64,000 nucleotides of DNA, from the NCBI RefSeq assembly GCF_048270245.1, contig NZ_JBLWTH010000008.1:43839-107838 (forward strand), written 5' to 3'. The first letter of the stretch is position 1, and each line of letters starts with the position of its first letter. Shown piece by piece: positions 1 through 64,000 of the stretch. The notes below the pieces were generated by a model. It had not been told where the DNA came from, did not search any database, and saw only the letters and a list, made by a program, of their open reading frames with translations. The position numbers were made by a program, and so were the translations under genes. Origin of the DNA: Kiloniella sp. (GTDB taxonomy: Bacteria > Pseudomonadota > Alphaproteobacteria > Kiloniellales > Kiloniellaceae).

Positions 1-409
1 AGATAACTTTATCAGGCCAACGGTTTTTATATTGAACAGCAAGAAGACCTAAAATAACGGCTAGAGGAACAGAAAAAAGGGCCGCCCAACCTGCAAGGAA
101 AAGCGTATTACCTAGTCGAGAAGAAATACCTTCTGCTATCGATTTTCCATTTGAATATGCGGTACCTAAATCCCCCTGTAAAAATGCAGACAGCCATTTA
201 AAGTATCGAACGTAAGCCGGGTCATTTAGGCCTAAACTCTTTCTTAAGTTCGCAACAGCTTCCGGTGTTGCTGACTGGCCCAGAATAGATTGTGCGACAT
301 CTCCTGGCAAAATTTGGGTACCGATAAATATCAACCCAGATGCCAGAAAGAGGAGAAGGAGGCCCAACGCTATGCGTTGAGCCACCAAATTTAGAATGGG
401 ATGTCCCAT
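1..409 (-). CDS. ABC transporter permease, DppB/OppB family (partial, runs off window edge)
   Basis: Not in the ORF track. Manual translation from ATG at 409 gives MGHPILNLVAQRIALGLLLLF...LPGDVAQSILGQSATPEAVANLRKSLGLNDPAYVRYFKWL..FLQGDLG, the typical N-terminus of peptide ABC permeases. It follows the SBP gene. Confidence 0.9.
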   Translation of the reverse strand, partial: MGHPILNLVAQRIALGLLLLFLASGLIFIGTQILPGDVAQSILGQSATPEAVANLRKSLGLNDPAYVRYFKWLSAFLQGDLGTAYSNGKSIAEGISSRLGNTLFLAGWAALFSVPLAVILGLLAVQYKNRWPDKVI

Positions 410-419
410 GAGACGCTGA

Positions 420-2006
420 TTACGCCAACCAAGTTTTTGCGAGGGCGAAACCGTTCATCATTTCACCACTTGGATCATCTTCGTAACCGCCGACTTTATC
501 ACTGACAGCAGCAATGAAGTCATTAAACATAGGAACGATCACACCACCTTCGTCACGAACCATCACACCCATTTCACGGTAAAGCGCAATACGTTTTGCC
601 TGATCAAGCTCACCACGTGCTTCAATAAGAAGCTTGTCAAAATCGTCGCGGAAGAAACGCGTGTCATTCCAATCAGCTGTTGATAGATAAGCCGTTGAAT
701 ACATTTGATCTTGAACCGGACGCGATCCGCCCCAATAAGATGCACAGAATGGTTGTTTATTCCACACTTCTGTCCAATACCCGTCATCAGGCTCACGCTT
801 AACGTCAAGCGTAATACCACATTTCGCAGCAGACTGTTGGAATAGCTGCGCAGCATCAACAGCACCAGCAAAGGCAGTACCTGCTGTCCGAAGTTGAACA
901 GGACCTTCGTGGCCTGATTTTTTGAAATGGAACTTTGCTTTATCCGGGTCGAAAGAGCGTTGCTCAATATCTTCAGAGAACAGCGGATAACCACCATTGA
1001 TTGGCATGTCATTACCAACAGATCCATAACCACGCAGGATCTTATCGACCATTTCTTCACGATCAACTGCATACTTCAGTGCAAGACGAAGATCATTGTT
1101 ATCAAACGGTGCTGTGTTGCAGTGCATCAGGAATACATAGTGACCGCGACCAGATACACTTTTCACCTGAAGACCGGGGACACGTTCCAGAAGGTCAGCA
1201 ACCTTTGGCTCCACACGGTTGATCATATGAACCTGACCACCTTGGAGAGCTGCAGTTCTGGCTGTAGCATCGTTTAACACGACAATTTCAACCTGATCGG
1301 CATGGCCACGTGACGGATCCCAATAGTTAGGATTGCGCTCACCGACATGGCGTACACCCGGCTCATTAACAGCAACTTTGTATGGGCCAGTACCGATACC
1401 AGCATCAGGTGCATCCATACCACCGTCGGGCTGAATGATCAGGTGATAATCAGACATCAAGTAAGGTAAATCAGCATTTGCCGTTTTTAGTGTAACAGAG
1501 AAAACATCACCGTCAGCCTTCATGGACTCAATGTTACGCATAACGCCCAAGGCACCGGACTTAGTATCTTCGCCCGAGTGACGTTGCATTGTTTTGAGCA
1601 CATCTTGAGCAGTTACGCTTTTGCCGTTGTGAAACTCAACACCTTTGCGAATTGTAAAATGCCATGTTTTCGCATCAGCTGTCGGCTCAATGCTTTCAGC
1701 TAATCGGTAGTTAATTTCACCAATGCGTGAGACTTCAACAAGCGTTTCACCCCAACATTTACCAAAATCATGGGACACTTGTGTCAGAAAAGATGCCGGA
1801 TCAAGGCTATTTGTACTTTCGCCGCCGCCAAGGCCAGCCTTAAGTGTTCCACCTTTTTTTGGGCCTTCGGCCATTGCCGCACTGGACAACAGACTACCAG
1901 CAGCAGCGGTAGAGACACCGACAGCAGCAGCTTTTCCCATAAACTCACGGCGACCTAATTTACCCTGAGCGGCAAGCTTTGCCAGATAATTAATATGTTG
2001 TGTCAT
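420..2006 (-). CDS. ABC transporter substrate-binding protein, family 5 (peptide/nickel), Tat signal
   Basis: RREFMGKAAA twin-arginine signal; SLDP, LAES, WHFTIRKGVEFHNG and GTGPY family-5 motifs. Start taken at ATG 2006 (track starts at 2030). Confidence 0.92.
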   Translation of the reverse strand: MTQHINYLAKLAAQGKLGRREFMGKAAAVGVSTAAAGSLLSSAAMAEGPKKGGTLKAGLGGGESTNSLDPASFLTQVSHDFGKCWGETLVEVSRIGEINYRLAESIEPTADAKTWHFTIRKGVEFHNGKSVTAQDVLKTMQRHSGEDTKSGALGVMRNIESMKADGDVFSVTLKTANADLPYLMSDYHLIIQPDGGMDAPDAGIGTGPYKVAVNEPGVRHVGERNPNYWDPSRGHADQVEIVVLNDATARTAALQGGQVHMINRVEPKVADLLERVPGLQVKSVSGRGHYVFLMHCNTAPFDNNDLRLALKYAVDREEMVDKILRGYGSVGNDMPINGGYPLFSEDIEQRSFDPDKAKFHFKKSGHEGPVQLRTAGTAFAGAVDAAQLFQQSAAKCGITLDVKREPDDGYWTEVWNKQPFCASYWGGSRPVQDQMYSTAYLSTADWNDTRFFRDDFDKLLIEARGELDQAKRIALYREMGVMVRDEGGVIVPMFNDFIAAVSDKVGGYEDDPSGEMMNGFALAKTWLA

Positions 2007-2472
2007 TCCTATTCTACTCCCTGTTTGCATAAACCTTTTAGGTGAGAATCACATAAGCGTTTAATCGCTTTTATTTTATCATATGATTCAAGTGATTATA
2101 AGGTTTAATTAATTTAATTCCCTGTATTAGATACCTAGACAGCGTCAAAATCTACACAAAGACAAAGTCTTGTTCTCTTGCCAGAAACATAAAACCTATA
2201 CTCACCACCAGCTTTGGTTCTGTTTCCCAGAACCTTATTTTGAATAGAGTCAACTACCCATAACTTTGTCGCATTAAAGACAACAACATCACCAACAGCG
2301 ACTTTCCATCCAAAAAACGTCAACTTTTAATCAAAAAACCACATCTTAGGGTCGTTTATGGTAAAAATTCAATCAAGTTATTTTTTCTAACCAATCAAAT
2401 ACAATCTTTTATGGAACTTAAGGCCCGCGTCACAACTAACGTCTTTTGACATTTTTAAGCAAAAAAGTTAAT

Positions 2473-3966
2473 TTAAAACGTCATCGTAATTGCTTTTGTT
2501 GTTACATAGTTTCGAAGGGCTTCTACTCCCTTTTCACGGCCAATACCTGATGATTTATTGCCCCCAAACGGTACTTCTATACCACCAGCCCAATAATCGT
2601 TAACTGTTACCTGCCCTGAATCAATTGCCTTAGAAAGCTTAAGCGCATGAGTAATGTTTTGTGTATAGACCCCTGCCGCAAGTGCAAAATCAGTGCAGTT
2701 GGCAGCTTCTATAGCTTCATCAAGATTATCGACAACCTGAACAGTTAACACAGGGCCAAAAATTTCCTCTTGAACCAGTTCGTCATTGTTAGGCACATCA
2801 TCCATAATTGTTGGCGCATAGAACCAACCATTCTCTGTTTCTTTAGTATTGATCCGTTCACCGCCGCAAGCAACGGTTATTCCTCGAGCTTTGGCGCGTT
2901 CCACAAAGCCTTCTATTTTCTCCAACTGCTGTAGAGAATTAATCGCACCATAATTTGGATTAGTGAGGGCATGACCTGCTATTAACTGTGAAGTTTTCTC
3001 AACAATCTTTGCCACTAACTCACGATGAATTGTTCTTTCTACGACCAACCTGGATCCTGCAGAGCAAATTTGCCCGGCATTATAATAAATTGCCCAAAGA
3101 ACACCCTCCGCCGTTTTTTCTATATCGCAGTCAGAAAGCGCTACAATCGGTGATTTCCCGCCAAGTTCCAGTGTTACGCTGCTGATGTTTTTGGCAGCAG
3201 CTTCCATCACCAGCGTTCCTGTACCTACTGAGCCTGTAAAGGTGATGTGTTGAACCTTCGGGTGATTGACTAGTGGGCTTCCAGCATTCGCCCCTGTACC
3301 GGTTACAACGTTATAAACACCTTTGGGAAGGCCGGCCTCAACAAAGACATCTGCCAACAATAGTGCTGTCAAAGGGGTTTGCTCTGCAGGCTTTACCACA
3401 GCTGTACACCCTGCGGATAAAGCGGGGGCGACACCTCTTATTGTTGTAGCAAGAGGGTAATTCCAAGGAATAATATGTGCGGTAACACCAACAGCTTCAA
3501 CACTAGAAAATGAGAAGACACCATCCCCCAAAGGGAAAGTATCGCCCTGAATTTTATCAGCGAAACCAGCATAATAACGTAGTGCTCCAACAGAGCTCGC
3601 AACATCTCCCCGAGCTTCGTCCAGTGGCTTACCAGAATCAAGGGCTTCAACCACAGCAAAATAATCAGCCTTTTGCTCCAATATATCAGCAGCCTTAAAA
3701 AGTATGAGGCCGCGCTTACTGGGTTTCATATCACGCCAAATATTGACAAAGGCATCCCTGGCAGCTTCAACAGCCTCATCAACATCTTCAGACTGCCCAG
3801 CACTGACAGATGCAAATACCTTACCATTACCCGGATCTTTGCTGTCAATCATCTCTGTTGTTGATGCAGGAACCCACGCTCCATTAATGAACAGCTTATT
3901 TGGCAACCCCAGTAATGTACCTGTTTGAAAATATTCGCTGATCAGCGCATCTGTTGATTTCGTCAT
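2473..3966 (-). CDS. NAD(P)+-dependent aldehyde dehydrogenase
   Basis: PWNYP, FTGSVGTG, LELGGKSP, GQICSAGSR (catalytic Cys) and EEIFGPVL motifs. AGGTG SD before ATG 3966. Confidence 0.95.
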   Translation of the reverse strand: MTKSTDALISEYFQTGTLLGLPNKLFINGAWVPASTTEMIDSKDPGNGKVFASVSAGQSEDVDEAVEAARDAFVNIWRDMKPSKRGLILFKAADILEQKADYFAVVEALDSGKPLDEARGDVASSVGALRYYAGFADKIQGDTFPLGDGVFSFSSVEAVGVTAHIIPWNYPLATTIRGVAPALSAGCTAVVKPAEQTPLTALLLADVFVEAGLPKGVYNVVTGTGANAGSPLVNHPKVQHITFTGSVGTGTLVMEAAAKNISSVTLELGGKSPIVALSDCDIEKTAEGVLWAIYYNAGQICSAGSRLVVERTIHRELVAKIVEKTSQLIAGHALTNPNYGAINSLQQLEKIEGFVERAKARGITVACGGERINTKETENGWFYAPTIMDDVPNNDELVQEEIFGPVLTVQVVDNLDEAIEAANCTDFALAAGVYTQNITHALKLSKAIDSGQVTVNDYWAGGIEVPFGGNKSSGIGREKGVEALRNYVTTKAITMTF

Positions 3967-4025
3967 AATCACACCTAAAGGCCTTATCGTTTTTATTTAA
4001 CTATGTTCTATATTCAAAGATTTTA

Positions 4026-5147
4026 TCAAAAGCGTGAAGCATTATAGCTCACCTGATAATCCGCACTCGCAAGCCACAGAGGATCAATTTCAATCCCCCA
4101 CCCCGGTTTATCTGAAATAATAAGGTCGCCATTCACAATTTCATACCCGGGGTCAAACAAACCTGCCTGCCACGGATAGTAATCCAATCCCTCGATTGAG
4201 AATTCGAGATATTTGCCAGGGTTATTAATTGCCGCCATAAAGTGAGCAGAAAACAACGTTATAAGAGAAAGGTTCGCACAATGTAGCGTACAGGGAATTT
4301 TTGCTGCTTCAGCCAATTTTGCAACTTCGAGGCTTCGCGTAATGCCACCCATATAACATATATCCGGTTGAACAATATCAACAACCCTGCCTTGGATAAT
4401 CTGGTTCCAGACAACCATGTTGTTATCTTGCTCTCCACCAGACACATCAAGATCCAGAGCCTCTTTTACCTGTTTCGTCCAATCCAGTTCCCAATAAGGA
4501 CAAGGTTCTTCAAAATGGCCAATACCGTAATCCTGCAATAAATGCCCAACCTCAATAGCCTTTTGCGGTGTGTAGGCGCTATTGGCATCTACCAAAAGAG
4601 TAATATCATCACCAAGAGTTTCTCGTACCTTTTTTACGATTTCTTCCGTACGTCCCGGCCACTGATCAACATCGTGACCACATTCGCGCCCTACTCTGAA
4701 TTTGAATGACTTGTAGCCAAATTGTTCTCGAAGGGCGACAAATCTTTCGGCCTCTTCTTCCGGTGTAATATCGCGACGCATACTTGATGCATAGACAGGA
4801 AAACTCTTTCGCGTGCTGCCGAGTAAACTGGCAACGCTTTTTCCTGCGCGTTTACCATGGATATCCCAAAGGGCTGTATCAACACCACAAAGGGCGCGAT
4901 AGAGATAACTCCCCGGAAATTTGTGCTCTCGCTCTAGCACCGTTTGGGTTATAGCCTTGAGATCGGAAGCATCCTTTCCAAGTGTATGTGGCGCAATGTG
5001 CCTGTGTACGATTTGCGATGTGATATCTGCATTATAGGTTGAGACCTGCCCCCATCCCTCATCACCTTCGACTGTTCGTACCCGAACAAAACCGACATAT
5101 TCATTGGTAAAGGTTTCAATGCTTGCTATTTTCACGCTGGATCTCAC
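4026..5147 (-). CDS. Mandelate racemase/muconate lactonizing enzyme family (enolase superfamily), substrate unknown
   Basis: DTALWDIHGK capping-domain motif; metal ligands VDAN, EEP and GGE; DICYMGG. Start could be GTG 5135. Confidence 0.9.
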   Translation of the reverse strand: MRSSVKIASIETFTNEYVGFVRVRTVEGDEGWGQVSTYNADITSQIVHRHIAPHTLGKDASDLKAITQTVLEREHKFPGSYLYRALCGVDTALWDIHGKRAGKSVASLLGSTRKSFPVYASSMRRDITPEEEAERFVALREQFGYKSFKFRVGRECGHDVDQWPGRTEEIVKKVRETLGDDITLLVDANSAYTPQKAIEVGHLLQDYGIGHFEEPCPYWELDWTKQVKEALDLDVSGGEQDNNMVVWNQIIQGRVVDIVQPDICYMGGITRSLEVAKLAEAAKIPCTLHCANLSLITLFSAHFMAAINNPGKYLEFSIEGLDYYPWQAGLFDPGYEIVNGDLIISDKPGWGIEIDPLWLASADYQVSYNASRF

Positions 5148-5216
5148 TCAATAAAAATCTATGGCGTACTATTAGTCCAAGCTTGAAGATAAAAGCAAAC
5201 GAAGTATTATTCGCCT

Positions 5217-5235
5217 AAGACATCATTTTATTTGA
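5217..5235. promoter_or_regulatory. Putative LysR operator (TCA-N7-TGA) in the divergent promoter
   Basis: AAGACATCATTTTATTTGA contains a T-N11-A dyad and is 16/18 identical to 7906-7923. Confidence 0.5.
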
Positions 5236-5254
5236 AGCTGATAATCGTACTCAC

Positions 5255-6157
5255 ATGGCATATCAACTCCCCCCTCTAAACTGGTTGCGCGCGTTCGAAG
5301 CCGCCGCCCGCTATAATAACTTCACGACCGCAGCCAAAGAGCTCAACCTCACCCCAGCTGCAGTTAGCCATCAAGTAAGGTCGCTTGAAAAAGAGCTGGA
5401 CTTCCTGTTATTCGAGCGACTAGCCCGCAGTTTAAAGTTAACCGACAAGGGAAGAGCTTACCTACCAGCAGTACGACGAGCGTTCGAAGATATATCAGTC
5501 TCAACGACTGGGCTGTTCGGCACCAAGGGCAAACAGACGATCAATATTCTCTGTACTGTTGCCTTTTCCGTTTCCTGGTTGGCACCAAGGTTAAAAGATT
5601 TCCTCACAAAGTATCCCGATATCAATATCAGATTACACACCGCGATCTGGACAGAATCACTCGATCACGACAACATTGATATTGATATTCGCAGCGGACA
5701 TGGTAACTGGCCTGGTTTTCACAGTCAGAAAATACACACAGAACCTTCAGTTCTCGTGGCAACACCAGACAATGTGAAGCTTCTAAAACAATCCATCGAG
5801 ACTGGCGATAAATCCCTTATCAATCACCTCTGTTGTGTCAGGATTATGGGTTGTGAAGGCCGCTGGCAAAAAATATTCGAGACTCACCTTAAAGGAGCAG
5901 ATCTCGAGGTAAATATCACAGTGGATACCTCTCTGAATTCGGTGCAGTTGGCATCCTCTGGCGCTTGCGTTTCACTTGTCTTAAAAGCCCATGCCCAACC
6001 AGATCTCGATAGCGGAAAATTAATGAGGGTTGTCGAGCAAGACTTCGATTACGATGATTCTCATTACTTGTTAACACCAATAAAAGACGAAAAATCTAAA
6101 CCTGAAAGTTTGTTATTTAGAAACTGGTTACTGGATCAAGCTCAGATAGAACAGTAG
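5255..6157 (+). CDS. LysR-family transcriptional regulator, GcvA-like
   Basis: LPPLNWLRAFEAAAR..FTTAAKELNLTPAAVSHQVRSLE HTH; divergent from the MR/MLE gene. Confidence 0.95.
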   Translation: MAYQLPPLNWLRAFEAAARYNNFTTAAKELNLTPAAVSHQVRSLEKELDFLLFERLARSLKLTDKGRAYLPAVRRAFEDISVSTTGLFGTKGKQTINILCTVAFSVSWLAPRLKDFLTKYPDINIRLHTAIWTESLDHDNIDIDIRSGHGNWPGFHSQKIHTEPSVLVATPDNVKLLKQSIETGDKSLINHLCCVRIMGCEGRWQKIFETHLKGADLEVNITVDTSLNSVQLASSGACVSLVLKAHAQPDLDSGKLMRVVEQDFDYDDSHYLLTPIKDEKSKPESLLFRNWLLDQAQIEQ

Positions 6158-6183
6158 CTTTAAACGCATAAACCTATAAGGAT

Positions 6184-7809
6184 TTATGCATCATCTAAAA
6201 CAAGGTCGGCCCCTTTTTCACCGACCATAATAGCGGCTGCATTGGTGTTTCCCGATGGCACGTTAGGGAAGATTGATGCATCAATCACGCGAAGGCCTTC
6301 AACGCCATGAACCCTGAGTTTGGGGTCAACGACAAACGTTTCTGGATCAGGCCCCATTCTACAGGTTCCTGAAGGATGGAAACAGGTCCAAGCGTAACCG
6401 CGAATATCGGCGATTAACTCTTCGTCTGTTTTACATTCTTTCCCCGGGCGAAACTCCTCGATGATAATATCTTTAAAGGTTTTGGTTTCGGCTAATTTTC
6501 TTAGATACTTCACACCTTCAAGCATCTCAGAAACATCTTCGTCGGTAGAAAGATAATTTGGCTTTATCATTGGTGGTTCAAACGGATCATTCGATTTAAT
6601 ATTTATCTCACCGCGCGAAGTCGGACGACAGTTTGTTAAACCCAGTTGAAAAGCAGAAAACGGATCAGGATTGAGCATCGGTCGCGTTCCCGCTGGTGCC
6701 CGCGTATAGCTAACAGGGGAGAAATAAAGCTGTATATTCGGCTGTTCCAAATCCGGTCGGGTTTTAATAAAGCCTCCTCCCTGATTGATACTCAGACTAA
6801 GAGGACCGCGGCGGAACAGGACATATTTCAGCCCGGCAACCAACTTGCCCCACCAAGAGTGCAATTCATCATTAAGGCTGGGGACAGTGCAGGAATAAAG
6901 ATAATCCATTCCGATATGATCTTGCAGATTTTGTCCAACGGCCGGGTTATCAACGACAATCGGTATATTGTGTTCATCAAGTAATGCCTTGGGACCAATC
7001 CCCGACAGTTGTAGCAATTGCGGGCTATTGATGGAACCACCACTCAGAATTACTTCTTTGTTGGCTGTAATTGTAGAAGTTTTTCCTTTGCGGACATACT
7101 CAACACCGACAGCTTTTTTTCCCTCAAAAAGAATTTTTGAAACGTGGGCATGGGTGACAAGTTTAAGGTTTTTACGCTTTAAGGCCGGATGTAGAAATGC
7201 TTTGGCTGCGGACTCACGAAAACCGTTGCGCGTTGTTGTCTGATAAAGACCGATGCCTTCCTGTTCAGCACCATTGAAGTTTTCATTATAAGCAAGACCG
7301 AGCTCTTGCCCTGACCGAATAAAGTTTTGGCAGAGGGGGTGTAAATCTTTTGAAACATCAGAAACATGCATTGGGCCATCCGTGCCCCGAAAGCCATCAT
7401 CCCCCAGTTGATTAACTTCTGATTTTTTAAAATAGGGCAGAACATCCCGATAACTCCATCCCGGATTTCCAAGTGCAGCCCAATCATCGTAATCCTTTTT
7501 ATGGCCCCGGATATACACCATGGCATTAATTGAGCTGGATCCACCAAGCACCTTTCCACGCGGCCAATAACTCTGTCTGTTTGCCGTACCTTCATCCGCT
7601 TCGGTCAGGTACATCCAGTTGACGGCTTTTTGGTAATATGTCTTTCCGTAGCCAATTGGAACTTGAACCCAAAAACGTTTATCGCTTCCTCCGGCCTCGA
7701 CAATCAAAACAGAATATTTGCCGCTTTCACTTAGGCGATTAGCTAAAACACAGCCTGCAGAACCTGCACCAACAATGATATAGTCAAAAGACTGCTTTTC
7801 TTTGCCCAT
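6184..7809 (-). CDS. GMC-family oxidoreductase (choline dehydrogenase-like)
   Basis: GAGSAG FAD motif, RGKVLGGSSSINAM, VGQNLQDH, HPSGTCRMG and NTNAA. Confidence 0.93.
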   Translation of the reverse strand: MGKEKQSFDYIIVGAGSAGCVLANRLSESGKYSVLIVEAGGSDKRFWVQVPIGYGKTYYQKAVNWMYLTEADEGTANRQSYWPRGKVLGGSSSINAMVYIRGHKKDYDDWAALGNPGWSYRDVLPYFKKSEVNQLGDDGFRGTDGPMHVSDVSKDLHPLCQNFIRSGQELGLAYNENFNGAEQEGIGLYQTTTRNGFRESAAKAFLHPALKRKNLKLVTHAHVSKILFEGKKAVGVEYVRKGKTSTITANKEVILSGGSINSPQLLQLSGIGPKALLDEHNIPIVVDNPAVGQNLQDHIGMDYLYSCTVPSLNDELHSWWGKLVAGLKYVLFRRGPLSLSINQGGGFIKTRPDLEQPNIQLYFSPVSYTRAPAGTRPMLNPDPFSAFQLGLTNCRPTSRGEINIKSNDPFEPPMIKPNYLSTDEDVSEMLEGVKYLRKLAETKTFKDIIIEEFRPGKECKTDEELIADIRGYAWTCFHPSGTCRMGPDPETFVVDPKLRVHGVEGLRVIDASIFPNVPSGNTNAAAIMVGEKGADLVLDDA

Positions 7810-7905
7810 AGCTCAAAACCTGAAAAATACGTTCCAAATGAATTTCTTTTTTCATTTATGAGCAAAATTTTACGTATTTCAAACAATATTTTGCCTAGCT
7901 TAAAC

Positions 7906-7924
7906 AAGACATCATTACATTTGT
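7906..7924. promoter_or_regulatory. Second copy of the putative LysR operator, upstream of the GMC gene
   Basis: AAGACATCATTACATTTGT, 16/18 identical to 5217-5234. Confidence 0.5.
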
Positions 7925-7978
7925 CACTAGAGGCGTGATGATTTGTTTAAAAGACCATATGCTATTGATATAATTAAA

Positions 7979-8761
7979 TTACTTACCTTTCCAGATTGGA
8001 GATCTTTTTTCAACAAAAGCAAGCGATCCCTCTTTAGAGTCTTCGCTGTGCAGCATCTTTTCATAGTAGTGCCACTTCCCGGAACGCATATCTTGATAAC
8101 AAGCTTCATCATCAAGATCTGATGTTTTTTGCAAGACTTCTTTGACAGCCATAACAGACAGAGGCGCCGCTTCTAAAATTTGTTCCGCGAATTCTCTGGC
8201 AACCGACATGAGGTCTTCAGCGCCAACAACTTTATTTACCAGCCCCCATTGTGCTGCTTCATTGGCATCCATGCGCCGCCCAGTTAAAAGAAGTTCCATG
8301 GCAACTGCCCTGGGAAGTCTTTTAGGAAGGCGGAATGATGCTGCATCAGCGATCAGTCCAACCTTTGCTTCTGGAAGGAAAAATTGTGCATGATCTGCTG
8401 CAATAATAAAATCAGCAGCGAGAGCAAGCTCAAAACCTCCGCCAACAGCCATTCCATTTACAGCAGCAATAATTGGCTTATAGCAATCATGGAGTTCTGT
8501 TATTCCCGCAAATCCTCCTGGACCATAGTCAGTATCAGGGGCCTCGCCTTCGCTACTGGCAACCAAATCCCATCCGGCTGAAAAAAACTTTTCACCGCCA
8601 CCAGTTAAAATAGCGACACGAAGGTCGGGGGCATCACGAAAATCGCAAAAAACCTTTCCCATTACCTTACTTGTTGCGGCATCAATAGCGTTTGCTTTTG
8701 GGCGATCCAGTGTCACTTCCAGAATAGCCCCTCGTCTCTCAACTTTTACAACTTCTGACAT
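7979..8761 (-). CDS. caiD: Crotonobetainyl-CoA hydratase / carnitinyl-CoA dehydratase
   Basis: Closely follows the CaiD pattern ([48 protein letters not shown]); lies in the carnitine cluster. Confidence 0.88.
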
Positions 8762-10839
8762 TAATTCACTCTTTCTTCTGAAGACATACGGATCATGGCA
8801 TCTGCTATAACAACGCCTTTTCCTTTTGGAAGCACCATAACGGGGTTTAAATCCATTTCGGCAAGTTTCTTTTCATTATGTAAGGCAAAATCTGCAACCG
8901 ATAAGATCGTATCAATCAACGCATCAATATCACCAGCAGGTTGGCCACGATAGCCTTCCAACAACTTGTAGAGTTTGAGTTTCTTCAAAGCGACATGGAT
9001 ATCATCACGTGAAACTGGTAATAGTAATGCTATTGAATCCTGCATCAACTCAACCCAAATACCGCCAGAACCCACGACAAGAGAAAGCCCAAACTGAGGA
9101 TCGCGTGTCACACCGATGATAACTTCGGCAACAACATCTTTAATCATGCTTTCGACAAGAACTTTGTCAGACAAATGCGCCATTCTTTCTGCCGCACAAG
9201 TTACCTCTTTAGCACTTTGAAGGTTCAAAGCCACGCCACCGACTTCTGTCTTATGGGCGAGATCGGCACTCACAGCCTTAACAACAACCGGAAAACCAAT
9301 TCGTTCCGCAGTGAAACCAGCTTCTGAAATCGTAACCGTTTCACTTCTGGGTATTGGAAGTCCGTGTTCTTTTAGAATTGACTTTGCATGGGTTTCATCA
9401 AGTAAAACAATTTCATTTTCGACCTCTGAGAATTTCCTGACAGTAGAAGATACGTTATTATTCGCAAGCTCCTTCCATCTGGCATTTATCCATGCGGCGG
9501 ATGAAATTGCTTTTAGACCATCTTCGACGCCTTGTAGAGGTACGACGTTGTTTCTAATTAGAGTGGATCGTGCTTTTTCAGGAAGGTTTTCCGGAAGTGT
9601 GGCAAGAACAGCCGCTTGATAACCAGAGTTTCTCTGTGCTGCAATCATGGCGTCAAGTGCGATATCCCACTCGTGGGCTTCGCTTAAATCACTCTTGGGA
9701 TAATCCAGAACCAAAAGACTGATGTCATACTCCCCCTGCATAACACGTGTAAAACAGTTGGTTTTTTCTTCGACATCCCCCCAGATATAGGTGTGGTAAT
9801 CAAAGGGATTTGATATAGAAACCTTGTCTCCAAGTTGCTTTTGCAACTGCGATGCCTGAACATCGGGGATCGGCTTGAATTTTAATCTGAGCTTACTGCC
9901 AAAATCAGCAATCAAAGCTGCATCACCTCCGGAACAACTAAGAGAAGATATATTATTACCCGAAAGAGGTCCCGCAACATGAAGTAACTTTAGGGTTTCG
10001 ATCATCTCGCTAAGCGTACGAACGCGAGCGATCCCTATGCGCTGAAACAAAGCGGAATAAAGTTCATCAGACCCAGCCAAGGTTGACGTATGGCTTAGGG
10101 CAATCTCGGCCCCGATGTCAGACCCACCTGATTTTAAGGCAACTACCGGTATGCCCTTACTTCTGGCCTTATTAACAGCACGACAAAAACCAGAGATATC
10201 ATCAACACCTTCCATATGAAGGCCAATCGCCGTCACTCGATCATCATCACAAAGCGCATCAATGTAATCAGGCATAGATAACACGGCCTGATTACCAACA
10301 GAAATCATATAAGCAATGGGCAGTGATCTTTCCTGCATTGTCAGGCTGATGCCGATATTTCCACTTTGGGTAATGATCGCGACACCTTTATCAACATGTT
10401 GCCCGCCATGATGATCAGGCCAGAGAGCAGCGCCATCCAGATAATTTAAAATACCGTAACAATTCGGGCCAACCAACGCCAAATCACCTACGCTACTCAT
10501 CAGATCAGTATGGTATCCCTGTCCGTCAGAGGTTTCGGAAAAACCAGATGCATAACAAATTACGCCACCTGCCCCCATCTTCTCTAGATCTTTAATCACG
10601 GATATAGCTGGTTCGCGAGGTATCGCGACGAAAGCGGCATCAGGTGCTGTTGGCAGATCGTTTACCGATGCAAAGCACTTTAATCCTTCAATCTCATTTC
10701 TGCGCGCATTTACGGCCCACATTTCCCCCTGAAAACCCGTTTTGCGGCTTTGCCGGATGACTTCAGCTGCCTCAGCCCCACCAATAACAGCAATGCTCTT
10801 GGGGCAAAGAAGGCGTTTTATATTTGCTGATTTTGACAT
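8761..10839 (-). CDS. NDP-forming acyl-CoA synthetase (alpha/beta fused); probable gamma-butyrobetainyl-CoA synthetase
   Basis: CoA-binding domain ([18 protein letters not shown]), SHT phospho-His motif, ATP-grasp C-terminus ([14 protein letters not shown]). Substrate inferred from context only. Confidence 0.85.
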
Positions 10840-10871
10840 TTAAGAACTCCCCAGATCAATGACGTGGCCGA

Positions 10872-12032
10872 TTACGCGCCGAGAGGTCGAAGTAAACCCC
10901 GTGAAATGATATGGCGTTGAATTTCGCTGGTCCCGTCCCAGATCCGCTCAACCCGCGCGTCGCGCCAAAATCGTTCAATCGGAAGTTCAGTCATTAAACC
11001 CATGCCGCCAAAGATCTGAAGACTTTCATCGGTTACTCTGGCCAACATTTCTGTCGCATGAACTTTTGCCATGGCAATGTCTTGGTCTGCGGGGAGACCC
11101 TTATCAAGTTTCCAGGCGGCCCCCATGGTCAAGTACTCTGCAGCCTGAATATCAGTCGCCATATCAGCCAACTTAAAGGATACACCTTGGAACTTACCAA
11201 TCGCCTGCCCAAACTGTTTTCGCTCTGCAGCCCAATTAACAGCCAAATCAAAACAGCGCTGTGCCCGTCCGACAGACATAGCCGCCACAGTCAACCTTGT
11301 AGCCCCTAACCATGTATTGGCTTCATCAAAACCTCTGCCTTCTTCCCCCAGGATTTGCGTGGCAGGAATGCGGCAGTTATCAAAATTGAGGATGGAATTG
11401 TTGTACCCTCGATGTGATACACATTTGTAACCTTCTCTTATTTCAAATCCCGGAGTTCCGCGATCAACAAGGAAACAGGTAATTTGTTTCTTTTTCCCCC
11501 GAGGGGTTTCTTCTTCACCTGTTGCGATAAAAACAATGGCAAAATCAGCTTCGTCAGCATGGGTAATAAAATGTTTCGTGCCATTTAAGACCCAGTCGTC
11601 CCCGTCTTTGACGGCCGATGCTTTCATGGATCTTACATCAGACCCTGCATCAGGTTCGGTCATCGCGATACAGTCTATCTTTTCACCGCGAATAGCTGGT
11701 TTAAGGTATTTTTCAATCTGTTCCCCTTTACATCCACAAAGAATATTAGAGGGTCGCCCAAAGATAACACTCAGTGCCTGAGAAGCGCGCCCCAGTTCTC
11801 TTTCAAGTAAGGACATGGTGACATAGTCTAATCCGCCACCTCCGAATTCTTCCGGAATATTTGCCGCATAGAACCCGAGATCTAAAACTTTTTGACGTAT
11901 TTCCTTGGTCAGTTCAGCGGGAACATAGCCCAACTCTTCAACAGTATTTTCATGGGGGTACAGTTCTTTTTCAACAAAATCCCGAACGGTATCAACAACC
12001 ATTTGCTGTTCTTGCGAAAGACCAAAATCCAT
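10872..12032 (-). CDS. Acyl-CoA dehydrogenase; probable gamma-butyrobetainyl-CoA dehydrogenase
   Basis: AMTEPDAGSD, NGTKHFIT, RKQFGQ, QIFGGMG and IWDGTSEIQR motifs. Substrate inferred from context. Confidence 0.9.
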   Translation of the reverse strand: MDFGLSQEQQMVVDTVRDFVEKELYPHENTVEELGYVPAELTKEIRQKVLDLGFYAANIPEEFGGGGLDYVTMSLLERELGRASQALSVIFGRPSNILCGCKGEQIEKYLKPAIRGEKIDCIAMTEPDAGSDVRSMKASAVKDGDDWVLNGTKHFITHADEADFAIVFIATGEEETPRGKKKQITCFLVDRGTPGFEIREGYKCVSHRGYNNSILNFDNCRIPATQILGEEGRGFDEANTWLGATRLTVAAMSVGRAQRCFDLAVNWAAERKQFGQAIGKFQGVSFKLADMATDIQAAEYLTMGAAWKLDKGLPADQDIAMAKVHATEMLARVTDESLQIFGGMGLMTELPIERFWRDARVERIWDGTSEIQRHIISRGLLRPLGA

Positions 12033-12239
12033 TTCACTTCTCCCTAAACCCTAACTGTTTCTGATTTATTTTCTCTAAGCTTTCGCCATTAAATCAGGAC
12101 ATCAGAAGGCATTCCCACGTTGAAAATCAACACAGATTGAATATCAATATTTCCAAGTGTCATGGCGACACTGGTATTTGACACTTATTTGCAGATCGGA
12201 TTAAAAATCAAAGACAAAACCCGACAGTAAGATTGTCTA

Positions 12240-13733
12240 TTATTTGGGTGGTGGCACCATCATTTGCCGACTGAGGCGTTCAGGCGCCGGCATTTTTTTA
12301 TGTGCATCGAATATTTTCCCTAAAACGTTCAGTATTTCAGGTTTGGCTGGACAAGCTCTCCCGGCTTTCATATCAACGTGCAAGACCATTTGCTCTGCTG
12401 TTGCCAGTAAGCTGTTGTCTTTTTCCTTGTACATTTTATGATAGAAATGGATGCGTTTATCATCCAGACCAAGTAGTTGTGTCGTAACTCTCAAAGGCTC
12501 ATGAACTGCGACTTCAAGAATATTATTTATATGGGTTTCGACCGTATAATACGAATGACCATTAGCATGGTATTCAGCATTAACGCCGACATAACGAAAA
12601 AGCGCATCAGAGGCATCGCCAAAAACCTGTAAATAACGAGATTCAGTCATGTGATTATTATAATCAATCCACTCGGGATGAACTTTGTCCCTATGAAGAT
12701 TCAATGGTTGGGTTAAATCATCCTGTTCAGACCATTCCTTGGAACCACTTGCGTCCCCATACAGCCCTTCATCGTCCTCTTTTAATACTTTACCAGATGC
12801 ATAGTTAAAACTGCGCAGGGACTGCATAATAGACACGAGACAATTGTCTCGTAGCTGTTCTAGATCACGTATGGAATAACCCTCAGCCTGTTGTTGCGTT
12901 CCTTCGACCATTCGATCAATAAGTTGATCTGTCAGCTCAGGCGCTTTTAATTTTGTCCAGGGTAACTCAAGCGCCGGACCGAACTGTTCCAACATATGAC
13001 GCATCCCCTGCTCGCCACCAGCAAGATGAAATGTGAGGCAGGTTCCCATAAAAGCCCAACGTAGCCCTGGTCCATATATCACGGCCTGATCTATTTCATC
13101 TGTTGTTGCAACACCATCAGCAACCATGTGTAAGGCTTCGCGCCATAAAGCTTCCTGAAGGCGATCAGAAATATACCCTTCTATTTCCTTGCGAACCTTA
13201 AGGGGTTTCATCCCGATCGAGCTATAGAACGCCATGGCATCTTCTATAAATTGGGCGCTCGTTTTTTCTCCACCAAGGACCTCGACAAGAGGCAAGAGGT
13301 AAACAGGGTTGAATGGATGACCGATCAGAACACGTTCAGGATGAATGCAATCAGCCTGAATAATCGTTGGGAGCAACCCAGAAGAACTGGAGGCGATAAT
13401 AACATCCGGTTCAGCGTGTTTACTTATTTCCCCAAGAAGATTTCTTTTTAACTCTTCCCGTTCGGGTGCATTTTCCTGAACAAAATCAGCCTTGGAAATA
13501 GCCTCAGCAAGGTCTGTGGTGAATGTCAGTGTGCCCTTTTCCTTACGTGGGGCCAGACTAAGTTGATTCAAAGCAGGCTCAGCATTGGATACAACGTCTC
13601 TCAAGCCTCGCTCTGCATCAGCAGAAACATCCGTCACGACCACATCAATTCCTCGGTGGAGACATCGCGCAGCCCATCCTGCCCCGATAACGCCAGCCCC
13701 AACGACGGCGACTGTTCTGATTTCACGTGCCAT
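12240..13733 (-). CDS. lcdH: L-carnitine 3-dehydrogenase fused to betainyl-CoA thioesterase (CdhA/B type)
   Basis: GAGVIGAGW, VQENAPE, SSSSGLLP, GHPFNPVYLLPLVE; C-terminal hot-dog domain (WIDYNNHMTESRY). Confidence 0.92.
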   Translation of the reverse strand: MAREIRTVAVVGAGVIGAGWAARCLHRGIDVVVTDVSADAERGLRDVVSNAEPALNQLSLAPRKEKGTLTFTTDLAEAISKADFVQENAPEREELKRNLLGEISKHAEPDVIIASSSSGLLPTIIQADCIHPERVLIGHPFNPVYLLPLVEVLGGEKTSAQFIEDAMAFYSSIGMKPLKVRKEIEGYISDRLQEALWREALHMVADGVATTDEIDQAVIYGPGLRWAFMGTCLTFHLAGGEQGMRHMLEQFGPALELPWTKLKAPELTDQLIDRMVEGTQQQAEGYSIRDLEQLRDNCLVSIMQSLRSFNYASGKVLKEDDEGLYGDASGSKEWSEQDDLTQPLNLHRDKVHPEWIDYNNHMTESRYLQVFGDASDALFRYVGVNAEYHANGHSYYTVETHINNILEVAVHEPLRVTTQLLGLDDKRIHFYHKMYKEKDNSLLATAEQMVLHVDMKAGRACPAKPEILNVLGKIFDAHKKMPAPERLSRQMMVPPPK

Positions 13734-13773
13734 TTTTAACACCCTGCTCATATCTATGTTTTAAAAATTATCA

Positions 13774-14667
13774 TTAAGCCTGCTTGACAGCATTGAACTT
13801 TTTACGAGCATCTTCAGCCGTAAGTGTCTTCGCCCCCATTCGTTCAATAATTTCCTTGGCTCGACTGACCAATTGCCCATTACTCGCCAGAACACCACGT
13901 TCTAGATAAAGGTTATCTTCCAGCCCAACGCGAACATGACCACCAAAGATGACCGATTGTGCCGCCATCGGCATTTGGGCTGGACCAACCCCGAAAGCGC
14001 CCCAATTTGCCCCTTCGGGAAGCATATTGCGCATCGCAAGCATGGTTTCGCCATTTGCTTCAGCCGCGAAAGGAATGCCAAGGCAAAGCTGAAACAAAGG
14101 TGGTGCATCAATTAAACCTTCCGACATTAGCTGCTTTGCCATCCAGATATGACCAAATTCAAACGCTTCAATTTCAGGTTTCACCCCCATCTTTTGAATA
14201 ATCGCAGCCATCTCACGCAGCATATCCGGCGTCGAGATATAGGCATAATCGCTGAAATTCAAAGATCCGCAGTCAAAGGTACAAATTTCGGGGCGAATAG
14301 CATCAATATGCTTAAGGCGATCAGCTGGACTGAGCATATCCGTTCCCGGTCCGCCAACATTGGGGTTTGTTGCGTCGGGGACAAACTCTCCGCCCATGCC
14401 TGCCGTAATATTGATCACCACATCAACACCTTTAGTCTTCATTTTGTCGCGAAGAAGACCAACTGTTTCCTGATAAAGTTCCAAATCATTGCTAGCCTGA
14501 CCAGTATCCGGGTTTCTAACGTGCAAATGGGCAATAGCAGCCCCCGCCAATGCAGCCTCAATAGCGGCATCAGAAATCTCGTCAGGCGTTACAGGAACAT
14601 TCGTATGGCGGTCTTTTTTGATGCCTGAGCCTGTCACAGGACAGGTGATAATAACTTCATTATTCAT
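13774..14667 (-). CDS. cdhC: BKACE (DUF849) 3-dehydrocarnitine cleavage enzyme
   Basis: IITCPVTG, AHLHVR (Zn His pair), HVRVGLEDNLY; directly upstream of lcdH. SD before ATG 14667. Confidence 0.88.
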   Translation of the reverse strand: MNNEVIITCPVTGSGIKKDRHTNVPVTPDEISDAAIEAALAGAAIAHLHVRNPDTGQASNDLELYQETVGLLRDKMKTKGVDVVINITAGMGGEFVPDATNPNVGGPGTDMLSPADRLKHIDAIRPEICTFDCGSLNFSDYAYISTPDMLREMAAIIQKMGVKPEIEAFEFGHIWMAKQLMSEGLIDAPPLFQLCLGIPFAAEANGETMLAMRNMLPEGANWGAFGVGPAQMPMAAQSVIFGGHVRVGLEDNLYLERGVLASNGQLVSRAKEIIERMGAKTLTAEDARKKFNAVKQA

Positions 14668-14766
14668 AGTAATTCCCTCTTTCACACTAACCTATCAGAA
14701 CATCAATTCCAAAGATGAGTCCGTTTATTTTTTTCTTAGTGTAGGACGGTTTTTATTTCTCAATTT

Positions 14767-14801
14767 ACACTTTGCGCTAATTATGAAACATTTTACGCCA
14801 A
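14767..14801. promoter_or_regulatory. Putative AraC/CdhR direct-repeat site
   Basis: ACACTTTGCGCTAA and ACATTTTACGCCAA repeated 21 bp apart in the cdhC/regulator divergent promoter; this spacing is typical for AraC-family sites. Confidence 0.35.
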
Positions 14802-14829
14802 CCGATATCTAATAGATGAGAACTTCAAG

Positions 14830-15804
14830 ATGTATCTATTTGGAAGAGAAGCAGACACCAAACCTCAAAAAATTGCGTTTTTGCTTGTACCTGGCTTTTC
14901 CATGCTTTGTTTTTCATCGGCCTTAGAGCCCTTGCGTGCTGCCAACTTCAAGGTCGGTGAAAAAATATATGAATGGAAGTTATATTCCATCCATGGCTCA
15001 ACAGTACGCGCCAGTAACGGTATGGACATTAATGTTGATGCAGAAATTGCATTGGACGACAGTATTCCTGTCTTGATCGTTTGTGCCAGTTATGATGTGG
15101 AAGAAAGTAATACAAGACAACTAGCCGCAATTCTTCGAAGACTTCGCTCAAAAGGGACCGAGTTTGGTGGCATGGATGCGGGGAGCGAAATCCTTGCCAA
15201 AGCTGGTCTTTTGGACGGCTATAAAGCGACCGTTCATTGGGAGAATTTTGAAAGCTTTACCGAGACCTATCCTAATGTTCAGGCTGAACTGGATCTTTAT
15301 ATTGTCGATCGGAACAGATTTACATCAGGTGGGGGTACAACCAGTCTGGACATGATGTTACAGCTCATCAGGGTTCAACACGGTTTGAAACTGTCGACAG
15401 ATGTTGCTGATATATTTATTTACCAGCGGTTCCGAGAAGGAAACAATCCACAAAGGCTGATTTCGAACAATCCACAAATCCGGAATAATAAAGTCCTGAC
15501 CACGGCGATAGAAACGATGGAAGCAACCATCGAAACGCCGCTCCTCATAACAGATCTTGCTGAAAAAATAGGATCTACTGTCAGAGAATTAGAACGACTT
15601 TTTAAGAAGCATTTAAAGACGTCCCCAGCCTCATATTATAGAAACTATCGATTGGATATAGCGCAGAGACTATTGAAGCAAACGGACCTGTCTATTCTAG
15701 ACATTGCTATTCGATGTGGTTTTAATTCTGCAACATCTTTTGCCCGAAGCTATCGCAATCGTTTTGGCCAAGCTCCCAAAACAAGTCGGCGTATTATATC
15801 TTAA
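14830..15804 (+). CDS. GlxA-type AraC regulator (CdhR-like)
   Basis: N-terminal DJ-1-like domain (FLLVPGFSM, ATVHWEN), C-terminal AraC HTH (RELERLFKK, IAIRCGFNS); divergent from cdhC. Confidence 0.9.
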   Translation: MYLFGREADTKPQKIAFLLVPGFSMLCFSSALEPLRAANFKVGEKIYEWKLYSIHGSTVRASNGMDINVDAEIALDDSIPVLIVCASYDVEESNTRQLAAILRRLRSKGTEFGGMDAGSEILAKAGLLDGYKATVHWENFESFTETYPNVQAELDLYIVDRNRFTSGGGTTSLDMMLQLIRVQHGLKLSTDVADIFIYQRFREGNNPQRLISNNPQIRNNKVLTTAIETMEATIETPLLITDLAEKIGSTVRELERLFKKHLKTSPASYYRNYRLDIAQRLLKQTDLSILDIAIRCGFNSATSFARSYRNRFGQAPKTSRRIIS

Positions 15805-15921
15805 TACATTAGACGCAATACCTAGCATATTAAATTGATTTAAAATAATATTTTAATTTTAGTTTTTTTTACATTCTATTTATTCCTTTCATAAAATTCT
15901 TATTTATTGGTTTAAACTTGC

Positions 15922-15943
15922 ATTAGTTTCATTTGCAACTAAT
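15922..15943. promoter_or_regulatory. 22-bp palindrome, putative repressor operator
   Basis: ATTAGTTTCA-TT-TGCAACTAAT, 9 of 10 arm positions paired, upstream of the VOC-FAH pair. Confidence 0.45.
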
Positions 15944-16079
15944 ATTATGTATCAAGATAGAATGCTGTGAAAGTAGTGGTCTTCTTTTCCCTATTTTCAC
16001 AGTGAATTAATGGATCAATTTTGTGAACTGCACAGAGCAGATTTACAGAACAGATGCAAAGAACAATGCGAGGCTTAAA

Positions 16080-16616
16080 ATGAAAATAGAACAAATTCAT
16101 CACGTCGCTTACAGATGTAAAGATGCAAAAGAAACTGTTGAATGGTACGGAAAATATCTCAACATGGATTTTATCCTCGCAATTGCTGAAAACGAGGTCC
16201 CTTCCACAAAAGCTCCAGACCCTTACATGCACATCTTCCTTGATGCCGGTAAAGGTTCTATCTTGGCCTTTTTTGAAATACCGAACTCTCCACCCATGGG
16301 CAAAGATCCCAATACGCCAGAATGGGTGCAACATTTAGCGTTATCAGTAGCAACAATGGATGAAATGCTGGCTGTAAAAAGCAAACTCGAAGCGGATGGT
16401 ATTGATGTATTGGGGCCAACAGATCACACCCTCTTCCAATCCATATACTTTTTCGACCCAAGTGGTCATCGCATTGAACTGGCCGTTAATACAGCAACAC
16501 CAGATATGAGCAAAAAGCTGGACGACGTTAAATGGCAGATGCTTGAAGAGTGGTCAAAAACCAAAAAAGCCCCAACACATGCCGATTGGATGCATCAAAA
16601 AGAACTTTCCTCATAA
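16080..16616 (+). CDS. VOC/glyoxalase family protein
   Basis: IHHVAYRC, QHLAL and SIYFFDPSGHRIEL motifs. GAGG SD before ATG 16080. Confidence 0.9.
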   Translation: MKIEQIHHVAYRCKDAKETVEWYGKYLNMDFILAIAENEVPSTKAPDPYMHIFLDAGKGSILAFFEIPNSPPMGKDPNTPEWVQHLALSVATMDEMLAVKSKLEADGIDVLGPTDHTLFQSIYFFDPSGHRIELAVNTATPDMSKKLDDVKWQMLEEWSKTKKAPTHADWMHQKELSS

Positions 16617-16631
16617 GTTACGGTTAATAAA

Positions 16632-17651
16632 ATGAAACTCGCTACCTATAAAAATGACACCAAAGATGGTGAGCTTGTTGTTGTCAGTCGCGATCTGAAA
16701 AAGTGTGTTAAGGCAACAACAATCGCGCCAACGCTACAATCAGCACTGGACGACTGGGACAATATTTTCCCGCAGTTAGACAAGCTCTATCAAGCTCTGA
16801 ATAATGGGGATCTGACAGATAGTTTTGACTTTGAAGAACCTGCCTGTGCATCCCCTCTTCCTCGCTCTTACCAATGGGCTGACGGTTCTGCTTATGTAAA
16901 TCACGTTGAGCTTGTTAGAAAAGCAAGAGGCGCCGAATTACCAGATAGCTTCTGGACTGATCCTTTGATGTATCAAGGTGGCTCTGACAGCTTTATTGGT
17001 CCAAGAGACGATATTCCACTTGGTTCAGAAAGTTGGGGTATTGATTTCGAAGCAGAGATTGCTGTCATCACCGACGATATGCCCATGGGCACATCCCCTG
17101 AAAAGGCAGAAAATCACATCAAACTTTTGATGCTCGTTAATGATGTCTCTCTGCGCGGGTTAATTCCGGCGGAACTGGCAAAAGGTTTTGGCTTTTTCCA
17201 ATCCAAACCATCCAGTGCCTTCTCCCCTGTGGCTATAACACCAGATGAACTTGGCCCTGCATGGAAAAACGGCAAGGTTCATTTGCCTCTACTCTCGACG
17301 CTAAACGGTAAGCTGTTCGGAAAACCTGAAGCTGGCGAAGATATGACGTTTGATTTTCCAACAATTGTCTCTCACGCGGCAAAAACCCGTCCGCTCGGTG
17401 CGGGCACGATTGTCGGATCAGGAACCGTTTCGAATAAGCTTGATGGCGGGCCAGGAAAACACGTACAGGACGGTGGTGTTGGTTACTCCTGCATTGCAGA
17501 AGTCCGTATGATTGAAACAATCAACACAGGTGCTCCTCAAACGCCCTTTATGAAGTTTGGTGATACAATCGCAATAGAAATGATGGATAAGGGAGGTCAT
17601 TCAATTTTTGGGAAAATTGATCAGAAAATAGTAGAGTACTCTATCCCATAA
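16632..17651 (+). CDS. Fumarylacetoacetate hydrolase family protein
   Basis: DFEAEIAV, NDVSLR, QSKP and GSGTVSN motifs. Confidence 0.92.
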   Translation: MKLATYKNDTKDGELVVVSRDLKKCVKATTIAPTLQSALDDWDNIFPQLDKLYQALNNGDLTDSFDFEEPACASPLPRSYQWADGSAYVNHVELVRKARGAELPDSFWTDPLMYQGGSDSFIGPRDDIPLGSESWGIDFEAEIAVITDDMPMGTSPEKAENHIKLLMLVNDVSLRGLIPAELAKGFGFFQSKPSSAFSPVAITPDELGPAWKNGKVHLPLLSTLNGKLFGKPEAGEDMTFDFPTIVSHAAKTRPLGAGTIVGSGTVSNKLDGGPGKHVQDGGVGYSCIAEVRMIETINTGAPQTPFMKFGDTIAIEMMDKGGHSIFGKIDQKIVEYSIP

Positions 17652-17710
17652 TCTATGAACCATAGGGTCATAGACCAAAAACCAGATACTGCTTTTCCTT
17701 ACAGCTATAC

Positions 17711-17742
17711 AACAGCTCTGAAGTCAAATTCAGAGCTGTTTT
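17711..17742 (+). terminator. Rho-independent terminator
   Basis: AACAGCTCTGAA-GTCAAA-TTCAGAGCTGTT, a perfect 12-bp stem ending in a T run. Confidence 0.65.
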
Positions 17743-18062
17743 CATATCAAAACAAAAGAAAATGATCCACTTTCGGCACAATTTCAGAAGGTTAAGAGTA
17801 TTTCTTACTCAAAATCCTATCTGTTTTCTCAAATCATATAGTAGGATTTGCCTATCAAAGACAACTATACTCACATGGAACAAAGCAAGTGGTCGTATTT
17901 ACCACATTTTGCTGCGCTGATCGGCATACCCCTGATTTACAGGGGGTATATACAGCACATGGAATGCAAAATTTTGAAATTTTGTGCTGCAATTGGCTGG
18001 TAATTGAACACCAAATTACTTTTTAGGCGCTGGATTATTCCGATTAAGCCTATTTCTTGCGA

Positions 18063-18091
18063 TTGACAACAATCAACAGATCGTGTGCATT
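18063..18091 (+). promoter_or_regulatory. Possible housekeeping promoter
   Basis: Perfect TTGACA -35, 17-bp spacer, weak -10 (TGCATT), upstream of the fusion gene. Confidence 0.3.
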
Positions 18092-18142
18092 CACCACGCC
18101 CAGCAGGCCATCATTATTGAGTAACACAGGGAATTTAACATC

Positions 18143-21118
18143 ATGGTATCGATTGATGACCTAAAGGCACAACGCGATGCGTCCTTGGCTGTCACCGCAA
18201 AAGGTGCTCCAACAAGAACGTCTAACCAGTTCTTTGGCGTAGGCCCCATTACGGATATGACATCCGACGAAGTTGACGGGCGTCGCCTGCGCTTTCAGTT
18301 TGATGCATGGCTTGAAGAAAATTATGCCAAAGTAGATGATCGCGGCAATCGCATCGGCAGCTTTACAACTGCTGAAATCGGTCGCAGCATGCACCGTGGC
18401 TATCCAGCTGATAAAGTTCTACTGGATATGGTCCGTGAAATTCATCGTTACTTTGAATTCCCAAAAAAGAATAAAATGGCTATTGGTCTAGGTGGTGGAC
18501 ACAGTGGCTTTACCGTTTCCATTCTTCATTTGATGAATGCAAACAACCCTGATCAAAAAATCTATGTAGATACACCAAAACCTGAATCTGCCGAAGGCAA
18601 AGCGGGTGGGTTTTTCCGTCAATCTTGGGGTTCCCAGATTATGGAAATGCAGAAATTCGCTGCAAATGGTGATATAGAACGCATCCACTACTCCGAAGGC
18701 GAAGGCGCAATTCCGACTGCAGCCGAGCTGAGTTCTAAGGGGATCAAACTCTTTGTTGGTGTTGGTCACGAGACAACAGGCGCAACGACCTATAAAGAGT
18801 CCGAAATCATCGAGCTTTTAAAGTGGATCGATGCGAACCCAACCGAACATCACGCCATCATTGACAGTACATCTATGCTGGGTGCAATGCCGTGGGCAGA
18901 GAATGTCGTCCTAGAGGTTATGGACAAATGCTGTATGTTCATGCCATTCCAAAAAGCGATTGGTGGTATTTCAGGTTATTTCATTGCTTCTTATACACCA
19001 GAAGCTTTGACCCTGATGAACCAGAACCAGAAAGATCCTGCATGGGCGATCCCTCGTCAACTTAAAATAGCGGTTCCTGCAGACCCAAAAGAGCCAATGA
19101 GCAGCGAAAAAACCTGGGAACTTGGTCCGGTTTACGATCCTGCTGAACACAAGATGCTTGGTGGTATCATCAATACCTTCTCGACCCTTGCTTTTGCAGA
19201 AACAACTTTTGGTCTTCTGCGCGCTGAAAAGTCAATCGGCTCAGCACGGGACTTGAACAAGCGGTCCATTAAAAACCGTCAGACAGCCAACGACTGGATT
19301 GCAAACAACCCAACACTAGAACTGGGTGTTACAGATGCAGATAACCGTGGTGCAGCTGTTACTCTACTCAAAGTAACAGAAGGCGCAAACACAGACCCTG
19401 CAATCCACGCAGACATCATTGCCAAATCCAAGCAGATGCTTGGCTACGAAGGCCTAACGCATCCGAATGGTGAGCATGAAGAAGGTCTGGACGTTGCCCG
19501 TTACGTCAATGCTTTCCCGGGCACACCTGGTGACTATCGCGCCTGGATTGGTGGTCTACGCCCAGTAGAAGACGTTATTGCTCTGCTTGAAAACCTCGAA
19601 TACGCCTACCACCGTGCAAAAATCGTTGTGCTAGAAGAACTTCTTGCGAAAGAAGGGGTAACTTTTGAATCAACTGCAAACGATACATCTGGCAAAGTAC
19701 GTCAGGATGATCAAAATAAAGCGTACAAAGTGCTTGTTGCCGACCTTGTTGGATTGAAATTCGATACAAACGGCAATCCAGATCATTCCGAGGTTCGTGC
19801 CTATGTCGAAGCAAAGGGCGGTGTTTTCCACGAAGGTCCGATTGCAGATGATGCAAATCTGGAAACTGGCAAGATTCATTTCTCATATCAGCCAAACCTG
19901 AGTACAGAAGAAGAGCTTCTACCCCAGACAGATAAAGGCCAGTATGACGCAACAATCGTAGCGGCAACATTCCTGCCGAAAGCTTCCGTATTCAAACACG
20001 GTGGTGTTCGTATTGGTGCGGGAACCGGCAACATGGGTTCTGATTCATGGGGTGGTGGTAATGGTGACGGTGGTGAAGCCGCCCTCATGAATACGCCGAG
20101 CTTTAACAGCCGTGCAACAGCACAGATGGCAATGAAAGCCCTGTTGAAAGTTACTCCTGATCTTCCTGTCGAAGAAATGCACAAACTTGTCTGCGCAGGT
20201 GATTTTGACACAGGAAAAGACCTGTGCAAGTTCCCGACTGAGAAACTCGAAGGCAAAAAACTTGCTGTGATCGGTTATGGTAATATTGGCCGCGAAGTTG
20301 CAAATCTTGGCAAAGCCTTTGGTATGAGAGTGTCCATCTATGCACGTGCCCGTCACAAAGCATGGATTGAATCAGAAGGTTTCATCTACGCAGAAACGCC
20401 TGAAGAAGCAGCTAAAGGTGCTGATGTTATCAGCCCACATACCGGTCTGGGTGCCTTTAATGCAGAAACAGGTAAATTTGCCAATGACAGCCTGGTCAAC
20501 GAAGGCGTACTCAACGCCCTGAATGATGGCGCAATTGTTGTTAACTACGACCGTGGTGAAGTGATCAACATCGACGCCCTTGATGCTGCCCTTACAAGTG
20601 GCAAGGTTGCCTATGCTGCGATTGATGCAGATCTGTTCAAAAATACAGAAACTGGCGAACTAAGCGGACCAATGGTTCCTTACCTTACGCTTGTTGATCG
20701 TCATGCAGACAAGCTAGAGCTTCTGCCTCATGCAGCTGCGGATACCGAGCACGTTTCCCGCGTTCAGGGTGCAAAACAGGCCGTTGATCAGATCTTTGAT
20801 GCGATCCAGTACAAGTCGATCATGAACCTAAAAGGTGATCTTCCTACTGGGTATACTGATGCCGGTGCGACAACAGTTAATGGTGTGGGTAAAGTAACAT
20901 CCAATGCACTGGCTTCCGTTGCCGCTGAAGACGAAACAGCCGCAGAGCTTCGTAAGCTAACCGAAGACATGGCCGCAATTTGGGGCGCTCTTTCTGTTAC
21001 GAAAGATGCTTCACGTCGTCAGGAACTTATTGATCGCTACGGCGCTCAACTAACGCTGCAGTCCAACAAGTACATCACGCTTGTTGAACAGCTTGGTCTG
21101 AAAGGCCCATACGGTTAA
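18143..21118 (+). CDS. Fusion of phosphoserine aminotransferase-like (class V PLP) and D-3-phosphoglycerate dehydrogenase-like domains
   Basis: N-half: FGVGP, GRSMHR, DSTS, FQKAIGG (PLP Lys), INTFS, YRAW, parallel to Methanosarcina-type SerC motifs. C-half: GYGNIG, NYDRG, LPHAAADT. One uninterrupted ORF. Confidence 0.8.
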   Translation: MVSIDDLKAQRDASLAVTAKGAPTRTSNQFFGVGPITDMTSDEVDGRRLRFQFDAWLEENYAKVDDRGNRIGSFTTAEIGRSMHRGYPADKVLLDMVREIHRYFEFPKKNKMAIGLGGGHSGFTVSILHLMNANNPDQKIYVDTPKPESAEGKAGGFFRQSWGSQIMEMQKFAANGDIERIHYSEGEGAIPTAAELSSKGIKLFVGVGHETTGATTYKESEIIELLKWIDANPTEHHAIIDSTSMLGAMPWAENVVLEVMDKCCMFMPFQKAIGGISGYFIASYTPEALTLMNQNQKDPAWAIPRQLKIAVPADPKEPMSSEKTWELGPVYDPAEHKMLGGIINTFSTLAFAETTFGLLRAEKSIGSARDLNKRSIKNRQTANDWIANNPTLELGVTDADNRGAAVTLLKVTEGANTDPAIHADIIAKSKQMLGYEGLTHPNGEHEEGLDVARYVNAFPGTPGDYRAWIGGLRPVEDVIALLENLEYAYHRAKIVVLEELLAKEGVTFESTANDTSGKVRQDDQNKAYKVLVADLVGLKFDTNGNPDHSEVRAYVEAKGGVFHEGPIADDANLETGKIHFSYQPNLSTEEELLPQTDKGQYDATIVAATFLPKASVFKHGGVRIGAGTGNMGSDSWGGGNGDGGEAALMNTPSFNSRATAQMAMKALLKVTPDLPVEEMHKLVCAGDFDTGKDLCKFPTEKLEGKKLAVIGYGNIGREVANLGKAFGMRVSIYARARHKAWIESEGFIYAETPEEAAKGADVISPHTGLGAFNAETGKFANDSLVNEGVLNALNDGAIVVNYDRGEVINIDALDAALTSGKVAYAAIDADLFKNTETGELSGPMVPYLTLVDRHADKLELLPHAAADTEHVSRVQGAKQAVDQIFDAIQYKSIMNLKGDLPTGYTDAGATTVNGVGKVTSNALASVAAEDETAAELRKLTEDMAAIWGALSVTKDASRRQELIDRYGAQLTLQSNKYITLVEQLGLKGPYG

Positions 21119-21138
21119 GTTCATAAAATGATCAACTG

Positions 21139-21173
21139 AAAAAGGTGTCATGTTCATTCATGGCACCTTTTTT
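21139..21173 (+). terminator. Rho-independent terminator
   Basis: AAAAAGGTGTCATG-TTCATT-CATGGCACCTTTTTT. Confidence 0.8.
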
Positions 21174-21231
21174 ATTTATGTGACAATAATGATCCTAGAC
21201 AAGCACCGATAGATCTCGGTAATTTAAGTCC

Positions 21232-21588
21232 ATGAAATCCTGGCGTACTATAATTTGTTTAATCTTTAGCTTAAGCGTTCTTTTTACACCGCTTGCACAG
21301 GCTGGTGCGCATACACCTAAGTTAAGCGATCACAATGTAAATAATTCGTCTATTCCAAACATATCGTACGTACAGGATATGGCATCAGATATCGATAGCT
21401 GCAAAGAGTGTATTGACCATTCCAATGCGGTTATCTGCCTTGATTTTTGCCTATCTATGGCGCCAGCCATACTCGTTGAAAACACACTTAACAATCAACG
21501 ATCCCACTCAGATGATGCATATCCTCACCTAGAACAATCTGTTGGGTTGTTCCCAGCGGTAGAGATTTCTCCCCCTATAAATCTGTAA
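21232..21588 (+). CDS. Small exported Cys/His-rich hypothetical protein (possibly DUF2946/CopL-like)
   Basis: Signal peptide ending AQA; CxxC..CxxxC cluster; C-terminal SPP; precedes the DUF411 gene. Confidence 0.55.
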   Translation: MKSWRTIICLIFSLSVLFTPLAQAGAHTPKLSDHNVNNSSIPNISYVQDMASDIDSCKECIDHSNAVICLDFCLSMAPAILVENTLNNQRSHSDDAYPHLEQSVGLFPAVEISPPINL

Positions 21589-21636
21589 AATAAAACTAAA
21601 AACAACCAACTAATACAGAAACAATAGGATTATAAA

Positions 21637-22092
21637 ATGAGATCTTTTATTCCTGTGGCAACAATTGCAGCTACGATGTTTATCAACCTTTTGCCGATTA
21701 ATGCTCATGCAGGTGAAGGTGAAGCCACCTTGTTTAAAAATCCGCAATGCGGTTGCTGTAGTGCTTATGCCGAGCATCTCCGTCAAAGCGGCTACAAGGT
21801 TAAAGAAGTACCCACAGAAAAAATGTCCCTGATCAAAAAATCGTATGGCATTACAGATGAAATGTCTTCTTGCCACACAACCTTAATCAACGGTTATGTC
21901 ATCGAAGGACATGTTCCCCTAAATGTCGTTGATAAGTTTTTATCGGAAAAACCTGATGTAACGGGGATTTCCTTGCCCGGAATGCCAATGGGGTCACCCG
22001 GCATGGGAATTGAAAAAGAAGAACCCTTTAGAATTTATTCGTACGATATTAAAGAAAATGATCACTCGATTACTCTCTATACGATCGAATAA
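21637..22092 (+). CDS. DUF411 family periplasmic metal (copper)-binding protein
   Basis: KNPQCGCC, SCHT, EGHVP and PGMPMGSPGM motifs; signal peptide. Confidence 0.9.
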   Translation: MRSFIPVATIAATMFINLLPINAHAGEGEATLFKNPQCGCCSAYAEHLRQSGYKVKEVPTEKMSLIKKSYGITDEMSSCHTTLINGYVIEGHVPLNVVDKFLSEKPDVTGISLPGMPMGSPGMGIEKEEPFRIYSYDIKENDHSITLYTIE

Positions 22093-22121
22093 AAAAAGAG
22101 GGAGCCTCCAAAGGCTCCCTC
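22091..22121 (-). terminator. Rho-independent terminator ending the tup operon (possibly bidirectional)
   Basis: GAGGGAGCCT-CCAA-AGGCTCCCTC with an A run on the left, giving a U-tail on the minus strand. Confidence 0.75.
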
Positions 22122-22145
22122 CTCAAAATTTTTAAAAAACTTTAT

Positions 22146-22982
22146 TTATTCAGCGTTGGGAATAAACAACTGCTCGCCGGATAATTTATAACCCGCAATA
22201 GCCTCTTGCCCTTTAGAAGATATGATCCAATTCACGAAAGTTTCCGCAGGTTTTACTTTTACATGTGGAAACTTTTCCGGGTTCACAACGATTACACCGT
22301 ATTGATTGAACAGACGTTCATCACCCTCAAAAAGGATTTCCATGTTTTGTTTGTTTTTGTAGCTGATCCAGGTCGCTCTGTCAGTCAGCGCATACCCTTG
22401 CATAGCCACAGCCGTATTCAAAGTTGCGCCCATGCCAGAACCGGTTTCACGATACCAGTCACCTGATGCAGATTTAGGGTTATCTCCGTTGGCTTTCCAA
22501 AGTTCTAATTCTCTTTTATTGGTACCACTATCATCACCACGAGAAAGGAAGACTGATTGTTTTGTTTTAATGTTATTCAACGCATCAACGATAGTTTCAG
22601 AACCTTTAACTTTAGCCGGGTCGCTATCCGGTCCGACAAGAACAAAATCGTTGTACATCACGTCAAAACGCTTCACACCATACCCATCAGCAACAAATTT
22701 CTCTTCAGACGTTTTATGATGCACCATAAGAACATCCGCGTCCCCATTACGGGCAAGCTTAAGGGCGGCCCCTGTACCGACGGCAACAACATGTACATCA
22801 ACACCAGTCTGCTTTTTGAAAAGAGGCAGCAAGTAATCAAACAAGCCTGAGTTTTGTGTCGATGTGGTGGAAGCCAACGTAATATTATTCTTTGCTTCAT
22901 CTGCGTATGAAGCTGGGCCATACCCAACCATTACTAATGCGGCTGCGATACCAAGTGCACGCATAATAGATCTGTTAAACAT
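22146..22982 (-). CDS. tupA: Tungstate ABC transporter substrate-binding protein
   Basis: LASTTSTQNSGL, VGTGAAL, FLSRGDDSGT and SGMGATL. AGGAG SD before ATG 22982. Confidence 0.9.
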   Translation of the reverse strand: MFNRSIMRALGIAAALVMVGYGPASYADEAKNNITLASTTSTQNSGLFDYLLPLFKKQTGVDVHVVAVGTGAALKLARNGDADVLMVHHKTSEEKFVADGYGVKRFDVMYNDFVLVGPDSDPAKVKGSETIVDALNNIKTKQSVFLSRGDDSGTNKRELELWKANGDNPKSASGDWYRETGSGMGATLNTAVAMQGYALTDRATWISYKNKQNMEILFEGDERLFNQYGVIVVNPEKFPHVKVKPAETFVNWIISSKGQEAIAGYKLSGEQLFIPNAE

Positions 22983-22995
22983 TAAATAGTGTCTC

Positions 22996-23760
22996 CTAAA
23001 TTTGAACATCGTCTTTTTCTGGGCGGCGTTTCCACCAGATAAGCTGACCGTCTAAAAAGGCTTGCGCCAAATCGTTTTGCGGACCAGCAAAAAAATCATC
23101 TGCAGAAGACATTTCCTTAATACGTCCCCTGAACATGAAAAGAACATCGGTTGCCAGACGCTTTGCCTGACCAAGATCATGGCAGGTCATAATAACCGTC
23201 GTGCCCTCTACAGAAATTTCGTGGATAAGTTCTTCAATGGAATGTGTTGCCGGCGGATCCAAACTAGCCGTTGGCTCATCCATAAAAAGGACCTCTGGTT
23301 TTAACACCCATGCCCGCGCAATTGCCAAACGCTGCTGCTCCCCAAGCGAGAGAACGGTCGCAAGTTTATTTGCGACCCGCGTTAATCCCGTTCTCTGGAT
23401 AACAGCGTTAATCATATCCGGTCGCAGGGATTTTTCTACACCGCGAACGGAAAGCGCATAATCAATATTTGCATAAGCTGAACGCCGTAACATGACCGGT
23501 CGTTGAGTAACCATAGCCTGATGATGCTTAGGGTTAGCATCTTTGCCAGACGACCATATCACTTTGCCAGATTTTGGCTTCAACAAACCATGACACAGTC
23601 GTAGCAGAAGTGTTTTCCCTGCGCCGTTTGGCCCCAAAAGAAGATATCTTTTCCCTTGGTTGAATTCGCAACTGATATTTTTAATCAGTTGCTTCCCACC
23701 TGCCTCATACTCAAGGTTTTCAACTTTTAACGGTAAAATCGAAGGATGTTTTGTCATCAC
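22996..23760 (-). CDS. tupC: Tungstate ABC transporter ATPase
   Basis: GPNGAGKT, LSLGEQQ and MDEPTASLDP; lies between tupB and tupA. Confidence 0.88.
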   Translation of the reverse strand: MMTKHPSILPLKVENLEYEAGGKQLIKNISCEFNQGKRYLLLGPNGAGKTLLLRLCHGLLKPKSGKVIWSSGKDANPKHHQAMVTQRPVMLRRSAYANIDYALSVRGVEKSLRPDMINAVIQRTGLTRVANKLATVLSLGEQQRLAIARAWVLKPEVLFMDEPTASLDPPATHSIEELIHEISVEGTTVIMTCHDLGQAKRLATDVLFMFRGRIKEMSSADDFFAGPQNDLAQAFLDGQLIWWKRRPEKDDVQI

Positions 23761-24461
23761 TTATGTCGCCTCTTTACCGTTTCTGTAATGCTGTAGGCAA
23801 AAAGGTTAATTCCAAGAGCGACCGCCAGCAATACTAATCCAAGAGCAAGAGCCATAACCAAATCACCCTTTCTTGCTTCCAGAGCAATAGCCGTTGTCAT
23901 GACACGGGTCAGGTGGTCGATATTACCCCCGACGATCATCACAGCGCCAACCTCTGAAATAGCACGTCCAAAACCGGCTAATGCAGCTGTCGTTAAGGAA
24001 AATCTGGCATCCCAGACTAAAGCCGTCACCTTGCGATACCAAGGCACATCAAGTGATCTCAGGAGCTCATCATATTCAAGATGGAGCTCTTCCAGCACCT
24101 GTCGTGTAATTGCCGTCACGATGGGCACGACCAAGATAACCTGAGCAATGATCATGGCTGTGGGGGTAAACAACAGGCCAAAAACACCAAAGGGGCCACT
24201 ACGGGACAAAAGTAAATAGACAAAAAGCCCGACAACAACGGGCGGCAGTCCCATAAAAACATTGATAATAATGACTAAAATTTTTCTGCCGGGGAATTTT
24301 GTTAACGCAAGAACAGCACCAAAAGGCAGTGCAATGAGCAAGGCTATTCCCACTGCTGACAAACTTAATCGCAGAGATAAAAAGACGATCTCAAGTAGCT
24401 GGTCATCTAGGGTAATGACAAGCGATATCGCTTTGAAAAATGCCTGCCAAAGATCGTTCAT
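23757..24461 (-). CDS. tupB: Tungstate ABC transporter permease
   Basis: MGLPPVVVGL, FGRAISEVGAVMIVGGNI, TRVMTTAIALE. Start likely ATG 24461 (track GTG 24494). Confidence 0.9.
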   Translation of the reverse strand: MNDLWQAFFKAISLVITLDDQLLEIVFLSLRLSLSAVGIALLIALPFGAVLALTKFPGRKILVIIINVFMGLPPVVVGLFVYLLLSRSGPFGVFGLLFTPTAMIIAQVILVVPIVTAITRQVLEELHLEYDELLRSLDVPWYRKVTALVWDARFSLTTAALAGFGRAISEVGAVMIVGGNIDHLTRVMTTAIALEARKGDLVMALALGLVLLAVALGINLFAYSITETVKRRHK

Positions 24462-24715
24462 AAAATTCCAAAATATAACTGATACGGGACGCACATAGAG
24501 TTTTATGCCATAAAGCTGTTATGGCAAAATGTTCGGGCACACTACTCAGATACTTTTGCTTTGTATGTATTTATATTTGAAAATCTAAATTTGAAAAACA
24601 GATTAAACTTTGTGATTTTGTAAAAAATGTTCGATTAAAATCTGATCATAATTAAAGTGAAAATATTTTTAAGATAACCATATTCAATATCAATCCGACG
24701 AAAGGCCGACTGTTC

Positions 24716-25630
24716 TTGATCTCAGACCTGACCATCGAAACAGATATAGCTGTCGCCTCCTTCTCATTGGATGGAGGTTGTATTATGTCATACGCAATCA
24801 AGAGAGATCGTGCTTATGATATCTTACGCCCCTATCAACAAGACAACGAAGCTGTCTTTTCACCGCTGAACACAGCGTCCTTTCCCTTAATTCCCTATTC
24901 CAACCGTATTAAACGAGGGCAATTCACCTTTGACGGTAAATCATATCAACTGGCGCTAAACTTCGCAGATCATCCCCACTCGATTCATGGAATTTCCTGG
25001 CAAAGACATTGGCAGGTTAAAGATCATCAAAAGTCTCAAATAATGTTGGAATTAAACTATACGGCAAATGACAAAAAGCCCACGGATTGGCCCTTTGATT
25101 TTGATGCCGTTCAAACTTTTAATCTAACTGGTACTGACTTAACTCAGCATATTTCTGTCATTAATACCAGTGACCGCCCAATGCCTGTAGGTCTTGGGGT
25201 GCACCCTTATTTACCAAAACGTAAAAACACGCGATTAAAAGCAAATGCGAAAAACGTCTGGATAACTAATCAAACCTGCCTCCCCACAAAGCTTGTTGAA
25301 TGTCCCGAACATTGGGATTTAAGGACAAATCCATTGGTCGAAACATTAGAATGCGACAATCAGTTTGAACCATGGGATGGCAAGGCACAGATTCATTGGC
25401 CAGAAGACAATGTTTCAGTTGAATTGAACGCCAGTAAAAACCTAAATCGCCTCGTCGTTTACGCCCCAAAAGACGAAAGTTTCTTCTGCGTAGAACCAAC
25501 ATCACACATAACGGATGCCCTGAACTCGACATCAAAAGGTATGTCGTTAGAAGACACAGGCATTCATGTTCTTGCACCAAAACAAACACTTGAAGGTTGG
25601 ATAAAATTCAATATCTACACAGAGTTTTAG
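24716..25630 (+). CDS. Aldose 1-epimerase family protein
   Basis: PLIPYSNRI, HSIHG, GLGVHPY and FFCVEP. Confidence 0.9.
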   Translation: MISDLTIETDIAVASFSLDGGCIMSYAIKRDRAYDILRPYQQDNEAVFSPLNTASFPLIPYSNRIKRGQFTFDGKSYQLALNFADHPHSIHGISWQRHWQVKDHQKSQIMLELNYTANDKKPTDWPFDFDAVQTFNLTGTDLTQHISVINTSDRPMPVGLGVHPYLPKRKNTRLKANAKNVWITNQTCLPTKLVECPEHWDLRTNPLVETLECDNQFEPWDGKAQIHWPEDNVSVELNASKNLNRLVVYAPKDESFFCVEPTSHITDALNSTSKGMSLEDTGIHVLAPKQTLEGWIKFNIYTEF

Positions 25631-25755
25631 TTATTTTACAGATAGTTATAGGATATAACTCAAGAATAATATCAGCCCGAAATAAGTTATAATTCACTAA
25701 ATTGGCATTAGGAATATCATTTTACAAAGCACGCTTTGTTGCCGCCTCTTTACTT

Positions 25756-25779
25756 AAACCCAAACCCAAACCCAAACCC
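25756..25779. repeat. Hexanucleotide tandem repeat (AAACCC)4
   Basis: Read directly; the minus strand is (GGGTTT)4. Confidence 0.95.
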
Positions 25780-25965
25780 AACCATTGCTTGATCAATCCC
25801 TTTTCAAAATCAAGCCAAACCTGAGATAGAGATAACAAAACGTTTTTCATCATCCTTCATTCATCGGATATAGGTGACTAACTTTTCTATGGATCTGGGA
25901 TCACCCAGCAACGCCCTACTTCTTTTTTACCTTACACACCATGTATTGTGGATAGATCTATTCAC

Positions 25966-25994
25966 AATAAATAAATCACTCTTATTTATTTATT
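25966..25994. promoter_or_regulatory. Putative ROK operator abutting a sigma70-type promoter
   Basis: AATAAATAAATCA-CTC-TTATTTATTTATT (12/13 paired) overlaps TTGACC (25993-98), followed by N17-GATAGT. Confidence 0.55.
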
Positions 25995-26093
25995 GACCAT
26001 CCAAAAATAATTCCCGATAGTTACCATAGAGCAAAATGGAAAATATGTGTTTTACAAGGTCAGCATATAGCCAAAACAACAAAGGCTTCAGAG

Positions 26094-27308
26094 TTGGATC
26101 AACAACCCGATCAAGAAAACATTACTGAATTAGATCAAAAGCTAAAAGGATCTAATCAAAGTAATATGAGAGCTTATAACGAACGCTTGGTACTCTCGCT
26201 TGTGCGTCGAAACGGGCAGCTCCCCAAAATGAAACTTGCTCAAATGACTGGGCTATCTGCACAAACAGTATCTGTCATTATGCGTTCACTAGAAGCCGAT
26301 GGATTACTTATAAAGGGTGAACCTGTGCGTGGAAAAGTCGGTCAACCTTCAGTCCCCCTTTCTCTTAATCCCGATGGTGTCTTCTTTTTGGGATTAAAAA
26401 TAGGGCGGCGCAGTTCTGAACTCATCCTTGTCGACTTTTTAGGGCAGGTGAAACAAAGGGTTATTCACACCTACCCTTTCCCTGAGCCTGATGACATAGA
26501 GAAATTTGCCCTTAAGTCGATCAAAATATTTGAGGTCGATTTAGGAGAAACCGCATCCAAAATTTCTGGCCTGGGCATTGCTATGCCTTTTGAGCTCTGG
26601 AATTGGGCAGAGACCATTGGCACATCAACCGACAAGATGGAAAACTGGAAAACATATGACATACAGAAGGTACTAAGTCATAGCTGTTCCTACCCTGTTT
26701 ATTTACAAAATGATGCAACGGCAGCCTGTGGTGCTGAACTCGCTTTTGGAACAAACCAAACCAAACGTGATTTTGCGTACTTTTACATCGGCACCTTTAT
26801 CGGCGGCGGCCTCGTTATTAATGGTAGCCTATTTATCGGAAAGAACGGGAATGCCGGGGCCTTAGGCTCCATGCTGATAAGTGACAAAGCTGGCGATTAC
26901 AAACAACTTATTGATGAAGCATCAATCGTCACCTTTGAAAAACAGTTACAAGAAGTTGGTATTGACCCCTCTCCGCTTTGGAATATGGAAAATGGTTGGC
27001 AAGCTTTAAATGAGACAATTAATCCTTGGATAGAACGTGTCGCAAATGGCTTGGCTCAGGCGATCATCTCAACCACAGCATTGATTGATCAGGAAGCAAC
27101 AGTAATAGATGGGGCTTTTCCGGAACACGTGCGTAGCCGCATTGTCGCAGCCACTCAAGAAGCCATAAAAAACTATAATCAACAGGGGATAGAACAGCCA
27201 ATAATTTGCGAAGGATCACTTGGAACAGTTGCTCGCGCCTTAGGGGGGGCAAGCCTTCCTTTGTTTGATCGCTTTTTTGTTGATCAAAATACCTCTCTCA
27301 ATCAATAA
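26094..27308 (+). CDS. ROK-family transcriptional regulator (FrcR-like)
   Basis: N-terminal HTH (RAYNERLVLSLVRR..TGLSAQTVSVIMR), NDATAAC, IGTFIGGGL and GNAGALG. Confidence 0.9.
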   Translation: MDQQPDQENITELDQKLKGSNQSNMRAYNERLVLSLVRRNGQLPKMKLAQMTGLSAQTVSVIMRSLEADGLLIKGEPVRGKVGQPSVPLSLNPDGVFFLGLKIGRRSSELILVDFLGQVKQRVIHTYPFPEPDDIEKFALKSIKIFEVDLGETASKISGLGIAMPFELWNWAETIGTSTDKMENWKTYDIQKVLSHSCSYPVYLQNDATAACGAELAFGTNQTKRDFAYFYIGTFIGGGLVINGSLFIGKNGNAGALGSMLISDKAGDYKQLIDEASIVTFEKQLQEVGIDPSPLWNMENGWQALNETINPWIERVANGLAQAIISTTALIDQEATVIDGAFPEHVRSRIVAATQEAIKNYNQQGIEQPIICEGSLGTVARALGGASLPLFDRFFVDQNTSLNQ

Positions 27309-27338
27309 CCCTATTAAAACTAACGAGAACTTAAGAAA

Positions 27339-28025
27339 ATGCAACGCTCAGAAGTTAATGAAATCCTTGCTCAATCAGACAGTTTCATCAAATCCCATGG
27401 TTATATCCTGCCCCCCTTTGCATACTTCAGCCCTCAGGACATGCAAAACCGCAAAAAAGAGCTAACAGGCATCACAAAGGCCCGAATGGGGTGGGACATT
27501 ACGGATTACGGTCAGGAAAAATTTGATGAGCTGGGATTATTTCTTTTTACCGTCAGAAACGGCTTTGCAGAGGATCTGGAAACTGGCAAAGGCATGCTTT
27601 ATGCCGAAAAAATTATGATTTCTCGCAAAGATCAAATTTCCCCTATGCACCGCCATAATATCAAAGCAGAAGATATTATTAACCGGGGCGGCGGTGATCT
27701 TGTCCTTGAGCTATTCATGTCTGATCCTAACGGTGATATTGATCAAGAAGCCGAAGTAATTGTTCCCTGTGATGGCATTAACAGAAAGCTTAAAGCGGGT
27801 GGCCTTTTGAAATTGGCACCGGGCGAGAGTGTTACCCTTCTGCCTGGCGTTTGGCACGCCTTCTGGGGGGAAAGAGCAGATGTTCTCATTGGTGAAGTTT
27901 CAACAGTAAATGACGATCTGACTGATAATGTCTTTCATGCAAAGATAGGACGTTTCTCTCAAATAGAAGAAAACGAAGCTCCGAAACACCTGCTTGTTTC
28001 TGATTACGATAAATGGATGAAATAA
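27339..28025 (+). CDS. D-lyxose/D-mannose family sugar isomerase (cupin)
   Basis: YAEKIM, PMHRH, KAEDIINRGG, WHAFWG and GEVSTVNDDLTDN. Confidence 0.9.
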   Translation: MQRSEVNEILAQSDSFIKSHGYILPPFAYFSPQDMQNRKKELTGITKARMGWDITDYGQEKFDELGLFLFTVRNGFAEDLETGKGMLYAEKIMISRKDQISPMHRHNIKAEDIINRGGGDLVLELFMSDPNGDIDQEAEVIVPCDGINRKLKAGGLLKLAPGESVTLLPGVWHAFWGERADVLIGEVSTVNDDLTDNVFHAKIGRFSQIEENEAPKHLLVSDYDKWMK

Positions 28026-28028
28026 CCC

Positions 28029-28973
28029 ATGATCATTTGTTGTGGCGAAGCCCTAATTGACATGTTGCCGGTAGAGATTCCTTCACAAAAGGAACAAAAA
28101 GGAACCACCTATCAACCTGTTTCGGGGGGAGCAATCTTCAATACCGCTATCGCCCTAGGACGATTAGGCACGAAAACAGGGTTCTGCGGCGGCATTTCGA
28201 CTGATCTCTTTGGTGAACAACTTTGCCAATCACTCTCAGAATCAAATGTTGATTACAGTTACTCCTATCGACAGGAAGCACCAACGACCTTGTCGTTTGT
28301 AAAGTTTACAAACGGGCAAGCCAGCTATGCCTTTTATGATGAAAATACCGCGGGCAAACTATTCCAAAGAAACAACATTAAAGAAATACCTGCGGATGCT
28401 GAGGCATTCCATTTCGGTGCAATCAGTCTCATTCAGGAACCTTGCGGAACGACCTTCGAAGACCTTGTTACATCTGCCCAAGAAAAATGCGTGTTGTCTT
28501 TTGATCCCAATATCAGGACAAGTTTCATCACTGATCCCGATGGGTATCGTCAGCGCATCAAACGGTTGCTCTCAATAAGCGATATTATTAAAGTCTCTGA
28601 CGAAGATCTATTATGGCTTTCACCAAAGACGAAACCCGAGGATTTTGCGCAACAACAATTGCGACAAGGCGCATCAATCGTACTTTTTACCGAAGGTTCG
28701 CAAGGCGCCACTGCCTATAGTCAAAACTCAACCATAAAACTGGAGAGCAAGAAGGTTCCGGTAAAAGACACTATCGGGGCCGGAGACAGCTTTAATGCTG
28801 GCTTTCTCTCAAGCCTTAGTGAACAAGGAATCCTATCTAAATCAAAGTTAAAAGACTTAACAGAACAGCAGCTATCTATCGCGTTGAATAAAGCCAATAG
28901 AGTTGCGGCCTTTACCGTGACGCAAAGTGGAGCAGTTCCTCCTTGGGCAGAGGAATTGACCTCTATAACATAA
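28029..28973 (+). CDS. PfkB-family carbohydrate kinase (fructokinase-like)
   Basis: GEALIDM, GGAIFNTAIALGRLG, FDPNIR and DTIGAGDSF. Confidence 0.93.
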   Translation: MIICCGEALIDMLPVEIPSQKEQKGTTYQPVSGGAIFNTAIALGRLGTKTGFCGGISTDLFGEQLCQSLSESNVDYSYSYRQEAPTTLSFVKFTNGQASYAFYDENTAGKLFQRNNIKEIPADAEAFHFGAISLIQEPCGTTFEDLVTSAQEKCVLSFDPNIRTSFITDPDGYRQRIKRLLSISDIIKVSDEDLLWLSPKTKPEDFAQQQLRQGASIVLFTEGSQGATAYSQNSTIKLESKKVPVKDTIGAGDSFNAGFLSSLSEQGILSKSKLKDLTEQQLSIALNKANRVAAFTVTQSGAVPPWAEELTSIT

Positions 28974-28974
28974 A

Positions 28975-29712
28975 TTAAGAGAGCGGATGAGCGCTCTCGT
29001 TATCCACAAAGAGTTGGACACGTTCACTGGCAAAATGCGTAATACCAAACTGTATCGCTTTGCCAGTGGCATCCACATCAACACTTTCTGTGATCAGGAC
29101 TGGTTTGTTTTTAGCTTGTTGCAACAGTTCTGCCGTACGTTTACTTGGCATTTGCGCCGTAATTCTCGTATTTTTACGGGTGTAATCGTTTAATCCGAAA
29201 TGCTTAAAGGCTTCCGTTAGAGATTTTGTTTCTGCAAAGACCGTCTCGATCCCCTTGAAACGGAGTGCTGGCAGATAACTAATTGAATGGGCGAGCGCGA
29301 CACCGTCCGCCTGACTAACAGCTTCGAGCTTGATTACCTTTTCATCCCTGGCGACCAGCAATCTTTTTGCAACTTGCTTCGTTGCTTTTTCTTTTTCGCT
29401 ACTTAACAAGGTTTTATCCGGCAAACGATGCCGCCCTGACACAATTTGGGAGAAACGGGTCCGACTTCCCAAGGTGTAATCCATCAGGTTTTCCTGAACA
29501 AAAGTTCCCCGCCCTTGTTCGACGCGCATCACATTATCTTCTGTAAGTGCAGCAATCGCACTGCGCACTGTGTGACGGTTCACACCAAACCTTTTTGCAA
29601 GTTCATTTTCTGTCGGCAGTTTATCGCCCGGCTTAAAAACACCCGATGTAATATCCTGAAGCAAAAGACGTCCAATCTGTTTCCAGATTGCTTCACCCTT
29701 TTCCCACTCCAT
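28975..29712 (-). CDS. phnF: Phosphonate metabolism regulator, GntR/HutC family
   Basis: LPTENELAKRFGVNRHTVR wHTH plus UTRA domain; divergent from phnG. Confidence 0.93.
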   Translation of the reverse strand: MEWEKGEAIWKQIGRLLLQDITSGVFKPGDKLPTENELAKRFGVNRHTVRSAIAALTEDNVMRVEQGRGTFVQENLMDYTLGSRTRFSQIVSGRHRLPDKTLLSSEKEKATKQVAKRLLVARDEKVIKLEAVSQADGVALAHSISYLPALRFKGIETVFAETKSLTEAFKHFGLNDYTRKNTRITAQMPSKRTAELLQQAKNKPVLITESVDVDATGKAIQFGITHFASERVQLFVDNESAHPLS

Positions 29713-29716
29713 CTCA

Positions 29717-29745
29717 CTGTCCTTTAAAGTTCATAAAACTTTCAT
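29717..29745 (+). promoter_or_regulatory. Putative Pho box upstream of phnG
   Basis: CTGTCCT-TTAA-AGTTCAT-AAAA-CTTTCAT, an 11-bp periodic match to CTGTCAT-N4 repeats. Confidence 0.55.
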
Positions 29746-29792
29746 CAGTCGTCAATTGTCTTCGTTAACGCTTCATTCTATAAATCAAAAAG

Positions 29793-29808
29793 GTATAGAC
29801 GTCTAGAC
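29793..29808. promoter_or_regulatory. Putative PhnF operator
   Basis: GTATAGAC-GTCTAGAC near-palindrome matching the HutC-type GTnTAnAC pattern. Confidence 0.65.
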
Positions 29809-29838
29809 AAATTTAATATTTGTCGAAAGGAGATAAAA

Positions 29839-30345
29839 GTGACCGATGTTTCGGGCCAGAAAGACCAGTTAGATCAGAAAGATACTAATAGCGAGCGACA
29901 GAAATGGTTGTCTGTTCTGGCTCGTTGCACATTGCAAGATTTACAACACCATTGGAATAAGCTGACAAAAACAGAAGCTGATCTAAGCAATCTTCCCTAT
30001 CGCTTCCTGCGTAAAGCAGAAACTGGATTGGTTATGGTTCGCGGAAGAGCCGGCGGTGACGGGCAGCAATTCAATTTGGGTGAAGTGTCCGTAACACGAT
30101 GTACTGTGTGCCTTGATAGCGACCACATTGGATACGCGTATATTCGAGGCAGAGATCACAAGAAAGCGGAACTGGTCGCTGTCCTTGACGCCCTACTCCA
30201 GACAAATCGCTGGTCACAACAAATACGCGAGATTTTTGTTACACCACTGGCATCTGCTCAGGAAAAAGCAAAACTAGATCGTAAATCACAGATTGCGACT
30301 TCCAAGGTTGATTTCTTCACTATGGTACGAGGAGAAGACGCGTGA
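29839..30345 (+). CDS. phnG: C-P lyase subunit PhnG
   Basis: ETGLVMVRGRAGGDGQQFNLGEVSVTRC; KVDFFTMVRGED. Confidence 0.97.
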   Translation: MTDVSGQKDQLDQKDTNSERQKWLSVLARCTLQDLQHHWNKLTKTEADLSNLPYRFLRKAETGLVMVRGRAGGDGQQFNLGEVSVTRCTVCLDSDHIGYAYIRGRDHKKAELVAVLDALLQTNRWSQQIREIFVTPLASAQEKAKLDRKSQIATSKVDFFTMVRGEDA

Positions 30346-30971
30346 TGGACTTCCAAACAAATTCTCTTTCTACGCAAGATATTGGTCAAACAACTCTTCC
30401 CGGTTTCGATAATCCTGTTTTTGATGCCACGGCAATTTTCAGAACTGTTCTGGACGCGATGTCTCATCCCGGAACGGTCATAGAAACACCGCTCACATGT
30501 GAAAGTCCAAGCAAGCTGAATTCATCTGCAGCTTCTGTTCTGCTGGCTCTTGCAGACATGGATACGACAATTTGGCTTTCTCCAGAAACAGAGTGCTCAA
30601 ATGTTGCTGATTATTTGAGGTTCCATACCGGGTGTTCGCTAACAAAGAATGCGAACCACTGTGACTTCGCCGTTCTCAATGGCATGGAAGGTCCAGATCA
30701 GATTGCTAACTTGCCAATTGGTACAGCTGAAAATCCTGATCGTTCCGCAACGCTTATCATTGCCGTTGATCATTTCAATGCTGAACAAAAAGCTGTCTTG
30801 AGCGGACCAGGCATCAAAACCACAAGCGAACTGTCTCCTTCTCCCCTCAACCCAAAGCTTTGGAGCTGGATGAAGGATAACAGAAACTACTTCCCTTGCG
30901 GCATTGACGTCATTTTTGCCTCTCCCACTCATATTTGCGCCCTTCCCCGTTCTTCAGAAATGGACATTTAA
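30342..30971 (+). CDS. phnH: C-P lyase subunit PhnH
   Basis: FRTVLDAMSHPG, LRFHTGC, PDRSATL, FPCGID. Confidence 0.96.
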   Translation: MMDFQTNSLSTQDIGQTTLPGFDNPVFDATAIFRTVLDAMSHPGTVIETPLTCESPSKLNSSAASVLLALADMDTTIWLSPETECSNVADYLRFHTGCSLTKNANHCDFAVLNGMEGPDQIANLPIGTAENPDRSATLIIAVDHFNAEQKAVLSGPGIKTTSELSPSPLNPKLWSWMKDNRNYFPCGIDVIFASPTHICALPRSSEMDI

Positions 30972-30972
30972 A

Positions 30973-32127
30973 ATGTATGTAGCTGTAAAAGGTGGCGAGA
31001 AAGCGATCAAAAACGCACACCGTCTTCTCGCAGAAAAACGACGCGGTCCAAAAGAAATACCTGAACTATCCATTGCACAGATAAAAGAACAGCTCAGCCT
31101 GTCTGTATCCCGTGTCATGGCTGAGGGATCATTGTTTGATGAAGATCTCGCCGCTTTGGCCATCAAGCAGGCTCGTGGAGATTTAATAGAAGCAATCTTC
31201 TTAATTCGTGCCTACAGAACCACCTTACCCCGTCTGGCCTATAGCCTTCCAATCAGAACTGACAAGATGAACGTAGAACGGAGAGTTTCGGCTACCTATA
31301 AAGACTTGCCTGGCGGGCAGATCCTTGGTCCAACCTTTGATTATACTCATCGTCTTCTTGATTTTGATCTGATGGAAGCCTCTGACGATGATCTGTCCGA
31401 AGAAGCTCCGACAGATGCTGAGTGCCTGAAACCTGAGAAAACCACTCAAACATCCGAGACAGGAATGCCAAGGGTCTTGGGGGGGCTTTTAAATAATGAG
31501 GGTCTTATTCAGGCGGAAACTCTACCCGAAAATGAAAAAGAACATCCTGTAGGCGATTTAACCCGCGAACCACTGGAATTTCCTGTGGATCGAGATCAAA
31601 GGTTACAAAATCTTGCCCGGGGAGATGAGGGTTTTATCCTGTCACTTGGTTATTCAACACAACGCGGATACGCTCGAAACCATGCCTTTGTCGGCGAAAT
31701 CAGATTAGGAACTGTTTCAATCGAAATCCAACCACCAGAGTTGGGATTTGCAATTGATATTGGTGATCTGGAAATAACCGAGTGCGAAACAGTTAACCAG
31801 TTTCAGGGTTCAAAAACAGAACCACCACAGTTTACACGCGGATATGGTCTGGTTTTCGGACAAAACGAACGTAAAGCCATTTCAATGGCACTGGTTGATC
31901 GTGCTTTACGTGCCAAGGAAATGGGCGAAGACATCGTCGCCCCGGCTCAGGACGAAGAATTCGTTATGTCCCATAGCGATAATATTCAGGCAACGGGTTT
32001 TGTCGAACATATCAAGCTCCCTCATTACGTAGATTTTCAGGCAGAACTGGGACTGGTCCGTCGCATGCGCGAAGAGCAACAGGACACATCTACACAACAG
32101 TCACAAACACAACAGGCGGCAGAGTAA
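30973..32127 (+). CDS. phnI: C-P lyase subunit PhnI
   Basis: MYVAVKGGEKAI start (ATG 30973, not track start 30904), RRVSATYKDLPGGQILG, HIKLPHYVDFQ. Confidence 0.97.
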   Translation: MYVAVKGGEKAIKNAHRLLAEKRRGPKEIPELSIAQIKEQLSLSVSRVMAEGSLFDEDLAALAIKQARGDLIEAIFLIRAYRTTLPRLAYSLPIRTDKMNVERRVSATYKDLPGGQILGPTFDYTHRLLDFDLMEASDDDLSEEAPTDAECLKPEKTTQTSETGMPRVLGGLLNNEGLIQAETLPENEKEHPVGDLTREPLEFPVDRDQRLQNLARGDEGFILSLGYSTQRGYARNHAFVGEIRLGTVSIEIQPPELGFAIDIGDLEITECETVNQFQGSKTEPPQFTRGYGLVFGQNERKAISMALVDRALRAKEMGEDIVAPAQDEEFVMSHSDNIQATGFVEHIKLPHYVDFQAELGLVRRMREEQQDTSTQQSQTQQAAE

Positions 32128-32131
32128 AACG

Positions 32132-33052
32132 ATGTCTCAAAGTACAACTGCATCGTCCTATAACTACGCATATCTGGACGAACAAACTAAACGCATGATC
32201 CGCCGGACGCTTCTGAAAGCTGTGGCTATTCCGGGGTATCAGGTTCCTTTCGCCGGTCGAGAAATGCCGATGCCTTATGGTTGGGGAACAGGTGGTGTAC
32301 AGGTAACAGCAACCGTCATCGGCCCTTCAGACACATTGAAAGTCATTGACCAGGGCAGCGACGATACAACCAACGCTGTTAGTATCAGGCAGTTTTTTGA
32401 AAAGACTGCAGATATCAACACGACTGAAAAAACCAAGGATGCAACGGTTATCCAAACCCGTCACAGAATTCCCGAAGAAACGCTAACAGAGGGGCAAATT
32501 CTGGTTTATCAGGTGCCAATCCCTGAACCTCTTCGTTTTCTGGAACCCCGAGAAACAGAAACCCGTAAGATGCATGCCTTGGAAGAATACGGTCTTATGC
32601 ACGTCAAGCTATATGAAGACATTTCCCGTCATGGCCATATCGCAACGACCTATGCTTATCCGGTAAAGGTAAATGACCGATATGTCATGGACCCGTCTCC
32701 TACCCCAAAATTCGATAATCCCAAAATGGATAATTGTGCCGCACTTCAACTGTTCGGTGCTGGTCGTGAAAAACGGATTTATGCCATCCCCCCATACACC
32801 AAGGTACAAAGCCTGGATTTTGAAGATCACCCCTTTGAAATTCAATCCTGGGATCAGGACTGTGCTCTCTGCGGATCAACAGATAGCTTCCTGGACGAAG
32901 TCATTCTGGATGATAAAGGTAATCGTATGTTTGTTTGTTCCGACAGCGATTATTGCCAGAGCAGGCAAGATGGTTCCATGCCTTCGTCAGTGGAACACAC
33001 CCTATCGCAAGCTTCCCAGATGCAATCCGTAAATTCAGAGGCATCAAAATGA
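32132..33052 (+). CDS. phnJ: C-P lyase PhnJ (radical SAM-type)
   Basis: GWGTGG, KVIDQGSDD and CALC...CSDSDYC cysteines. Confidence 0.98.
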   Translation: MSQSTTASSYNYAYLDEQTKRMIRRTLLKAVAIPGYQVPFAGREMPMPYGWGTGGVQVTATVIGPSDTLKVIDQGSDDTTNAVSIRQFFEKTADINTTEKTKDATVIQTRHRIPEETLTEGQILVYQVPIPEPLRFLEPRETETRKMHALEEYGLMHVKLYEDISRHGHIATTYAYPVKVNDRYVMDPSPTPKFDNPKMDNCAALQLFGAGREKRIYAIPPYTKVQSLDFEDHPFEIQSWDQDCALCGSTDSFLDEVILDDKGNRMFVCSDSDYCQSRQDGSMPSSVEHTLSQASQMQSVNSEASK

Positions 33053-33852
33053 CTTCCTCAAATCAAACGTTATCACCTGAACAGGCACTCTTAAGTGTAA
33101 AAGACCTGACCATGATGTATGGCAGTCGGATTGGATGCCAGAACATATCATTTGACCTTCGTCCCGGCGAAGTCCTTGGGATTGTTGGTGAGTCCGGATC
33201 AGGAAAATCTACTCTTCTCAACTGTATTTCCGCTCAACTGAAGCCAACCTTTGGTTCCGTTAGCTATCACACCCGTCATGATGGGTCACAGGACCTTTTT
33301 ACTGATATGAGTGAGCCTGAACGCCGCTTTCTAATGCGGACGGATTGGGCTTTTGTTCATCAAAACCCTCGTGATGGCCTTAGAATGGGTGTCAGTGCAG
33401 GTGCCAACATTGGTGAAAGGCTAATGGCCGTTGGCTGGCGTCACTACGGAAACATTCGTGACACTGCGACTGACTGGCTTGGTAAGGTTGAAATATCGAC
33501 AGAACGTCTGGACGATCTTCCGTCGACCTTTTCCGGTGGTATGCAGCAAAGGCTGCAAATTGCACGTAACCTTGTCACCGCCCCTCGCCTGGTTTTTATG
33601 GATGAGCCAACTGGCGGCCTGGATGTTTCGGTACAGGCAAAGCTCCTCGATCTACTGCGTGGTCTTGTGCAAAACCTCGGACTTTCCGTTGTTATTGTCA
33701 CACATGATCTCGCCGTCGCACGGTTATTATCCCACCGCCTCATGGTGATGAAAAACGGACACGTTGTTGAAAGTGGCTTAACGGATCAGGTTCTTGATGA
33801 TCCGCAAGACCCTTACACACAGCTCCTTGTTTCATCGATATTGCAATCTTAA
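33049..33852 (+). CDS. phnK: C-P lyase ABC ATPase PhnK
   Basis: GESGSGKS, FSGGMQQRLQIAR; ATGA overlap with the phnJ stop fixes the start at 33049. Confidence 0.96.
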   Translation: MTSSNQTLSPEQALLSVKDLTMMYGSRIGCQNISFDLRPGEVLGIVGESGSGKSTLLNCISAQLKPTFGSVSYHTRHDGSQDLFTDMSEPERRFLMRTDWAFVHQNPRDGLRMGVSAGANIGERLMAVGWRHYGNIRDTATDWLGKVEISTERLDDLPSTFSGGMQQRLQIARNLVTAPRLVFMDEPTGGLDVSVQAKLLDLLRGLVQNLGLSVVIVTHDLAVARLLSHRLMVMKNGHVVESGLTDQVLDDPQDPYTQLLVSSILQS

Positions 33853-33862
33853 GGACATGAAT

Positions 33863-34558
33863 ATGTCAAAAATGATTAACGTGGAAAATGTCGCAAAACA
33901 TTTTACTCTTCACAATCAGGCAAGCATGACAATCCCAGTATTTGAAGGAATTTCTTTCTTCTTAAATCAGGGTGAATGCGTTGCACTAACCGGTGAATCA
34001 GGTTCAGGTAAGAGTACTTTTATGCGCATGCTTTATGCCAACTACATATGCAACAAAGGAAGTATTCATATCCGCCACAATGATCAACTGGTCGATATTG
34101 TCAAAGCAGATCCACATCAAATTCTGGATGTAAGGAAACGCACCCTTGGTTATGTCAGCCAATTTTTGCGTGTTATTCCCAGAGTTCCAACGATCGAAAT
34201 TGTTGCTGAACCTCTGATTGCTCTCGGACAGGATAAAGAACAGGCCATTACAAAGGCACAAGACATTTTGGCTCGTCTGAGAATACCTGAACGCTTGTGG
34301 AGTTTATCACCCCTGACGTTTTCTGGCGGAGAACAACAGCGGGTCAATATTGCCCGTGGGTTTATCGCAGATTACCCGATCCTGTTACTCGATGAACCAA
34401 CAGCTTCTCTTGATGCCGTCAACAGACAAACCGTTTTGGACCTTATTGAACAGGCGAAAGAAAGAGGGTGCGCTATTTTGGGCATTTTTCACGATCAGGA
34501 AGCCAGAGAAGCGGTTTGTTCCAGAACCTTTGATGTCACCAAATTTCAGAGTGTTTAG
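33863..34558 (+). CDS. phnL: C-P lyase ABC ATPase PhnL
   Basis: KHFTLHNQ, GESGSGKS, YVSQFLRVIPRV, FSGGEQQRVN. Start at 33857 or 33863 after AAGGA. Confidence 0.95.
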   Translation: MSKMINVENVAKHFTLHNQASMTIPVFEGISFFLNQGECVALTGESGSGKSTFMRMLYANYICNKGSIHIRHNDQLVDIVKADPHQILDVRKRTLGYVSQFLRVIPRVPTIEIVAEPLIALGQDKEQAITKAQDILARLRIPERLWSLSPLTFSGGEQQRVNIARGFIADYPILLLDEPTASLDAVNRQTVLDLIEQAKERGCAILGIFHDQEAREAVCSRTFDVTKFQSV

Positions 34559-34560
34559 AG

Positions 34561-35703
34561 ATGAATGAAAAAGTCTTCACGAATGCAAAAGTCGTTCTTG
34601 CGAACGAAGTTGTCCATGGATCTTTAAAGATTGCCAATGGCAAGATTGAAGATATTTCAACAAGAAACACATCCATATCCAGTGCGCTGGATCTTGATGG
34701 CGATCTCTTGCTACCCGGGTTGGTAGAACTACACACCGACAATCTTGAAAAACATATGACCCCTCGTCCCAAGACTGAGTGGCCATCTGTCGCTGCGGTT
34801 GTCAGTCATGACAGTCAAGTTGCCAGTGCAGGGATTACAACTGTCTTTGACGCCATAGCAGTGGGTGATGTGAACGAAGGAAGCAGCCGAGTTAAACGAC
34901 TGGAAGAAATGGTCGGTAGTCTGGTTCATGCCAATCGCGAAAACCTGCTTCGTGCTGATCACCTGATACATTTGAGGTGTGAAGTCAGCTACGCGGATAT
35001 GGCCCCGGCTTTGGATAAGCTATCTAAAAATAATCTGGTTCGGATGTTGTCCGTTATGGATCACACCCCCGGACAAAGACAGTTTGTTTCTCTTGATGCC
35101 TATTACATTTATTATCAGGGAAAATATGGCCTGAGTGATGGAGAAATGGAGAAGTTCATTTCTGACAGGCGACTTGATCAGGAAAAATATAGCCAAAAGA
35201 ACCGCAAATACGTTGTTGGTACAGCCCATGATAATGGATTTGCCCTTGCCAGTCATGATGATGCAACGGAAACACATGTGGAAGAAGCTGTATCTGATGG
35301 TATGACGGTTGCTGAATTTCCAACCACACTCGAAGCAGCCAGAAGTTCACATAATTCGGGCTTGGCCGTTATGATGGGCGGGCCAAATGTGGTTCGGGGG
35401 AAATCCCATTCCGGCAATATCTCCGCAGGTGAGCTAGCTAAAGAAGGGTATCTGGATATTATTTCCAGTGACTACATCCCGCATAGCCTGTTGCATGCCG
35501 CTATGTTGCTCTATGAAGATTTTGACGCCTACGATCTACCTAAATCAATTCAAACGGTGACAAAGACACCAGCAGAACGTGTTGGCTTAACTGACCGGGG
35601 TGAGATTGCCTTGGGAAAACGAGCAGATCTTATTCATGTCCACCACTCGCACCACCACCCTGTTGTCAGGGGGGTATGGCGCGAAGGAAACAGGGTTTCT
35701 TAA
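34561..35703 (+). CDS. phnM: Alpha-D-ribose 1-methylphosphonate 5-triphosphate diphosphatase
   Basis: ELHTDNLE, MDHTPGQRQF, ASHDD, EFP and SSDY. Confidence 0.97.
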   Translation: MNEKVFTNAKVVLANEVVHGSLKIANGKIEDISTRNTSISSALDLDGDLLLPGLVELHTDNLEKHMTPRPKTEWPSVAAVVSHDSQVASAGITTVFDAIAVGDVNEGSSRVKRLEEMVGSLVHANRENLLRADHLIHLRCEVSYADMAPALDKLSKNNLVRMLSVMDHTPGQRQFVSLDAYYIYYQGKYGLSDGEMEKFISDRRLDQEKYSQKNRKYVVGTAHDNGFALASHDDATETHVEEAVSDGMTVAEFPTTLEAARSSHNSGLAVMMGGPNVVRGKSHSGNISAGELAKEGYLDIISSDYIPHSLLHAAMLLYEDFDAYDLPKSIQTVTKTPAERVGLTDRGEIALGKRADLIHVHHSHHHPVVRGVWREGNRVS

Positions 35704-35704
35704 A

Positions 35705-36307
35705 ATGGAAACAGGTTGGCTTTATCTTGTAGTTGGACCTAGCGGTGCAGGCAAAGACACCTTGCTTGATGCCGCTCGTCAACGCTTTGGCAATACAACA
35801 AGCGTTATTTTCCCAAGGAGATCAATCACCCGCCCCACAAATGCTGGCGGTGAAAATCATTTGGGCCTTTCAGTCGAGGAATTTACCCGAAAAAAAAGGG
35901 CGGGTATTTTCGCCCTTTCATGGGATGCACATGATTTGAAGTATGGCATTCCCAGATCTATCAATGACGAATTATCCGAAGGTAAATGTGTTGTTGTCAA
36001 TGTATCCCGAAGTGTTTTAAACGAAGCACGTAACGAGTACCCAAACCTTAGAATAATCTCGATCACAGTCGACCCCGATATTCTTTCGCAACGATTACAC
36101 GCCCGAGGTCGGGAAAGTGAAGCTGACATACAAAAAAGATTGGATCGCGCCAAATCATACCGTGTTCGCGGCGATGACGTGATTGAGATAGATAACAGCG
36201 GGTCACTTGAAAGCGCGATTACAAACTTTGTTATGGCGATCGAAAACCCTTATTTACAGGCCAGCCACCCTTACCGGTATGCTGAATCAGCAACGCTACA
36301 AAGTTAG
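35705..36307 (+). CDS. phnN: Ribose 1,5-bisphosphokinase
   Basis: LVVGPSGAGKDT, RRSITRP, WDAHDLKYGI; start at ATG 35705 just after the phnM stop. Confidence 0.94.
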   Translation: METGWLYLVVGPSGAGKDTLLDAARQRFGNTTSVIFPRRSITRPTNAGGENHLGLSVEEFTRKKRAGIFALSWDAHDLKYGIPRSINDELSEGKCVVVNVSRSVLNEARNEYPNLRIISITVDPDILSQRLHARGRESEADIQKRLDRAKSYRVRGDDVIEIDNSGSLESAITNFVMAIENPYLQASHPYRYAESATLQS

Positions 36308-36317
36308 GCAAAATCAA

Positions 36318-37019
36318 TCAGTCGTCACCTAAAAGTTGGTAACGGGAGATTTCTTCAAATTTCCCGCCTTTTCCAGGGTCGCCAAAAAGGGCAATCTCAT
36401 CAATGACAAAAGGCTCGTCACACAAGTCTTCGCAGTGTTTTTCAAGTAGAGCCTGATATTTGATTAAGTCCATTCCATCAAGCTTGTCACTCAACGTCAG
36501 ATGAAATCGGAACTCTTCCATCACAAAAGGATAGCCCCATCTTTCGAGCAACTCTTCTTGAACAGATGTCAGGCCACCCTGTCGTCTACGATCTAGTTCT
36601 TGCTTACTCGGTGCTAATCTAAAATCATCAAAAGTTCTGATGCATTGCTCTGCAAGACCTGGAATGTGGTTTTCTGGATCATCAGGGACAAGCGCAAGAA
36701 ATTTGCCAATAGATCTTATAGAAAGAGGTCCACAGATAATCGGACGAGCTTTTGTTACAAAGGATTTTAGAGATTTATCTAGCACCTCTAAACTACGATT
36801 TTTCCTTAGCTTAAAGGGTGACCTTAATGTTCCATGAAAAGCATACCGCCCCGCTCCTCGCGTGACATGTTCAATTTCTTGGACAGCCATCCCCTCAACA
36901 TTTGGTCTTGGCATATCTTCATGAGAGACAGGATCATAACCAAACCAGGCATTCCCAAATTGCCCCAATTTACTATCTAATCGCGGTGCATAATAAATGG
37001 CATAGCGTTGATGAACCAT
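36318..37019 (-). CDS. DUF1045 family 2H-phosphoesterase (phosphonate-cluster associated)
   Basis: RYAIYYAP, YAFHGTLRSPF and FRFHLTL (two HxT motifs), WGYPFV. Confidence 0.9.
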   Translation of the reverse strand: MVHQRYAIYYAPRLDSKLGQFGNAWFGYDPVSHEDMPRPNVEGMAVQEIEHVTRGAGRYAFHGTLRSPFKLRKNRSLEVLDKSLKSFVTKARPIICGPLSIRSIGKFLALVPDDPENHIPGLAEQCIRTFDDFRLAPSKQELDRRRQGGLTSVQEELLERWGYPFVMEEFRFHLTLSDKLDGMDLIKYQALLEKHCEDLCDEPFVIDEIALFGDPGKGGKFEEISRYQLLGDD

Positions 37020-37063
37020 GACTTATCCTATAATTCTGTCCCTATAAATTTTACTAATTCTGA

Positions 37064-37708
37064 CTACAGTTCTGGATCATACTTCAAGCAAAATTCATCA
37101 ATCGCAAGCATCCTGAAGTCCTTTAAACGATCTTTTAAAAGGTCATGCGTCCAATCCCACCATTTGATGCGCAAAAGGGCTTCTTGAATAGGCCTCTCAA
37201 AACGTGGACGGATTTCTGCCGCGGGAACGCCGGCAACAATCGAGTAAGGTGCAACATCTTTTGTTACAACCGCTCCGGAACCAATCACAGAGCCAGTACC
37301 AATATGAACACCGCCTTTGACAATTGCGCCGTGGCCAATCCAGACATCATGATCAACACGAACAGGAGAAGAACGACGCCAATCAAAAAAATCCGCGTCA
37401 TCATCCCCCATATCATAGGCCTCACTCCGATATTGGAAGTGATGCATGCTCGCCCGCTCCATAGGATGCTGCCCAGGATTAAGCCGGACAAAAGCGGCAA
37501 TATTCACAAACTTCCCTATCTGGCTATAAATAATATCACTGTTATTCACGACATAGCTATAATCATCAAGTCGGCTTTCAACAATCTTGGTTCCCTCCCC
37601 AACCTCAGTCCACTGCCCCAAATGACTATCCAATACAACAGCGGTATCAGCAATGGTCGGCTGTTCAGAAAGTTGTTTTTTAACATGAGGTTGGGTTTGG
37701 AAATACAT
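37064..37708 (-). CDS. Hexapeptide-repeat acyltransferase associated with phosphonate clusters
   Basis: NPGQHPMERAS.HHF.YR, HDVWIGHGAIV, VVTKDVAPYSIVAGVPA. Confidence 0.9.
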   Translation of the reverse strand: MYFQTQPHVKKQLSEQPTIADTAVVLDSHLGQWTEVGEGTKIVESRLDDYSYVVNNSDIIYSQIGKFVNIAAFVRLNPGQHPMERASMHHFQYRSEAYDMGDDDADFFDWRRSSPVRVDHDVWIGHGAIVKGGVHIGTGSVIGSGAVVTKDVAPYSIVAGVPAAEIRPRFERPIQEALLRIKWWDWTHDLLKDRLKDFRMLAIDEFCLKYDPEL

Positions 37709-37711
37709 CTT

Positions 37712-38518
37712 TTAGATAACCAGTTTTCTTAAGCGTTGTGACAGAATATCGAGAAGGCTGACTGATACGATAATCAAAATGACAACCGCTGCGGTTTCTG
37801 CATAATAGAAGCCACGAATGTTCTCCCATAAGATGGCTCCAATACCACCAGCACCAACAATACCCAGAACTGTTGCTGAACGAACATTTGATTCAAAGCG
37901 ATAGAGTGAATAGGAAATCCAAAGTGGAAGGACCTGTGGGATGACCCCGAAGATTACCTCTTGTAAGCCAGATGCACCAGTTGCTCTTATCCCTTCAACA
38001 GGGCTAGGATCAATAGCCTCTACTGCTTCAGAGAATAATTTTGCAAGAATACCTGTTGTATGTATCCATAAGGCTAGAACACCTGCAAATGGTCCAAGAC
38101 CAACAGCAACAACAAAAAGCATGGCAAAAACCATTTCATTAATTGCACGGGCTGCGTCCATAAGGCGGCGAACAGGTTGAAATACCCACCACGGTACAAT
38201 GTTTTCTGAGCACAAAACGCCCAAAGGTATTGAGCACGCGATACTAAGCGCTGTTCCCCAGATTGCAATCTGAACTGTAATCCAAATTTCTTCGACATAC
38301 ATTTTCCACTGCGACATATCCGGCGGAAAAAAACCAGAGGCAAACTGGCTCATGTTCTCTGCATTATCAATCAGATCCCAAGGCCGCATATCAGCCCCTT
38401 CCCATGACAGCGCAAGTAATGCAAATAAGACAGCCCACATAACGAGGCTACCAATGGACCGCTTCAAATCATGAGCAGGAATTTCGATAGATTTTTGTGT
38501 TTCTGAAAAATTGGACAT
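37712..38518 (-). CDS. phnE: Phosphonate ABC transporter permease
   Basis: [32 protein letters not shown]. Start ATG 38518. Confidence 0.96.
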
Positions 38519-38567
38519 CGGAAAAAATCTTATATAGATGAAAGAAATAACTATTCTCACTGAACAG

Positions 38568-38598
38568 AAAAACGGTGCTCAATCAGAGCACCGTTTTT
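38568..38598 (-). terminator. Intra-operonic hairpin between phnD and phnE
   Basis: AAAAACGGTGCTC-AATCA-GAGCACCGTTTTT, a perfect 13-bp stem. Confidence 0.7.
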
Positions 38599-38611
38599 GC
38601 AGTTTCGTTGC

Positions 38612-39628
38612 TTATTGTGCAGCAACCAGAACTTTCAAATCAGAAAGCTGATTGTTAATCGCCAATAGCTTTTTCTCTTTATCATCAGCGGACAGGCCTT
38701 CGTTTCCTTCGATTTTTAGCTTATTTTTGAACAGAGCCAGCTGACGCACAGGATACAACTGCGTGTTGTTACTTTCCATAAATAGTCCCTGACCATCAGA
38801 GATCCCACCTAAAACTTCTTTAGCATGGGCAACATCACCAAGACGGCCATAACCAAGGAAGAAGGCTTTGATACGAGATTTAAGTTCTTTGGACATATCT
38901 TTACGATAAACCATTGGATCAGAAGGGATTAATGGAGATGTCCAGATCACTTTTATTTTTGCAGCAGCATCTGGCGCTTTTTTCATAGAGCGACCGATTT
39001 GCTCTGAATTGTTTGCAGCAACATGAACCTGTTTGTTAGCGGTCGCCATCAAGTTTGTTTCGTGATTTGCATTACGAACAGTTTTGAAACACTCTTTTGG
39101 GTCAACGCCATTCTGGGCAAACACATAGTATGAAGGAACTAGGAAGCCAGAGGTAGAGTTCGGATCACCAATACCAAAGTTCAAAGACTTGTCACATTTG
39201 AAGATATCTTCAAGGTTGTTGATATCTTTGTTATCTACATGCGTGATAATATGCGAATAGTAACCTTGACCACCGTCTGCTTTAGATGTCTGTGCGAAAA
39301 CTTCACCACCAGAACGGTCGACAGCTTCGATACCTGATTTGTTACCGAACCATGCAAGATGAACTTTACCAAAACGCATTGCTTCGATCACACCAGCATA
39401 GTCAGGGGCAAAGAAAGGGTTTACTTTCATGCCAAGAGCCGTTTCCAGATCTTTCATCAAAGGAACCCACTGCTCTTTCAGATTAGAAGTTGATTCTGTT
39501 GAAATGATCCCGAAGTTCAATTCTGTCGGATCTTTCTCAAGAGGTTTGTAATTAGTGTCAGCCTGAGCAACACCACCAACAAGTGCTGTTACAGCAACAG
39601 CTGCAGAAGCGATTAATTTGCGAACCAT
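38612..39628 (-). CDS. phnD: Phosphonate ABC transporter substrate-binding protein
   Basis: FGIISTES, DYAGVIEAMRF, GDPNSTSG, IPSDP. Start ATG 39628 after AGGAG. Confidence 0.96.
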   Translation of the reverse strand: MVRKLIASAAVAVTALVGGVAQADTNYKPLEKDPTELNFGIISTESTSNLKEQWVPLMKDLETALGMKVNPFFAPDYAGVIEAMRFGKVHLAWFGNKSGIEAVDRSGGEVFAQTSKADGGQGYYSHIITHVDNKDINNLEDIFKCDKSLNFGIGDPNSTSGFLVPSYYVFAQNGVDPKECFKTVRNANHETNLMATANKQVHVAANNSEQIGRSMKKAPDAAAKIKVIWTSPLIPSDPMVYRKDMSKELKSRIKAFFLGYGRLGDVAHAKEVLGGISDGQGLFMESNNTQLYPVRQLALFKNKLKIEGNEGLSADDKEKKLLAINNQLSDLKVLVAAQ

Positions 39629-39695
39629 TTTACCTGTTCTCCTAGTTTTAAAGTACATAAATGCCAGATGAATGAGGAACTGCAGATCGTAGTCT

Positions 39696-40523
39696 TTAAG
39701 CTACGGCCTGTTCTGGAAGTGATGACACAACAGGTTTTTCCTGTTGTACGGAACCTAGCAATTCCAAACTGTCATCACCGTAAAGTTGTTCGAGAAGTTT
39801 CGGCGTTAAACGCTTTGAATCGCCGTCAAAAATAATTTCACCGTTACGCATCGCAATCGTGCGAGGGCAATAACGAAGAGCATAATCAACCTGATGCAAG
39901 GAAACGAGTACGGTAACACCGTCTTCCTTATTCACATTTTCCAATGTATCCATTACTTTACGGGCAGAGGACGGGTCCAACGAAGCGATAGGCTCATCAG
40001 CTAAAATCACCTCTGCGCCCTGTGTAATGGCTCGGGCAATAGCAGCACGTTGCTGTTGACCGCCGGACAGGGTCGATGAACGCTGCTCAGCAAGATTATC
40101 GATACCAACTCGGGAAAGTGCCTTCATGGCGATCATTTTTTCTTCCCGAGTAAAAAGACCTAGAGTCCCCCGCCACCTTGGAATCTGCCCCAAGAGACCG
40201 ATGAGCACATTCGTCAAAACAGAAAGACGGTTCACCAGATTAAATTGCTGGAATACGACACCAACATCAGAACGCGCAGAACGAACGCCTCGTCCTAGTT
40301 TTCCATTCTCTTGAATAATCTGATCAAGGACTTCGATTTTACTGTTATCGCTGTCACTTTTCATCAATCCGGAAAGATGTCGGATCAAGGTAGATTTACC
40401 AGAACCGGATGCCCCGATAAGGGCAACCATCTCGCCCTTACCAATCTGAAGATCCAGTGAATTAAGAGCCTTTTTGCCCTTTGAGAAGGTCTTACTCAGA
40501 CCTGTAACCTTGATCGCAACCAT
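39696..40523 (-). CDS. phnC: Phosphonate ABC transporter ATPase
   Basis: [38 protein letters not shown]. Confidence 0.96.
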
Positions 40524-40650
40524 GTAACTTGCACCATAAACGATTGAATGTTTGTTGATGCTAGTCTGCCGCCTTTGAAAGACTCCTGCGTGATGGTTGT
40601 TTTAAGGTTCTGTTAACGTCCTTCTCTTTTCCTGCACAAGAAGGGAAGTT

Positions 40651-40659
40651 TGTCTAGAT
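40651..40659. promoter_or_regulatory. Second putative PhnF site, upstream of phnC
   Basis: TGTCTAGAT, 7/8 match to GTCTAGAC. Confidence 0.4.
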
Positions 40660-40695
40660 GAATTCCGTTCTTTTAAAAAGCACATAAAAGAAGAA

Positions 40696-41769
40696 TCAAT
40701 TTTTCATCTGATAGTAGGAACGCGTTTTCTCGACAAACAACTCTATTGCCTCATCCGAGATATCCATATGAGTAACCAAACGGATTTCCGGGATCTGTGC
40801 TCCAATCAAAATTCCTTCTTCAAGCAAGAAATCACACAGGGCTTGATGATGCCCCTCACCCGGGTTCATGAAGACCATATTCGTTTCAACAGATGATAAA
40901 TCAAGTGAGACCTCTGGAATGGACTGTAACCCCCGGGCTAACTTAGTCGCTTTTTCATGATCTTTTCCAAGTAAAGGAACATTATGTTCCAAGGCATAAA
41001 GACCACAAGAAGCAAGCACCCCGACCTGACGCATACCGCCACCCAAGAGCTTTCGCATACGCTTGGCCCGTTTTATCAGATGCTCAGATCCGCAGAGTAC
41101 TGACCCAACTGGTGCTCCTAGGCCCTTGGAAAGACATATAGAAATTGAATCAACTGGTTCGCACAGTGTTTTTAACGACACATTCAAAGCCGTTGCCGCA
41201 TTGAATATACGTGCACCATCAAGATGAACCCCTAGGTCATTCTCATGTGCGACCGCAGCTAAGGATGCTATACGTTCAAGACTTTGTACACGCCCATTCA
41301 CTGTATTCTCAAGGCACAGTAAGCGGCTGATTGGACAATGAAAATCATCTGGCTTTATCGCCTCCACTACCTGTTGAGGAGTAAGACCACCCGAATTATC
41401 GGTCGGCAAGGGAAAGGGAGAAATCCCGCCGAGTACAGCCGCGCCGCCCGCTTCATCAATGAAGATATGGTATTCATCCCCCGCGATATATTCATCACCA
41501 CGACCGCAGTAACTCAAAAGTGCAGCAAGATTACTTTGAGTACCCGTTGGAAAGAAAAGAGCACTTTCCATCCCCGCCATTTCAGCAAGCTTTCTTTCAA
41601 GCTCTGCTACTGTTGGATCATCATCATAAACATCATCACCTACCCTAGCTTGCGCCATAGCATCGCGCATTCTCTTACTTGGCTTTGTGACAGTATCGCT
41701 GCGAAAATCAGCTATCAGCCCCGAATTCGAGCCAATCTTATTTTTACGATCCAACATACTTGAGTACAT
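40696..41769 (-). CDS. ltaE: Low-specificity L-threonine aldolase
   Basis: DFRSDTVTKP, TGTQSN, LENT, HLDGARIFNA, CLSKGLGAPVGS. Confidence 0.95.
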   Translation of the reverse strand: MYSSMLDRKNKIGSNSGLIADFRSDTVTKPSKRMRDAMAQARVGDDVYDDDPTVAELERKLAEMAGMESALFFPTGTQSNLAALLSYCGRGDEYIAGDEYHIFIDEAGGAAVLGGISPFPLPTDNSGGLTPQQVVEAIKPDDFHCPISRLLCLENTVNGRVQSLERIASLAAVAHENDLGVHLDGARIFNAATALNVSLKTLCEPVDSISICLSKGLGAPVGSVLCGSEHLIKRAKRMRKLLGGGMRQVGVLASCGLYALEHNVPLLGKDHEKATKLARGLQSIPEVSLDLSSVETNMVFMNPGEGHHQALCDFLLEEGILIGAQIPEIRLVTHMDISDEAIELFVEKTRSYYQMKN

Positions 41770-42008
41770 ACAAACTCTCCTACAAAACAGTAGAGCAAAC
41801 GATAAACACAGCTATAAACTTTGTCACGAGAGGAAATCATCGAAGGGAAAAAGCTTACCTTGTCTGATATTATTTTTTACTTTCTGAAGATATCTTTGAA
41901 ATAAAATCAAAAATTCAAATAAATCAGTAGGCAGAATCACCTAAATTGATATTAGATAAGCACTCATAACGCTCTTCTTCTGCTCCTATTCAGTGGTAAA
42001 TACACAGC

Positions 42009-43265
42009 ATGTGGCAATCAATCAGGTCAATTTCAGCTCTCCTTTTTAGTTTTGCCATGCTTATGCTTGGTCAGGGGATGATTAACACACTGCTGGGTCT
42101 TCGTAGTCGAATTGAAGGGTTCTCAACCGAGACCACCGGCCTGATCATGACTGGCCAGTTTATTGGAATGTTGATTGGTGCCGTTTTTGCTATTCGCGTG
42201 ATAGCCGCTGTTGGACATATTCGCTCCTTTGCTGCCTTTGCCTCTATCCTCTCAGTTGCTGTTCTTGCCCACGTACTGTTTACCGACCCTATTTTCTGGT
42301 TTTGCCTTCGTATTGTGACAGGATTCTGTATGGCAGGAATGATTATGGTGGTCGAAAGCTGGGTGAATGAAAAATCCAGTAATGAAAACAGAGGGAAAAT
42401 TCTCTCCCTCTATATGATTACCAACTATATAGGGTCTGGAACCGGACAATTTATGATGCTGTTGGGTGACCCCGCTCAATTCCAGCTCTTTGTTATTGGC
42501 TCAATGGTCTATTCCTTTGCACTTGTACCTCTTCTACTGACCAGAGCTACGGCCCCAACACCAAGTTCTCCTAAACGTATGGCTTTCAAGAATCTTTTTC
42601 TCGTTTCTCCGGTTGGGGTGTTTGGGACAGTATGTGCCGGGATGTCAAATTCATCTCTGAACAGTATGGGGGCCGTCTTTGGAAAGGATGTTGGCCTTAC
42701 TATTCCCCAGATTTCAACCTTTATGGCTGCGGCAATTTTTGGTGGAATGCTGTTGCAATTTCCGATTGGCCGTATATCAGATCGCTTTGACCGACGTACG
42801 GTTCTCATTTTCTCGTCGCTTTTGACAATCGGATCCTGTTTTGCCGTTATTTGGGCAACAGGACAGAGCTTTATTATTCTCATCGCTGCCATTGCGATTT
42901 ATGGCGGTATGTCATTTACAATATACCCGATTTCGGCATCACAGGTTAATGACATGGCCGACAGAAAAGAACTTGTCCAAGTATCTGCGGGCCTCTTAAT
43001 AGCCTATGGGGTCGGGGCAAGTTTAGGACCGACAGTTGCCGCACAGTTTATGGCCTTTATTGGTCCTGAAGGTATATTTATGTTCTTTGTCATGAACAAC
43101 AGCCTTCTTGTGCTTTTTACCATTGTACGTATTTTCCAACGAAGAAGACACGGTGAGAGCAAAGCGCCATTCCTGCCATTGGGTGGTAACGGCATGAGTA
43201 GTAAACAGCTCTATACTGCTGCGATCAAGGCAGAGACATCTATAGAAAAAGAAAAAAGTCAGTAA
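42009..43265 (+). CDS. MFS transporter (YcaD-like)
   Basis: About 12 hydrophobic segments; VVESWVNE, GRISDRFDRR. Confidence 0.9.
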   Translation: MWQSIRSISALLFSFAMLMLGQGMINTLLGLRSRIEGFSTETTGLIMTGQFIGMLIGAVFAIRVIAAVGHIRSFAAFASILSVAVLAHVLFTDPIFWFCLRIVTGFCMAGMIMVVESWVNEKSSNENRGKILSLYMITNYIGSGTGQFMMLLGDPAQFQLFVIGSMVYSFALVPLLLTRATAPTPSSPKRMAFKNLFLVSPVGVFGTVCAGMSNSSLNSMGAVFGKDVGLTIPQISTFMAAAIFGGMLLQFPIGRISDRFDRRTVLIFSSLLTIGSCFAVIWATGQSFIILIAAIAIYGGMSFTIYPISASQVNDMADRKELVQVSAGLLIAYGVGASLGPTVAAQFMAFIGPEGIFMFFVMNNSLLVLFTIVRIFQRRRHGESKAPFLPLGGNGMSSKQLYTAAIKAETSIEKEKSQ

Positions 43266-43776
43266 GCCAGTTATAGAGTTGCTTGTATATTAAAGAACAT
43301 CGATTCACACGGTTGCGTCAATTTAAGCGGTAGTTGTAACACCAATGGTCTATCTAGACTTAAAGCAACGCTTACTCGATCTTTAGCAAAAGCCCGTTAC
43401 AGAACATCGCGAAAGCCAAGCGCATCGTTAACACATGCGCAGTCTTTTTTACACCTGAAATAAATGCACAAAAACACCAAATAGAAACAGAATAAACACA
43501 ATAAAATTATAGAAAAACAAAACCCTCAAACCCACAGAAAAGAATCCACACAAAAATTAATTACAAAAAATACAGTAAATGTGATTATTTTCTTATGATT
43601 ATTAACAATTACTGTAATTTAACGAAAAAATCATACAAATATATGTAGTTATTAAAACATTAATTCTATATAAAATTTTAAATACTGATAAGATATTTGA
43701 GTCATATTCCTCAACCATGGCCTGAGTGAGTTGCCTGAAAAGGCGGTGCCAATACGAAGAGCCCGAGGAGGCTAGA

Positions 43777-46700
43777 ATGTCAGATTCAAACACACCCCGT
43801 AATTCCGATGACGCTACTTCTGAAATTGAAACGTTAGAACAAGATTCGGTTCTTGCTGTAGGCCAAGCGGCCACGGAACTTTCTATTGATTTGCCCGCTG
43901 TTGGGACATCCCAAGCAATTACTGCGCAGGCAGGTCAACGACTACAGCTTAATTTTGATGCGACACAAGCTGCCGCTGTTGTTGATGGACAAAATTTAGT
44001 TCTTAATTTTGACCTTGATAACGATGGCACCCCAGAAAGTAGTATTGTCTTTGAAAATTTGGCTGGTGATTTTTCTGACGGCGAAGCCCCTCTTCTTATC
44101 ATTGACGGGACAGAGGTTGCTGCCAGCCAACTTATAGGTCTTGTTTTGGCTCAGGCAGGGGATCTACCGCTTGAAACAGCAGCTGGTGCAGGTGCTGGTC
44201 CTGCAGGTGGCGGCGGTAGTGTTTATAGTGAAGACACTGGTAGTGTTATCGACTTGCTCATAGCACAAGGCATTATTGGGCCGACAGAACTAAACTTTGG
44301 CCTTCTTGATGGCATTGACGAAAATACCGATCCTGCCGAAGGGACGTTTGACGTTACCTTTATTACAACAGAAACAGAAGTTCCTGATTATGAAGGGGGT
44401 ATATCAGGCACCTTTGCTGGTGGCTTTGAAGACTGGCTACCGAACCAGCATTTACCTGGTGGCGATGAAGGTAAAGATGATAACCCTTTTGGTGGTGAAG
44501 GCGGCGAAGATACTTTAGAGGCTGTCGCGGCACCTATGCAGGTTATCTTTACTTTTGTGCCCGCAGATAACGAAACTCTTGATTTTGTGGTAATGGACCC
44601 CCTCCCCGATGGAGCCCGCTTATTCATTGGCGGCACCGATTTGGGTGATGAATATGTCGGTGGGTTCCCAGCTGTCATCGCAGGTAGCGATTTAGGGGAT
44701 GTATATATTCTTCCCCCGCCAGATTCTGATGAAGACATCAATGTTTCCGGGACTGCGGTGATTACCGATCCGGATTCAGGTCTATCTGCTGTGCTCCCTT
44801 ATTCTGTCGAGGCCATTATTGATGCTGTTGCTGACATGCCTCTACTGTCTTTAGGTGGTGAAGGCGGTGAAGGTGGCGAAGGCGGTGAACATAATTACCC
44901 TGACCTTCAGGTAAGAGATCAAATCACAGATCTACCAGACGAAAACGAGAATGAAGTTTACTTAACAGGTGGCCTGAATGATCCCATTGGTGAAGAAAGC
45001 ATAATAAAACTCCCCATCAATGCTGAACTTTGCGACAAAGATGGATCTGAAACACTAACTCTCGTCCTCTCTGGAATTCCCGCTGCCTTTACCATTAACG
45101 AAGAATGCACAAATTTACCAGAAGGGTGGGAACTTTTTGGTCCAATCACCCCTGCCCCTGTTCCAGATGACGGCGGCGAAGGCGGTGAAGACAGCATACT
45201 GTCGGAAGAACCCGGACAACTTGTTCAATACATTGTTCGTTACACAGGTGATTTGCCTGATCCAGACGATCCCGACCTTGATCCTTCGGAAACCGTTGAT
45301 TTTACAACTTTTGGTGGCCTTGTCGCATTTAACACCAATGACTACACAACGACGGGTGTTGATGTCGAAGGCGGTGAAGGCGGTGAAGGTGGAGAAAGCC
45401 CTGTTCCGACAGTCCTAACAGATGAACAATCTATCATTCTTCCCCCTAAACCAGAAGACGGTGGACGCTATCAAGAAGGTCCGACACATACAAACGGCCC
45501 AGTTGTCATTACTGTTCAGGCCATTGCGGAAGAACAAGAAACAGACGTTGGAACAGACGAATTAACGACTGAAAACAATATAGCGACTGCAGAAAGCAGC
45601 TTTGTTTTTGATATCGAAGAAGATGTTCCTGATATTGTCCGCTATGCAAAACTGTATCTGGATGAAACCGAAGGTGTCCAAACATCAGATGAATGGCGTG
45701 CTGCCAATGATGTCCCCGGTGTTTCAGATGCACAGACTATTCTGGCGACGGCAATGGCTGCGGATAGTACTGTAGGCGGCGAAATTGTCAGCCGAGGATT
45801 CACATCCATAGTAGACGGGTTAAATCTCTACACTGATGGTTCGAATGACGAAGCAGATGGTTCTGATGGGCCTTTGGATACTGATGCCCCTTCAAGTCCC
45901 AGCTTCTCACCACCTGATGATCTGGAAGATATTCGCTTTATTGACTATGACGGCGCATACAGTGGTGTAAAAACAACTGATGGCTCACATATCAATCTCT
46001 ATTCTTCGGACTCAGATCCTTCTGTTATTTATGGGCGTGTCGGCGGTGAAGATGGTGAGTTGGCCTTTGTGGTAACAATTGGTGCTGACCTTACAAATGG
46101 CGAAAATGACGTCGATATCTATGTCGAACAGTATCTCTCGCTCAAGCATCCTAAAACCTATAGCCACGACGAAGACATCAATACAATGAAGCTTAGGTTC
46201 TTCGCTGTGGACGATGAAGGTGACCAGAGTAATATCGGTAAACTGAGAATCAACTTCGATGATGATGGTCCTAAGATCGGTGGGCATGAGTTCCTCTGTG
46301 TCGATGAAACCGATTTTGATAACAGCGCGGTTATTTCAGATTCAGGTGTATTCGATACCTTTGACTTTGGCGCTGATGGTCCAGCCATTGACGACATTCG
46401 TATCAGCATGTTTTCTCTTGGTACCATCAGAACATCCGATGGAAACCACGCTGTCAGTACGAGCCAGTCCGGAGACACCTTAATCGGTACAGCTGATGGT
46501 GAAGAAGTGTTCCGGTTCACAGTTAATCCAGATGGATCCTACAGCTATGAACAATATGAAGCGTTGGAGCACTGGAACTCCTATAACCATAACGAACCAA
46601 TCGGAATGAAGTTTTCCGTACGGATCAAGGATGGTGATGGAGACAAAGCCTATGGCAATGTAATCCTTAAAGTTCTGGATGATGGGCCTGATATTGGTGG

Positions 46701-49700
46701 CCAGGAAATGGTAATGGTCGACGAAACAGACCTGAACACCAATGCCTCTATCAAGGATGGTGGCGCTTTTGATACCTTTGATTTCGGCGCTGACGGTCCA
46801 CAAACGGACTATGGCTGGTCCCCTCATAACGACGCCATCAAAATTTCAGTAGACACCAGTGGCATCACAACCGCTGAAACAGATACGCCAATTACAACTT
46901 CACAAGTTGGCAATGTGCTCACCGGGTGGGCTGGTGGCGACGTCGCCTTCACCTTTACAGTAAATCCTGACGGGACCTACGAGTACGAGCAATTCACCGC
47001 ATTGGAACACCCAAATACGAATGATCACAATGACCCACTGCCTATGAAATTCTACGTCAAGTTGGTAGATGGAGACTGGGATTATGATTGGGGTTCTGTG
47101 GATGTCATCGTAAAAGATGATGGCCTGCTTGCCCATAATGACGAAGAATGCGTAACTGAGGTTGAAAAAGAAACCCAACCGCAAAATATCGGCATCGTGA
47201 TGGATTTCAGTGGGTCAGTCAGCAATAGCGACCTCGCTACAGAAATTGCCAGCGTAAAAACCTTTATCCAGACGTTGTTTGCATCGGGGGCAAGTGTTTC
47301 AGTATCACTTGTGGCCTTTGGTGCTGATGCTGCAAACCTTGGAACCTTTACTGATCTGGCCTCTGCAGAGGCTGCGCTGGATGGCACCAGCCGTGGCGTC
47401 ATAAACTCTGGCGCTACGGATTATGAAGCCGCTATGGAAATGCTCTTTTCCGACAGCGGTGGTGACTTTGAATATGTTCCCGGTGCCAATAACCAGGTCT
47501 TCTTCCTCAGTGACGGAGAACAGAATGACGGCGCTTCACCCCTAAGCAATGGATCTATTGTGCTGGATAGTGGTGGTAAAGCTGACCTACTGGACGGCGA
47601 TATTGGCTTCACAGCTGTTGGTATTGGCGGAGGCGTCCAGCCGAGTGATTTTGTCAATTTCTTTGATGGTGGCGTTGTTGCCAACGACGGCGAAGTTCTA
47701 AACGCGGCATCATTCGAAGATCTTGCTGATGTGTTGGTTGGAACAATCGGACTGAGTAACACCGTAAGTGGTAACGTTATCACTAACGACGAAATTGGTG
47801 CCGATGGACTTGACCGTATTTGTGATATCGAAATCGATGGTACGACCTTTAGCGTTGATGATGCTGGGGTTCTAACCGGGCCAACGATAGGTACACCATC
47901 TGCGATTTATGATGATGGAACCAAACTCTTAACCGTTACCTCAGCCAAAGGAACGCTAGAGATTTACCTTGAAGATAGTGGCGGTAATGCTGTTGGTGAC
48001 TATACTTACACCAGCTTGCCGGCCGTTCAACATGGCGCACCAGGAACACCAACCGATGACGTTGTTGATGATGTATTCACTTACTCTATCCTCGATAACG
48101 ACGGCGATAAATCTTCCGCTGATTTAACAATTTGTATCAAGGATGATGAGCCTGTTGCAAACAATGACGAAATTTGTCTTGTTGCCCTGCCCGGTGAAAC
48201 ACCACCGCTTAATATTGCCTTTGTAATTGATGAGAGCGGATCGATTGGTCAATCAGACTATCAGACCCAGATAAATGGTGTCCGTACCTTTATTGACAAT
48301 CTCGTCGCGGAAAGTACTGCTTTGGAAACACTGGCTTTCTCTCTGGTTACTTTCGGGACGAATGCCGAAGACTATGGCACCTTTGTCTTTGATGGCTTCG
48401 CAGGTGGAACGCTGAACCTTGATGATTTCAAGCGTCTCAATAATGATGGGACCCTGTCATCGATAACCCTGGATGATCAACTTTCAACCATTTATGGGGC
48501 TTATGATGGGTCAGGCTCAACCAACTATGATGCAGGTATGGCGTCAATGTTCGGGGCGAACTCTGAATATCTGGACAATCCTGTGACAAGCTTACCATCA
48601 CATGAAAGTCACCTCTACTTCATTAGTGATGGTTCACCTAACGACACGAGTACAAGCAATAGTGATGAAATTGATAGTGGTATTGCAACCGCAATTGTTG
48701 ATAACGACATCCAGGTTACCGGAATAGGTATTGGTACAAGTACCTCTGTTGAAAATGGACTAGAGGATTATTTCCTTAATACGGGCGGCGGTGATGCCGT
48801 AAATCCTTCTATCCCCGGCAGTCTCTATAGCTTTGTCAGTGTACCAAACTTCGCTGATCTTGCTGATGCCCTAGATGGTACCGTCGGCGGAACTGATGCT
48901 AGTGGCAACCTTCTGACAAATGACGAACCGGGTGCTGATGGATTTGGTGCTGTTGCGATTACCGAAGTTCTTCACGATGGTGTTGTTTATACCGACGTAA
49001 GTGATGGTAGTAGTGATGGTATGATCATTATCGCGTCTACGGCCGAAGGCGGTAAACTGGTGGTCGATACGGCCACAGGCGATTACACCTATACCGCCCC
49101 GGGTTCAGTTAATGGTGATTATGAAGAAACCTTTGTCTATACCATGGTCGATGGTGACGGCGATCCTTCTTCCGCAGACCTAAAAGTCTGTGTAACATTG
49201 CCAGAGCCAGTTGATGCGGTAAACGATATCATCCTAACAAACATTACCTCTGGTGATATCGATATTCCTGATTCAGCCTTGCTGTTTAACGATGACATCA
49301 ACGCAAGTACAACACTCACCGATGTTGATAACCCTGTAAACGGGGCCGTCAGCGAAAGTGGTGGTGTTGTGACCTTCGTATCAGATGGTATGGATGTTTC
49401 CAGCCTGGGATTTGGGTCCGGTAGTACGGTCCAGACAATTTCAGAGCGAAATTATGGATCTGATGGATATTTTTACCATGATCCTCCCGGACCTAATAAT
49501 GATCATGTCGATAACTATGAAAGCAATAGTGATAGGGATACCTCTGGCTCTAATCGTTCAACTCAACTTAATCGTACAAGTTGGGTAAGAGATGACAGCA
49601 CACCGGCAAATGAAGTTGTTCACTTACTGAATATCAATGGCCGAATTAGAGATGCAAGTGATCGTGATGGCTTCTCTACAACCAGACGCTATGACCGTGA

Positions 49701-50469
49701 TAGCTATCAAATCGCATTGCTGGGTGGGGAAACCTTCTCACTCGAGAGCTTTACAGGGCATTCCAACCTTAAGGTTGTGCTTTATAGCCCCGGAGGATCA
49801 GTTATAGATTCTGACTTTAACCCGGGAGAAAGTTATACGGCCATCAGTTCTGGAAACTATTATATCCGGGTACAATCAACCGATAGTAAAAACGATAGTG
49901 GAACACGAACACGAGACTACGAAGCAGAGCTTTCTATCGAAAGTACTGATATCGTCCAACTTCAGGATGGTGGTTTCGACTATGAAATATCAGATACATT
50001 AACAACTGACGTTGCCAGTGCATCCGTCGAATATCAGGACGGTAGTACGATTACCGGTACGGGCGATGGTGAAATTCTTGTCGGTGGCGATGGTGATGAT
50101 ACCCTCATCGGCGGCGGTGGAAATGACACCCTGATCGGGGGAGCTGGCTCAGACACCTTAACGGGTGGTACTGGGGCGGATACTTTCCTCTTCTATGGTC
50201 AAAATATTGGTGTAGATGTTGATACCATCACAGATTATGACAACAGCGAGGGTGATATTCTGGATGTCAGTGATCTGATTGTCTTTGATGACAATACCGA
50301 TGTTGTTGCGAATTTTATTCGAGCAACGGATACAGGACCGACTACATCACTGGAAATCTCTAGCGATGGCGTTACCTATACAGAAATTGCTGTTATGGAA
50401 AATGTCAGTGCGACAGATATCCTGACGGTTATTCTTGATAACGACGAACACATGATTGTCGTTGGATAG
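43777..50469 (+). CDS. Large T1SS-type RTX adhesin (retention module, ~140-aa repeats, two VWA domains, RTX nonapeptides)
   Basis: GAGGAGG SD before ATG 43777; ETAAG in the N-terminal module; DFSGS and DESGS MIDAS motifs; GGDGDDTLI/GGGGNDTLI/GGAGSDTLT/GGTGADTF; C-terminal DTITDY..GDILDVSDL; highly acidic and Gly-rich. Confidence 0.9.
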   Translation: MSDSNTPRNSDDATSEIETLEQDSVLAVGQAATELSIDLPAVGTSQAITAQAGQRLQLNFDATQAAAVVDGQNLVLNFDLDNDGTPESSIVFENLAGDFSDGEAPLLIIDGTEVAASQLIGLVLAQAGDLPLETAAGAGAGPAGGGGSVYSEDTGSVIDLLIAQGIIGPTELNFGLLDGIDENTDPAEGTFDVTFITTETEVPDYEGGISGTFAGGFEDWLPNQHLPGGDEGKDDNPFGGEGGEDTLEAVAAPMQVIFTFVPADNETLDFVVMDPLPDGARLFIGGTDLGDEYVGGFPAVIAGSDLGDVYILPPPDSDEDINVSGTAVITDPDSGLSAVLPYSVEAIIDAVADMPLLSLGGEGGEGGEGGEHNYPDLQVRDQITDLPDENENEVYLTGGLNDPIGEESIIKLPINAELCDKDGSETLTLVLSGIPAAFTINEECTNLPEGWELFGPITPAPVPDDGGEGGEDSILSEEPGQLVQYIVRYTGDLPDPDDPDLDPSETVDFTTFGGLVAFNTNDYTTTGVDVEGGEGGEGGESPVPTVLTDEQSIILPPKPEDGGRYQEGPTHTNGPVVITVQAIAEEQETDVGTDELTTENNIATAESSFVFDIEEDVPDIVRYAKLYLDETEGVQTSDEWRAANDVPGVSDAQTILATAMAADSTVGGEIVSRGFTSIVDGLNLYTDGSNDEADGSDGPLDTDAPSSPSFSPPDDLEDIRFIDYDGAYSGVKTTDGSHINLYSSDSDPSVIYGRVGGEDGELAFVVTIGADLTNGENDVDIYVEQYLSLKHPKTYSHDEDINTMKLRFFAVDDEGDQSNIGKLRINFDDDGPKIGGHEFLCVDETDFDNSAVISDSGVFDTFDFGADGPAIDDIRISMFSLGTIRTSDGNHAVSTSQSGDTLIGTADGEEVFRFTVNPDGSYSYEQYEALEHWNSYNHNEPIGMKFSVRIKDGDGDKAYGNVILKVLDDGPDIGGQEMVMVDETDLNTNASIKDGGAFDTFDFGADGPQTDYGWSPHNDAIKISVDTSGITTAETDTPITTSQVGNVLTGWAGGDVAFTFTVNPDGTYEYEQFTALEHPNTNDHNDPLPMKFYVKLVDGDWDYDWGSVDVIVKDDGLLAHNDEECVTEVEKETQPQNIGIVMDFSGSVSNSDLATEIASVKTFIQTLFASGASVSVSLVAFGADAANLGTFTDLASAEAALDGTSRGVINSGATDYEAAMEMLFSDSGGDFEYVPGANNQVFFLSDGEQNDGASPLSNGSIVLDSGGKADLLDGDIGFTAVGIGGGVQPSDFVNFFDGGVVANDGEVLNAASFEDLADVLVGTIGLSNTVSGNVITNDEIGADGLDRICDIEIDGTTFSVDDAGVLTGPTIGTPSAIYDDGTKLLTVTSAKGTLEIYLEDSGGNAVGDYTYTSLPAVQHGAPGTPTDDVVDDVFTYSILDNDGDKSSADLTICIKDDEPVANNDEICLVALPGETPPLNIAFVIDESGSIGQSDYQTQINGVRTFIDNLVAESTALETLAFSLVTFGTNAEDYGTFVFDGFAGGTLNLDDFKRLNNDGTLSSITLDDQLSTIYGAYDGSGSTNYDAGMASMFGANSEYLDNPVTSLPSHESHLYFISDGSPNDTSTSNSDEIDSGIATAIVDNDIQVTGIGIGTSTSVENGLEDYFLNTGGGDAVNPSIPGSLYSFVSVPNFADLADALDGTVGGTDASGNLLTNDEPGADGFGAVAITEVLHDGVVYTDVSDGSSDGMIIIASTAEGGKLVVDTATGDYTYTAPGSVNGDYEETFVYTMVDGDGDPSSADLKVCVTLPEPVDAVNDIILTNITSGDIDIPDSALLFNDDINASTTLTDVDNPVNGAVSESGGVVTFVSDGMDVSSLGFGSGSTVQTISERNYGSDGYFYHDPPGPNNDHVDNYESNSDRDTSGSNRSTQLNRTSWVRDDSTPANEVVHLLNINGRIRDASDRDGFSTTRRYDRDSYQIALLGGETFSLESFTGHSNLKVVLYSPGGSVIDSDFNPGESYTAISSGNYYIRVQSTDSKNDSGTRTRDYEAELSIESTDIVQLQDGGFDYEISDTLTTDVASASVEYQDGSTITGTGDGEILVGGDGDDTLIGGGGNDTLIGGAGSDTLTGGTGADTFLFYGQNIGVDVDTITDYDNSEGDILDVSDLIVFDDNTDVVANFIRATDTGPTTSLEISSDGVTYTEIAVMENVSATDILTVILDNDEHMIVVG
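46261..47115 (+). repeat. Two tandem ~139-146-aa repeats (T1SS-143-like) within the adhesin
   Basis: DDGP.IGG.E...VDETD....FDTFDFGADGP and FTVNPDG.Y.YEQ..ALEH recur at 46261 and 46678, with visible DNA similarity. Confidence 0.8.
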
Positions 50470-50486
50470 TTTTACCCCTTAACGAA

Positions 50487-50519
50487 CAAAACCCCCGTAG
50501 AAAAACTGCGGGGGTTTTG
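50487..50519. terminator. Bidirectional rho-independent terminator
   Basis: CAAAACCCCCGTAG-AAAAA-CTGCGGGGGTTTTG between convergent genes. Confidence 0.85.
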
Positions 50520-50536
50520 TTGTTTTGGTATGCTAT

Positions 50537-51331
50537 TTAAGGTCGGAAAACCTTCCACCCATTCGCTGTCTTCAACCAAAATGCGCCTTGGGTAATTGTT
50601 GTACGTCCCGTGGCAACATCAGTTTTTTCTTCAAACTGTATTGGTCCTTGATCTTGACTGTTTACAACCTGGTAAGCACGTCCGCCCAATATTTTATTCA
50701 CCTGTACATCTTTGCTTGATTTGATCGTGTATTTACCACTGAGCAATTCAGAAACCATACCCTTGATCATTTCAGGGGGCGGCCCACCAGCAAGAGGTAG
50801 ATCGGTAAACATCGGCTCAAAGAAAGCCATATAACCCTTGGCATCACCGGCCTCTGCGGCGTTACGCATCATCTCTATCGCTTCCAACAATCCTTCATCA
50901 GAGGTAATTTCACCTGTCAGATAACTGAAGGCAGGCTGGGTCTTGGCCTGAAAAATGGCGTTTTGTTCCCCTGCCCCTTGTTGATACAACTCAGCCAGTA
51001 CATTTTCATTCTTACCCGGCTCTTTGGGGAAATCGCCTTCACAAGCAACGAAAACCTCTGCACGCCCTGTGGCATCAGGGCTATCAGTAATCAATTCAAT
51101 CTTGAAATCATTATCCCCCTCTAACAACAGGTTTGCCGGAACAGTATTCGAGTGTGATCCCTTGTGATTTATCAGGATGACGTTATTCACCCTCACTCTT
51201 AATTCTGCTGCGTCACTTCCTTGAAGCGCAACCGCTGTTATTTCCTTACACGCGTGAGTAGGCATTGCAGTTAACCCCATTGATCCAATTGTAACCAGAG
51301 CCAAATAAACAGGCTTCATATTTTTGAGCAT
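50537..51331 (-). CDS. Exported hypothetical protein (beta-rich N-domain, possibly NTF2-like C-domain)
   Basis: Signal peptide ending THA; 264-aa ORF with SD and upstream ECF-like promoters. Fold is a pattern-based guess. Confidence 0.75.
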   Translation of the reverse strand: MLKNMKPVYLALVTIGSMGLTAMPTHACKEITAVALQGSDAAELRVRVNNVILINHKGSHSNTVPANLLLEGDNDFKIELITDSPDATGRAEVFVACEGDFPKEPGKNENVLAELYQQGAGEQNAIFQAKTQPAFSYLTGEITSDEGLLEAIEMMRNAAEAGDAKGYMAFFEPMFTDLPLAGGPPPEMIKGMVSELLSGKYTIKSSKDVQVNKILGGRAYQVVNSQDQGPIQFEEKTDVATGRTTITQGAFWLKTANGWKVFRP

Positions 51332-51433
51332 GACTTTTCCTTTGAATTTAAGGCCCGTTGAACTTGAAGCCCTTTAATTTCAAATCTTTTAATTACGAGT
51401 ATGGGGTTGGCCTAAAGATCTGATCATCAATCC

Positions 51434-51493
51434 GTCGGACAGCACCCAATGTTTTGTTCACAACTAGGTCGGTCCAACACAAACAACAGTTCA
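51434..51493 (-). promoter_or_regulatory. Two tandem ECF-type promoters
   Basis: TGAACT-N16-CGAC (51493-51468) and TGAACA-N17-CGAC (51460-51434). Confidence 0.65.
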
Positions 51494-51549
51494 AATAAAA
51501 ATATAAAATTTCCATCTAACTGTTTTTATTTCTATAATTCACAAGGGTT

Positions 51550-53160
51550 TTAACAAGTACCTTTGATCAATCCCGCACCGTAAATGGAATCTCGTCCGTG
51601 ATCACCCAAATCAATTACGGAAAAAGACAAGGCCCGAGATAATACCTGTCGTGACATTTTCGGATTATTTTTGAGGATAAGCGACGCAACAGCCAAGGCG
51701 TGTGGTGTCGCAAAGGATGTACCGGAAACATACCCGCCCTTATTCCCCGGCACAGCTGTCCAGATATCCACACCGGGGGCAGCATAATCAATAAAATCCC
51801 CCTGATTGGCATCGCGGTATATCTTGTGACGGGAATCAATGGCTGTAATTGAAAAGACCCCCTCTAAAGCTGCCGGGTAACTTACAGGTGCCTCAGGTCC
51901 TTGATTTCCAGCACTTGAGAAAACAAGGGCGCCTTTTTCTAGCGAAAGAACGAAACCTTTGTTTAACACCCTGTTCGGCACATCAGTACTAAGCGAAACA
52001 TTGATTAAACGCACATGATTTTCAAGCAGCCAATCCAGACCCTGTAATACCGCAACAGTACTCGCCAATTGATCCCCGGAATTGTTCAACCTTAAAACCA
52101 CCGCATTAAATAGCTGTGTTCCGGGTATCAGCCCTTGATAACCATTTTCTTGATTATTACCGATCAAGATAGATCCAATAGAAGTTGCATGACTAAGGTC
52201 AATCGTCTGATTACCCAAAAAATTACGCGATACAATGGCCTGTCCATCAAAAGCAGCGTGGTGCTGATCAATAGCACCATCCAGAAGACCAATGGGGAAA
52301 CCAAGCTGTGTTACCTGACACCCTTGATCCAGATCCCAACCAATCGCTTTTTGTGCATATAAACGAGGTTTTGCAGAAGACGTAAGATCATTATTAAAAT
52401 CAACCTCGGCATTTGGAAAAACAGTTCTCAGCTCTTGAATAACAGCCCCCGCGTTTGTAGATCGGGTCTGGATCAATACTGATTGTAAGGCATCAAGGTT
52501 GTAAACTTCGAGAACAGGTAAACGACGTCTTTGAAGTTCGGAACGAACTGCATTTTCCTGAGCACTATCAACCAGAATAATGACATCCTGTTCGATAGAG
52601 ACATCATTAACCACACTGGTTTCCGTTGGACAGATGCGTACACTTAAACCTGTTTTATCAAATACTTGGCGAGTACTCCTCTTAAAGAAAACAAGGTCAT
52701 ATTTTGTATTTAAATCAATACCCTTTTTAGGTAAATAACTTGAGATCAGAGTATTCTTTTTATTTAGAATATCCAACTCTATCAAATCATGAGTATTACT
52801 TAATCCCAAGCGATAGCTATTTGGAATATCGTCAAAGTTTTTGCCCTGAATGGTTAATATTGTGCCCGGGCGAACGCAGTTTGCTCTTATCCCGGAAAAG
52901 ATAATCTCATCAGATCGATTACCTGTCGGTCGGGACGTAACCGGATCATCAGTTACGGTCCGGGACTTTCCTGTAGATGTCGACGCCCCCGGTATTGGCC
53001 GAGTATTGGGTGTTGCCCTCGTACCTGGAGTGCCAGGTATCGGTGTCGTACCTGGTTCTTCACTCGCGGGATCAGCAGATGTTTGTGCGGGTAAATCCTG
53101 CGGTATTCCAATTGAAAGCAGCAAGAAAACGACGAGAGTTAGAGAATGGCGCAACATCAC
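51550..53160 (-). CDS. S8 subtilisin-family serine peptidase with signal peptide, P/T-rich linker, IPT-like domain and prodomain
   Basis: Triad LLDG / HATSI / SGTSFATP; oxyanion SAGN; IDYAAPGVDIW; DLGDHGRD..YGAG. Confidence 0.92.
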   Translation of the reverse strand: MMLRHSLTLVVFLLLSIGIPQDLPAQTSADPASEEPGTTPIPGTPGTRATPNTRPIPGASTSTGKSRTVTDDPVTSRPTGNRSDEIIFSGIRANCVRPGTILTIQGKNFDDIPNSYRLGLSNTHDLIELDILNKKNTLISSYLPKKGIDLNTKYDLVFFKRSTRQVFDKTGLSVRICPTETSVVNDVSIEQDVIILVDSAQENAVRSELQRRRLPVLEVYNLDALQSVLIQTRSTNAGAVIQELRTVFPNAEVDFNNDLTSSAKPRLYAQKAIGWDLDQGCQVTQLGFPIGLLDGAIDQHHAAFDGQAIVSRNFLGNQTIDLSHATSIGSILIGNNQENGYQGLIPGTQLFNAVVLRLNNSGDQLASTVAVLQGLDWLLENHVRLINVSLSTDVPNRVLNKGFVLSLEKGALVFSSAGNQGPEAPVSYPAALEGVFSITAIDSRHKIYRDANQGDFIDYAAPGVDIWTAVPGNKGGYVSGTSFATPHALAVASLILKNNPKMSRQVLSRALSFSVIDLGDHGRDSIYGAGLIKGTC

Positions 53161-53774
53161 TTCCCACCACTTTCCCCGCCGTTACGTTGTACGGTTTCAA
53201 CCAGATTTTTGTGCGCTTGAAGCTTGGCGATAACAGCTTCAGGATCTTTTGATACAGCCAGCTTATAAACGCCCAGAGATGAAGGGCCATCAATAATACG
53301 AGCATCAACAGCCAATAAAAGTTCGCGAATATTTTCTTCACGTGCCTCTGGAACAAAAGTAACCGACAGCACTGGACCACGGATATAGGCGGCATTACCA
53401 CCACTCGCAGCAACCAAGTCTTTGTTGTTTTGCCACAAGGGCACAACATAAGCCGTCTGGACAAGCAACATAAAACAGGCTGCAACCGCTGCTATCCGCC
53501 ACACCTTATTTTTGATATTATCATTTTGAGGTAAACGTCCGCCCCGTGCTGTTTGCTCTTTTGCAAGATCACGTTGCAAACGCTTCAGACCAAGCTGACC
53601 AGGCGAGCTTTCATGTGTTTGATTTTGAACTTCGTCTCTCAGGTTTTCCAGAAAAGCACATTCATCTCGAAGAGCTTTATCTTGGCTCAAAGCTTTTTTA
53701 ACCGCCTCAAGATCTTCCCCCTGAAGACTACCATTCACATAGAATGGTAAGAGTTCTGAGATTTCCTTTTTCAT
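53157..53774 (-). CDS. Transmembrane anti-sigma factor
   Basis: ELLPFYVNGSL anti-sigma-domain start without HxxxCxxC; one TM (IAAVAACFMLLV); directly follows the ECF gene. Start ATG 53774. Confidence 0.85.
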   Translation of the reverse strand: MKKEISELLPFYVNGSLQGEDLEAVKKALSQDKALRDECAFLENLRDEVQNQTHESSPGQLGLKRLQRDLAKEQTARGGRLPQNDNIKNKVWRIAAVAACFMLLVQTAYVVPLWQNNKDLVAASGGNAAYIRGPVLSVTFVPEAREENIRELLLAVDARIIDGPSSLGVYKLAVSKDPEAVIAKLQAHKNLVETVQRNGGESGGK

Positions 53775-53776
53775 GT

Positions 53777-54328
53777 TCAGCCTCCCATACGGTTGGACAG
53801 GCAACGTTTCATTGCCTGTTTGGCATGGAACATACGGGTCTTAACGGTGTTTTCCGGGCAGTCTACAATCAGTGCAATTTCTGAATAAGGAAGGTCTTCG
53901 AAAAATGCCAGTTGCATCACGGCACGGTGTACTGCTTTTAAGGTATCAAGACAGAACTTGATATGATCACTTTTTTCAGCAGTCAAAAGACATGCCATAG
54001 CATCCGGACTATCATCCGCCGTTTCAGGAAAGTTGTCGCTATCCATTGGTATGTCTGTTTTCTTACGCATCCGATCCACCGTCTTGAAGTATGCTATTCC
54101 AAATAGCCAGGTTGATACTTTAGAACGCCCCTCAAAGGTTTCGGCTTTACGCCATACCTCTAAAAAGGTTTCATTTAGTATGTCGGCGGCTTCGAATGAA
54201 TCGTTCAATTTTGATTTAATAAAAAGATACAGTCGTTTTTCAAACAGATGATAAAAATCAGCAAAGGCGGTTTCATCGCCTTTGCTGACACGTTGAAGAA
54301 GAGAATATGCTGTATCGTTTTCGGTCAT
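53777..54328 (-). CDS. ECF RNA polymerase sigma factor
   Basis: Region 2 (ADILNETFLEVWRKAETFEGRSKVSTWLFGIA) and region 4 (LPYSEIALIVDCPENTVKTRMFHAK). Confidence 0.95.
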   Translation of the reverse strand: MTENDTAYSLLQRVSKGDETAFADFYHLFEKRLYLFIKSKLNDSFEAADILNETFLEVWRKAETFEGRSKVSTWLFGIAYFKTVDRMRKKTDIPMDSDNFPETADDSPDAMACLLTAEKSDHIKFCLDTLKAVHRAVMQLAFFEDLPYSEIALIVDCPENTVKTRMFHAKQAMKRCLSNRMGG

Positions 54329-54337
54329 TAATAATCC

Positions 54338-55531
54338 CTATGGCATATACAACAATTGACGTGGTGAGGAGCCGATAACGCGCCCACTTTTATCAAAAGC
54401 ACGTAATCGCCAATCATAACTTTCCCCTGAATTCAGATTGTCCAAGGAAAAAGCAGAAAGTTTAAGTTTCAAATCCTGAGCGGAAACAACTTTTCCAGAA
54501 ACAACTTCGTCATGTCCCGGAGTAAGTATTTCTACCTGATAGGCAAGTGCACCGGGGACATTTTCCCACGCGAAAACTGTATCCTGATTGACACGGGCAC
54601 CGTTTCCTGGGCTCAAGGCCGTCAAATTATCAGCTGGCCTTTTTGTCGAAGTTTCGAGAACAAAATACCTCAACACAGGTAATTCGGTAATGCCTTCAGC
54701 ATTTTCGACACTAAAGGTTAGCAAATAAAGGCCATTTTTTGTTGTCGGTAATGCCGGGCTTACTATCCTCGTTCTGCCCTGCCCCGAACTCACAACCTGT
54801 TGTCGCACAACCTGTAGAATACGACCTCGCGCACTTCCAAGACTTGCTGTGGGGTCAATAATACGCCATTCGCCCTTTAGAAGACCGCTACTTCTGAAAT
54901 TTATCTCCGCAATGGCTCGTCTCGTATCTCCTTTGGCGATAACGTCTGTTCTAGCATCATTATCAAAACGAAGATCAATACGATTTATACTGAGCGCTCC
55001 CCCCTGACCAGAACCAGCAAAAACAGAAAGTCGCGCCAAGCCTGTTGTTTGCGTATCTGTAAAGGTTCTGGATATCAAAACCGATCCCGCGGGGGCTTCG
55101 GCTATTTTTCGAGCAAGAGCTGAAGAGATTGAGAGAACCTCACTAAAGCGCAACGTTTCACTTTGGGCAGGATTCAAAGTTGACTGTCGAAGCAAAGTAC
55201 CACCAAGCGTCGCGACATTGGTGCCATTAATTTGAAGAATAGCATTTGTCGAACTAACCGGAACTGTTGCCGGAGCTGTTGGCTCTAGCCTTGTAACATT
55301 CCATGTTAACGAAAGGGCAGATGCACCTTTGACATGAACATTAGCGCGTTTGGGCGTCACCGTAACCGAAGTTACATTCGCCTCTGCTATCATTGGGACG
55401 GTCAGTCCAGCTCCGGATATAATACCCGAAACAAAAACCGCTTTAATAGCTAAGCGAAAATGGCGCTTTAACGCGCAAAACCATGTAGGCCTGATACTCT
55501 GTTTCATTTTGGGCACTATCTGCGTTTCCAT
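54338..55531 (-). CDS. Exported multi-Ig/FN3-like hypothetical protein
   Basis: Signal-like segment ending AEA; FN3-like C-terminus (FAWENVPGALAYQVEI...YDWRLRAFD). Start uncertain because it overlaps the upstream gene. Confidence 0.75.
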   Translation of the reverse strand: METQIVPKMKQSIRPTWFCALKRHFRLAIKAVFVSGIISGAGLTVPMIAEANVTSVTVTPKRANVHVKGASALSLTWNVTRLEPTAPATVPVSSTNAILQINGTNVATLGGTLLRQSTLNPAQSETLRFSEVLSISSALARKIAEAPAGSVLISRTFTDTQTTGLARLSVFAGSGQGGALSINRIDLRFDNDARTDVIAKGDTRRAIAEINFRSSGLLKGEWRIIDPTASLGSARGRILQVVRQQVVSSGQGRTRIVSPALPTTKNGLYLLTFSVENAEGITELPVLRYFVLETSTKRPADNLTALSPGNGARVNQDTVFAWENVPGALAYQVEILTPGHDEVVSGKVVSAQDLKLKLSAFSLDNLNSGESYDWRLRAFDKSGRVIGSSPRQLLYMP

Positions 55532-57530
55532 TGAATTCCTCCATTGATCCTCTTAGGGCCAATGCCAAACCAGGGCGATTGGTGCGAGGTTGAAGGAAAG
55601 TCCATTCTACCTCGCTATTAACGATATGACTATCAGATGAGTCGCCACTACCATTCGCAAGGTTCAAATTATAATCAAAATTTAACTCAACTTTTTCTGG
55701 AACAAGTTCCGCTGTCGCCCCTAAATACAGGTTTGTGCTGAAACTGTTTTTATTTGTATCAAGGTCTTCAAACACGCCAAACTGGGTACCACCGTTAAGT
55801 TGCAGTCTATCAGAAACAGTCCAGCCAACATCCAAACCCGTCAAATTGTTAACTGTGTCGCTGGAAATATTTGTATAATCATCAAAACGTGAATAGCTAT
55901 GCGATAAAGACCAATACCATACATCGTAGCTTGATCCTCCGCCCAATGTAATTGACGAAGATAAATTATCTGTATCTCCGCCCTCATAACCATTTGGCGT
56001 TTTAACACGTTCCAAACTGGCAAAGTAACTGTTCATATATAAATAAGGGGTTCCTAACCATTCCCTTGATCCAGTCTGTTGATCAAAAGAATAGTTCATC
56101 CCAAAATCAATACTTTTCAAGCGATCAGTTGGAACGTTCGCGAGACCATCTACATTGTTGGTTTCATGCAAGGCATAGATATTCGCAGATAAAGCGCCCC
56201 AATAAAGATTACTGAAAGCAGTATAGGCATCGCGATCTGATATCATGCCAGGGTTAGCCAGACTTTCAAAGAAAGTATCAACACGGTCATAGCCAAAACC
56301 AACATCAATATTAAGTAGGTCATCACCAATGACGGGCCCTTCATCAAACAATCGATGATCTATCAGTAGTGATACAGCGTCGCTGCTGTCTTTGGGGGCA
56401 TCACCATGATCTCCATCTTGATCAAATAGTGTATGTGCATATTGCGCTTTTAATCTTGTTCTTTGATGACCAAAGCTCTTTTCAACACCGATCCCCCAGC
56501 CAGAACCAGATGCAGAACTATCCAGATCTGAAAGACCAATACCGCTTCCCTCCCCCAAACCATCATAATAGGTGCCCGTTAATTTCAACGCGTCCACATC
56601 AGTTGCAAAGGGTTTTACCGACAGACTAACACCTTTAACACGGTTTTCCGTACTGTTAAGACCAGTCATATCAGCCGCCCCAGAAACGGACTCAGCCCCG
56701 AATGCAAAGCCTTGTGCCTCTACCCTGCTATCACTTGTCCCAATTCGCGCAGAAACACCCCGACGATAAAAGTCTGAAACAAGGAGATTTTCCAGCCCTG
56801 TATCATGGTGCCCCAGTGAAAAGCCACCTGTCAGAGTATCTCCCTGATAATCTGCATTTACGTCATATTCACCCAAATCGATCGTACGTTCTGTCTGCGC
56901 AAAATCGACATCACTTTGTACTAAATAATTCGCATGGGCATCGACCGTCCATTTTCCAGCGGTAAAACCTGAGTTAACATCGCCACTACCCGATAAAGTA
57001 GAACGATTGGTTGCATGTCCAATATTTTGCTGCACGACACGTCGACTGAATTCGGTGAGCGTATCAGCCCGAAAATAAGCCGAACGAAGTAAACGTTCAG
57101 CCATTTCAATCTCAGGGTTGCTTGCACTTAAATCAGAAACATTACCAGCCGATCCTGTGCCATCGCCAGTTATAGTAAAAGTCCATTTCTGCCTTATCTC
57201 TGACGAACCGTCAGGGTTTAGCATTACCAATTTCAATGTGTGTTCATTTCCCTCAAGGGCTTGAAGTGGCTTGTATATAAAATCAACCCCATCAAGGGAA
57301 AGAAGTGACGTAATATCAATACCGTCCAACTCGACACCAAGTTGTGTCAGAGTTATCACATCCAAATCATCCGGAAGATCTATTCGTATTTTTGCATCAG
57401 ATGTTTCTGGTGGTGTAAAATCTGCAATCCAATCGGCCAAGCTTGATTGAACGCATAAAAACGGCAAAAATATTGCCGCTATCAGCGTACCCAAACCATA
57501 TCGATTTTTTTTTCGTTTTTTCAAACGCAC
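55443..57530 (-). CDS. Probable outer-membrane beta-barrel protein with N-terminal Ig-like domain
   Basis: GTG 57530 gives a Lys-rich signal ending SLA; Ig-like segment (VELDGIDIT...HTLKL...WTFTI); many alternating aromatic/Gly strands; terminal aromatic residue (FSLSY). Confidence 0.75.
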   Translation of the reverse strand: MRLKKRKKNRYGLGTLIAAIFLPFLCVQSSLADWIADFTPPETSDAKIRIDLPDDLDVITLTQLGVELDGIDITSLLSLDGVDFIYKPLQALEGNEHTLKLVMLNPDGSSEIRQKWTFTITGDGTGSAGNVSDLSASNPEIEMAERLLRSAYFRADTLTEFSRRVVQQNIGHATNRSTLSGSGDVNSGFTAGKWTVDAHANYLVQSDVDFAQTERTIDLGEYDVNADYQGDTLTGGFSLGHHDTGLENLLVSDFYRRGVSARIGTSDSRVEAQGFAFGAESVSGAADMTGLNSTENRVKGVSLSVKPFATDVDALKLTGTYYDGLGEGSGIGLSDLDSSASGSGWGIGVEKSFGHQRTRLKAQYAHTLFDQDGDHGDAPKDSSDAVSLLIDHRLFDEGPVIGDDLLNIDVGFGYDRVDTFFESLANPGMISDRDAYTAFSNLYWGALSANIYALHETNNVDGLANVPTDRLKSIDFGMNYSFDQQTGSREWLGTPYLYMNSYFASLERVKTPNGYEGGDTDNLSSSITLGGGSSYDVWYWSLSHSYSRFDDYTNISSDTVNNLTGLDVGWTVSDRLQLNGGTQFGVFEDLDTNKNSFSTNLYLGATAELVPEKVELNFDYNLNLANGSGDSSDSHIVNSEVEWTFLQPRTNRPGLALALRGSMEEFNGNADSAQNETEYQAYMVLRVKAPFSLSY

Positions 57531-57612
57531 GCCTGATATTCTCCAAGGCAGACTTCGTACAATTTTACACCAAGATACTATAGAAATCAGTAATTTGAAC
57601 AATAATCCAAAG

Positions 57613-57628
57613 TGTATCAATTGTATCA
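57613..57628. promoter_or_regulatory. Direct-repeat box copy 1 (putative response-regulator site)
   Basis: TGTATCAATTGTATCA; near-identical copies at 59294 and 63266. Confidence 0.55.
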
Positions 57629-57656
57629 GTAAAAGCTGAATTCATTTTCAACGACA

Positions 57657-57695
57657 TAAGAAAAGAGCAGCAGGACCTTATTTTAGACCCTGCTA
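57657..57695 (-). terminator. Rho-independent terminator after the exported-protein gene
   Basis: Minus strand GCAGGGTCT-AAAATA-AGGTCCTGC then TGCTCTTTTCTT; stem includes two G-U pairs. Confidence 0.6.
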
Positions 57696-57713
57696 CATTT
57701 ACTTCACTTTCGT

Positions 57714-59063
57714 TTATTGAGGTGTCTGAATTATCAGGCGTTTGGGTCTTTCAGTTTCTTGTGTTGCTTTACCAAGGGGAGCCCTTTGCGGCTTTTTCTG
57801 CACAGTACCACGTGTATCTGGCATAGTGTCGCTCCCCTGATTTTGATAACCACCCAGTTTGGCATTACTACCATTTACAGTTACCTGAGGTGTACAACGA
57901 TGCTTGAAAGTCGCTGAACCAAACTCTTTCCAAGGCCCATAACTATCACTGTTTTGATCTTTGACTTGAGCTTCAATCGTCATCGCATGTTCATAGGTTT
58001 TATTGATTGTGTTCCACCATTTGAATTGTTGATGATTGTACATTTTTTCAATCAAGGGATAATCAAAATCAAAGTGCCTGTTTATCTGGCTCTCTGAATC
58101 GTAACTGCCCAAATAGATGTTTGGCAGTACAAAATTTCCTTCACTGTTTTTCACATCAATTTTAAAACGGACCGTTCCCTTACCTGCCCCTTTGTAGTTC
58201 ACACGAATTTTAGGGTTAGGCGTCCCTTCGGAACATTTTCCAATATGATGTGGCATGTTTGGCTGAAAAGTTGCCTGATTTAAAAGCAAAGATTGATTGT
58301 TGTTATACTGTGGATTATTGCCCACCTGTCCCAATTGAGCATTCAAAATAGGCTTATCGGTTATAGCGGAGTCACCTTTATATTTGACTTGAATAGTAAA
58401 ATTTTTGGTCTCAAAGCCAGCTTTCCATGGGCTGTGACCTGGCGAGAGATATTTTCTGCACCACCCCGCAAGAGAAACAGGCCTTTGCAGAACGATTTCC
58501 TGATCGTTTTTATAAAAATCTGCTTTCGATCCACCACCTTGTAGGTGGGATTGTAATTTTTTATTGATTTCTTCCAAGGGATCAACGCGAACAGCCGGAT
58601 GGCCATTTTTAATTTGATTTAAAGGAACTGTGAAACTCTCATCACCATCCGTCCCCTCTGTTACCCACTTACCCAAGCCAATGCGGCTTTTATGACTAAC
58701 TTCATAGGAACTTTGATACAGTGCTGCATTATCATTGATGTCATCAACAAACATACCGAGAGGGCCAAAATAAATCTTGGCCTCTTTAAAATCTATTTTT
58801 TTATCATCGCCACACTGTACAAAACCATCGGCTTCGATCTCAATGGATGATTCCTGTATCTGTAAATTGACATTGTTTACAGACTTACTTCCTGAAGTAT
58901 TCTTGACATTAATAACCGCGGCATACCCCGGAAAGTTCAGATCTACATTCTGAACGTACTCAGAGTTTCCACTAGATGCCGCAAAGACAGTGCTTGAAAT
59001 GATAGCACTCGTCCCAAGTGCAGCAGCGCTTACGCCAAGAAGTAACTTTTGAAACTTATTCAT
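57714..59063 (-). CDS. Exported beta-rich hypothetical protein (~449 aa, 4 Cys)
   Basis: AGGAG SD before ATG 59063; Sec signal ending VFA; own promoter and terminator. Confidence 0.85.
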   Translation of the reverse strand: MNKFQKLLLGVSAAALGTSAIISSTVFAASSGNSEYVQNVDLNFPGYAAVINVKNTSGSKSVNNVNLQIQESSIEIEADGFVQCGDDKKIDFKEAKIYFGPLGMFVDDINDNAALYQSSYEVSHKSRIGLGKWVTEGTDGDESFTVPLNQIKNGHPAVRVDPLEEINKKLQSHLQGGGSKADFYKNDQEIVLQRPVSLAGWCRKYLSPGHSPWKAGFETKNFTIQVKYKGDSAITDKPILNAQLGQVGNNPQYNNNQSLLLNQATFQPNMPHHIGKCSEGTPNPKIRVNYKGAGKGTVRFKIDVKNSEGNFVLPNIYLGSYDSESQINRHFDFDYPLIEKMYNHQQFKWWNTINKTYEHAMTIEAQVKDQNSDSYGPWKEFGSATFKHRCTPQVTVNGSNAKLGGYQNQGSDTMPDTRGTVQKKPQRAPLGKATQETERPKRLIIQTPQ

Positions 59064-59121
59064 TTTGTTCTCCTGTATTGTCACTCACTGTTTCGAGTAA
59101 CCCGATGTTGTCGTTACAGGG

Positions 59122-59150
59122 TCTGACGCAATAAGAACGGGAAAGGTTCA
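59122..59150 (-). promoter_or_regulatory. ECF-type promoter
   Basis: TGAACC-N16-CGTCAGA with AT-rich upstream sequence, about 60 nt before the start codon. Confidence 0.7.
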
Positions 59151-59293
59151 AAATAAATAATTTTTATTTCAGATAGTCCCATTTAAGCTATCTCGTTGTT
59201 CTCAATACAGACACCATGATGTACAGAAATTCTATCCCGTTCATCGATGAAAAATAATTTAAACGATTTTGGTATCTGCATTATTTCAGGAAA

Positions 59294-59309
59294 AGTATCG
59301 ATTGTATCA
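59294..59309. promoter_or_regulatory. Direct-repeat box copy 2
   Basis: AGTATCGATTGTATCA, 14/16 identical to copy 1. Confidence 0.45.
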
Positions 59310-59369
59310 AACAGAAGAATGGCACTGTGATATGACCTGCCTTAAACCCAGAGCATAAATAATTAAATT

Positions 59370-59395
59370 TGAACCTGGCTGACCGTCCCTACGAC
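59370..59395 (+). promoter_or_regulatory. ECF-type promoter, divergent
   Basis: TGAACC-N16-CGAC preceded by an AT-rich tract. Confidence 0.6.
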
Positions 59396-59443
59396 CAACT
59401 TCTATCAACGAATTGGAACAACGATTAAACAGGACATCAGAAA

Positions 59444-59665
59444 ATGCCTATTACTCACCTTCAGGATCGCCCCCGAAAAACAGAATTACACATGGGCAAT
59501 ACTATAGTCTTTTCTGACCTATTTGATGATATTATTCCCACCTCCTCCTCTCATAAGGACACACCTTCCTCATTTGGAAACCACAGACAGTTACTTGATA
59601 ATAATACACAACTCTATCTTGCAGCGAACTTGATAAACCTTCACGAAGCACCCATTAATCTGTAA
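59444..59665 (+). CDS. Possible small hypothetical protein (73 aa)
   Basis: AGGA SD and an ECF-like promoter upstream; no recognisable motif. Confidence 0.25.
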   Translation: MPITHLQDRPRKTELHMGNTIVFSDLFDDIIPTSSSHKDTPSSFGNHRQLLDNNTQLYLAANLINLHEAPINL

Positions 59666-59697
59666 ACTTTTCATAGATATGAAAGTAAAGGCTTCCT

Positions 59698-60183
59698 ATG
59701 CTTAAAAGCCTCATATTTATCGGGTTACTTGTAAGTTCAGTTGGTTTTCACTCCATCAAAGGACATGCCAACGCGCAAAAACCTGCCCTGAAAGATCTAA
59801 GCCAAGTATGTGAAGCCGACAGGTACAACCAACCTATCGGGGAATTTTCCGTCGATGTTTATTGCGATGATACCCCCATAATCGGCCCCTATAGCCTCAC
59901 CCAAAGGACATGGCAAGGCGGTGACTGGGCTTTTTCTATCACCAGTTTTATGTGGGGAAATGACAGAAAATCACTTTACGTTGCAACAGAAGGATATAAT
60001 GGAACAGGCAAAGCCTATTACCTAGATATCGAGACACAAACCAGCCAAGAAGTTTGGTCAACTTCTCCCGGTGACTGTGGCAGCGTATTAACAGGAATGA
60101 ATGATAAGAACATCACGCTAGCAACAATTCCCTGCGATGGAAAACAACCCCGAAACATAGAGATCACGATACCTAAGAATTAG
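59698..60183 (+). CDS. Exported hypothetical protein (161 aa, 4 Cys)
   Basis: Signal peptide ending ANA; beta-propeller-blade-like segment (FMWGNDRKSLYVAT...AYYLDI). Confidence 0.65.
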   Translation: MLKSLIFIGLLVSSVGFHSIKGHANAQKPALKDLSQVCEADRYNQPIGEFSVDVYCDDTPIIGPYSLTQRTWQGGDWAFSITSFMWGNDRKSLYVATEGYNGTGKAYYLDIETQTSQEVWSTSPGDCGSVLTGMNDKNITLATIPCDGKQPRNIEITIPKN

Positions 60184-60207
60184 TTCTGATTTATTCTTTA
60201 TACCCAA

Positions 60208-60915
60208 TTACCCAAAGACATAACCTATTCCGCGAACGGTACGTATGATTTCTGGTTTTGTCGGATTAACTTCAATTTTACGCCGAAGCCGGGAAATACG
60301 AAGATCGATGGATCGGTCAAAGGGTTCCCACCCTCTATCATGAGCTTGTTCAAGTAATTGATCCCGATTTAAAACACGCCCCCTATTTTCAGAAAAAACA
60401 CGTAAAAGACTAAATTCCATCGCTGTCATGGCAATTTCATTATTATCAGCATCAAGAAGCTGCGCACTATCCAGATCAAGTCTGCACACGCCAAACTGAA
60501 TTGATCCTTTGGTTTTAGCAGATTTTTGCTCTGACAAAGCGCTCGGTATTCTTCGTAAAGTCGCTTTTATTCTTGCTTCCAACTCTCTCAAATCCACAGG
60601 TTTGGCCAGATAATCATCAGCCCCCATTTCCAGTCCGACAATACGGTCAACGACTTCAGATGCCGCCGTCAACATTATAACCGGCACGTCAGAGTTATTT
60701 CGTAAGTTACGAAGGGCAGTCAAACCATCTTCACCGGGCATATTAATGTCTAGGATTACCAAATCAGGAGAATGCTTTTCGGTAAACTTGTGCATCGCTT
60801 TTGCATCGGCGGCTTCAACTGTTTCATAGCCACGATCACTTAAATATTCGGCAACCATTTCACGTAAATGTGGTTCATCATCACAGACAATAATTTTGTA
60901 ACCATTCGCACTCAT
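60208..60915 (-). CDS. OmpR-family response regulator
   Basis: CDDE, ILDINMPG, LTA, ADDYLAKP; wHTH with FDRSIDLRISRLRRKIE and IRTVRGIGY. Confidence 0.96.
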   Translation of the reverse strand: MSANGYKIIVCDDEPHLREMVAEYLSDRGYETVEAADAKAMHKFTEKHSPDLVILDINMPGEDGLTALRNLRNNSDVPVIMLTAASEVVDRIVGLEMGADDYLAKPVDLRELEARIKATLRRIPSALSEQKSAKTKGSIQFGVCRLDLDSAQLLDADNNEIAMTAMEFSLLRVFSENRGRVLNRDQLLEQAHDRGWEPFDRSIDLRISRLRRKIEVNPTKPEIIRTVRGIGYVFG

Positions 60916-60921
60916 GTAAAA

Positions 60922-63171
60922 CTAGGTCCTTGTTTTTTGGATAAGTGATCGCATCAAATTGACAAGCTCTTCCGGAGAAACAGGTTTATCCAGATGCAAG
61001 CATCCAGAATTTTCGATAAAATCGGCAACTTCCGGACTCATTGAATCTCCAGTCACAAAAGCAGTTTTTTTAGCCATATCAGGAAATTCAGCCGTCATAT
61101 GCTGTAAAAACTCTATACCATTCATACCGGGCATTTTCACGTCACTTAAAATTGCGGTGTATGAACGTGCTTTTAATTTTTTCAGGGCATCTTTAGCTGA
61201 ATTGGTAACAGTCACTTGATAGCCGTCTTCACTCAAAATTTCGCTAATTAAATCAGCGACATCGACCTCATCATCAACAACCAGTACTCCTTGCTTTAAA
61301 TGTTTTTTATCCGGAATATCAGGAACGTTTTTATTTTCATCTGTTACTTCCGAAACTTTCATTCGCACTGTAAAGCAAGTTCCTCCTTTACCTGAGGATC
61401 GGAAAGACAGGTTTCCGTGGTGAGCATCAACAATACGATGGCAAAAAGCAAGCCCAACACCTGTACCACTTCCAACATCTTTTGTTGTAAAAAAAGGTTC
61501 AAAAACTCTGGCCTGTATCTCTTTGGGAATACCTACGCCGTTATCAATAACATCAACAACGACTTCGTTTAATAAGTCATCAAACGAGGAACGAATAACG
61601 AGTTTCCCCTCTTTTCCTTTCTCAGATAACGCATGTTCTGCATTTACAATCAAATTGGTAAAGACTTGTGCCATTTGATCATGGTCGGCATCGACAAAAG
61701 GCAAATCCTTCGCCAATGACAAAGATACCTCTGCGCCAGATACCCTCACCCCATAACCAGCAACATCCATGGCGACTTCGATTGCTTCGTTCAGATTACA
61801 ATTTTCTATCTGCATCGGACGCTGTCTGGCCATAGCCAAAAATGTTTTAACAATTTTGGCGCAACGCTCTGCTGCCATTGCAATTCGATCTACTCTTCGC
61901 TTTACCTCGGGATCATCCGTTTTATCCTGAAGCATCAAGGCATAACCTACGACAATAGAAAGTGGATTATTCAGTTCATGGGCAACACCAGCAAGTAACC
62001 CGCCTAAGGCTGATATCTTTTCATTCTGATGTGCGATTTCCTTCTGCTCTTCCAGCTCTTTTTGCATCTGAATTTGTTCGGTGATATCTCGTGTTGACGA
62101 GACAATAACATCCTCACCTTTGTAATCAGTCACTCGGGCAGACGTCAGACCTTGCATAATGGTGCCATCTCGCCGGCGAAACTGCACCCTATAATCATCC
62201 AATACACCCGTCGGCAACAAAGCCTTGAGATAATTTTCACGGTCTTGAGGTTTAATGAAAAAGCTTTTTGCCGTTTCTATATCACCAAACCGATCGCGAG
62301 AAGCAGGTGGAAAATATATGATTTTTCCATCCGAAACACGGGATACCAAAAAGTTCGCAGGACAAGCCTCAACAATTTTATGAAGCAACATATCTGCTTC
62401 ACGGCTCGCCTCTTCAATTTTCTTTTGCTCGGTAATGTCCTTGATCGTAACCAGATAACCGCCAAATCCGGTTTCATGTGAAGAACTTGATAAAATACGT
62501 CCATCAGAACGCTCTATTTCATGGTCCTTTTTATAACTTGAAACACCTTTGATAATTCTCTCAATCGTTTTCTCGGCTTCGTTTGTGTTCTTGATTATAG
62601 ATTTGTGATCACATGTATTTTGGTATCCAGTGATCATCCCCTGCATAATTTCTTCTATAGGACGCCCCCGCCGCAACTTATCATCAGGTAAGGCAATAAC
62701 ATCGGCATACTTTTTATTTGATAAGACGAAACACAAATCAGAATCATAAAGTGCAACAGCAATATCCAATGATTGAATAATATCGAAAAGCACTTCAGGC
62801 GCAGATACTTTTACGTCTGCATTCTGGTTCTCAAGTAAAACTTTTAGATAACAGGTATTTCCTTCTGATGTTGTGTAACGTGATAATGAAAACTTATCAC
62901 CAACAGTATCTTGCCAAACAAAGCCGCGATCAGAAGACTGCCATTTACGTATAACTGTTTGTATGAGGCTAGAATTTACTGACTTTCCAAAGGATTTTTC
63001 CAAAACAAAATGCTCGGCCTTGGTCTTAAGTAAGGCTTTCCGCTCTTCGTCACTCAAGGTCACAAAACAATCATTGATTGTTAGTAAGCGTCCATCTTGA
63101 TCAAAGGTCGCAAAACCAGTCTCCATTTGAGATCCCTTTTGTATTACCGCCTCAAAAACAGACGTCTCCAC
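60922..63171 (-). CDS. Cytoplasmic hybrid sensor histidine kinase (three PAS-like domains, HisKA, HATPase, REC)
   Basis: AHELNNPL, NLIVNA, DNGVG, FEPFFTTK, GTGVGL; C-terminal VVDDE..LSDVKMPG; no evident TM segment. Confidence 0.93.
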   Translation of the reverse strand: METSVFEAVIQKGSQMETGFATFDQDGRLLTINDCFVTLSDEERKALLKTKAEHFVLEKSFGKSVNSSLIQTVIRKWQSSDRGFVWQDTVGDKFSLSRYTTSEGNTCYLKVLLENQNADVKVSAPEVLFDIIQSLDIAVALYDSDLCFVLSNKKYADVIALPDDKLRRGRPIEEIMQGMITGYQNTCDHKSIIKNTNEAEKTIERIIKGVSSYKKDHEIERSDGRILSSSSHETGFGGYLVTIKDITEQKKIEEASREADMLLHKIVEACPANFLVSRVSDGKIIYFPPASRDRFGDIETAKSFFIKPQDRENYLKALLPTGVLDDYRVQFRRRDGTIMQGLTSARVTDYKGEDVIVSSTRDITEQIQMQKELEEQKEIAHQNEKISALGGLLAGVAHELNNPLSIVVGYALMLQDKTDDPEVKRRVDRIAMAAERCAKIVKTFLAMARQRPMQIENCNLNEAIEVAMDVAGYGVRVSGAEVSLSLAKDLPFVDADHDQMAQVFTNLIVNAEHALSEKGKEGKLVIRSSFDDLLNEVVVDVIDNGVGIPKEIQARVFEPFFTTKDVGSGTGVGLAFCHRIVDAHHGNLSFRSSGKGGTCFTVRMKVSEVTDENKNVPDIPDKKHLKQGVLVVDDEVDVADLISEILSEDGYQVTVTNSAKDALKKLKARSYTAILSDVKMPGMNGIEFLQHMTAEFPDMAKKTAFVTGDSMSPEVADFIENSGCLHLDKPVSPEELVNLMRSLIQKTRT

Positions 63172-63265
63172 TTAATTCTCTTTCGTGTTCGAGCCACAAT
63201 GTTCTAATCCACATGATTATAGTAGAAAATGAAGGTATCTGTAAGATGTCTAAGCATTTGTAATT

Positions 63266-63281
63266 TGTATCAATTGTAACA
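63266..63281. promoter_or_regulatory. Direct-repeat box copy 3, upstream of the kinase gene
   Basis: TGTATCAATTGTAACA, 15/16 identical to copy 1. Confidence 0.55.
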
Positions 63282-63488
63282 CTATCAATTCGCGATAGTT
63301 AAAAAGTTTGGTTCGTAGTTTTCATTTTTGTAAAAGGCGTCCGTAATAAGACACACAATAATTAATAACAAACCGACCATCTGAGTAAGACATCAGAATG
63401 ATACAAACGCCGATCATAATATCAAAGAATATAATACTTGTAGTAAAATACCCAATTCTGCATACATAACTTAAAGAGTACTGACATA

Positions 63489-63833
63489 GTGAAATTAGAA
63501 TTTTTAATCCCTATAAGTATCATATTAATACATTTAACAACTGCTTATTTTGGGTGGCAAAATAATTGGTCAATCACTCTACCCAAGTGGATTTTGAGAA
63601 TTAGCCTTAGCTGCTTATTGGTATATTCTTGCTTTTGGGTGTCGGACGAAATCCAACATCATCTCCGCCCCCAAGTCTTATTAATTGCTATCGTAAGCAT
63701 CGTGCTTTGTGCTTCGGTCTGGATTTCATCTTCACACGCTTACATATGGAGTATCTTTACAGTGCAGTTCTTTATTCTGGGGGTGTGGTCAATCTGGTTT
63801 GTTTTTTTCTTCAGAATAACGCGATTATTTTAA
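63489..63833 (+). CDS. Small membrane hypothetical protein (about 4 TM)
   Basis: 114-aa hydrophobic ORF with four apparent helices; GTG start. Confidence 0.55.
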   Translation: MKLEFLIPISIILIHLTTAYFGWQNNWSITLPKWILRISLSCLLVYSCFWVSDEIQHHLRPQVLLIAIVSIVLCASVWISSSHAYIWSIFTVQFFILGVWSIWFVFFFRITRLF

Positions 63834-64000
63834 AACCCTACATATCGACTTAATCACCAAAAGACATCTAGCGTATCTCAGTAAAATTTAAGATAGCGTT
63901 GAGTATGACCAGCATAACACGAATAAATAACGACAGAAGGCTGCCGTCTGAGCATACTATAAAGTCTTCAAGTGAGAATTCTTCAGCCAGGATAATAATG

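Follow-up and report, generated by a model that had tools for sequence, protein, structure and literature searches.

Do the seven co-oriented genes at positions 50537-59150 of this DNA from a marine Kiloniella sp. encode one system, and what does the protease among them act on? The preliminary description of the window (the whole 64,000-nucleotide stretch that was analysed) read them as one locus, a dedicated export/assembly or surface-sensing system in which the protease processes a secreted product. All seven open reading frames (ORFs) lie on the minus strand, placed as it had described:

57714-59063, minus strand: g1, exported 449-aa orphan protein with an AGGAG Shine-Dalgarno site, Sec signal, four invariant Cys and a disordered P/K/Q-rich C-tail
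55443-57530, minus strand: outer-membrane barrel, GTG start, 695 aa, with a signal peptide, periplasmic Ig-like (Big_13-like) domain, helix and 26-strand beta-barrel
54338-55531, minus strand: g3, exported Ig/FN3 partner; N-terminal signal/anchor helix followed by three Ig/FN3-like domains
53777-54328, minus strand: ECF sigma factor with Sigma70_r2 and r4_2 matches
53157-53774, minus strand: single-pass anti-sigma, 205 aa, ATG start, with a class-I-type N-terminus, TM residues 92-111 and a periplasmic domain of ~70 aa from residue 133
51550-53157, minus strand: S8 subtilase (Peptidase_S8 match) with a signal peptide, P/T-rich linker, IPT-like domain, prodomain-like segment ending PRLY↓A, catalytic domain and C-terminal Cys
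50537-51331, minus strand: g7, 264-aa exported protein

A longer TTG ORF for the barrel was not adopted because its homologues have 660-710 aa, and the ATG start of the anti-sigma was settled by a relative with a stop codon in the upstream frame. The genes from barrel to protease abut or overlap, as previously noted. The partner ATG lies 89 nt within the barrel ORF, preceded by a GGAGGA site, and synonymous positions of that ORF are conserved at both the site and the ATG; gaps of 9 nt and 2 nt separate partner from sigma and sigma from anti-sigma, and the anti-sigma stop overlaps the S8 start (TGATG), an arrangement in which S8 is predicted to be translationally coupled to the anti-sigma.

The proposed synteny check showed that these genes do co-occur elsewhere. 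The six-gene order (449-aa, barrel, Ig partner, ECF sigma, anti-sigma, S8) is kept in about 30 loci of Alpha- and Gammaproteobacteria, including Kiloniella, Sneathiella, Micavibrio, Curvivirga, Methylophaga and other MAGs, and a five-gene core persists down to 30% identity, so that the arrangement is far beyond chance. Reading the genes as one locus is thus upheld for six of them. The 264-aa gene, whose product has no Pfam match, adjoins the module in Kiloniella alone (L039 has a single displaced copy); it lies outside the conserved core and is a Kiloniella-specific member of the predicted regulon. Pfam, NCBIfam and PADLOC gave no system matches for the locus, and neither solved structures nor a literature search yielded a described counterpart, which agrees with the earlier failure to name a system; the module suggests an envelope signalling and export system, gated by a protease, that has yet to be described.

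What ties these genes together is best seen in their promoters, which match the ECF-type motif TGAACC-N16-CGAC:

59125-59150, minus strand: ECF-type promoter of the 449-aa gene, TGAACC-N16-CGTC, T-rich upstream, 66 nt upstream of the ORF
55641-55666, minus strand: ECF-type promoter within the 3' coding end of the barrel gene, preceding the operon of partner, sigma, anti-sigma and S8
51468-51493, minus strand: ECF-type promoter of the 264-aa gene, kept ahead of this gene in five further Kiloniella loci
51434-51460, minus strand: weaker second match to the promoter motif at the 264-aa gene
59370-59395, plus strand: divergent ECF-type promoter of the 161-aa gene
59698-60183, divergent to the 449-aa gene: exported 161-aa gene, faced by that promoter

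The window holds 12 matches to this motif against 2.9 expected, and six of the 12 fall in this 8-kb stretch. Only five best sites exist in the 4.07-Mb genome and four of them lie in the locus, including those of the 449-aa gene and the 161-aa gene; the fifth precedes the gene for a 248-aa protein on another contig, homologues of which are found in other genomes within the module, behind the same promoter. Nearly all related loci have the motif 50-100 nt ahead of the 449-aa gene, and the 161-aa promoter has a counterpart in three of the five other Kiloniella loci. The embedded promoter lies exactly 135 nt upstream of the partner ATG in about 30 loci. There, only the -35 and -10 codons have a third-position entropy as low as 0-0.6 bits (vs about 1.5-2 bits elsewhere), including where the encoded amino acid differs between loci, and this synonymous-site conservation shows selection on the DNA itself. 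Likewise, seven of ten loci that contain only the trio of sigma, anti-sigma and S8 carry the same motif 53-90 nt upstream of the sigma gene. The earlier suggestion that the ECF factor reports envelope status is therefore too narrow: its predicted promoters stand directly ahead of the partner-sigma operon, of the genes for the 449-aa and 264-aa proteins and of those for further exported proteins, all of which it is expected to drive.

We favor a reading, to which we assign about an even chance of being correct, in which an ECF switch gated by a protease controls a local regulon whose products are exported, and the barrel pair is their probable outer-membrane partner. In the resting state the single-pass anti-sigma would keep sigma at the inner membrane, with its ~70-residue periplasmic domain as the partner of the S8 subtilase. 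Upon a putative inducing signal S8, once active or freed from its own prodomain, would remove this domain, and the M50 site-2 protease encoded in the genome would then complete anti-sigma proteolysis and free sigma. Free sigma would read the TGAACC-N16-CGAC promoters; the copy in the barrel 3' end would drive partner, sigma, anti-sigma and S8, providing autoregulation, and the other copies would drive the 449-aa, 264-aa, 161-aa and (on the other contig) 248-aa genes, all for exported proteins. An outer-membrane complex of the 26-strand barrel, with its periplasmic Ig-like domain, and the three-Ig partner may then form the export or display route for these proteins.

An ECF sigma factor, a single-pass class-I-type anti-sigma, an autoregulated operon and a periplasmic first cut (proposed here) followed by an M50 site-2 protease are shared with the sigma-E/RseA/DegS/RseP, sigma-W/RsiW/PrsW and sigma-V/RsiV systems. 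Unlike the E. coli and B. subtilis cases, however, the candidate first protease is an operon-encoded S8 subtilase coupled to the anti-sigma, rather than a DegS-type S1C/PDZ protease, PrsW or signal peptidase, the sensor is a small alpha/beta domain scoring as a subtilase prodomain, and there is no RseB here. A subtilase that would cut a membrane-tethered regulator before an M50-family site-2 protease also resembles SREBP processing (SKI-1/S1P subtilase, then S2P), although the substrate is unrelated, the cleavage here is putative, and the likeness is an analogy with nothing pointing to common descent.

The alternative that survives best, which we nevertheless regard as unlikely, keeps the protease on the side of the cargo: barrel and Ig partner would form a single export/assembly machine that secretes the 449-aa product, S8 would mature it (e.g., by cutting back the disordered tail), and the ECF pair would only tune expression to envelope load, leaving S8 without a signalling role. 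In about 27 loci the 449-aa gene indeed immediately precedes the barrel gene, no ECF target is stronger, some genomes add paralogues behind ECF promoters of their own, and signal peptides open every one of the extra ECF-driven genes of other loci. The protein has no relative in Pfam or PDB; its conserved fold stops at a Cys and is followed by the disordered tail, in which processing might occur at a loose P-x-L-[DG]-K-[IV]-Q motif. We consider it the main ECF target and a candidate cargo. The distribution of S8, however, argues against this machine. A profile of the anti-sigma C-domain matches 21 of 401 Pseudomonadota genomes, with an ECF sigma and S8 within a few kb in 18 of the 20 non-self matches; these neighbourhoods, with unrelated neighbours in many Proteobacteria, mostly have no barrel, partner or cargo genes, so S8 stays with sigma and anti-sigma where the other families are absent. 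In one genus (L013/L014) anti-sigma and S8 have been relocated together, apart from sigma, and a clade at about 35% barrel identity keeps S8 but has no 449-aa gene. S8 is thus coupled most tightly to the anti-sigma, not to the cargo, and the proposal that it processes the secreted product is less favored. Distant barrel-partner pairs, for their part, occur alone among metabolic genes, without cargo or trio, and the function of the barrel may therefore be unrelated to the 449-aa protein. The comparative distribution shows two modules that can exist apart, joined here and accompanied by cargo genes particular to a lineage; the idea of a dedicated and conserved envelope system stands, but that of an indivisible machine does not.

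The components of the trio are readily recognized. The ECF sigma matches TIGR02937 at 77 bits over the cut-off, and the anti-sigma N-terminus has NCBIfam anti-sigma and zf-HC2 matches. The S8 match to Peptidase_S8 (2.5e-25) includes the intact triad reported before: D293, H323 and S481, together with N418, are conserved in 39 of 39 aligned homologues, as is the domain layout. Mycosin is the closest named relative of S8, and membership was rejected because the score is 90 bits against a cut-off of 279.

How S8 would meet the anti-sigma is suggested by the periplasmic domain of the latter, which passes the cut-off of PF22148 (fervidolysin N-prodomain-like; 23.6 bits, cut-off 21) over model positions 5-81 of 81 and has a beta-alpha-beta-beta-alpha-beta pattern, judged by eye. 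Of 20 anti-sigma homologues, only five also match, reaching E 0.01. This modest Pfam match is the basis for proposing that the sensor domain may resemble a subtilase propeptide or I9-type inhibitor (PF22148, PF05922); profile searches of solved structures found no subtilase prodomain, and a profile-profile comparison with the N-terminal segment of S8 itself scored no better than a control. Unlike subtilase propeptides, the domain is tethered to an anti-sigma and stops just past its last strand, lacking a C-terminal tail to occupy the active site, such as that carrying the PRLY↓A self-cleavage site of the S8 segment. One relative, in which a caspase-like C14 protease and a CHAT protein replace S8 beside the same anti-sigma type, argues against a strict mimic of the S8 propeptide.

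The missing tail would suit a binder better than a substrate, and the anti-sigma could accordingly be a monitor of S8: its domain would bind S8, inactive, at the inner membrane, and removal of S8 (by export through the barrel or substrate competition) would expose the domain to housekeeping degradation and let sigma replenish the supply, as in a FlgM-like export checkpoint. The PF22148 match and translational coupling would fit such a 1:1 complex, and the same autoregulated operon encodes S8. We judge this quite improbable, given that the likeness to a propeptide is weak, in most genomes the trio works with no barrel at all, and S8 already has a prodomain-like segment of its own. Under the favored reading, in which the anti-sigma is a substrate, contact with S8 and cleavage by it are putative.

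The barrel was correctly predicted to model as one: AlphaFold gives an Ig-like domain and 26 strands (pLDDT 83), and the partner three Ig/FN3 domains (pLDDT 82). In Foldseek searches of solved structures the partner resembles FN3 arrays only and the barrel generic large barrels only, with FimD at the top E-value (7.7e-9) and MtrB at the top TM-score (0.41/0.43, too low to claim homology). The barrel has no Pfam match and falls into no family with a solved structure or a Pfam entry; its own family comprises 1457 clusters among 1.84 billion representatives. The partner is always downstream of it and is duplicated in one clade. We therefore compared the pair with several known assemblies. Like MtrB/MtrA (6r2q) and LptD/LptE, it combines 26 strands with a co-encoded periplasmic partner that could occupy or underlie the lumen, and LptD also has an N-terminal periplasmic beta-domain ahead of its barrel; however, there is no sequence similarity, no OstA/LptD Pfam match and no CXXCH haems in the partner, which consists of three Ig/FN3 domains and is not a lipoprotein. 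Chaperone-usher pili (FimD/PapC with FimC/PapD) share a large barrel, a periplasmic all-Ig partner and an upstream gene for an exported subunit, but an usher has 24 strands as well as plug and C-terminal domains absent here, no Usher or PapD Pfam matches were obtained, the partner has three domains, and the 449-aa protein is not pilin-like. The parallel drawn earlier with Fap fails beyond the clustering of exported protein, barrel and peptidase: FapF is a trimeric 12-strand barrel, FapD a C39 peptidase rather than S8, and Fap subunits have Q/N-rich repeats, all absent here, with no amyloid repeats in the 449-aa protein. The pair is the probable outer-membrane partner of the ECF-induced exported proteins, and export through the barrel is a putative role.

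Alternatively, the barrel might be the signal input, as in cell-surface signalling, with a ligand altering its periplasmic Ig-like domain and, via the Ig partner, activating S8 or displacing the anti-sigma domain. As in FecA/FecR/FecI, a barrel with a periplasmic N-terminal domain, as in TonB-dependent transducers, is encoded together with anti-sigma and ECF sigma, and more than 40 loci have barrel, partner and trio side by side. Nevertheless, domain searches found no Plug, TonB-box, STN or FecR domains, the barrel has 26 strands, and the partner counts among the outputs of the sigma factor and does not act upstream of it. Moreover, the trio is ~4x commoner than the barrel (21 vs 5 of 401 genomes, an even genome sample) and therefore does not need it, so this input role is hardly probable. 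Finally, that these are mere neighbours with loosely related envelope functions and no system, as the separate occurrence of the modules elsewhere might suggest, is extremely improbable and is already contradicted by comparative data, given an order kept across two proteobacterial classes, overlapping genes and a common promoter with one copy under selection inside the barrel ORF.

The Kiloniella barrel gene has no ECF promoter of its own, and two elements lie between it and g1:

57667-57696, minus strand: intrinsic terminator after g1, 12-bp stem with six G-C pairs and a T tail
57614-57627, minus strand: repeated GATACAATTGATAC box upstream of the barrel gene

The other two of the three copies of the box in the window are at 59295-59308 and 63267-63280. 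K. laminariae has no such boxes, and the kinase-regulator pair is not nearby; six other Kiloniella loci with the pair carry boxes at the same three places as here, upstream of the kinase, g1 and barrel genes. The box is thus a probable, predicted site of the neighbouring OmpR-type regulator, through which the PAS kinase/OmpR-type pair may control the Kiloniella barrel gene.

Seven open reading frames, with starts refined by comparison with relatives, follow one another in a single orientation on the minus strand, from 50537 to 59084, in agreement with the seven co-oriented genes claimed in the preliminary description. The features are listed below.

Features of the locus, in the order of the operon strand
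57714-59063, minus: gene for the exported 449-aa protein, preceded by an AGGAG site
57696-57667: strong terminator after the 449-aa gene
55443-57530, minus: barrel gene (GTG start, 695 aa; homologue length 660-710 aa)
54338-55531, minus: gene for the Ig partner of the barrel (397 aa)
53777-54328, minus: ECF sigma factor gene
53157-53774, minus: anti-sigma factor gene (205 aa; a longer frame is broken by a stop in a relative)
51550-53157, minus: gene for the S8 subtilase (535 aa)
50537-51331, minus: gene for the exported 264-aa protein
50485-50521: bidirectional terminator at the end of the locus

The partner ATG lies 89 nt within the barrel ORF with a GGAGGA site ahead of it, the gaps between the partner and sigma genes and between the sigma and anti-sigma genes are 9 nt and 2 nt, respectively, and the anti-sigma stop and S8 start have one base in common (TGATG). 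A gene encoding a 2247-aa adhesin-like protein (43726-50469, plus strand) is convergent with the locus and uses the same bidirectional terminator; it adjoins the 264-aa gene in several Kiloniella species.

Pfam and NCBIfam recognize only three of the seven proteins, namely the ECF sigma factor, the N-terminus of the anti-sigma factor and the S8 domain. [quoted passage not shown] Between the sigma-binding helices and the transmembrane segment there is also a near-invariant cytoplasmic motif, NSPGE(L/F)GLKRLQ (residues ~55-67).

Comparison of related loci presents the locus as two modules, each of which also occurs alone. The barrel is found in 30 of 61 related genomes, and 14 neighbourhoods in other genera show the same series at 30-40% identity: the barrel gene, one or two partner genes, then sigma, anti-sigma and S8; in one genus the anti-sigma and S8 genes are jointly displaced by ~4 kb. 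A scan with one genome per species yielded 34 loci from Kiloniella, Sneathiella, Micavibrio, Curvivirga, Methylophaga and several MAGs, and in this closer clade the 449-aa gene lies directly upstream of the barrel gene. The expectation that the seven genes co-occur elsewhere is borne out for the order from barrel to S8 and, in the closer clade, for the 449-aa gene, and fails for the 264-aa gene, which is almost confined to Kiloniella. One locus (L031, JBALWN010000007.1), from a MAG labelled Halopseudomonas aestusnigri, holds the complete Kiloniella-type locus, with 60-93% identity at the protein level (76% for the barrel), on a contig that also has Kiloniella-specific genes, and is probably a mis-binned Kiloniella contig.

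In an even sample of 401 Pseudomonadota genomes, 21 were matched by a profile built on the periplasmic domain of the anti-sigma factor, and an ECF sigma gene and an S8 gene were present within a few kb of the anti-sigma gene in 18 of the 20 non-self matches. The 20-kb surroundings of these sigma, anti-sigma and S8 trios held unrelated genes and no homologue of the barrel, partner or 449-aa protein, an absence that, like the others reported here, holds for the sampled genomes. The barrel occurs in five of the same 401 genomes, and barrel-partner pairs at ~26% identity stand alone among metabolic genes without the trio. In one case (L084:7219-14718), in a gammaproteobacterial or other Pseudomonadota genome, a sigma gene and an anti-sigma gene with the same C-domain precede genes for an M23/DUF6923 protein and a caspase-like protein of the Peptidase_C14 type; a CHAT protein of 1033 aa is encoded upstream of sigma and there is no S8. 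This anti-sigma type may be paired with differing protease classes.

A predicted promoter motif, TGAACC-N16-CG(A/T)C preceded by a T-rich stretch, has 12 matches in the window where 2.9 would be expected, and half of these (six) fall within the 8-kb locus. The predicted TGAACC-N16-CGAC ahead of the operon has the -35 AAC core and the -10 CGT/CGA core of an autoregulatory ECF-type promoter. On the operon strand of related loci the motif has fixed positions: it precedes the 449-aa gene by 50-100 nt and the partner ATG by exactly 135 nt, the latter copy being within the barrel ORF; it is also present ahead of the 264-aa gene in Kiloniella and extra exported-protein genes in other genomes, and the opposite strand shows 0-3 matches per 20 kb. 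In seven of ten trio-only loci the motif is found 53-90 nt upstream of the sigma gene, which ties it to this sigma family. Five sites in the 4.07-Mb genome combine TGAACC with an A/T-rich upstream stretch; four belong to the locus, one each for the 449-aa gene, the partner operon, the 264-aa gene and a divergent 161-aa gene, and the fifth, on contig C5 ahead of a gene for an exported 248-aa protein, is the sole strong copy outside it. The divergent promoter (59370-59395, plus strand) lies 328 nt upstream of the exported 161-aa orphan gene (59698-60183, plus strand) and has a counterpart in three of five other Kiloniella loci.

The copy within the barrel ORF left a trace in codon usage. Over the last 110 barrel codons, third-position entropy in 28 non-redundant sequences is mostly ~1.5-2 bits, and the six codons at or below 0.6 bits all fall within the -35 and -10 elements, with variable amino acids at two of them. 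Judged from these synonymous positions, the predicted embedded promoter is not a by-product of protein conservation. The GGAGGA site and ATG of the partner gene show a similar but weaker synonymous trace. A promoter in the barrel ORF represents a clear dual coding and regulatory constraint, and would escape operon annotation. A look-alike site, TGAACG-N16-CGAC (54182-54207, minus strand), is located inside the sigma gene, in region 2; it too has low third-position entropy (25 of 26 sequences use TTG for Leu), with the amino acids conserved as well, and it might be an internal promoter for anti-sigma and S8 without sigma.

The regulatory skeleton is well supported; its parts are the sigma and anti-sigma factors, the autoregulated promoter and the exported proteins that make up the predicted regulon. 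The operon protease, a Peptidase_S8 match (89.8 bits), has the Asp-His-Ser order and oxyanion Asn of subtilases (MEROPS S8). All 39 homologues keep D293, H323, N418 and S481. The layout is equally constant: a signal peptide and a P/T-rich linker lead to an IPT-like domain, after which come a prodomain-like segment with PRLY|A at its end, the catalytic domain and a C-terminal Cys. The best named relative is mycosin, the subtilase of T7SS; with its model TIGR03921 the enzyme reaches 89.9 bits, far short of the cut-off of 278.75 and hence of membership, T7SS genes are absent from the vicinity of S8, and PADLOC returned generic subtilase matches only and no defence system.

In the proposed mechanism, S8 would take off the periplasmic domain of the anti-sigma factor, and the M50 site-2 protease of the genome (PF02163, 252 bits, G000:C2:314748-315773) would complete the release of sigma. 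Such a protease-gated switch is favoured because the tightest evolutionary link of S8 is with the anti-sigma factor. Even so, the chances that S8 cleaves the anti-sigma factor are roughly even when set against two rivals. In the first, the anti-sigma domain would bind and monitor S8. In the second, S8 would process cargo only; the 449-aa protein does carry a furin-like RPKR in its tail, but this is conserved within Kiloniella only and is therefore not taken as evidence of S8 processing.

The periplasmic domain itself may bear a modest likeness to a propeptide, as judged from profile matches. Its score with PF22148 (fervidolysin N-prodomain family; cut-off 21) is 23.6 bits, and this family is matched at E 0.01 in just five of 20 anti-sigma homologues. 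A genome-wide search with PF22148 matched no protein, the anti-sigma factor itself included; this was put down to the prefilter and is given no weight. Profile searches of solved structures found nothing significant for the whole anti-sigma factor or for its C-domain alone, and precomputed annotation adds no support, since it shows no PF22148 and calls the homologues, for example, 'zf-HC2 domain-containing protein'. When the C-domain was aligned by hhalign with the prodomain-like segment of S8 itself, the E-value (0.07) was close to those of controls (0.11-0.29), and nothing points to the two being paralogous.

ECF sigma factors are a major route of bacterial transmembrane signalling, and to our knowledge only a handful of activation mechanisms are known for them. 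If true, a conserved subtilase coupled to the anti-sigma factor would add a mechanism of ECF activation, and the same step would parallel eukaryotic S1P/S2P in bacteria, a likeness drawn by analogy. The most complete version of the protease-gated reading holds that the locus is a bacterial counterpart of S1P/S2P, in which the subtilase is the site-1 protease of an anti-sigma factor with a prodomain-like decoy sensor, the switch is wired to a hitherto unrecognized outer-membrane export route, made of the 26-strand barrel and its periplasmic three-Ig partner, for a family of orphan exported proteins, and the promoter of the switch lies inside the barrel coding sequence; we consider it rather unlikely that this version holds in full.

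The product of 55443-57530 had been proposed to be a barrel, and its model (pLDDT 83) predicts that fold, with 26 strands that follow an Ig-like sandwich and a single helix. Foldseek retrieved generic large barrels only, the best E-value being for FimD (TM-score 0.34) and the best TM-score for MtrB (likewise 26-strand; 0.41/0.43). A profile search of solved structures gave nothing significant, and neither the window barrel nor ten distant relatives has a Pfam match. The family comprises 1457 clusters at the 50% identity level (E 0.001, among 1.84 billion representatives), nearly all of 650-710 aa. With ~1450 clusters that lack both a Pfam model and a solved relative, the family marks a considerable gap in the catalogue of outer-membrane proteins, and here the barrel is accompanied by a defined regulator, promoter and candidate cargo, which opens its function to direct testing. 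The partner model (pLDDT 82) has an N-terminal helix followed by three Ig/FN3 sandwiches and matches FN3 arrays only; the protein has no CXXCH motif and no lipobox. A 2385-aa protein from the barrel search (P0236) has 12 repeats that match the N-terminal Ig-like domain of the barrel and carry the Pfam name Big_13, which places the periplasmic domain of the barrel in the same Ig-like class. Barrel and partner are read, from their context, as a putative outer-membrane complex serving ECF-induced exported proteins.

The 449-aa family has no PDB relative in a profile search of solved structures and no Pfam match in a scan of 20 members. Four cysteines are invariant among its members, and the motifs NGHPAxR and FKHRCTPQ are conserved; a disordered tail rich in P, K and Q comes after them. 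Every one of the extra ECF-driven genes examined between the 449-aa and barrel genes begins with a signal peptide. The exported 248-aa protein encoded outside the window (gene at 51432-52178 within G000 contig C5:51317-52178, plus strand) has a P-rich linker of basic character and is Ig-like in its C-terminal part, and its homologues (28% identity, E 4e-7) lie inside the module of two Micavibrio-type loci, L040 and L041, with the same promoter ahead. Four further Kiloniella species have, upstream of the 449-aa gene, an extra ECF-type promoter ahead of a gene for a 133-aa cytoplasmic protein, likened by eye to a glyoxalase fold (L028:6795-7196, with equivalents in L029, L033 and L048); the protein is absent from the window.

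The preliminary description matched the locus to no named system, and this still stands; defining features of DegS-type, FecIRA, Fap, chaperone-usher, Mtr and Lpt systems are lacking in each case. The proposed switch resembles RseA/DegS/RseP, with which the locus has in common the proposed regulated proteolysis of an anti-sigma factor and, in the genome, an M50 site-2 protease; however, the operon protease is a Peptidase_S8, and there is no PDZ, trypsin-like or RseB match in the locus. Membership in either of the two systems that had been suggested as parallels is rejected. Cell-surface signalling of the FecIRA type uses a TonB-dependent 22-strand transducer barrel with Plug and STN, and a FecR-type anti-sigma factor, whereas the model here has 26 strands with an Ig-like N-domain and no match to TonB_dep_Rec, Plug, STN or FecR at E 0.1. 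Likewise, for Fap amyloid there are no Pfam or NCBIfam matches to a FapF-type barrel, C39 FapD or repeat-bearing FapB/C subunits, the protease is S8 rather than C39, and no repeats are seen in the 449-aa alignment. The MtrB/PioB and LptD families are rejected on the lack of MtrB_PioB or LptD/OstA Pfam matches and a TM-score of at best 0.41; MtrB is partnered by decahaem MtrA and LptD by the lipoprotein LptE, unlike the partner here. Chaperone-usher systems fail on the lack of Usher (PF00577), PapD-like or pilin Pfam matches and on the low score to FimD. A full-text literature search and the main text of the 2021 ECF reclassification paper (PMC7826278) describe no ECF/anti-sigma/subtilase system. 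We regard the locus as a putative switch of a known regulated-proteolysis type with an orphan outer-membrane module attached.

The module may also receive a second input. The barrel gene of Kiloniella has no ECF promoter. It is preceded by a GATACAATTGATAC box, and so are the 449-aa gene and the adjacent operon of a PAS kinase/OmpR-type pair (60208-63171). The 14-nt box, G(A/G/T)TACAAT(T/C/A)GATAC, also GATACAAT(T/C)GATAC, is located at 57614-57627, 59295-59308 and 63267-63280 on the minus strand. It is missing in K. laminariae, which has no kinase pair nearby, and six other Kiloniella loci retain it in each of the three positions. The box is probably a binding site of the OmpR-type regulator.

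Follow-up and report, generated by a model that had tools for sequence, protein, structure and literature searches.

A putative seven-promoter ECF sigma regulon in Kiloniella includes two candidate promoters embedded in coding sequence

We analyzed 64,000 nt of a Kiloniella sp. genome (the whole stretch is referred to here as the window) and found that its ECF sigma / anti-sigma / subtilase module very probably governs a regulon of seven promoters, five in its own locus and two unlinked, with predicted feedback on the sigma operon and an envelope-signal scheme. The sites share the motif A/T-tract-TTTGAACC-N16-CG[A/T/G]C-NN-A, which is most likely recognized by the holoenzyme containing the local ECF sigma; the consensus compiled from 30 distinct sites reads TTTGAACC-N16-CGAC-NN-A. 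The module thereby gains a clean promoter consensus and a seven-promoter regulon, and no paper describing such a module was found in the literature that we searched. It is otherwise an ordinary bacterial ECF circuit of a known type, controlling exported proteins. The genes and related features of the locus are the following.

50537..51331, minus strand: gene of a 264-aa exported protein of no known family
51550..53160, minus strand: S8 subtilase gene, 536 aa, with a signal peptide
53157..53774, minus strand: putative anti-sigma factor gene, 205 aa, with an N-terminal anti-sigma-like region and, as read from the translation, one transmembrane helix at about residues 91-114
53777..54328, minus strand: ECF sigma factor gene, 183 aa, with sigma-2 and sigma-4 domains
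54338..55531, minus strand: gene of a 397-aa exported protein with an Ig-like C-terminal part
55443..57620, minus strand: gene of a 725-aa protein with the C-terminus ...SLSY, in an earlier reading of the sequence a putative outer-membrane barrel
57667..57696, minus strand: terminator-like hairpin 3' of the 449-aa gene, 12 pairs followed by a T-rich tail
57714..59063, minus strand: gene of a 449-aa exported protein with a Sec signal peptide, four invariant Cys and no Pfam family
59444..60183, plus strand: genes of a 73-aa and a 161-aa protein, both downstream of site S2
60208-60915: OmpR-type response regulator gene, belonging to a PAS kinase / OmpR pair that adjoins the locus

The sigma protein matched PF04542 and PF08281 above their cut-offs and scored 77 bits against TIGR02937 (cut-off 42.9). 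The anti-sigma gene starts 2 nt past the sigma stop codon; NCBIfam anti-sigma models scored below their cut-offs on its product (33 bits vs 100), and its periplasmic domain matched the fervidolysin N-terminal prodomain family. BLASTP of this periplasmic domain against the S8 protein gave no similarity. The sigma gene follows the 397-aa gene without a gap, and the latter shares 89 nt with the 725-aa gene; it starts at an ATG (55531) served by a GGAGG Shine-Dalgarno sequence, the codons of which are constrained (z of 6.7 and 5.2). The true start of the 725-aa gene is probably downstream of 57620. Reading of the N-termini assigned Sec signal peptides to the 449-, 397-, 264-, 161- and 536-aa (S8) products and to the unlinked CARDB gene product described below, and the 73-aa product has no signal peptide and carries a conserved DLFDDII motif. 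The 449-, 725- and 264-aa proteins had no matches in PDB, Pfam or NCBIfam, and the 264-aa protein showed no similarity to the CARDB protein.

The initial annotation had proposed four ECF-type promoters in this region, and a sequence check confirmed all four strings with their coordinates and strands. Three of them, S1 to S3, are, as judged from comparison across genomes, true targets of the adjacent ECF sigma factor with deep conservation, and each has the A/T-rich upstream DNA that had been described.

S1, 59125..59150, minus strand: promoter of the 449-aa exported protein gene, TGAACC-N16-CGTC followed by AGA, 15/15 A/T in the preceding 15 nt
S2, 59370..59395, plus strand: promoter of the 73-aa and 161-aa genes, TGAACC-N16-CGAC followed by CAA, 15/15 A/T in the preceding 15 nt
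S3, 51468..51493, minus strand: promoter of the 264-aa exported protein gene, TGAACT-N16-CGAC followed by CTA, 15/15 A/T in the preceding 15 nt

All three fit the CG[A/T]C form of the motif. The -10 element ends 62 nt 5' of the ATG at 59063 for S1 and 48 nt 5' of the ATG at 59444 for S2. Among other Alpha- and Gammaproteobacteria, the motif was present at 23 of 23 tested loci with a homolog of the 449-aa gene (43-86 nt upstream) and at 7 of 7 with a homolog of the 264-aa gene, counts which, like the other conservation counts given here, come from orthologous sequences and are not independent samples. The -35 and -10 elements were invariant and the spacers diverged at the 264-aa gene homologs and at S2, which is kept upstream of the 73-aa gene homolog in five Kiloniella genomes; at S1, TGAAC and CG were invariant in 11 genomes with a diverged spacer. 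The fixed N16 spacing, the orientation and the retention of both elements across many genera support the proposal that the genes of the 449-aa and 264-aa proteins and the small rightward genes are driven by the local ECF sigma. The fourth box, TGAACA-N17-CGAC (51460-51434, minus strand), did not hold up as a promoter or as a tandem P2. Its CGAC is unconserved in six related genomes that keep the neighbouring S3, no A/T tract lies upstream of it, its TGAAC falls within a conserved block immediately 3' of S3, and the N17 spacing is at background level across 80 related loci (32 matches vs 273 for N16).

The genome-wide scan with TGAACN-N16/17-CG[AT]C suggested in the initial annotation showed no enrichment, an outcome which that annotation had itself named as speaking against its promoters: 114 matches occurred in the 4.07-Mb genome vs about 107 expected from base composition, and only eight of them were intergenic. 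At the scale of the window, seven N16 matches were found vs 0.68 expected (maximum of 4 in 100 shuffles), and five of the seven fall in the sigma locus. When all 114 matches were ranked by upstream A/T content, the top five all lay within the 8-kb locus. The refined pattern TGAAC-N17-CGNC-NN-A, in which N17 is counted from TGAAC, had 30 matches genome-wide; those that are intergenic or have at least 11 of 15 A/T upstream are exactly the seven sites of the proposed regulon and no others. Across the 80 related loci, N16 gave 273 matches on the sigma strand, spacings of 15, 17 and 18 gave 32-69 and the opposite strand gave 34-73, and the N16 matches concentrated at four fixed positions. A position-weight-matrix scan was less discriminating, as its top three matches are circular (they are the training sites) and a mononucleotide shuffle of 2 Mb contained two matches above 18 bits; we therefore relied instead on the exact core, the A/T tract and conservation.

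The regulon had been described as local. Two members are unlinked, at C1:1028001 and C5:51317, one before the gene of a 419-aa paralog of the 449-aa protein and one before a CARDB-domain gene. The site upstream of the CARDB gene was conserved in 10 of 10 genomes, at 48-100% protein identity, with invariant -35 and -10 elements and diverged spacers, and the site upstream of the paralog gene was conserved in 6 of 6, with the same pattern of fixed elements and variable spacers. The 725-aa gene has no motif directly upstream in Kiloniella, which we counted against the regulon model.

The remaining two sites lie inside genes of the locus.

S5, 55641..55666, minus strand: candidate promoter in the 3' end of the 725-aa gene, codons 651-660 (DYNLNL..GD)
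S6, 54182..54207, minus strand: promoter-like site within codons 40-50 of the sigma gene (KLNDSFEAADI), some 400 nt 5' of the start of the anti-sigma gene

S5 precedes the 397-aa gene by about 100 nt and reads into the operon of the 397-aa, sigma, anti-sigma and S8 genes; it is probably the autoregulatory promoter of the sigma operon. The suggestion that autoregulation may be absent here is not supported, since this fifth copy (55666-55641, minus strand) within the 725-aa gene points into that operon and autoregulation is probably present. Scanning intergenic DNA only can wrongly suggest its absence. Both putative feedback promoters are hidden in coding sequence and show up as synonymous-site constraint, which we computed across 33-45 diverged orthologs. 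In both the sigma gene and the 725-aa gene, synonymous constraint was strongest in the codons of the -35 and -10 elements and at the A that follows the -10 by three bases. The z values at S5 were 9.0 for TTG, 7.5 for GAC, 6.9 for CTT and 6.1 for AAC, the top values among 185 columns; those at S6 were 11.6 for TTG, 11.4 for ATA, 6.3 for GAC, 5.6 for GAT and 5.6 for AAC, the top five of 72 columns. Control genes reached maxima of 6.1 (397-aa protein), 5.2 (S8) and 3.5 (anti-sigma), with no cluster. The embedded sites retain the rare codons TTG and ATA in genomes of 66-70% GC and AAC and GAC in genomes of 38-45% GC. Selection at the nucleotide level thus acts on both copies. Sites of the S5 type occurred in 48 of 66 related loci and sites of the S6 type in 68 of 80 orthologs. 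S6 itself agrees with the consensus, also at the A three bases past the -10. The 80 loci had been collected with two peptide patterns, one of which overlaps S6, and codon choice is not biased thereby. The matrix scores of S5 (20.7) and S6 (18.1) are not significant alone. No conserved in-frame internal start codon was visible in the sigma alignment.

Chance resemblance, with the pattern so short and degenerate that A/T-rich intergenic DNA yields the boxes at random, would agree with the flat genome-wide count and appears to be true of the box at 51460-51434. For S1, S2, S3, S5, S6 and the two unlinked sites it is refuted by their conservation. The motif recurs at all homolog loci of the 449- and 264-aa genes across genera, the enrichment is N16-specific, the top five A/T ranks are in the locus, and 0 of 100 shuffles reached the seven matches of the window; we regard chance as almost certainly wrong. 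It is also highly improbable that the motif is a transcription-factor binding site and not a sigma promoter. The adjacent OmpR-type response regulator (60208-60915) would be the obvious candidate, given the neighbouring position of its kinase pair and an earlier reading of the sequence that proposes a box shared by the pair and the locus. The motif, however, consists of two parts without repetition, has its spacer fixed at 16 nt and an A/T tract upstream, and always points into a gene; its -10 ends 48-136 nt upstream of the start codon at S1, S2 and S3, and at homolog loci the start of its -35 is 43-226 nt away from the start codon (distances to crude longest-ORF starts are left out of these ranges). 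It accompanies the sigma / anti-sigma / S8 module (79-81 of 81 loci), whereas the response regulator neighbours only 9 of 81, and copies lie within the sigma gene itself across two proteobacterial classes.

If the sites are ECF promoters, they might be read by another sigma of the same genome, alone or additionally, since the genome has 12 sigma-70 family genes, roughly seven of them ECF. GAAC and CGT-type elements are common to many ECF groups. Most, though not all, ECF groups are orthogonal (PMC3817407). We consider this reading improbable: the motif is absent from the vicinity of all other sigma genes in the genome, the nearest sigma paralog shows 29% identity, and motif and sigma remain conserved together at identities as low as 42-47%. 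In the one genus member with a deletion of this sigma, both unlinked target genes are missing as well. G010 had seemed to be a counter-example, with the promoter kept and no sigma; the distal half of its locus proved to have been deleted recently. An unlikely alternative concerns S5 and S6 alone, namely that they are kept for mRNA structure, a translation pause or protein constraint and resemble the motif by chance, so that only the intergenic sites are promoters. Both sites do coincide with highly conserved peptide motifs (DYNLNL..GD and KLNDSFEAAD), their matrix scores are near the shuffle maximum, and the next start codon is about 400 nt from S6. Yet the synonymous positions under constraint coincide exactly with TTGAAC, CGAC and the A three bases on, at N16 spacing, the same consensus as in the 30 independent intergenic sites; codons next to the sites vary freely, and A/T-rich codons directly 5' of the -35 are retained in GC-rich genomes. 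A leader of such a kind also has a precedent in E. coli, where transcripts from rseA P3, a cognate promoter within the coding region of the sigma, have a leader of 228 nt (PMC8595263).

Under the preferred reading, a regulon of the local sigma, S1 would drive the 449-aa gene, S2 the 73-aa and 161-aa genes, S3 the 264-aa gene, and the unlinked sites the genes of the 419-aa paralog and the CARDB-domain protein. S5 would serve the 397-aa, sigma, anti-sigma and S8 genes and so provide positive autoregulation, and S6 would yield an anti-sigma and subtilase transcript without a functional sigma message, a possible negative-feedback arm comparable to rseA P3. The single-pass anti-sigma would keep the sigma at the membrane; a putative envelope signal would release it, possibly with the co-encoded subtilase acting on the periplasmic part of the anti-sigma, which resembles a prodomain, and the freed sigma would increase expression of its operon along with that of a set of Sec-exported beta-sandwich proteins. 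Relatives of this sigma are encoded in at least 479 stretches of the genome collection. We think it somewhat probable that a widespread ECF group carries its own target promoter in the sigma region 2 codons and its autoregulatory promoter in a conserved loop motif of the 725-aa protein, both held at the nucleotide level across Alpha- and Gammaproteobacteria (38-70% GC), and that the two would hard-wire a positive loop (the sigma operon) and a negative loop (anti-sigma and subtilase only), setting the sigma : anti-sigma ratio for an exported regulon of CARDB-type and beta-sandwich proteins.

The arrangement resembles that of E. coli RpoE and rseA P3 in that the ECF sigma activates its own operon, as predicted here from sequence, and in that a second promoter within the sigma ORF, on the same strand, would serve the anti-sigma and downstream genes only, with a leader of about 400 nt in our case. 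In contrast to E. coli, the sigma belongs to a different group (the RpoE match has only E = 2.6e-15), the consensus is TTGAACC-N16-CGAC-NN-A, the candidate internal promoter lies in sigma-2 codons 40-50, the probable autoregulatory promoter is likewise within coding sequence, that of the preceding gene, and the partners are a subtilase, a 725-aa putative barrel protein and an Ig-like protein, unlike RseB/RseC. The closest ECF sigmas with solved structures are B. subtilis SigW and M. tuberculosis SigK (5wuq, 4nqw; E ~1e-19). As with these, a two-domain ECF sigma is paired with a single-pass protein, here a putative anti-sigma, but the sequence relation is only distant and the anti-sigma sensor domain, regulon and taxonomic range differ. 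SigW promoters have a TGAAAC-type -35 and a CGTA-type -10 at N16 spacing. Like group-specific ECF motifs predicted from autoregulation (Staron 2009; Rhodius 2013, PMC3817407; Casas-Pastor 2021, PMC7826278), the motif is bipartite with a preferred spacer, occurs upstream of the sigma operon and neighbouring genes, and is conserved with its genomic context. The standard procedure for deriving such group motifs searches the regions 5' of operons and would overlook copies that lie in coding sequence, as the initial annotation did, and the main text of Casas-Pastor 2021 (PMC7826278) makes no mention of subtilase or peptidase contexts.

The regulon nominates CARDB-domain proteins and a new Cys-containing family of two-domain beta-sandwich proteins as outputs of the system, a starting point toward its signal and toward what the module does. 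In an AlphaFold model (pLDDT 75), the 449-aa protein has two beta-sandwich domains. The structural matches of this model were generic tandem beta-sandwiches, the best being V. cholerae RbmA with a TM of 0.18, too weak to assign a function. CARDB matched exactly one gene in the whole genome, the one behind the motif, and of 20 other ORFs that the motif precedes in distant taxa, 7-8 encode CARDB.

The window lies on contig 8 of a genome of 4.07 Mb and 45% GC, and within it an ECF sigma factor, its probable anti-sigma factor and an S8 subtilase form a module. The genes of the locus and the copies of the promoter motif that we retained (S1-S3, S5 and S6) are as follows, in window positions:

from 59444 rightwards, plus strand: 73-aa and 161-aa genes
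59370-59395, plus: motif S2, ahead of the 73-aa and 161-aa genes
59150-59125, minus: motif S1, ahead of the 449-aa gene
59063-57714, minus: 449-aa gene, followed by a terminator-like hairpin at 57696-57667
ending at 55443, minus: 725-aa gene, start uncertain
55666-55641, minus: motif S5, inside the 3' end of the 725-aa gene, over the conserved loop motif DYNLNL..GD
ATG at 55531, minus: 397-aa gene, with a GGAGG Shine-Dalgarno (SD) site and an 89-nt overlap with the 725-aa gene
54328-53777, minus: ECF sigma gene
54207-54182, minus: motif S6, inside the sigma gene, over the region 2 peptide KLNDSFEAADI
53774-53157, minus: anti-sigma gene
53160-51550, minus: S8 subtilase gene
51493-51468, minus: motif S3, ahead of the 264-aa gene
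51331-50537, minus: 264-aa gene

All four strings of the form TGAACN-N16/17-CG[AT]C that the initial annotation had listed were recovered in place. The pattern as written is not enriched genome-wide, with 114 matches against about 107 expected from base composition. Only 8 of these are intergenic on a crude ORF map, and 4 of the 8 fall in this 8-kb stretch. The window holds seven N16 matches, a number reached by none of 100 shuffles, where 0.68 were expected. When the 114 matches were ranked by how much of the preceding 15 nt is A/T, the five leading ones (14-15 of 15) all lay in this locus, two of them being S5 and S6, which were absent from the earlier list. The fourth listed site (51460-51434, minus) is unsupported as a promoter: it has N17 spacing and no A/T tract, and its CGAC is kept in no relative.

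We then examined the motif and the module in relatives; the orthologous sequences counted here are related rather than independent samples. Sigma orthologs share 79-98% identity within the genus and 42-74% in Curvivirga, Sneathiella, Methylophaga, Nitrincola, Ruegeria, Pelagibius, Tepidicaulis and others. The cultured Kiloniella strains with this locus include K. litopenaei, K. spongiae and K. laminariae. Across 81 loci, the sigma, anti-sigma and S8 genes are each present in 79-81, the 397-aa gene in 71, the 725-aa gene in 67, the 449-aa gene in 27 and a neighbouring response regulator in only 9. On the sigma strand of 80 loci, GAACN-N16-CG[AT]C occurs 273 times, compared with 32-69 matches for the same core at spacings of 15, 17 and 18 and 34-73 on the opposite strand, and the N16 matches cluster at four positions equivalent to S1, S5, S6 and S3. 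In alignments with diverged spacers, TGAAC and CG[A/T]C are invariant at S1 (11 genomes) and S2 (5 genomes); at S3 (7 genomes) TGAAC is likewise invariant, and the -10 is CGGC in one genome. The motif lies 43-86 nt before the start in 23/23 loci with a 449-aa homolog and enough upstream DNA (protein identity 31-100%), and is present in 7/7 loci with a 264-aa homolog. Thirty distinct intergenic sites gave the consensus A/T-tract (about 10 nt)-TTTGAACC-N16-CGAC-NN-A, in which the A three bases past the -10 is found in 97% of the sites; neither this A nor the flanking T's were part of the search pattern.

S5 and S6 overlap conserved peptides, so constraint on the protein had to be separated from constraint on the DNA. 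We therefore compared the commonest codon at each conserved degenerate column with each genome's own usage in the locus, using sets of sequences thinned to less than 75-80% identity. Among 72 columns of the sigma gene in 45 sequences, the five highest z values were L41 TTG (11.6), I50 ATA (11.4), D49 GAC (6.3), D43 GAT (5.6) and N42 AAC (5.6), which are exactly the S6 -35, the -10 and the A three bases beyond. Among 185 columns of the 725-aa gene in 33 sequences, L652 TTG (9.0), D660 GAC (7.5), L654 CTT (6.9) and N653 AAC (6.1) ranked highest, and two more outliers coincide with the SD site that serves the overlapping 397-aa gene, an internal positive control. Maximum z values in the control genes were 6.1 (397-aa), 5.2 (S8) and 3.5 (anti-sigma), with no cluster. 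TTG and AAA persist at 66-70% GC, in genomes that use TTG for 4-8% of their Leu codons, and AAC and GAC persist in genomes of 38-45% GC, while the Ala, Ser, Phe and Glu codons beside the embedded sites drift freely. S6-type sites were found in 68/80 sigma orthologs and S5-type sites in 48 of the 66 loci whose sequence extends upstream of the 397-aa gene; one peptide pattern used to collect loci overlaps S6 and leaves codon choice unconstrained. The nucleotide-level evidence for two predicted promoters inside coding sequence is unusually clear, and is new.

The embedded sites bear on how the circuit is wired. The initial annotation saw no such promoter immediately ahead of the barrel-sigma operon and proposed that classic autoregulation may be absent. 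S5, however, precedes the 397-aa gene by about 100 nt and, with gaps of only 9 nt (397-aa to sigma) and 2 nt (sigma to anti-sigma) downstream, would provide the sigma operon with a cognate promoter. A transcript from S6 would begin at about 54175 and carry the anti-sigma and subtilase genes; since no conserved internal start codon is visible in the sigma alignment, it could not encode sigma. An anti-sigma promoter within a sigma gene has a precedent in E. coli, where rseA P3, which depends on sigma-E, is located within rpoE at 228 nt upstream of rseA (PMC8595263). The predicted promoter S6 is alike in its placement ahead of the anti-sigma gene. In Kiloniella there is no motif directly upstream of the 725-aa gene; more distant relatives without the 449-aa gene have a site upstream of their 725-aa homolog (loci L023 and L029).

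To look beyond the locus, the genome was scanned with TGAAC-N17-CGNC-NN-A. Only 7 of the 30 matches were intergenic or had at least 11/15 A/T upstream, namely the five in-locus sites and two unlinked ones:

contig 5, 51317: precedes a gene for a 248-aa exported CARDB-domain protein
contig 1, 1028001: -10 of CGGC, ahead of the gene for a 419-aa protein paralogous (40% identity) to the 449-aa protein

At the contig 5 site, TGAACC and CGAC are invariant in 10/10 genus genomes having the gene (48-100% identity), and the genome has no CARDB match other than the protein behind it. The contig 1 site stands 53 nt ahead of the crude ORF start and is conserved in six orthologs. Other motif-preceded ORFs occur near the module in distant taxa, nearly all with signal peptides at the start; 20 sampled ORFs included 7-8 with CARDB, one with Calx-beta and one with a TPS domain. 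ECF systems as a rule show autoregulation and promoter motifs specific to their group (PMC7826278, PMC3817407), and S1-S3, S5, S6 and the unlinked sites form a predicted ECF regulon of this ordinary kind. What is new is the consensus and membership for a widespread, unstudied ECF module.

These observations point to the local ECF sigma as the factor that reads the motif, rather than another sigma of the genome, because the motif travels with the module over two proteobacterial classes, it lies near none of the genome's other sigma genes, and the nearest sigma paralog is only 29% identical. One genus member, G010, has lost the distal half of the locus (L135, G010:C8:78000-97900), including the 725-aa 3' half and the 397-aa, sigma, anti-sigma, S8 and 264-aa genes, the deletion abutting a kinase fragment. 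This genome keeps the 449-aa gene with an intact S1-type promoter; of the unlinked targets, neither the CARDB gene nor the 419-aa paralog is present.

As for the products, Sec signal peptides were read by eye at the N-termini of the in-locus non-regulatory proteins except the 73-aa protein (the 725-aa start being uncertain). The 449-aa family has no Pfam match; an AlphaFold model (pLDDT 75) predicts two beta-sandwich domains, with weak, generic structural neighbours, the best being the V. cholerae biofilm protein RbmA (TM 0.18). The anti-sigma periplasmic domain matched the fervidolysin prodomain family (E = 7.7e-5), and BLASTP found no similarity between it and the neighbouring S8 protein; the signal, and a role for the subtilase in the circuit, are what we infer.

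Several further features were seen. The 449-aa leader (59060-59124, minus) has an invariant TAAC about 9 nt past the -10 in 11 genomes, then a short stem-loop of variable sequence; the corresponding block past S3 includes the TGAAC that had been read as a fourth -35. The 419-aa paralog leader (G000:C1:1028030-1028085; L111:1530-1590) has a conserved two-tier 5' hairpin whose outer stem pairs CCTCAAC with GTTGAGG, holding the likely SD site, with one compensatory C-G to G-C pair among six orthologs; it could exert translational control. Between the convergent 2247-aa and 264-aa genes, a symmetric hairpin of 16 pairs, flanked on each side by T-runs (50485-50521), is probably a bidirectional terminator. 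A terminator-like hairpin of 13 pairs with TTTTAT after it (54257-54289, minus) falls in the sigma gene's first 25 codons, upstream of S6, and may be chance or an attenuator.

Related Kiloniella genomes (L014-L017) have, some 0.7-1.8 kb upstream of their S1 equivalent, an extra back-to-back promoter pair sharing one A/T tract. The additional promoter would drive a 133-aa protein, which looks glyoxalase/VOC-like by its N-terminal sequence, and in two of these genomes apparently also a further 449-aa paralog. Genome G012 of the genus-level group (L025, L026, L122; contigs C68, C59) has two diverged copies of the whole module (sigma identity 54-55%), both with S5- and S6-type sites, and a CARDB paralog some 11 kb away from one of them. 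A sigma 93% identical to the Kiloniella one (L033) occurs in a MAG labelled Halopseudomonas aestusnigri, and a 52% relative (L072) in a record labelled Oceanobacillus sp.; both are probably mis-binned or mislabelled assemblies.

Follow-up and report, generated by a model that had tools for sequence, protein, structure and literature searches.

A 16-bp direct repeat, hereafter the box, occurs upstream of three transcription units in the 64,000-nt stretch of Kiloniella sp. DNA analysed here (the window). We concluded that the neighbouring OmpR-family response regulator (60208-60915) very likely uses the box as its high-affinity operator, and that this operator would head a circuit of positive autoregulation and an ECF sigma cascade. 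We favor this reading because the sequence, the statistics, the conservation and the co-occurrence with the regulator clade agree. The genes of the locus are as follows.

60922..63171, - strand: soluble hybrid histidine kinase with PAS_7, PAS, HisKA, HATPase_c and C-terminal receiver domains and no hydrophobic segment
60208..60915, - strand: OmpR-family response regulator (receiver and winged helix), 6 nt 3' of the kinase; the proposed box-binding protein
57714..59063, - strand: 449-aa exported protein of unknown family, with signal peptide
51550..57530, - strand: barrel-FN3-ECF sigma-anti-sigma-S8 operon
55443-57530, - strand: barrel-like exported protein, first gene of this operon
54338-55531, - strand: Ig/FN3-like protein, same operon
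53777-54328, - strand: ECF sigma (PF04542 and PF08281; sigma-70 regions 2 and 4 only)
53157-53804, - strand: anti-sigma with a fervidolysin-prodomain-like C-terminus and one hydrophobic segment (residues 103-124)
51550-53160, - strand: S8 subtilase, same operon

The regulator matched the receiver model PF00072 (1.3e-31) and the Trans_reg_C winged-helix model PF00486 (1.2e-22), the domain pair of the OmpR/PhoB family. A sigma factor limited to regions 2 and 4, with a single-pass anti-sigma encoded after it, is the arrangement of an ECF module. The phosphotransfer route is uncertain because the kinase has a receiver domain and no HPt domain was seen alongside it.

A sequence-only reading had placed three 16-mers at 57613, 59294 and 63266; all were found there, and all are intergenic and co-oriented as it described. 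On the + strand they read TGTATCAATTGTATCA (57613-57628), AGTATCGATTGTATCA (59294-59309) and TGTATCAATTGTAACA (63266-63281). Since the genes lie on the - strand, the box is read in gene sense as TGATACAATTGATACA, which consists of two TGWWACA heptamers with a 9-bp period.

57613..57628, - strand: box 1, perfect TGATACAATTGATACA, 5' of the barrel-FN3-sigma-antisigma-S8 operon, ~83 nt from the barrel GTG (57530)
59294..59309, - strand: box 2, TGATACAATCGATACT in gene sense, 5' of the 449-aa gene, ~231 nt from its ATG (59063)
63266..63281, - strand: box 3, TGTTACAATTGATACA in gene sense, 5' of the kinase-regulator operon, ~95 nt from the kinase GTG (63171); the proposed autoregulatory site

Across the 4.07-Mb genome, seven sites lie within two mismatches of the box and three of the seven fall inside this 5.7 kb; by a hand calculation that leaves orientation and intergenic position uncounted, the chance of such clustering is ~7e-5. 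GTATCNATTGTA has six copies in the genome, three of them at this locus. On a weight matrix the three boxes scored 28-32 bits and the next best genome site 19 bits, i.e., 9 bits lower, a comparison that is partly circular in that the matrix was trained on these three sites and their orthologues. The three-box observation is confirmed as real and far from chance. Other genome sites scoring 15-19 bits lie 5' of cobalamin adenosyltransferase, ferredoxin-reductase-like, solute-binding-like and APS-kinase/methyltransferase genes; these second-tier sites were left out of the regulon, as no conservation test supports them. Nothing relevant came up when the literature was searched for the box sequences as exact strings.

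Operators of the OmpR/PhoB family are direct (head-to-tail) repeats (PMC3960148), and the box has this form. A dyad reading (TGTTNCAATTGNAACA) was rejected because variants that destroy the palindromic CAATTG core still keep both direct heptamers, as in L023 (TGATACA-TC-TGATACA) and L021 (TGAAACA-AA-CGAAACA).

Phylogenetic footprinting in related genomes, which had been suggested as a check, found the boxes conserved at all three orthologous promoters. In intergenic alignments the box is an invariant island in every congener with the kinase/regulator pair, unchanged at matching positions where the proteins are 40-90% identical; in box 3, compared in six congeners, the third base alone varies (T/G). 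The pattern TGDTACAATHGATAC occurs three times per genome (four in one case) in nine regulator-bearing congeners and is absent from four congeners without the regulator, counts that are not independent because the congeners are closely related. A reversed control pattern gave no occurrence in any congener searched. Two genomes, G004 and G005, have kept a diverged ECF locus and its ECF-type promoters but lack both the kinase/regulator pair and the boxes of the two promoters. A third genome, G010, was rejected as a case of boxes without the kinase: ISL3 and IS21 elements have recently disrupted its locus, which still has the regulator, and for this reason it is not an independent test.

Among out-group loci from beyond the genus, the box (at most two mismatches) was present in 8 of the 10 whose regulator is at least 54.5% identical and in 0 of the 73 whose regulators are more distant paralogues (Fisher p = 1e-9). 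No box was found in L027 or L040 (partial), though their regulators are 55-57% identical. In seven of the eight box-bearing loci the box is sense-oriented and 20-135 nt upstream of the kinase, and the only genes common to these loci are the kinase and the regulator. An order-level test gave 3.9 pattern matches per genome in seven genomes with the regulator vs. 0.47 in 47 without it, and six of the seven had a match within 6.5 kb of the regulator gene. The proposal that the two-component system may autoregulate and drive the barrel-FN3-sigma-antisigma-S8 operon was supported by every comparative test run (box conservation, loss with the pair, and tracking of orthologues across orders). As separate observations, one genome of the same order has 11 box sites, and on a Novosphingobium plasmid the box-predicted targets are redox and haemoglobin-cyclase genes.

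The elements predicted around the boxes are listed below.

57577..57582, - strand: -10 TATAGT of the barrel operon promoter, exactly 30 nt 3' of box 1, with no good -35
57667..57696, - strand: intrinsic terminator (12-bp stem and T-run) between the 449-aa gene and box 1; stem conserved in congeners
59257..59262, - strand: candidate -10 TTAAAT (TATAAT/GATAAT/TAGAAT in congeners) of a distal 449-aa promoter; T.A.A.T columns conserved
59271..59277, - strand: third half-site AGATACC of the 449-aa gene, 32 nt 3' of the box 2 start; TGATA conserved in congeners
63216..63245, - strand: predicted sigma-70-like promoter CTTACA-18-TATAAT of the kinase operon, 10/12 consensus matches
63234..63240, - strand: third half-site AGATACC of the kinase promoter, 41 nt 3' of the box 3 start, abutting the -35

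Both the TATAGT element, expected about 30 nt from the 57613 box, and its poor -35 were borne out. The -10 position of the kinase operon is roughly kept in congener alignments, and the 449-aa gene would have a distal, box-dependent promoter with its -10 at 59257..59262. A third half-site at +41/+42, followed by a -10-like element, accompanies 11 of 16 out-group boxes (p ~1e-23). In the barrel promoter the search for one gave only a degenerate TGTTCAA at +27, which we did not count. In enterobacteria, several OmpR tandem sites reportedly extend toward the -35 region. The distance from box to -10 is not uniform, with predicted centres at ~-51 (barrel and 449-aa distal promoters) vs. ~-64 (kinase promoter).

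Four ECF-type promoters were predicted at this locus.

59125..59150, - strand: TGAACC-N16-CGTC, proximal promoter of the 449-aa gene, retained in G004/G005, both without the two-component system
59370..59395, + strand: TGAACC-N16-CGAC, towards a 161-aa exported-protein gene, present in G009
55641..55666, - strand: TGAACC-N16-CGAC, internal, in the barrel 3' end ~110 nt 5' of the FN3 gene
51468..51493, - strand: TGAACT-N16-CGAC, 5' of a 264-aa gene (50537-51331)

Other congeners have divergent pairs of ECF-type promoters equivalent to those of the 449-aa and 161-aa genes. The internal promoter is near-identical in G004/G005 despite a barrel protein only ~35% identical, and is a candidate site of sigma autoregulation. 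At the 264-aa gene, which has an AT-rich tract upstream of its promoter, seven genomes share an unchanged TTGAAC -35 and -10 CG, and six of them keep the full CGAC. Conservation and position suggest that the ECF sigma would be the reader of TGAAC-N16-CGWC promoters, and the earlier claim that it switches on the exported products is supported to that extent by the conserved promoters 5' of the 449-aa, 161-aa and 264-aa genes and in the barrel 3' end. Box 2 and the ECF-type promoter downstream of it, in front of the 449-aa gene, are ~145 nt apart. A GAAC-N17-CGTC motif was also noted 430 nt upstream of a giant adhesin gene (43295); we did not count it as a promoter.

The closest known comparators of the regulator and its box are OmpR and FxkR/K-box, better than VirG. 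The hFixL-FxkR system has been described in Rhizobium etli, R. leguminosarum/johnstonii 3841 and S. meliloti, with the K-box GTTACA-N4-GTTACA (PMC7888657, PMC4999443). As in Kiloniella, the kinase is a soluble hybrid PAS protein that ends in a receiver, has no membrane segment and is paired with an OmpR-type regulator, which turns on a second-tier factor (FixK there, the ECF sigma as proposed here), and the K-box is likewise a head-to-tail TGTTACA-type tandem ~60-75 nt upstream of the start site (ending at -62; here the distance is predicted). The N4 and 10-bp period, read directly in the pRL9 K-boxes, differ from the GWWACA-N3-GWWACA and 9-bp period of all three boxes and all orthologous boxes. 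FxkR9 is 45% identical to this regulator, finds its best match in the genome in a different gene, and falls on a long branch outside the 9-bp clade in the protein tree, unlike an ortholog. With hFixL the kinase shares 26% identity but not the haem-PAS motif, the PYRDAHDGY segment of hFixL9 aligning to a non-matching segment; the targets here are unrelated to oxygen respiration. The left half of box 3 spells the Salmonella OmpR ChIP-seq motif TGTWACAW, which EMSA confirmed (PMC3586657), and the half-site of the box in general equals both this motif and the half-site of the FxkR K-box (PMC3586657, PMC7888657). OmpR is the best-scoring curated family model for the regulator at 236 bits, which is under the 331 cut-off (equivalog NF007005) and places the regulator outside OmpR proper; the partner is EnvZ there and a cytoplasmic hybrid PAS kinase here. 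PhoB of Pseudomonas aeruginosa controls vreAIR, encoding an ECF sigma, an anti-sigma and a receptor-like protein (PMC4971064), and thus offers a likeness in that an OmpR/PhoB-family regulator stands over an ECF sigma operon and has sites at the sigma's target promoters as well (PMC4971064). In the Pho boxes, 7-bp repeats recur every 11 bp beside the ECF -35, whereas the shared-target box here stands ~145 nt ahead of the ECF-type promoter and seems to act on a sigma-70-type promoter of its own.

The 9-bp period had been called unusual, and it is: paralogue loci use the same half-site with a 10-bp rather than a 9-bp period, 76 against 4. OmpR half-sites, too, have 10-bp spacing. In the protein tree the 9-bp users form one regulator clade. 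In its members V-D-L follows the conserved Lys-Pro of the receiver, in place of an F-x-P that is universal elsewhere, and there are clade-specific changes also in the loop preceding the recognition helix. We tentatively suggest, as a possibility that we would not yet call probable, that a widespread uncharacterised alphaproteobacterial clade kept the ancestral OmpR/FxkR TGWWACA and moved the tandem spacing from 10 to 9 bp; spacing, not base recognition, would then insulate it from paralogues, and the clade-specific substitutions would be candidate determinants.

Other explanations of the boxes were weighed against the operator reading. The regulator may bind them and yet repress, or act dually, at some, for example in negative autoregulation of the kinase operon. 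The Rhizobium K-box offers a precedent, with fxkR9 repressed and fixK9b activated (PMC7888657), and in the kinase promoter the third half-site adjoins the -35 and spacer region or overlaps it; however, the three boxes are all sense-oriented and upstream of the predicted -35, the poor -35 elements are typical of activated promoters, and the activating K-box has the same distal geometry (PMC7888657), so that we consider repression unlikely. We find it quite improbable that the box serves some other DNA-binding protein (an OmpR-type paralogue of the regulator, say, or a global factor), with its nearness to the two-component system incidental. Congeners without this regulator have no boxes, the paralogue loci keep to the 10-bp period in the proportion given above, the 9-bp sites belong to one regulator clade, and in distant genomes the sole shared genes beside the box are this kinase and regulator. 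These points stand against the facts that the TGWWACA half-site is common to OmpR- and FxkR-like paralogues and that at least two further regulators encoded in the genome share 43-46% identity with FxkR.

The sequence-only reading had also noted a 10/12 match to the Agrobacterium VirG box. The arithmetic is right, but the match carries no evidential weight, because the pattern is too common and the regulator falls below the VirG cut-off (176 bits vs. 344). A reading of the box as a VirG-type vir box, with the system as a VirA/VirG homologue, therefore seems very remote to us, even though both regulators belong to the OmpR family, the CAATTG core is shared, VirA also has a C-terminal receiver, and the three boxes match RTTDCAWWTGHAAY (PMC11351099) at 12, 11 and 13 of 14 positions. 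The genome contains 14 perfect matches to this pattern and 231 that are one position off (245 at >=13/14), so that the pattern is non-discriminating; the kinase scores 130 on the VirA-like model (cut-off 647), and the vir box is a dyad whereas the element here is a direct repeat. A chance or non-functional short repeat would fit the shuffle test confined to the window, which is a weak test (3 observed vs. 0.85 expected, 4 of 100 shuffles equally high). The genome-level clustering of sites, the perfect positional conservation among genomes with proteins 40-90% identical, and the co-occurrence with the regulator across orders leave this explanation with hardly any credibility.

Under the operator reading, the soluble hybrid PAS kinase (60922-63171) would phosphorylate the regulator, and a phosphorylated dimer would occupy the tandem box upstream of weak sigma-70-type promoters, where the extra half-site beside the -35 region at two of them probably aids recruitment of RNA polymerase. 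Three outputs would follow: the kinase-regulator operon would be positively autoregulated, the barrel-FN3-ECF sigma-anti-sigma-S8 operon would be transcribed, and the 449-aa exported-protein gene would receive direct input. Released by its anti-sigma, the ECF sigma would read the TGAAC(C/T)-N16-CG(A/T)C promoters of the 449-aa, 161-aa and 264-aa genes and the barrel 3' end. Regulator and sigma would both act on the 449-aa gene and therefore form a feed-forward arrangement there. In this scheme binding, the sign of regulation, the start sites, the sigma-promoter pairing and the signal sensed are what we infer.

The analysis yields a testable operator, regulon and wiring diagram for an uncharacterised two-component system of several alphaproteobacterial orders, and the box permits regulon prediction in any clade-bearing genome. 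In this organism the two-component system would head a cascade to an ECF sigma/anti-sigma/subtilase module and to exported proteins of unknown function. The clean 9- vs. 10-bp split between sister clades with a common half-site offers a ready system for studying what keeps paralogous OmpR-family regulators from interfering with one another on DNA and, if the proposed shift to 9 bp is true, it would be a natural case of specificity evolving via dimer geometry.

Re-reading of the sequence showed that the sequence-only reading had placed the three 16-mers exactly. Each box consists of two TGWWACA heptamers with 2 nt between them (9-bp period), and the genes neighbouring the boxes are all carried on the minus strand. 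The gene content of the locus was confirmed with Pfam and NCBIfam.

57628->57613, minus strand: box 1, before the barrel operon (gene sense TGATACAATTGATACA)
59309->59294, minus strand: box 2, before the gene for the 449-aa protein, which is exported (gene sense TGATACAATCGATACT)
63281->63266, minus strand: box 3, before the kinase operon (gene sense TGTTACAATTGATACA)
57696->57667, minus strand: strong intrinsic terminator of the 449-aa gene, preceding box 1
60922-63171, minus strand: soluble hybrid kinase (PAS, PAS, HisKA, HATPase, receiver) with no hydrophobic segment
60208-60915, minus strand: OmpR-family regulator, starting 6 nt downstream of the kinase

The barrel operon encodes a barrel-like protein, an Ig/FN3-like protein, an ECF sigma, a single-pass anti-sigma with a fervidolysin-prodomain-like tail, and an S8 protease; the exported-protein genes are the 449-aa, 161-aa, and 264-aa genes. 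The TATAGT reported 30 nt downstream of box 1 with a poor -35 is conserved, and no usable -35 is present there. Box 3 is followed after 20 nt by a predicted promoter-like CTTACA-18-TATAAT.

Taken by itself the window makes a weak case, with 3 matches against 0.85 expected. Whole-genome counts settle that the clustering of boxes is beyond chance: the 4.07-Mb genome has only seven sites that differ from the 16-mer at 2 positions or fewer, three of them inside the same 5.7 kb, which also holds 3 of the 6 genomic copies of GTATCNATTGTA. Scored with a weight matrix from the genus sites, the three boxes reached 28-32 bits and no other site in the genome exceeded 19 bits, a scoring that is partly circular since the three boxes and their orthologues are the training set. 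At G000:C3:481973-482000 of the same genome (extracted locus L106), three heptamer-like tandem units with a 9-bp period (AGTACAAT TGATACAAT TGACATTT) are found directly upstream of a solute-binding-protein-like gene.

The box is present at each of the three promoters in the orthologous loci of the congeners G001, G003, G006, G007, and G011, and also in G009 (partial) and G002 (rearranged). It stands out as an invariant island in the intergenic alignments, even in comparison with G001, where barrel-protein identity is only 41%; the motif is conserved at orthologous promoters. Across the nine congeners having the regulator, pattern TGDTACAATHGATAC occurs three times per genome (four times in G011). 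It is absent from G004, G005, G008, and G012, where the best regulator match is a 41-45% identical paralogue, and a reversed control pattern gave zero matches in every congener. The proposed tie between the box and the kinase/OmpR pair is borne out by this distribution. G004 and G005 amount to a natural experiment. Both retain a diverged ECF locus (sigma ∼79%, FN3 ∼56%, and 449-aa protein ∼47% identical) with its ECF-type promoters; the kinase/regulator pair is absent, as is the box before the 449-aa gene and before the barrel gene. Because the ECF locus is kept there without the pair and without the boxes, the boxes track the two-component system and not the ECF locus.

Several local variations were noted among the congeners. 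G010 was considered as an exception and rejected, its locus being cut by ISL3 and IS21 elements that leave the regulator and two boxes. The ISL3 transposase and the IS21 (IstA/IstB) element interrupt this locus at ∼3900-7400 of extracted locus L110 (G010:C8:82000-101000), and the insertions eliminated the ECF module and most of the barrel gene and left only the receiver tail of the kinase; the 449-aa gene is still present. In G002 (G002:C77, loci L112 and L016) the kinase-regulator operon and its box have a different position, on the downstream side of the 264-aa gene and not ahead of the 449-aa gene, and the kinase match, with four stop codons, may be a pseudogene. G006 and G011 carry an extra box nearby in the opposite orientation.

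Given the relatedness of the congeners, counts within the genus are not independent; loci outside the genus together with an order-level test provide the stronger evidence. Among public plasmids and genomes, the nearest regulators come from Alphaproteobacteria: 71% identical in Ruegeria TM1040 and Chachezhania, 63-67% in other Rhodobacteraceae, 61% in Novosphingobium, and 60% in Aminobacter. Each adjoins a PAS hybrid kinase; the rest of the neighbourhood is unrelated. A box with at most 2 mismatches to TGAWACAATTGAWACA was found in 8 of 10 loci with a regulator at least 54.5% identical vs 0 of 73 with one at most 50% identical (Fisher p = 1e-9). The box lies sense-oriented 20-135 nt upstream of the kinase gene in 7/8 box-bearing out-group loci, which argues for conserved autoregulation. 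In the Novosphingobium plasmid the kinase is internal to a longer operon and the boxes are upstream of other genes. Lineage-specific genes also have boxes ahead of them, namely OsmC, oxidoreductase, and PLP-enzyme genes on that plasmid and DUF1344 and DUF1127 genes in Aminobacter. The four boxes of the N. pentaromativorans plasmid pLA3 (locus L022; 2270, 3091, 9691, and 12749) precede the OsmC gene, an oxidoreductase operon, a pair of PLP-enzyme genes, and a hypothetical gene; the oxidoreductase operon continues into genes for a truncated haemoglobin, a cyclase, the kinase, and the regulator.

For the order-level test, 61 genomes of the window's order were scored for regulator presence first and for pattern YGAWACRAHYGAWAC second. 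The seven out-of-genus genomes with the regulator averaged 3.9 matches vs 0.47 in the 47 without it, where the matches are mostly GC-rich, chance-like variants. In six of those seven a match lies at most 6.5 kb from the regulator gene. In genome G044, which has the regulator, the 9-bp-period pattern matches exactly at 11 sites on nine contigs; some lineages may have a much larger regulon. We consider it likely, from these sequence comparisons, that the box is the operator of the adjacent OmpR-family regulator.

We compared the box with known operators. The likeness to the vir box noted by the sequence-only reading is arithmetically real (11-13/14 positions vs RTTDCAWWTGHAAY; PMC11351099), but it carries no evidential weight because this pattern matches 245 times at ≥13/14 positions in the window's genome. 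The half-site is the OmpR/FxkR word (the Salmonella OmpR ChIP-seq motif is TGTWACAW; PMC3586657), set at a period of 9 bp. FxkR, which pairs with the soluble hybrid kinase hFixL as its OmpR-type regulator, binds the sequence GTTACA-N4-GTTACA; relative to the fixK start site, this K-box ends at -62 (PMC7888657, PMC4999443). The half-site words are alike, whereas the K-box period is 10 bp; the two K-boxes of plasmid pRL9, read directly, each contain two TGTTACAAAC-type decamers with that period. An FxkR orthologue was rejected (45% identity, and the best match of FxkR9 in the window's genome is another gene), as was hFixL for the kinase (26% identity, haem motif absent). The regulator scored below every NCBIfam equivalog cut-off (OmpR 236 vs 331, VirG 176 vs 344). 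A dyad reading of the box around a CAATTG core was also rejected: in loci L023 (TGATACA-TC-TGATACA) and L021 (TGAAACA-AA-CGAAACA) the core is lost and the two heptamers remain, so the box is a direct repeat, as expected for operators of the OmpR/PhoB family (PMC3960148).

A third part of the element was detected in the out-group promoters: in 11/16 cases a GAWAC core follows the start of the box by 41-42 nt (binomial p about 1e-23), with a CTAGAA-like -10 ∼11 nt beyond it. The window's kinase promoter has the same layout (AGATACC at +41, then TATAAT), and the 449-aa gene promoter is a 9-bp-shorter version (AGATACC at +32, then a conserved T.A.A.T). The barrel promoter has no clear third site and its tandem is closer to the -10.

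All 83 regulator loci were scanned for the tandem half-site at N3 spacing (9-bp period) and at N4 spacing (10-bp period). Loci with a regulator ≥54.5% identical gave 11 N3 matches and 1 N4 match; those of more distant paralogues gave 4 and 76, respectively, and most of these 76 precede the regulator gene by 50-130 nt. In the paralogue loci (L029-L102; Burkholderiales, Pseudomonas, Rhizobiaceae, Xanthomonadales, and others) these GWWACA-N4-GWWAC direct repeats, 76 in 73 loci, fall mostly at ∼6830-6950, just ahead of the regulator gene (7001). This K-box-like 10-bp tandem suggests widespread autoregulation of OmpR-type paralogues. In a maximum-likelihood regulator tree a 12-member clade (SH-aLRT 82), nested in a 98-supported clade of 15, contains all the N3 loci. 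Because the N3 loci form a single clade and the remaining loci are N4 or unscored, the 9-bp period is, by this tree, a derived trait of the regulator clade. The clade with the 9-bp period has seventeen fixed residues that are rare in other regulators. Among them, V107-D108-L109 (window gene 60208-60915) replaces an otherwise invariant F-x-P after the receiver's conserved Lys-Pro (position 107 is F in 71/71 other regulators), and H192, D193, W196, and R206 lie around the recognition helix.

Predicted ECF-type promoters with the conserved consensus TGAAC(C/T)-N16-CG(A/T)C were located as follows.

59150->59125, minus strand: promoter of the 449-aa gene, conserved
51493->51468, minus strand: promoter of the 264-aa gene, conserved
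59370-59395, plus strand: promoter of the 161-aa gene, conserved
55666->55641, minus strand: further motif (TGAACC-N16-CGAC) within the 3' end of the barrel gene, preceding the FN3-sigma genes by ∼110 nt

The barrel-internal motif is invariant among congeners and nearly identical in G004/G005 despite a barrel protein ∼35% identical. It could plausibly serve sigma autoregulation, a reading kept conditional because the motif sits in unusually conserved coding DNA: the last ∼250 nt of the gene show nucleotide conservation far above the rest. At 43295-43320 (plus strand), an intergenic GAAC-N17-CGTC motif ∼430 nt upstream of a 2247-aa RTX/VWA adhesin gene has the spacing and TTGCGTCA ending of the 449-aa gene promoter. 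In G006 and G007 (loci L013 and L017) the 449-aa protein has a paralogue (26-28% identity) whose gene is inserted between the 161-aa and 449-aa genes with its own ECF-type promoter ahead.

The closest described analogue is PhoB-vreAIR of Pseudomonas aeruginosa, in which a two-component regulator heads an ECF module (PMC4971064). The arrangement of boxes and promoters fits a two-tier circuit running from the regulator through the ECF sigma to the exported-protein genes; we hold the full cascade somewhat less firmly than the operator assignment. The regulator would activate its own operon, the sigma-containing operon, and, from a distal promoter, the 449-aa gene, and the sigma would then amplify itself and drive the exported-protein genes.
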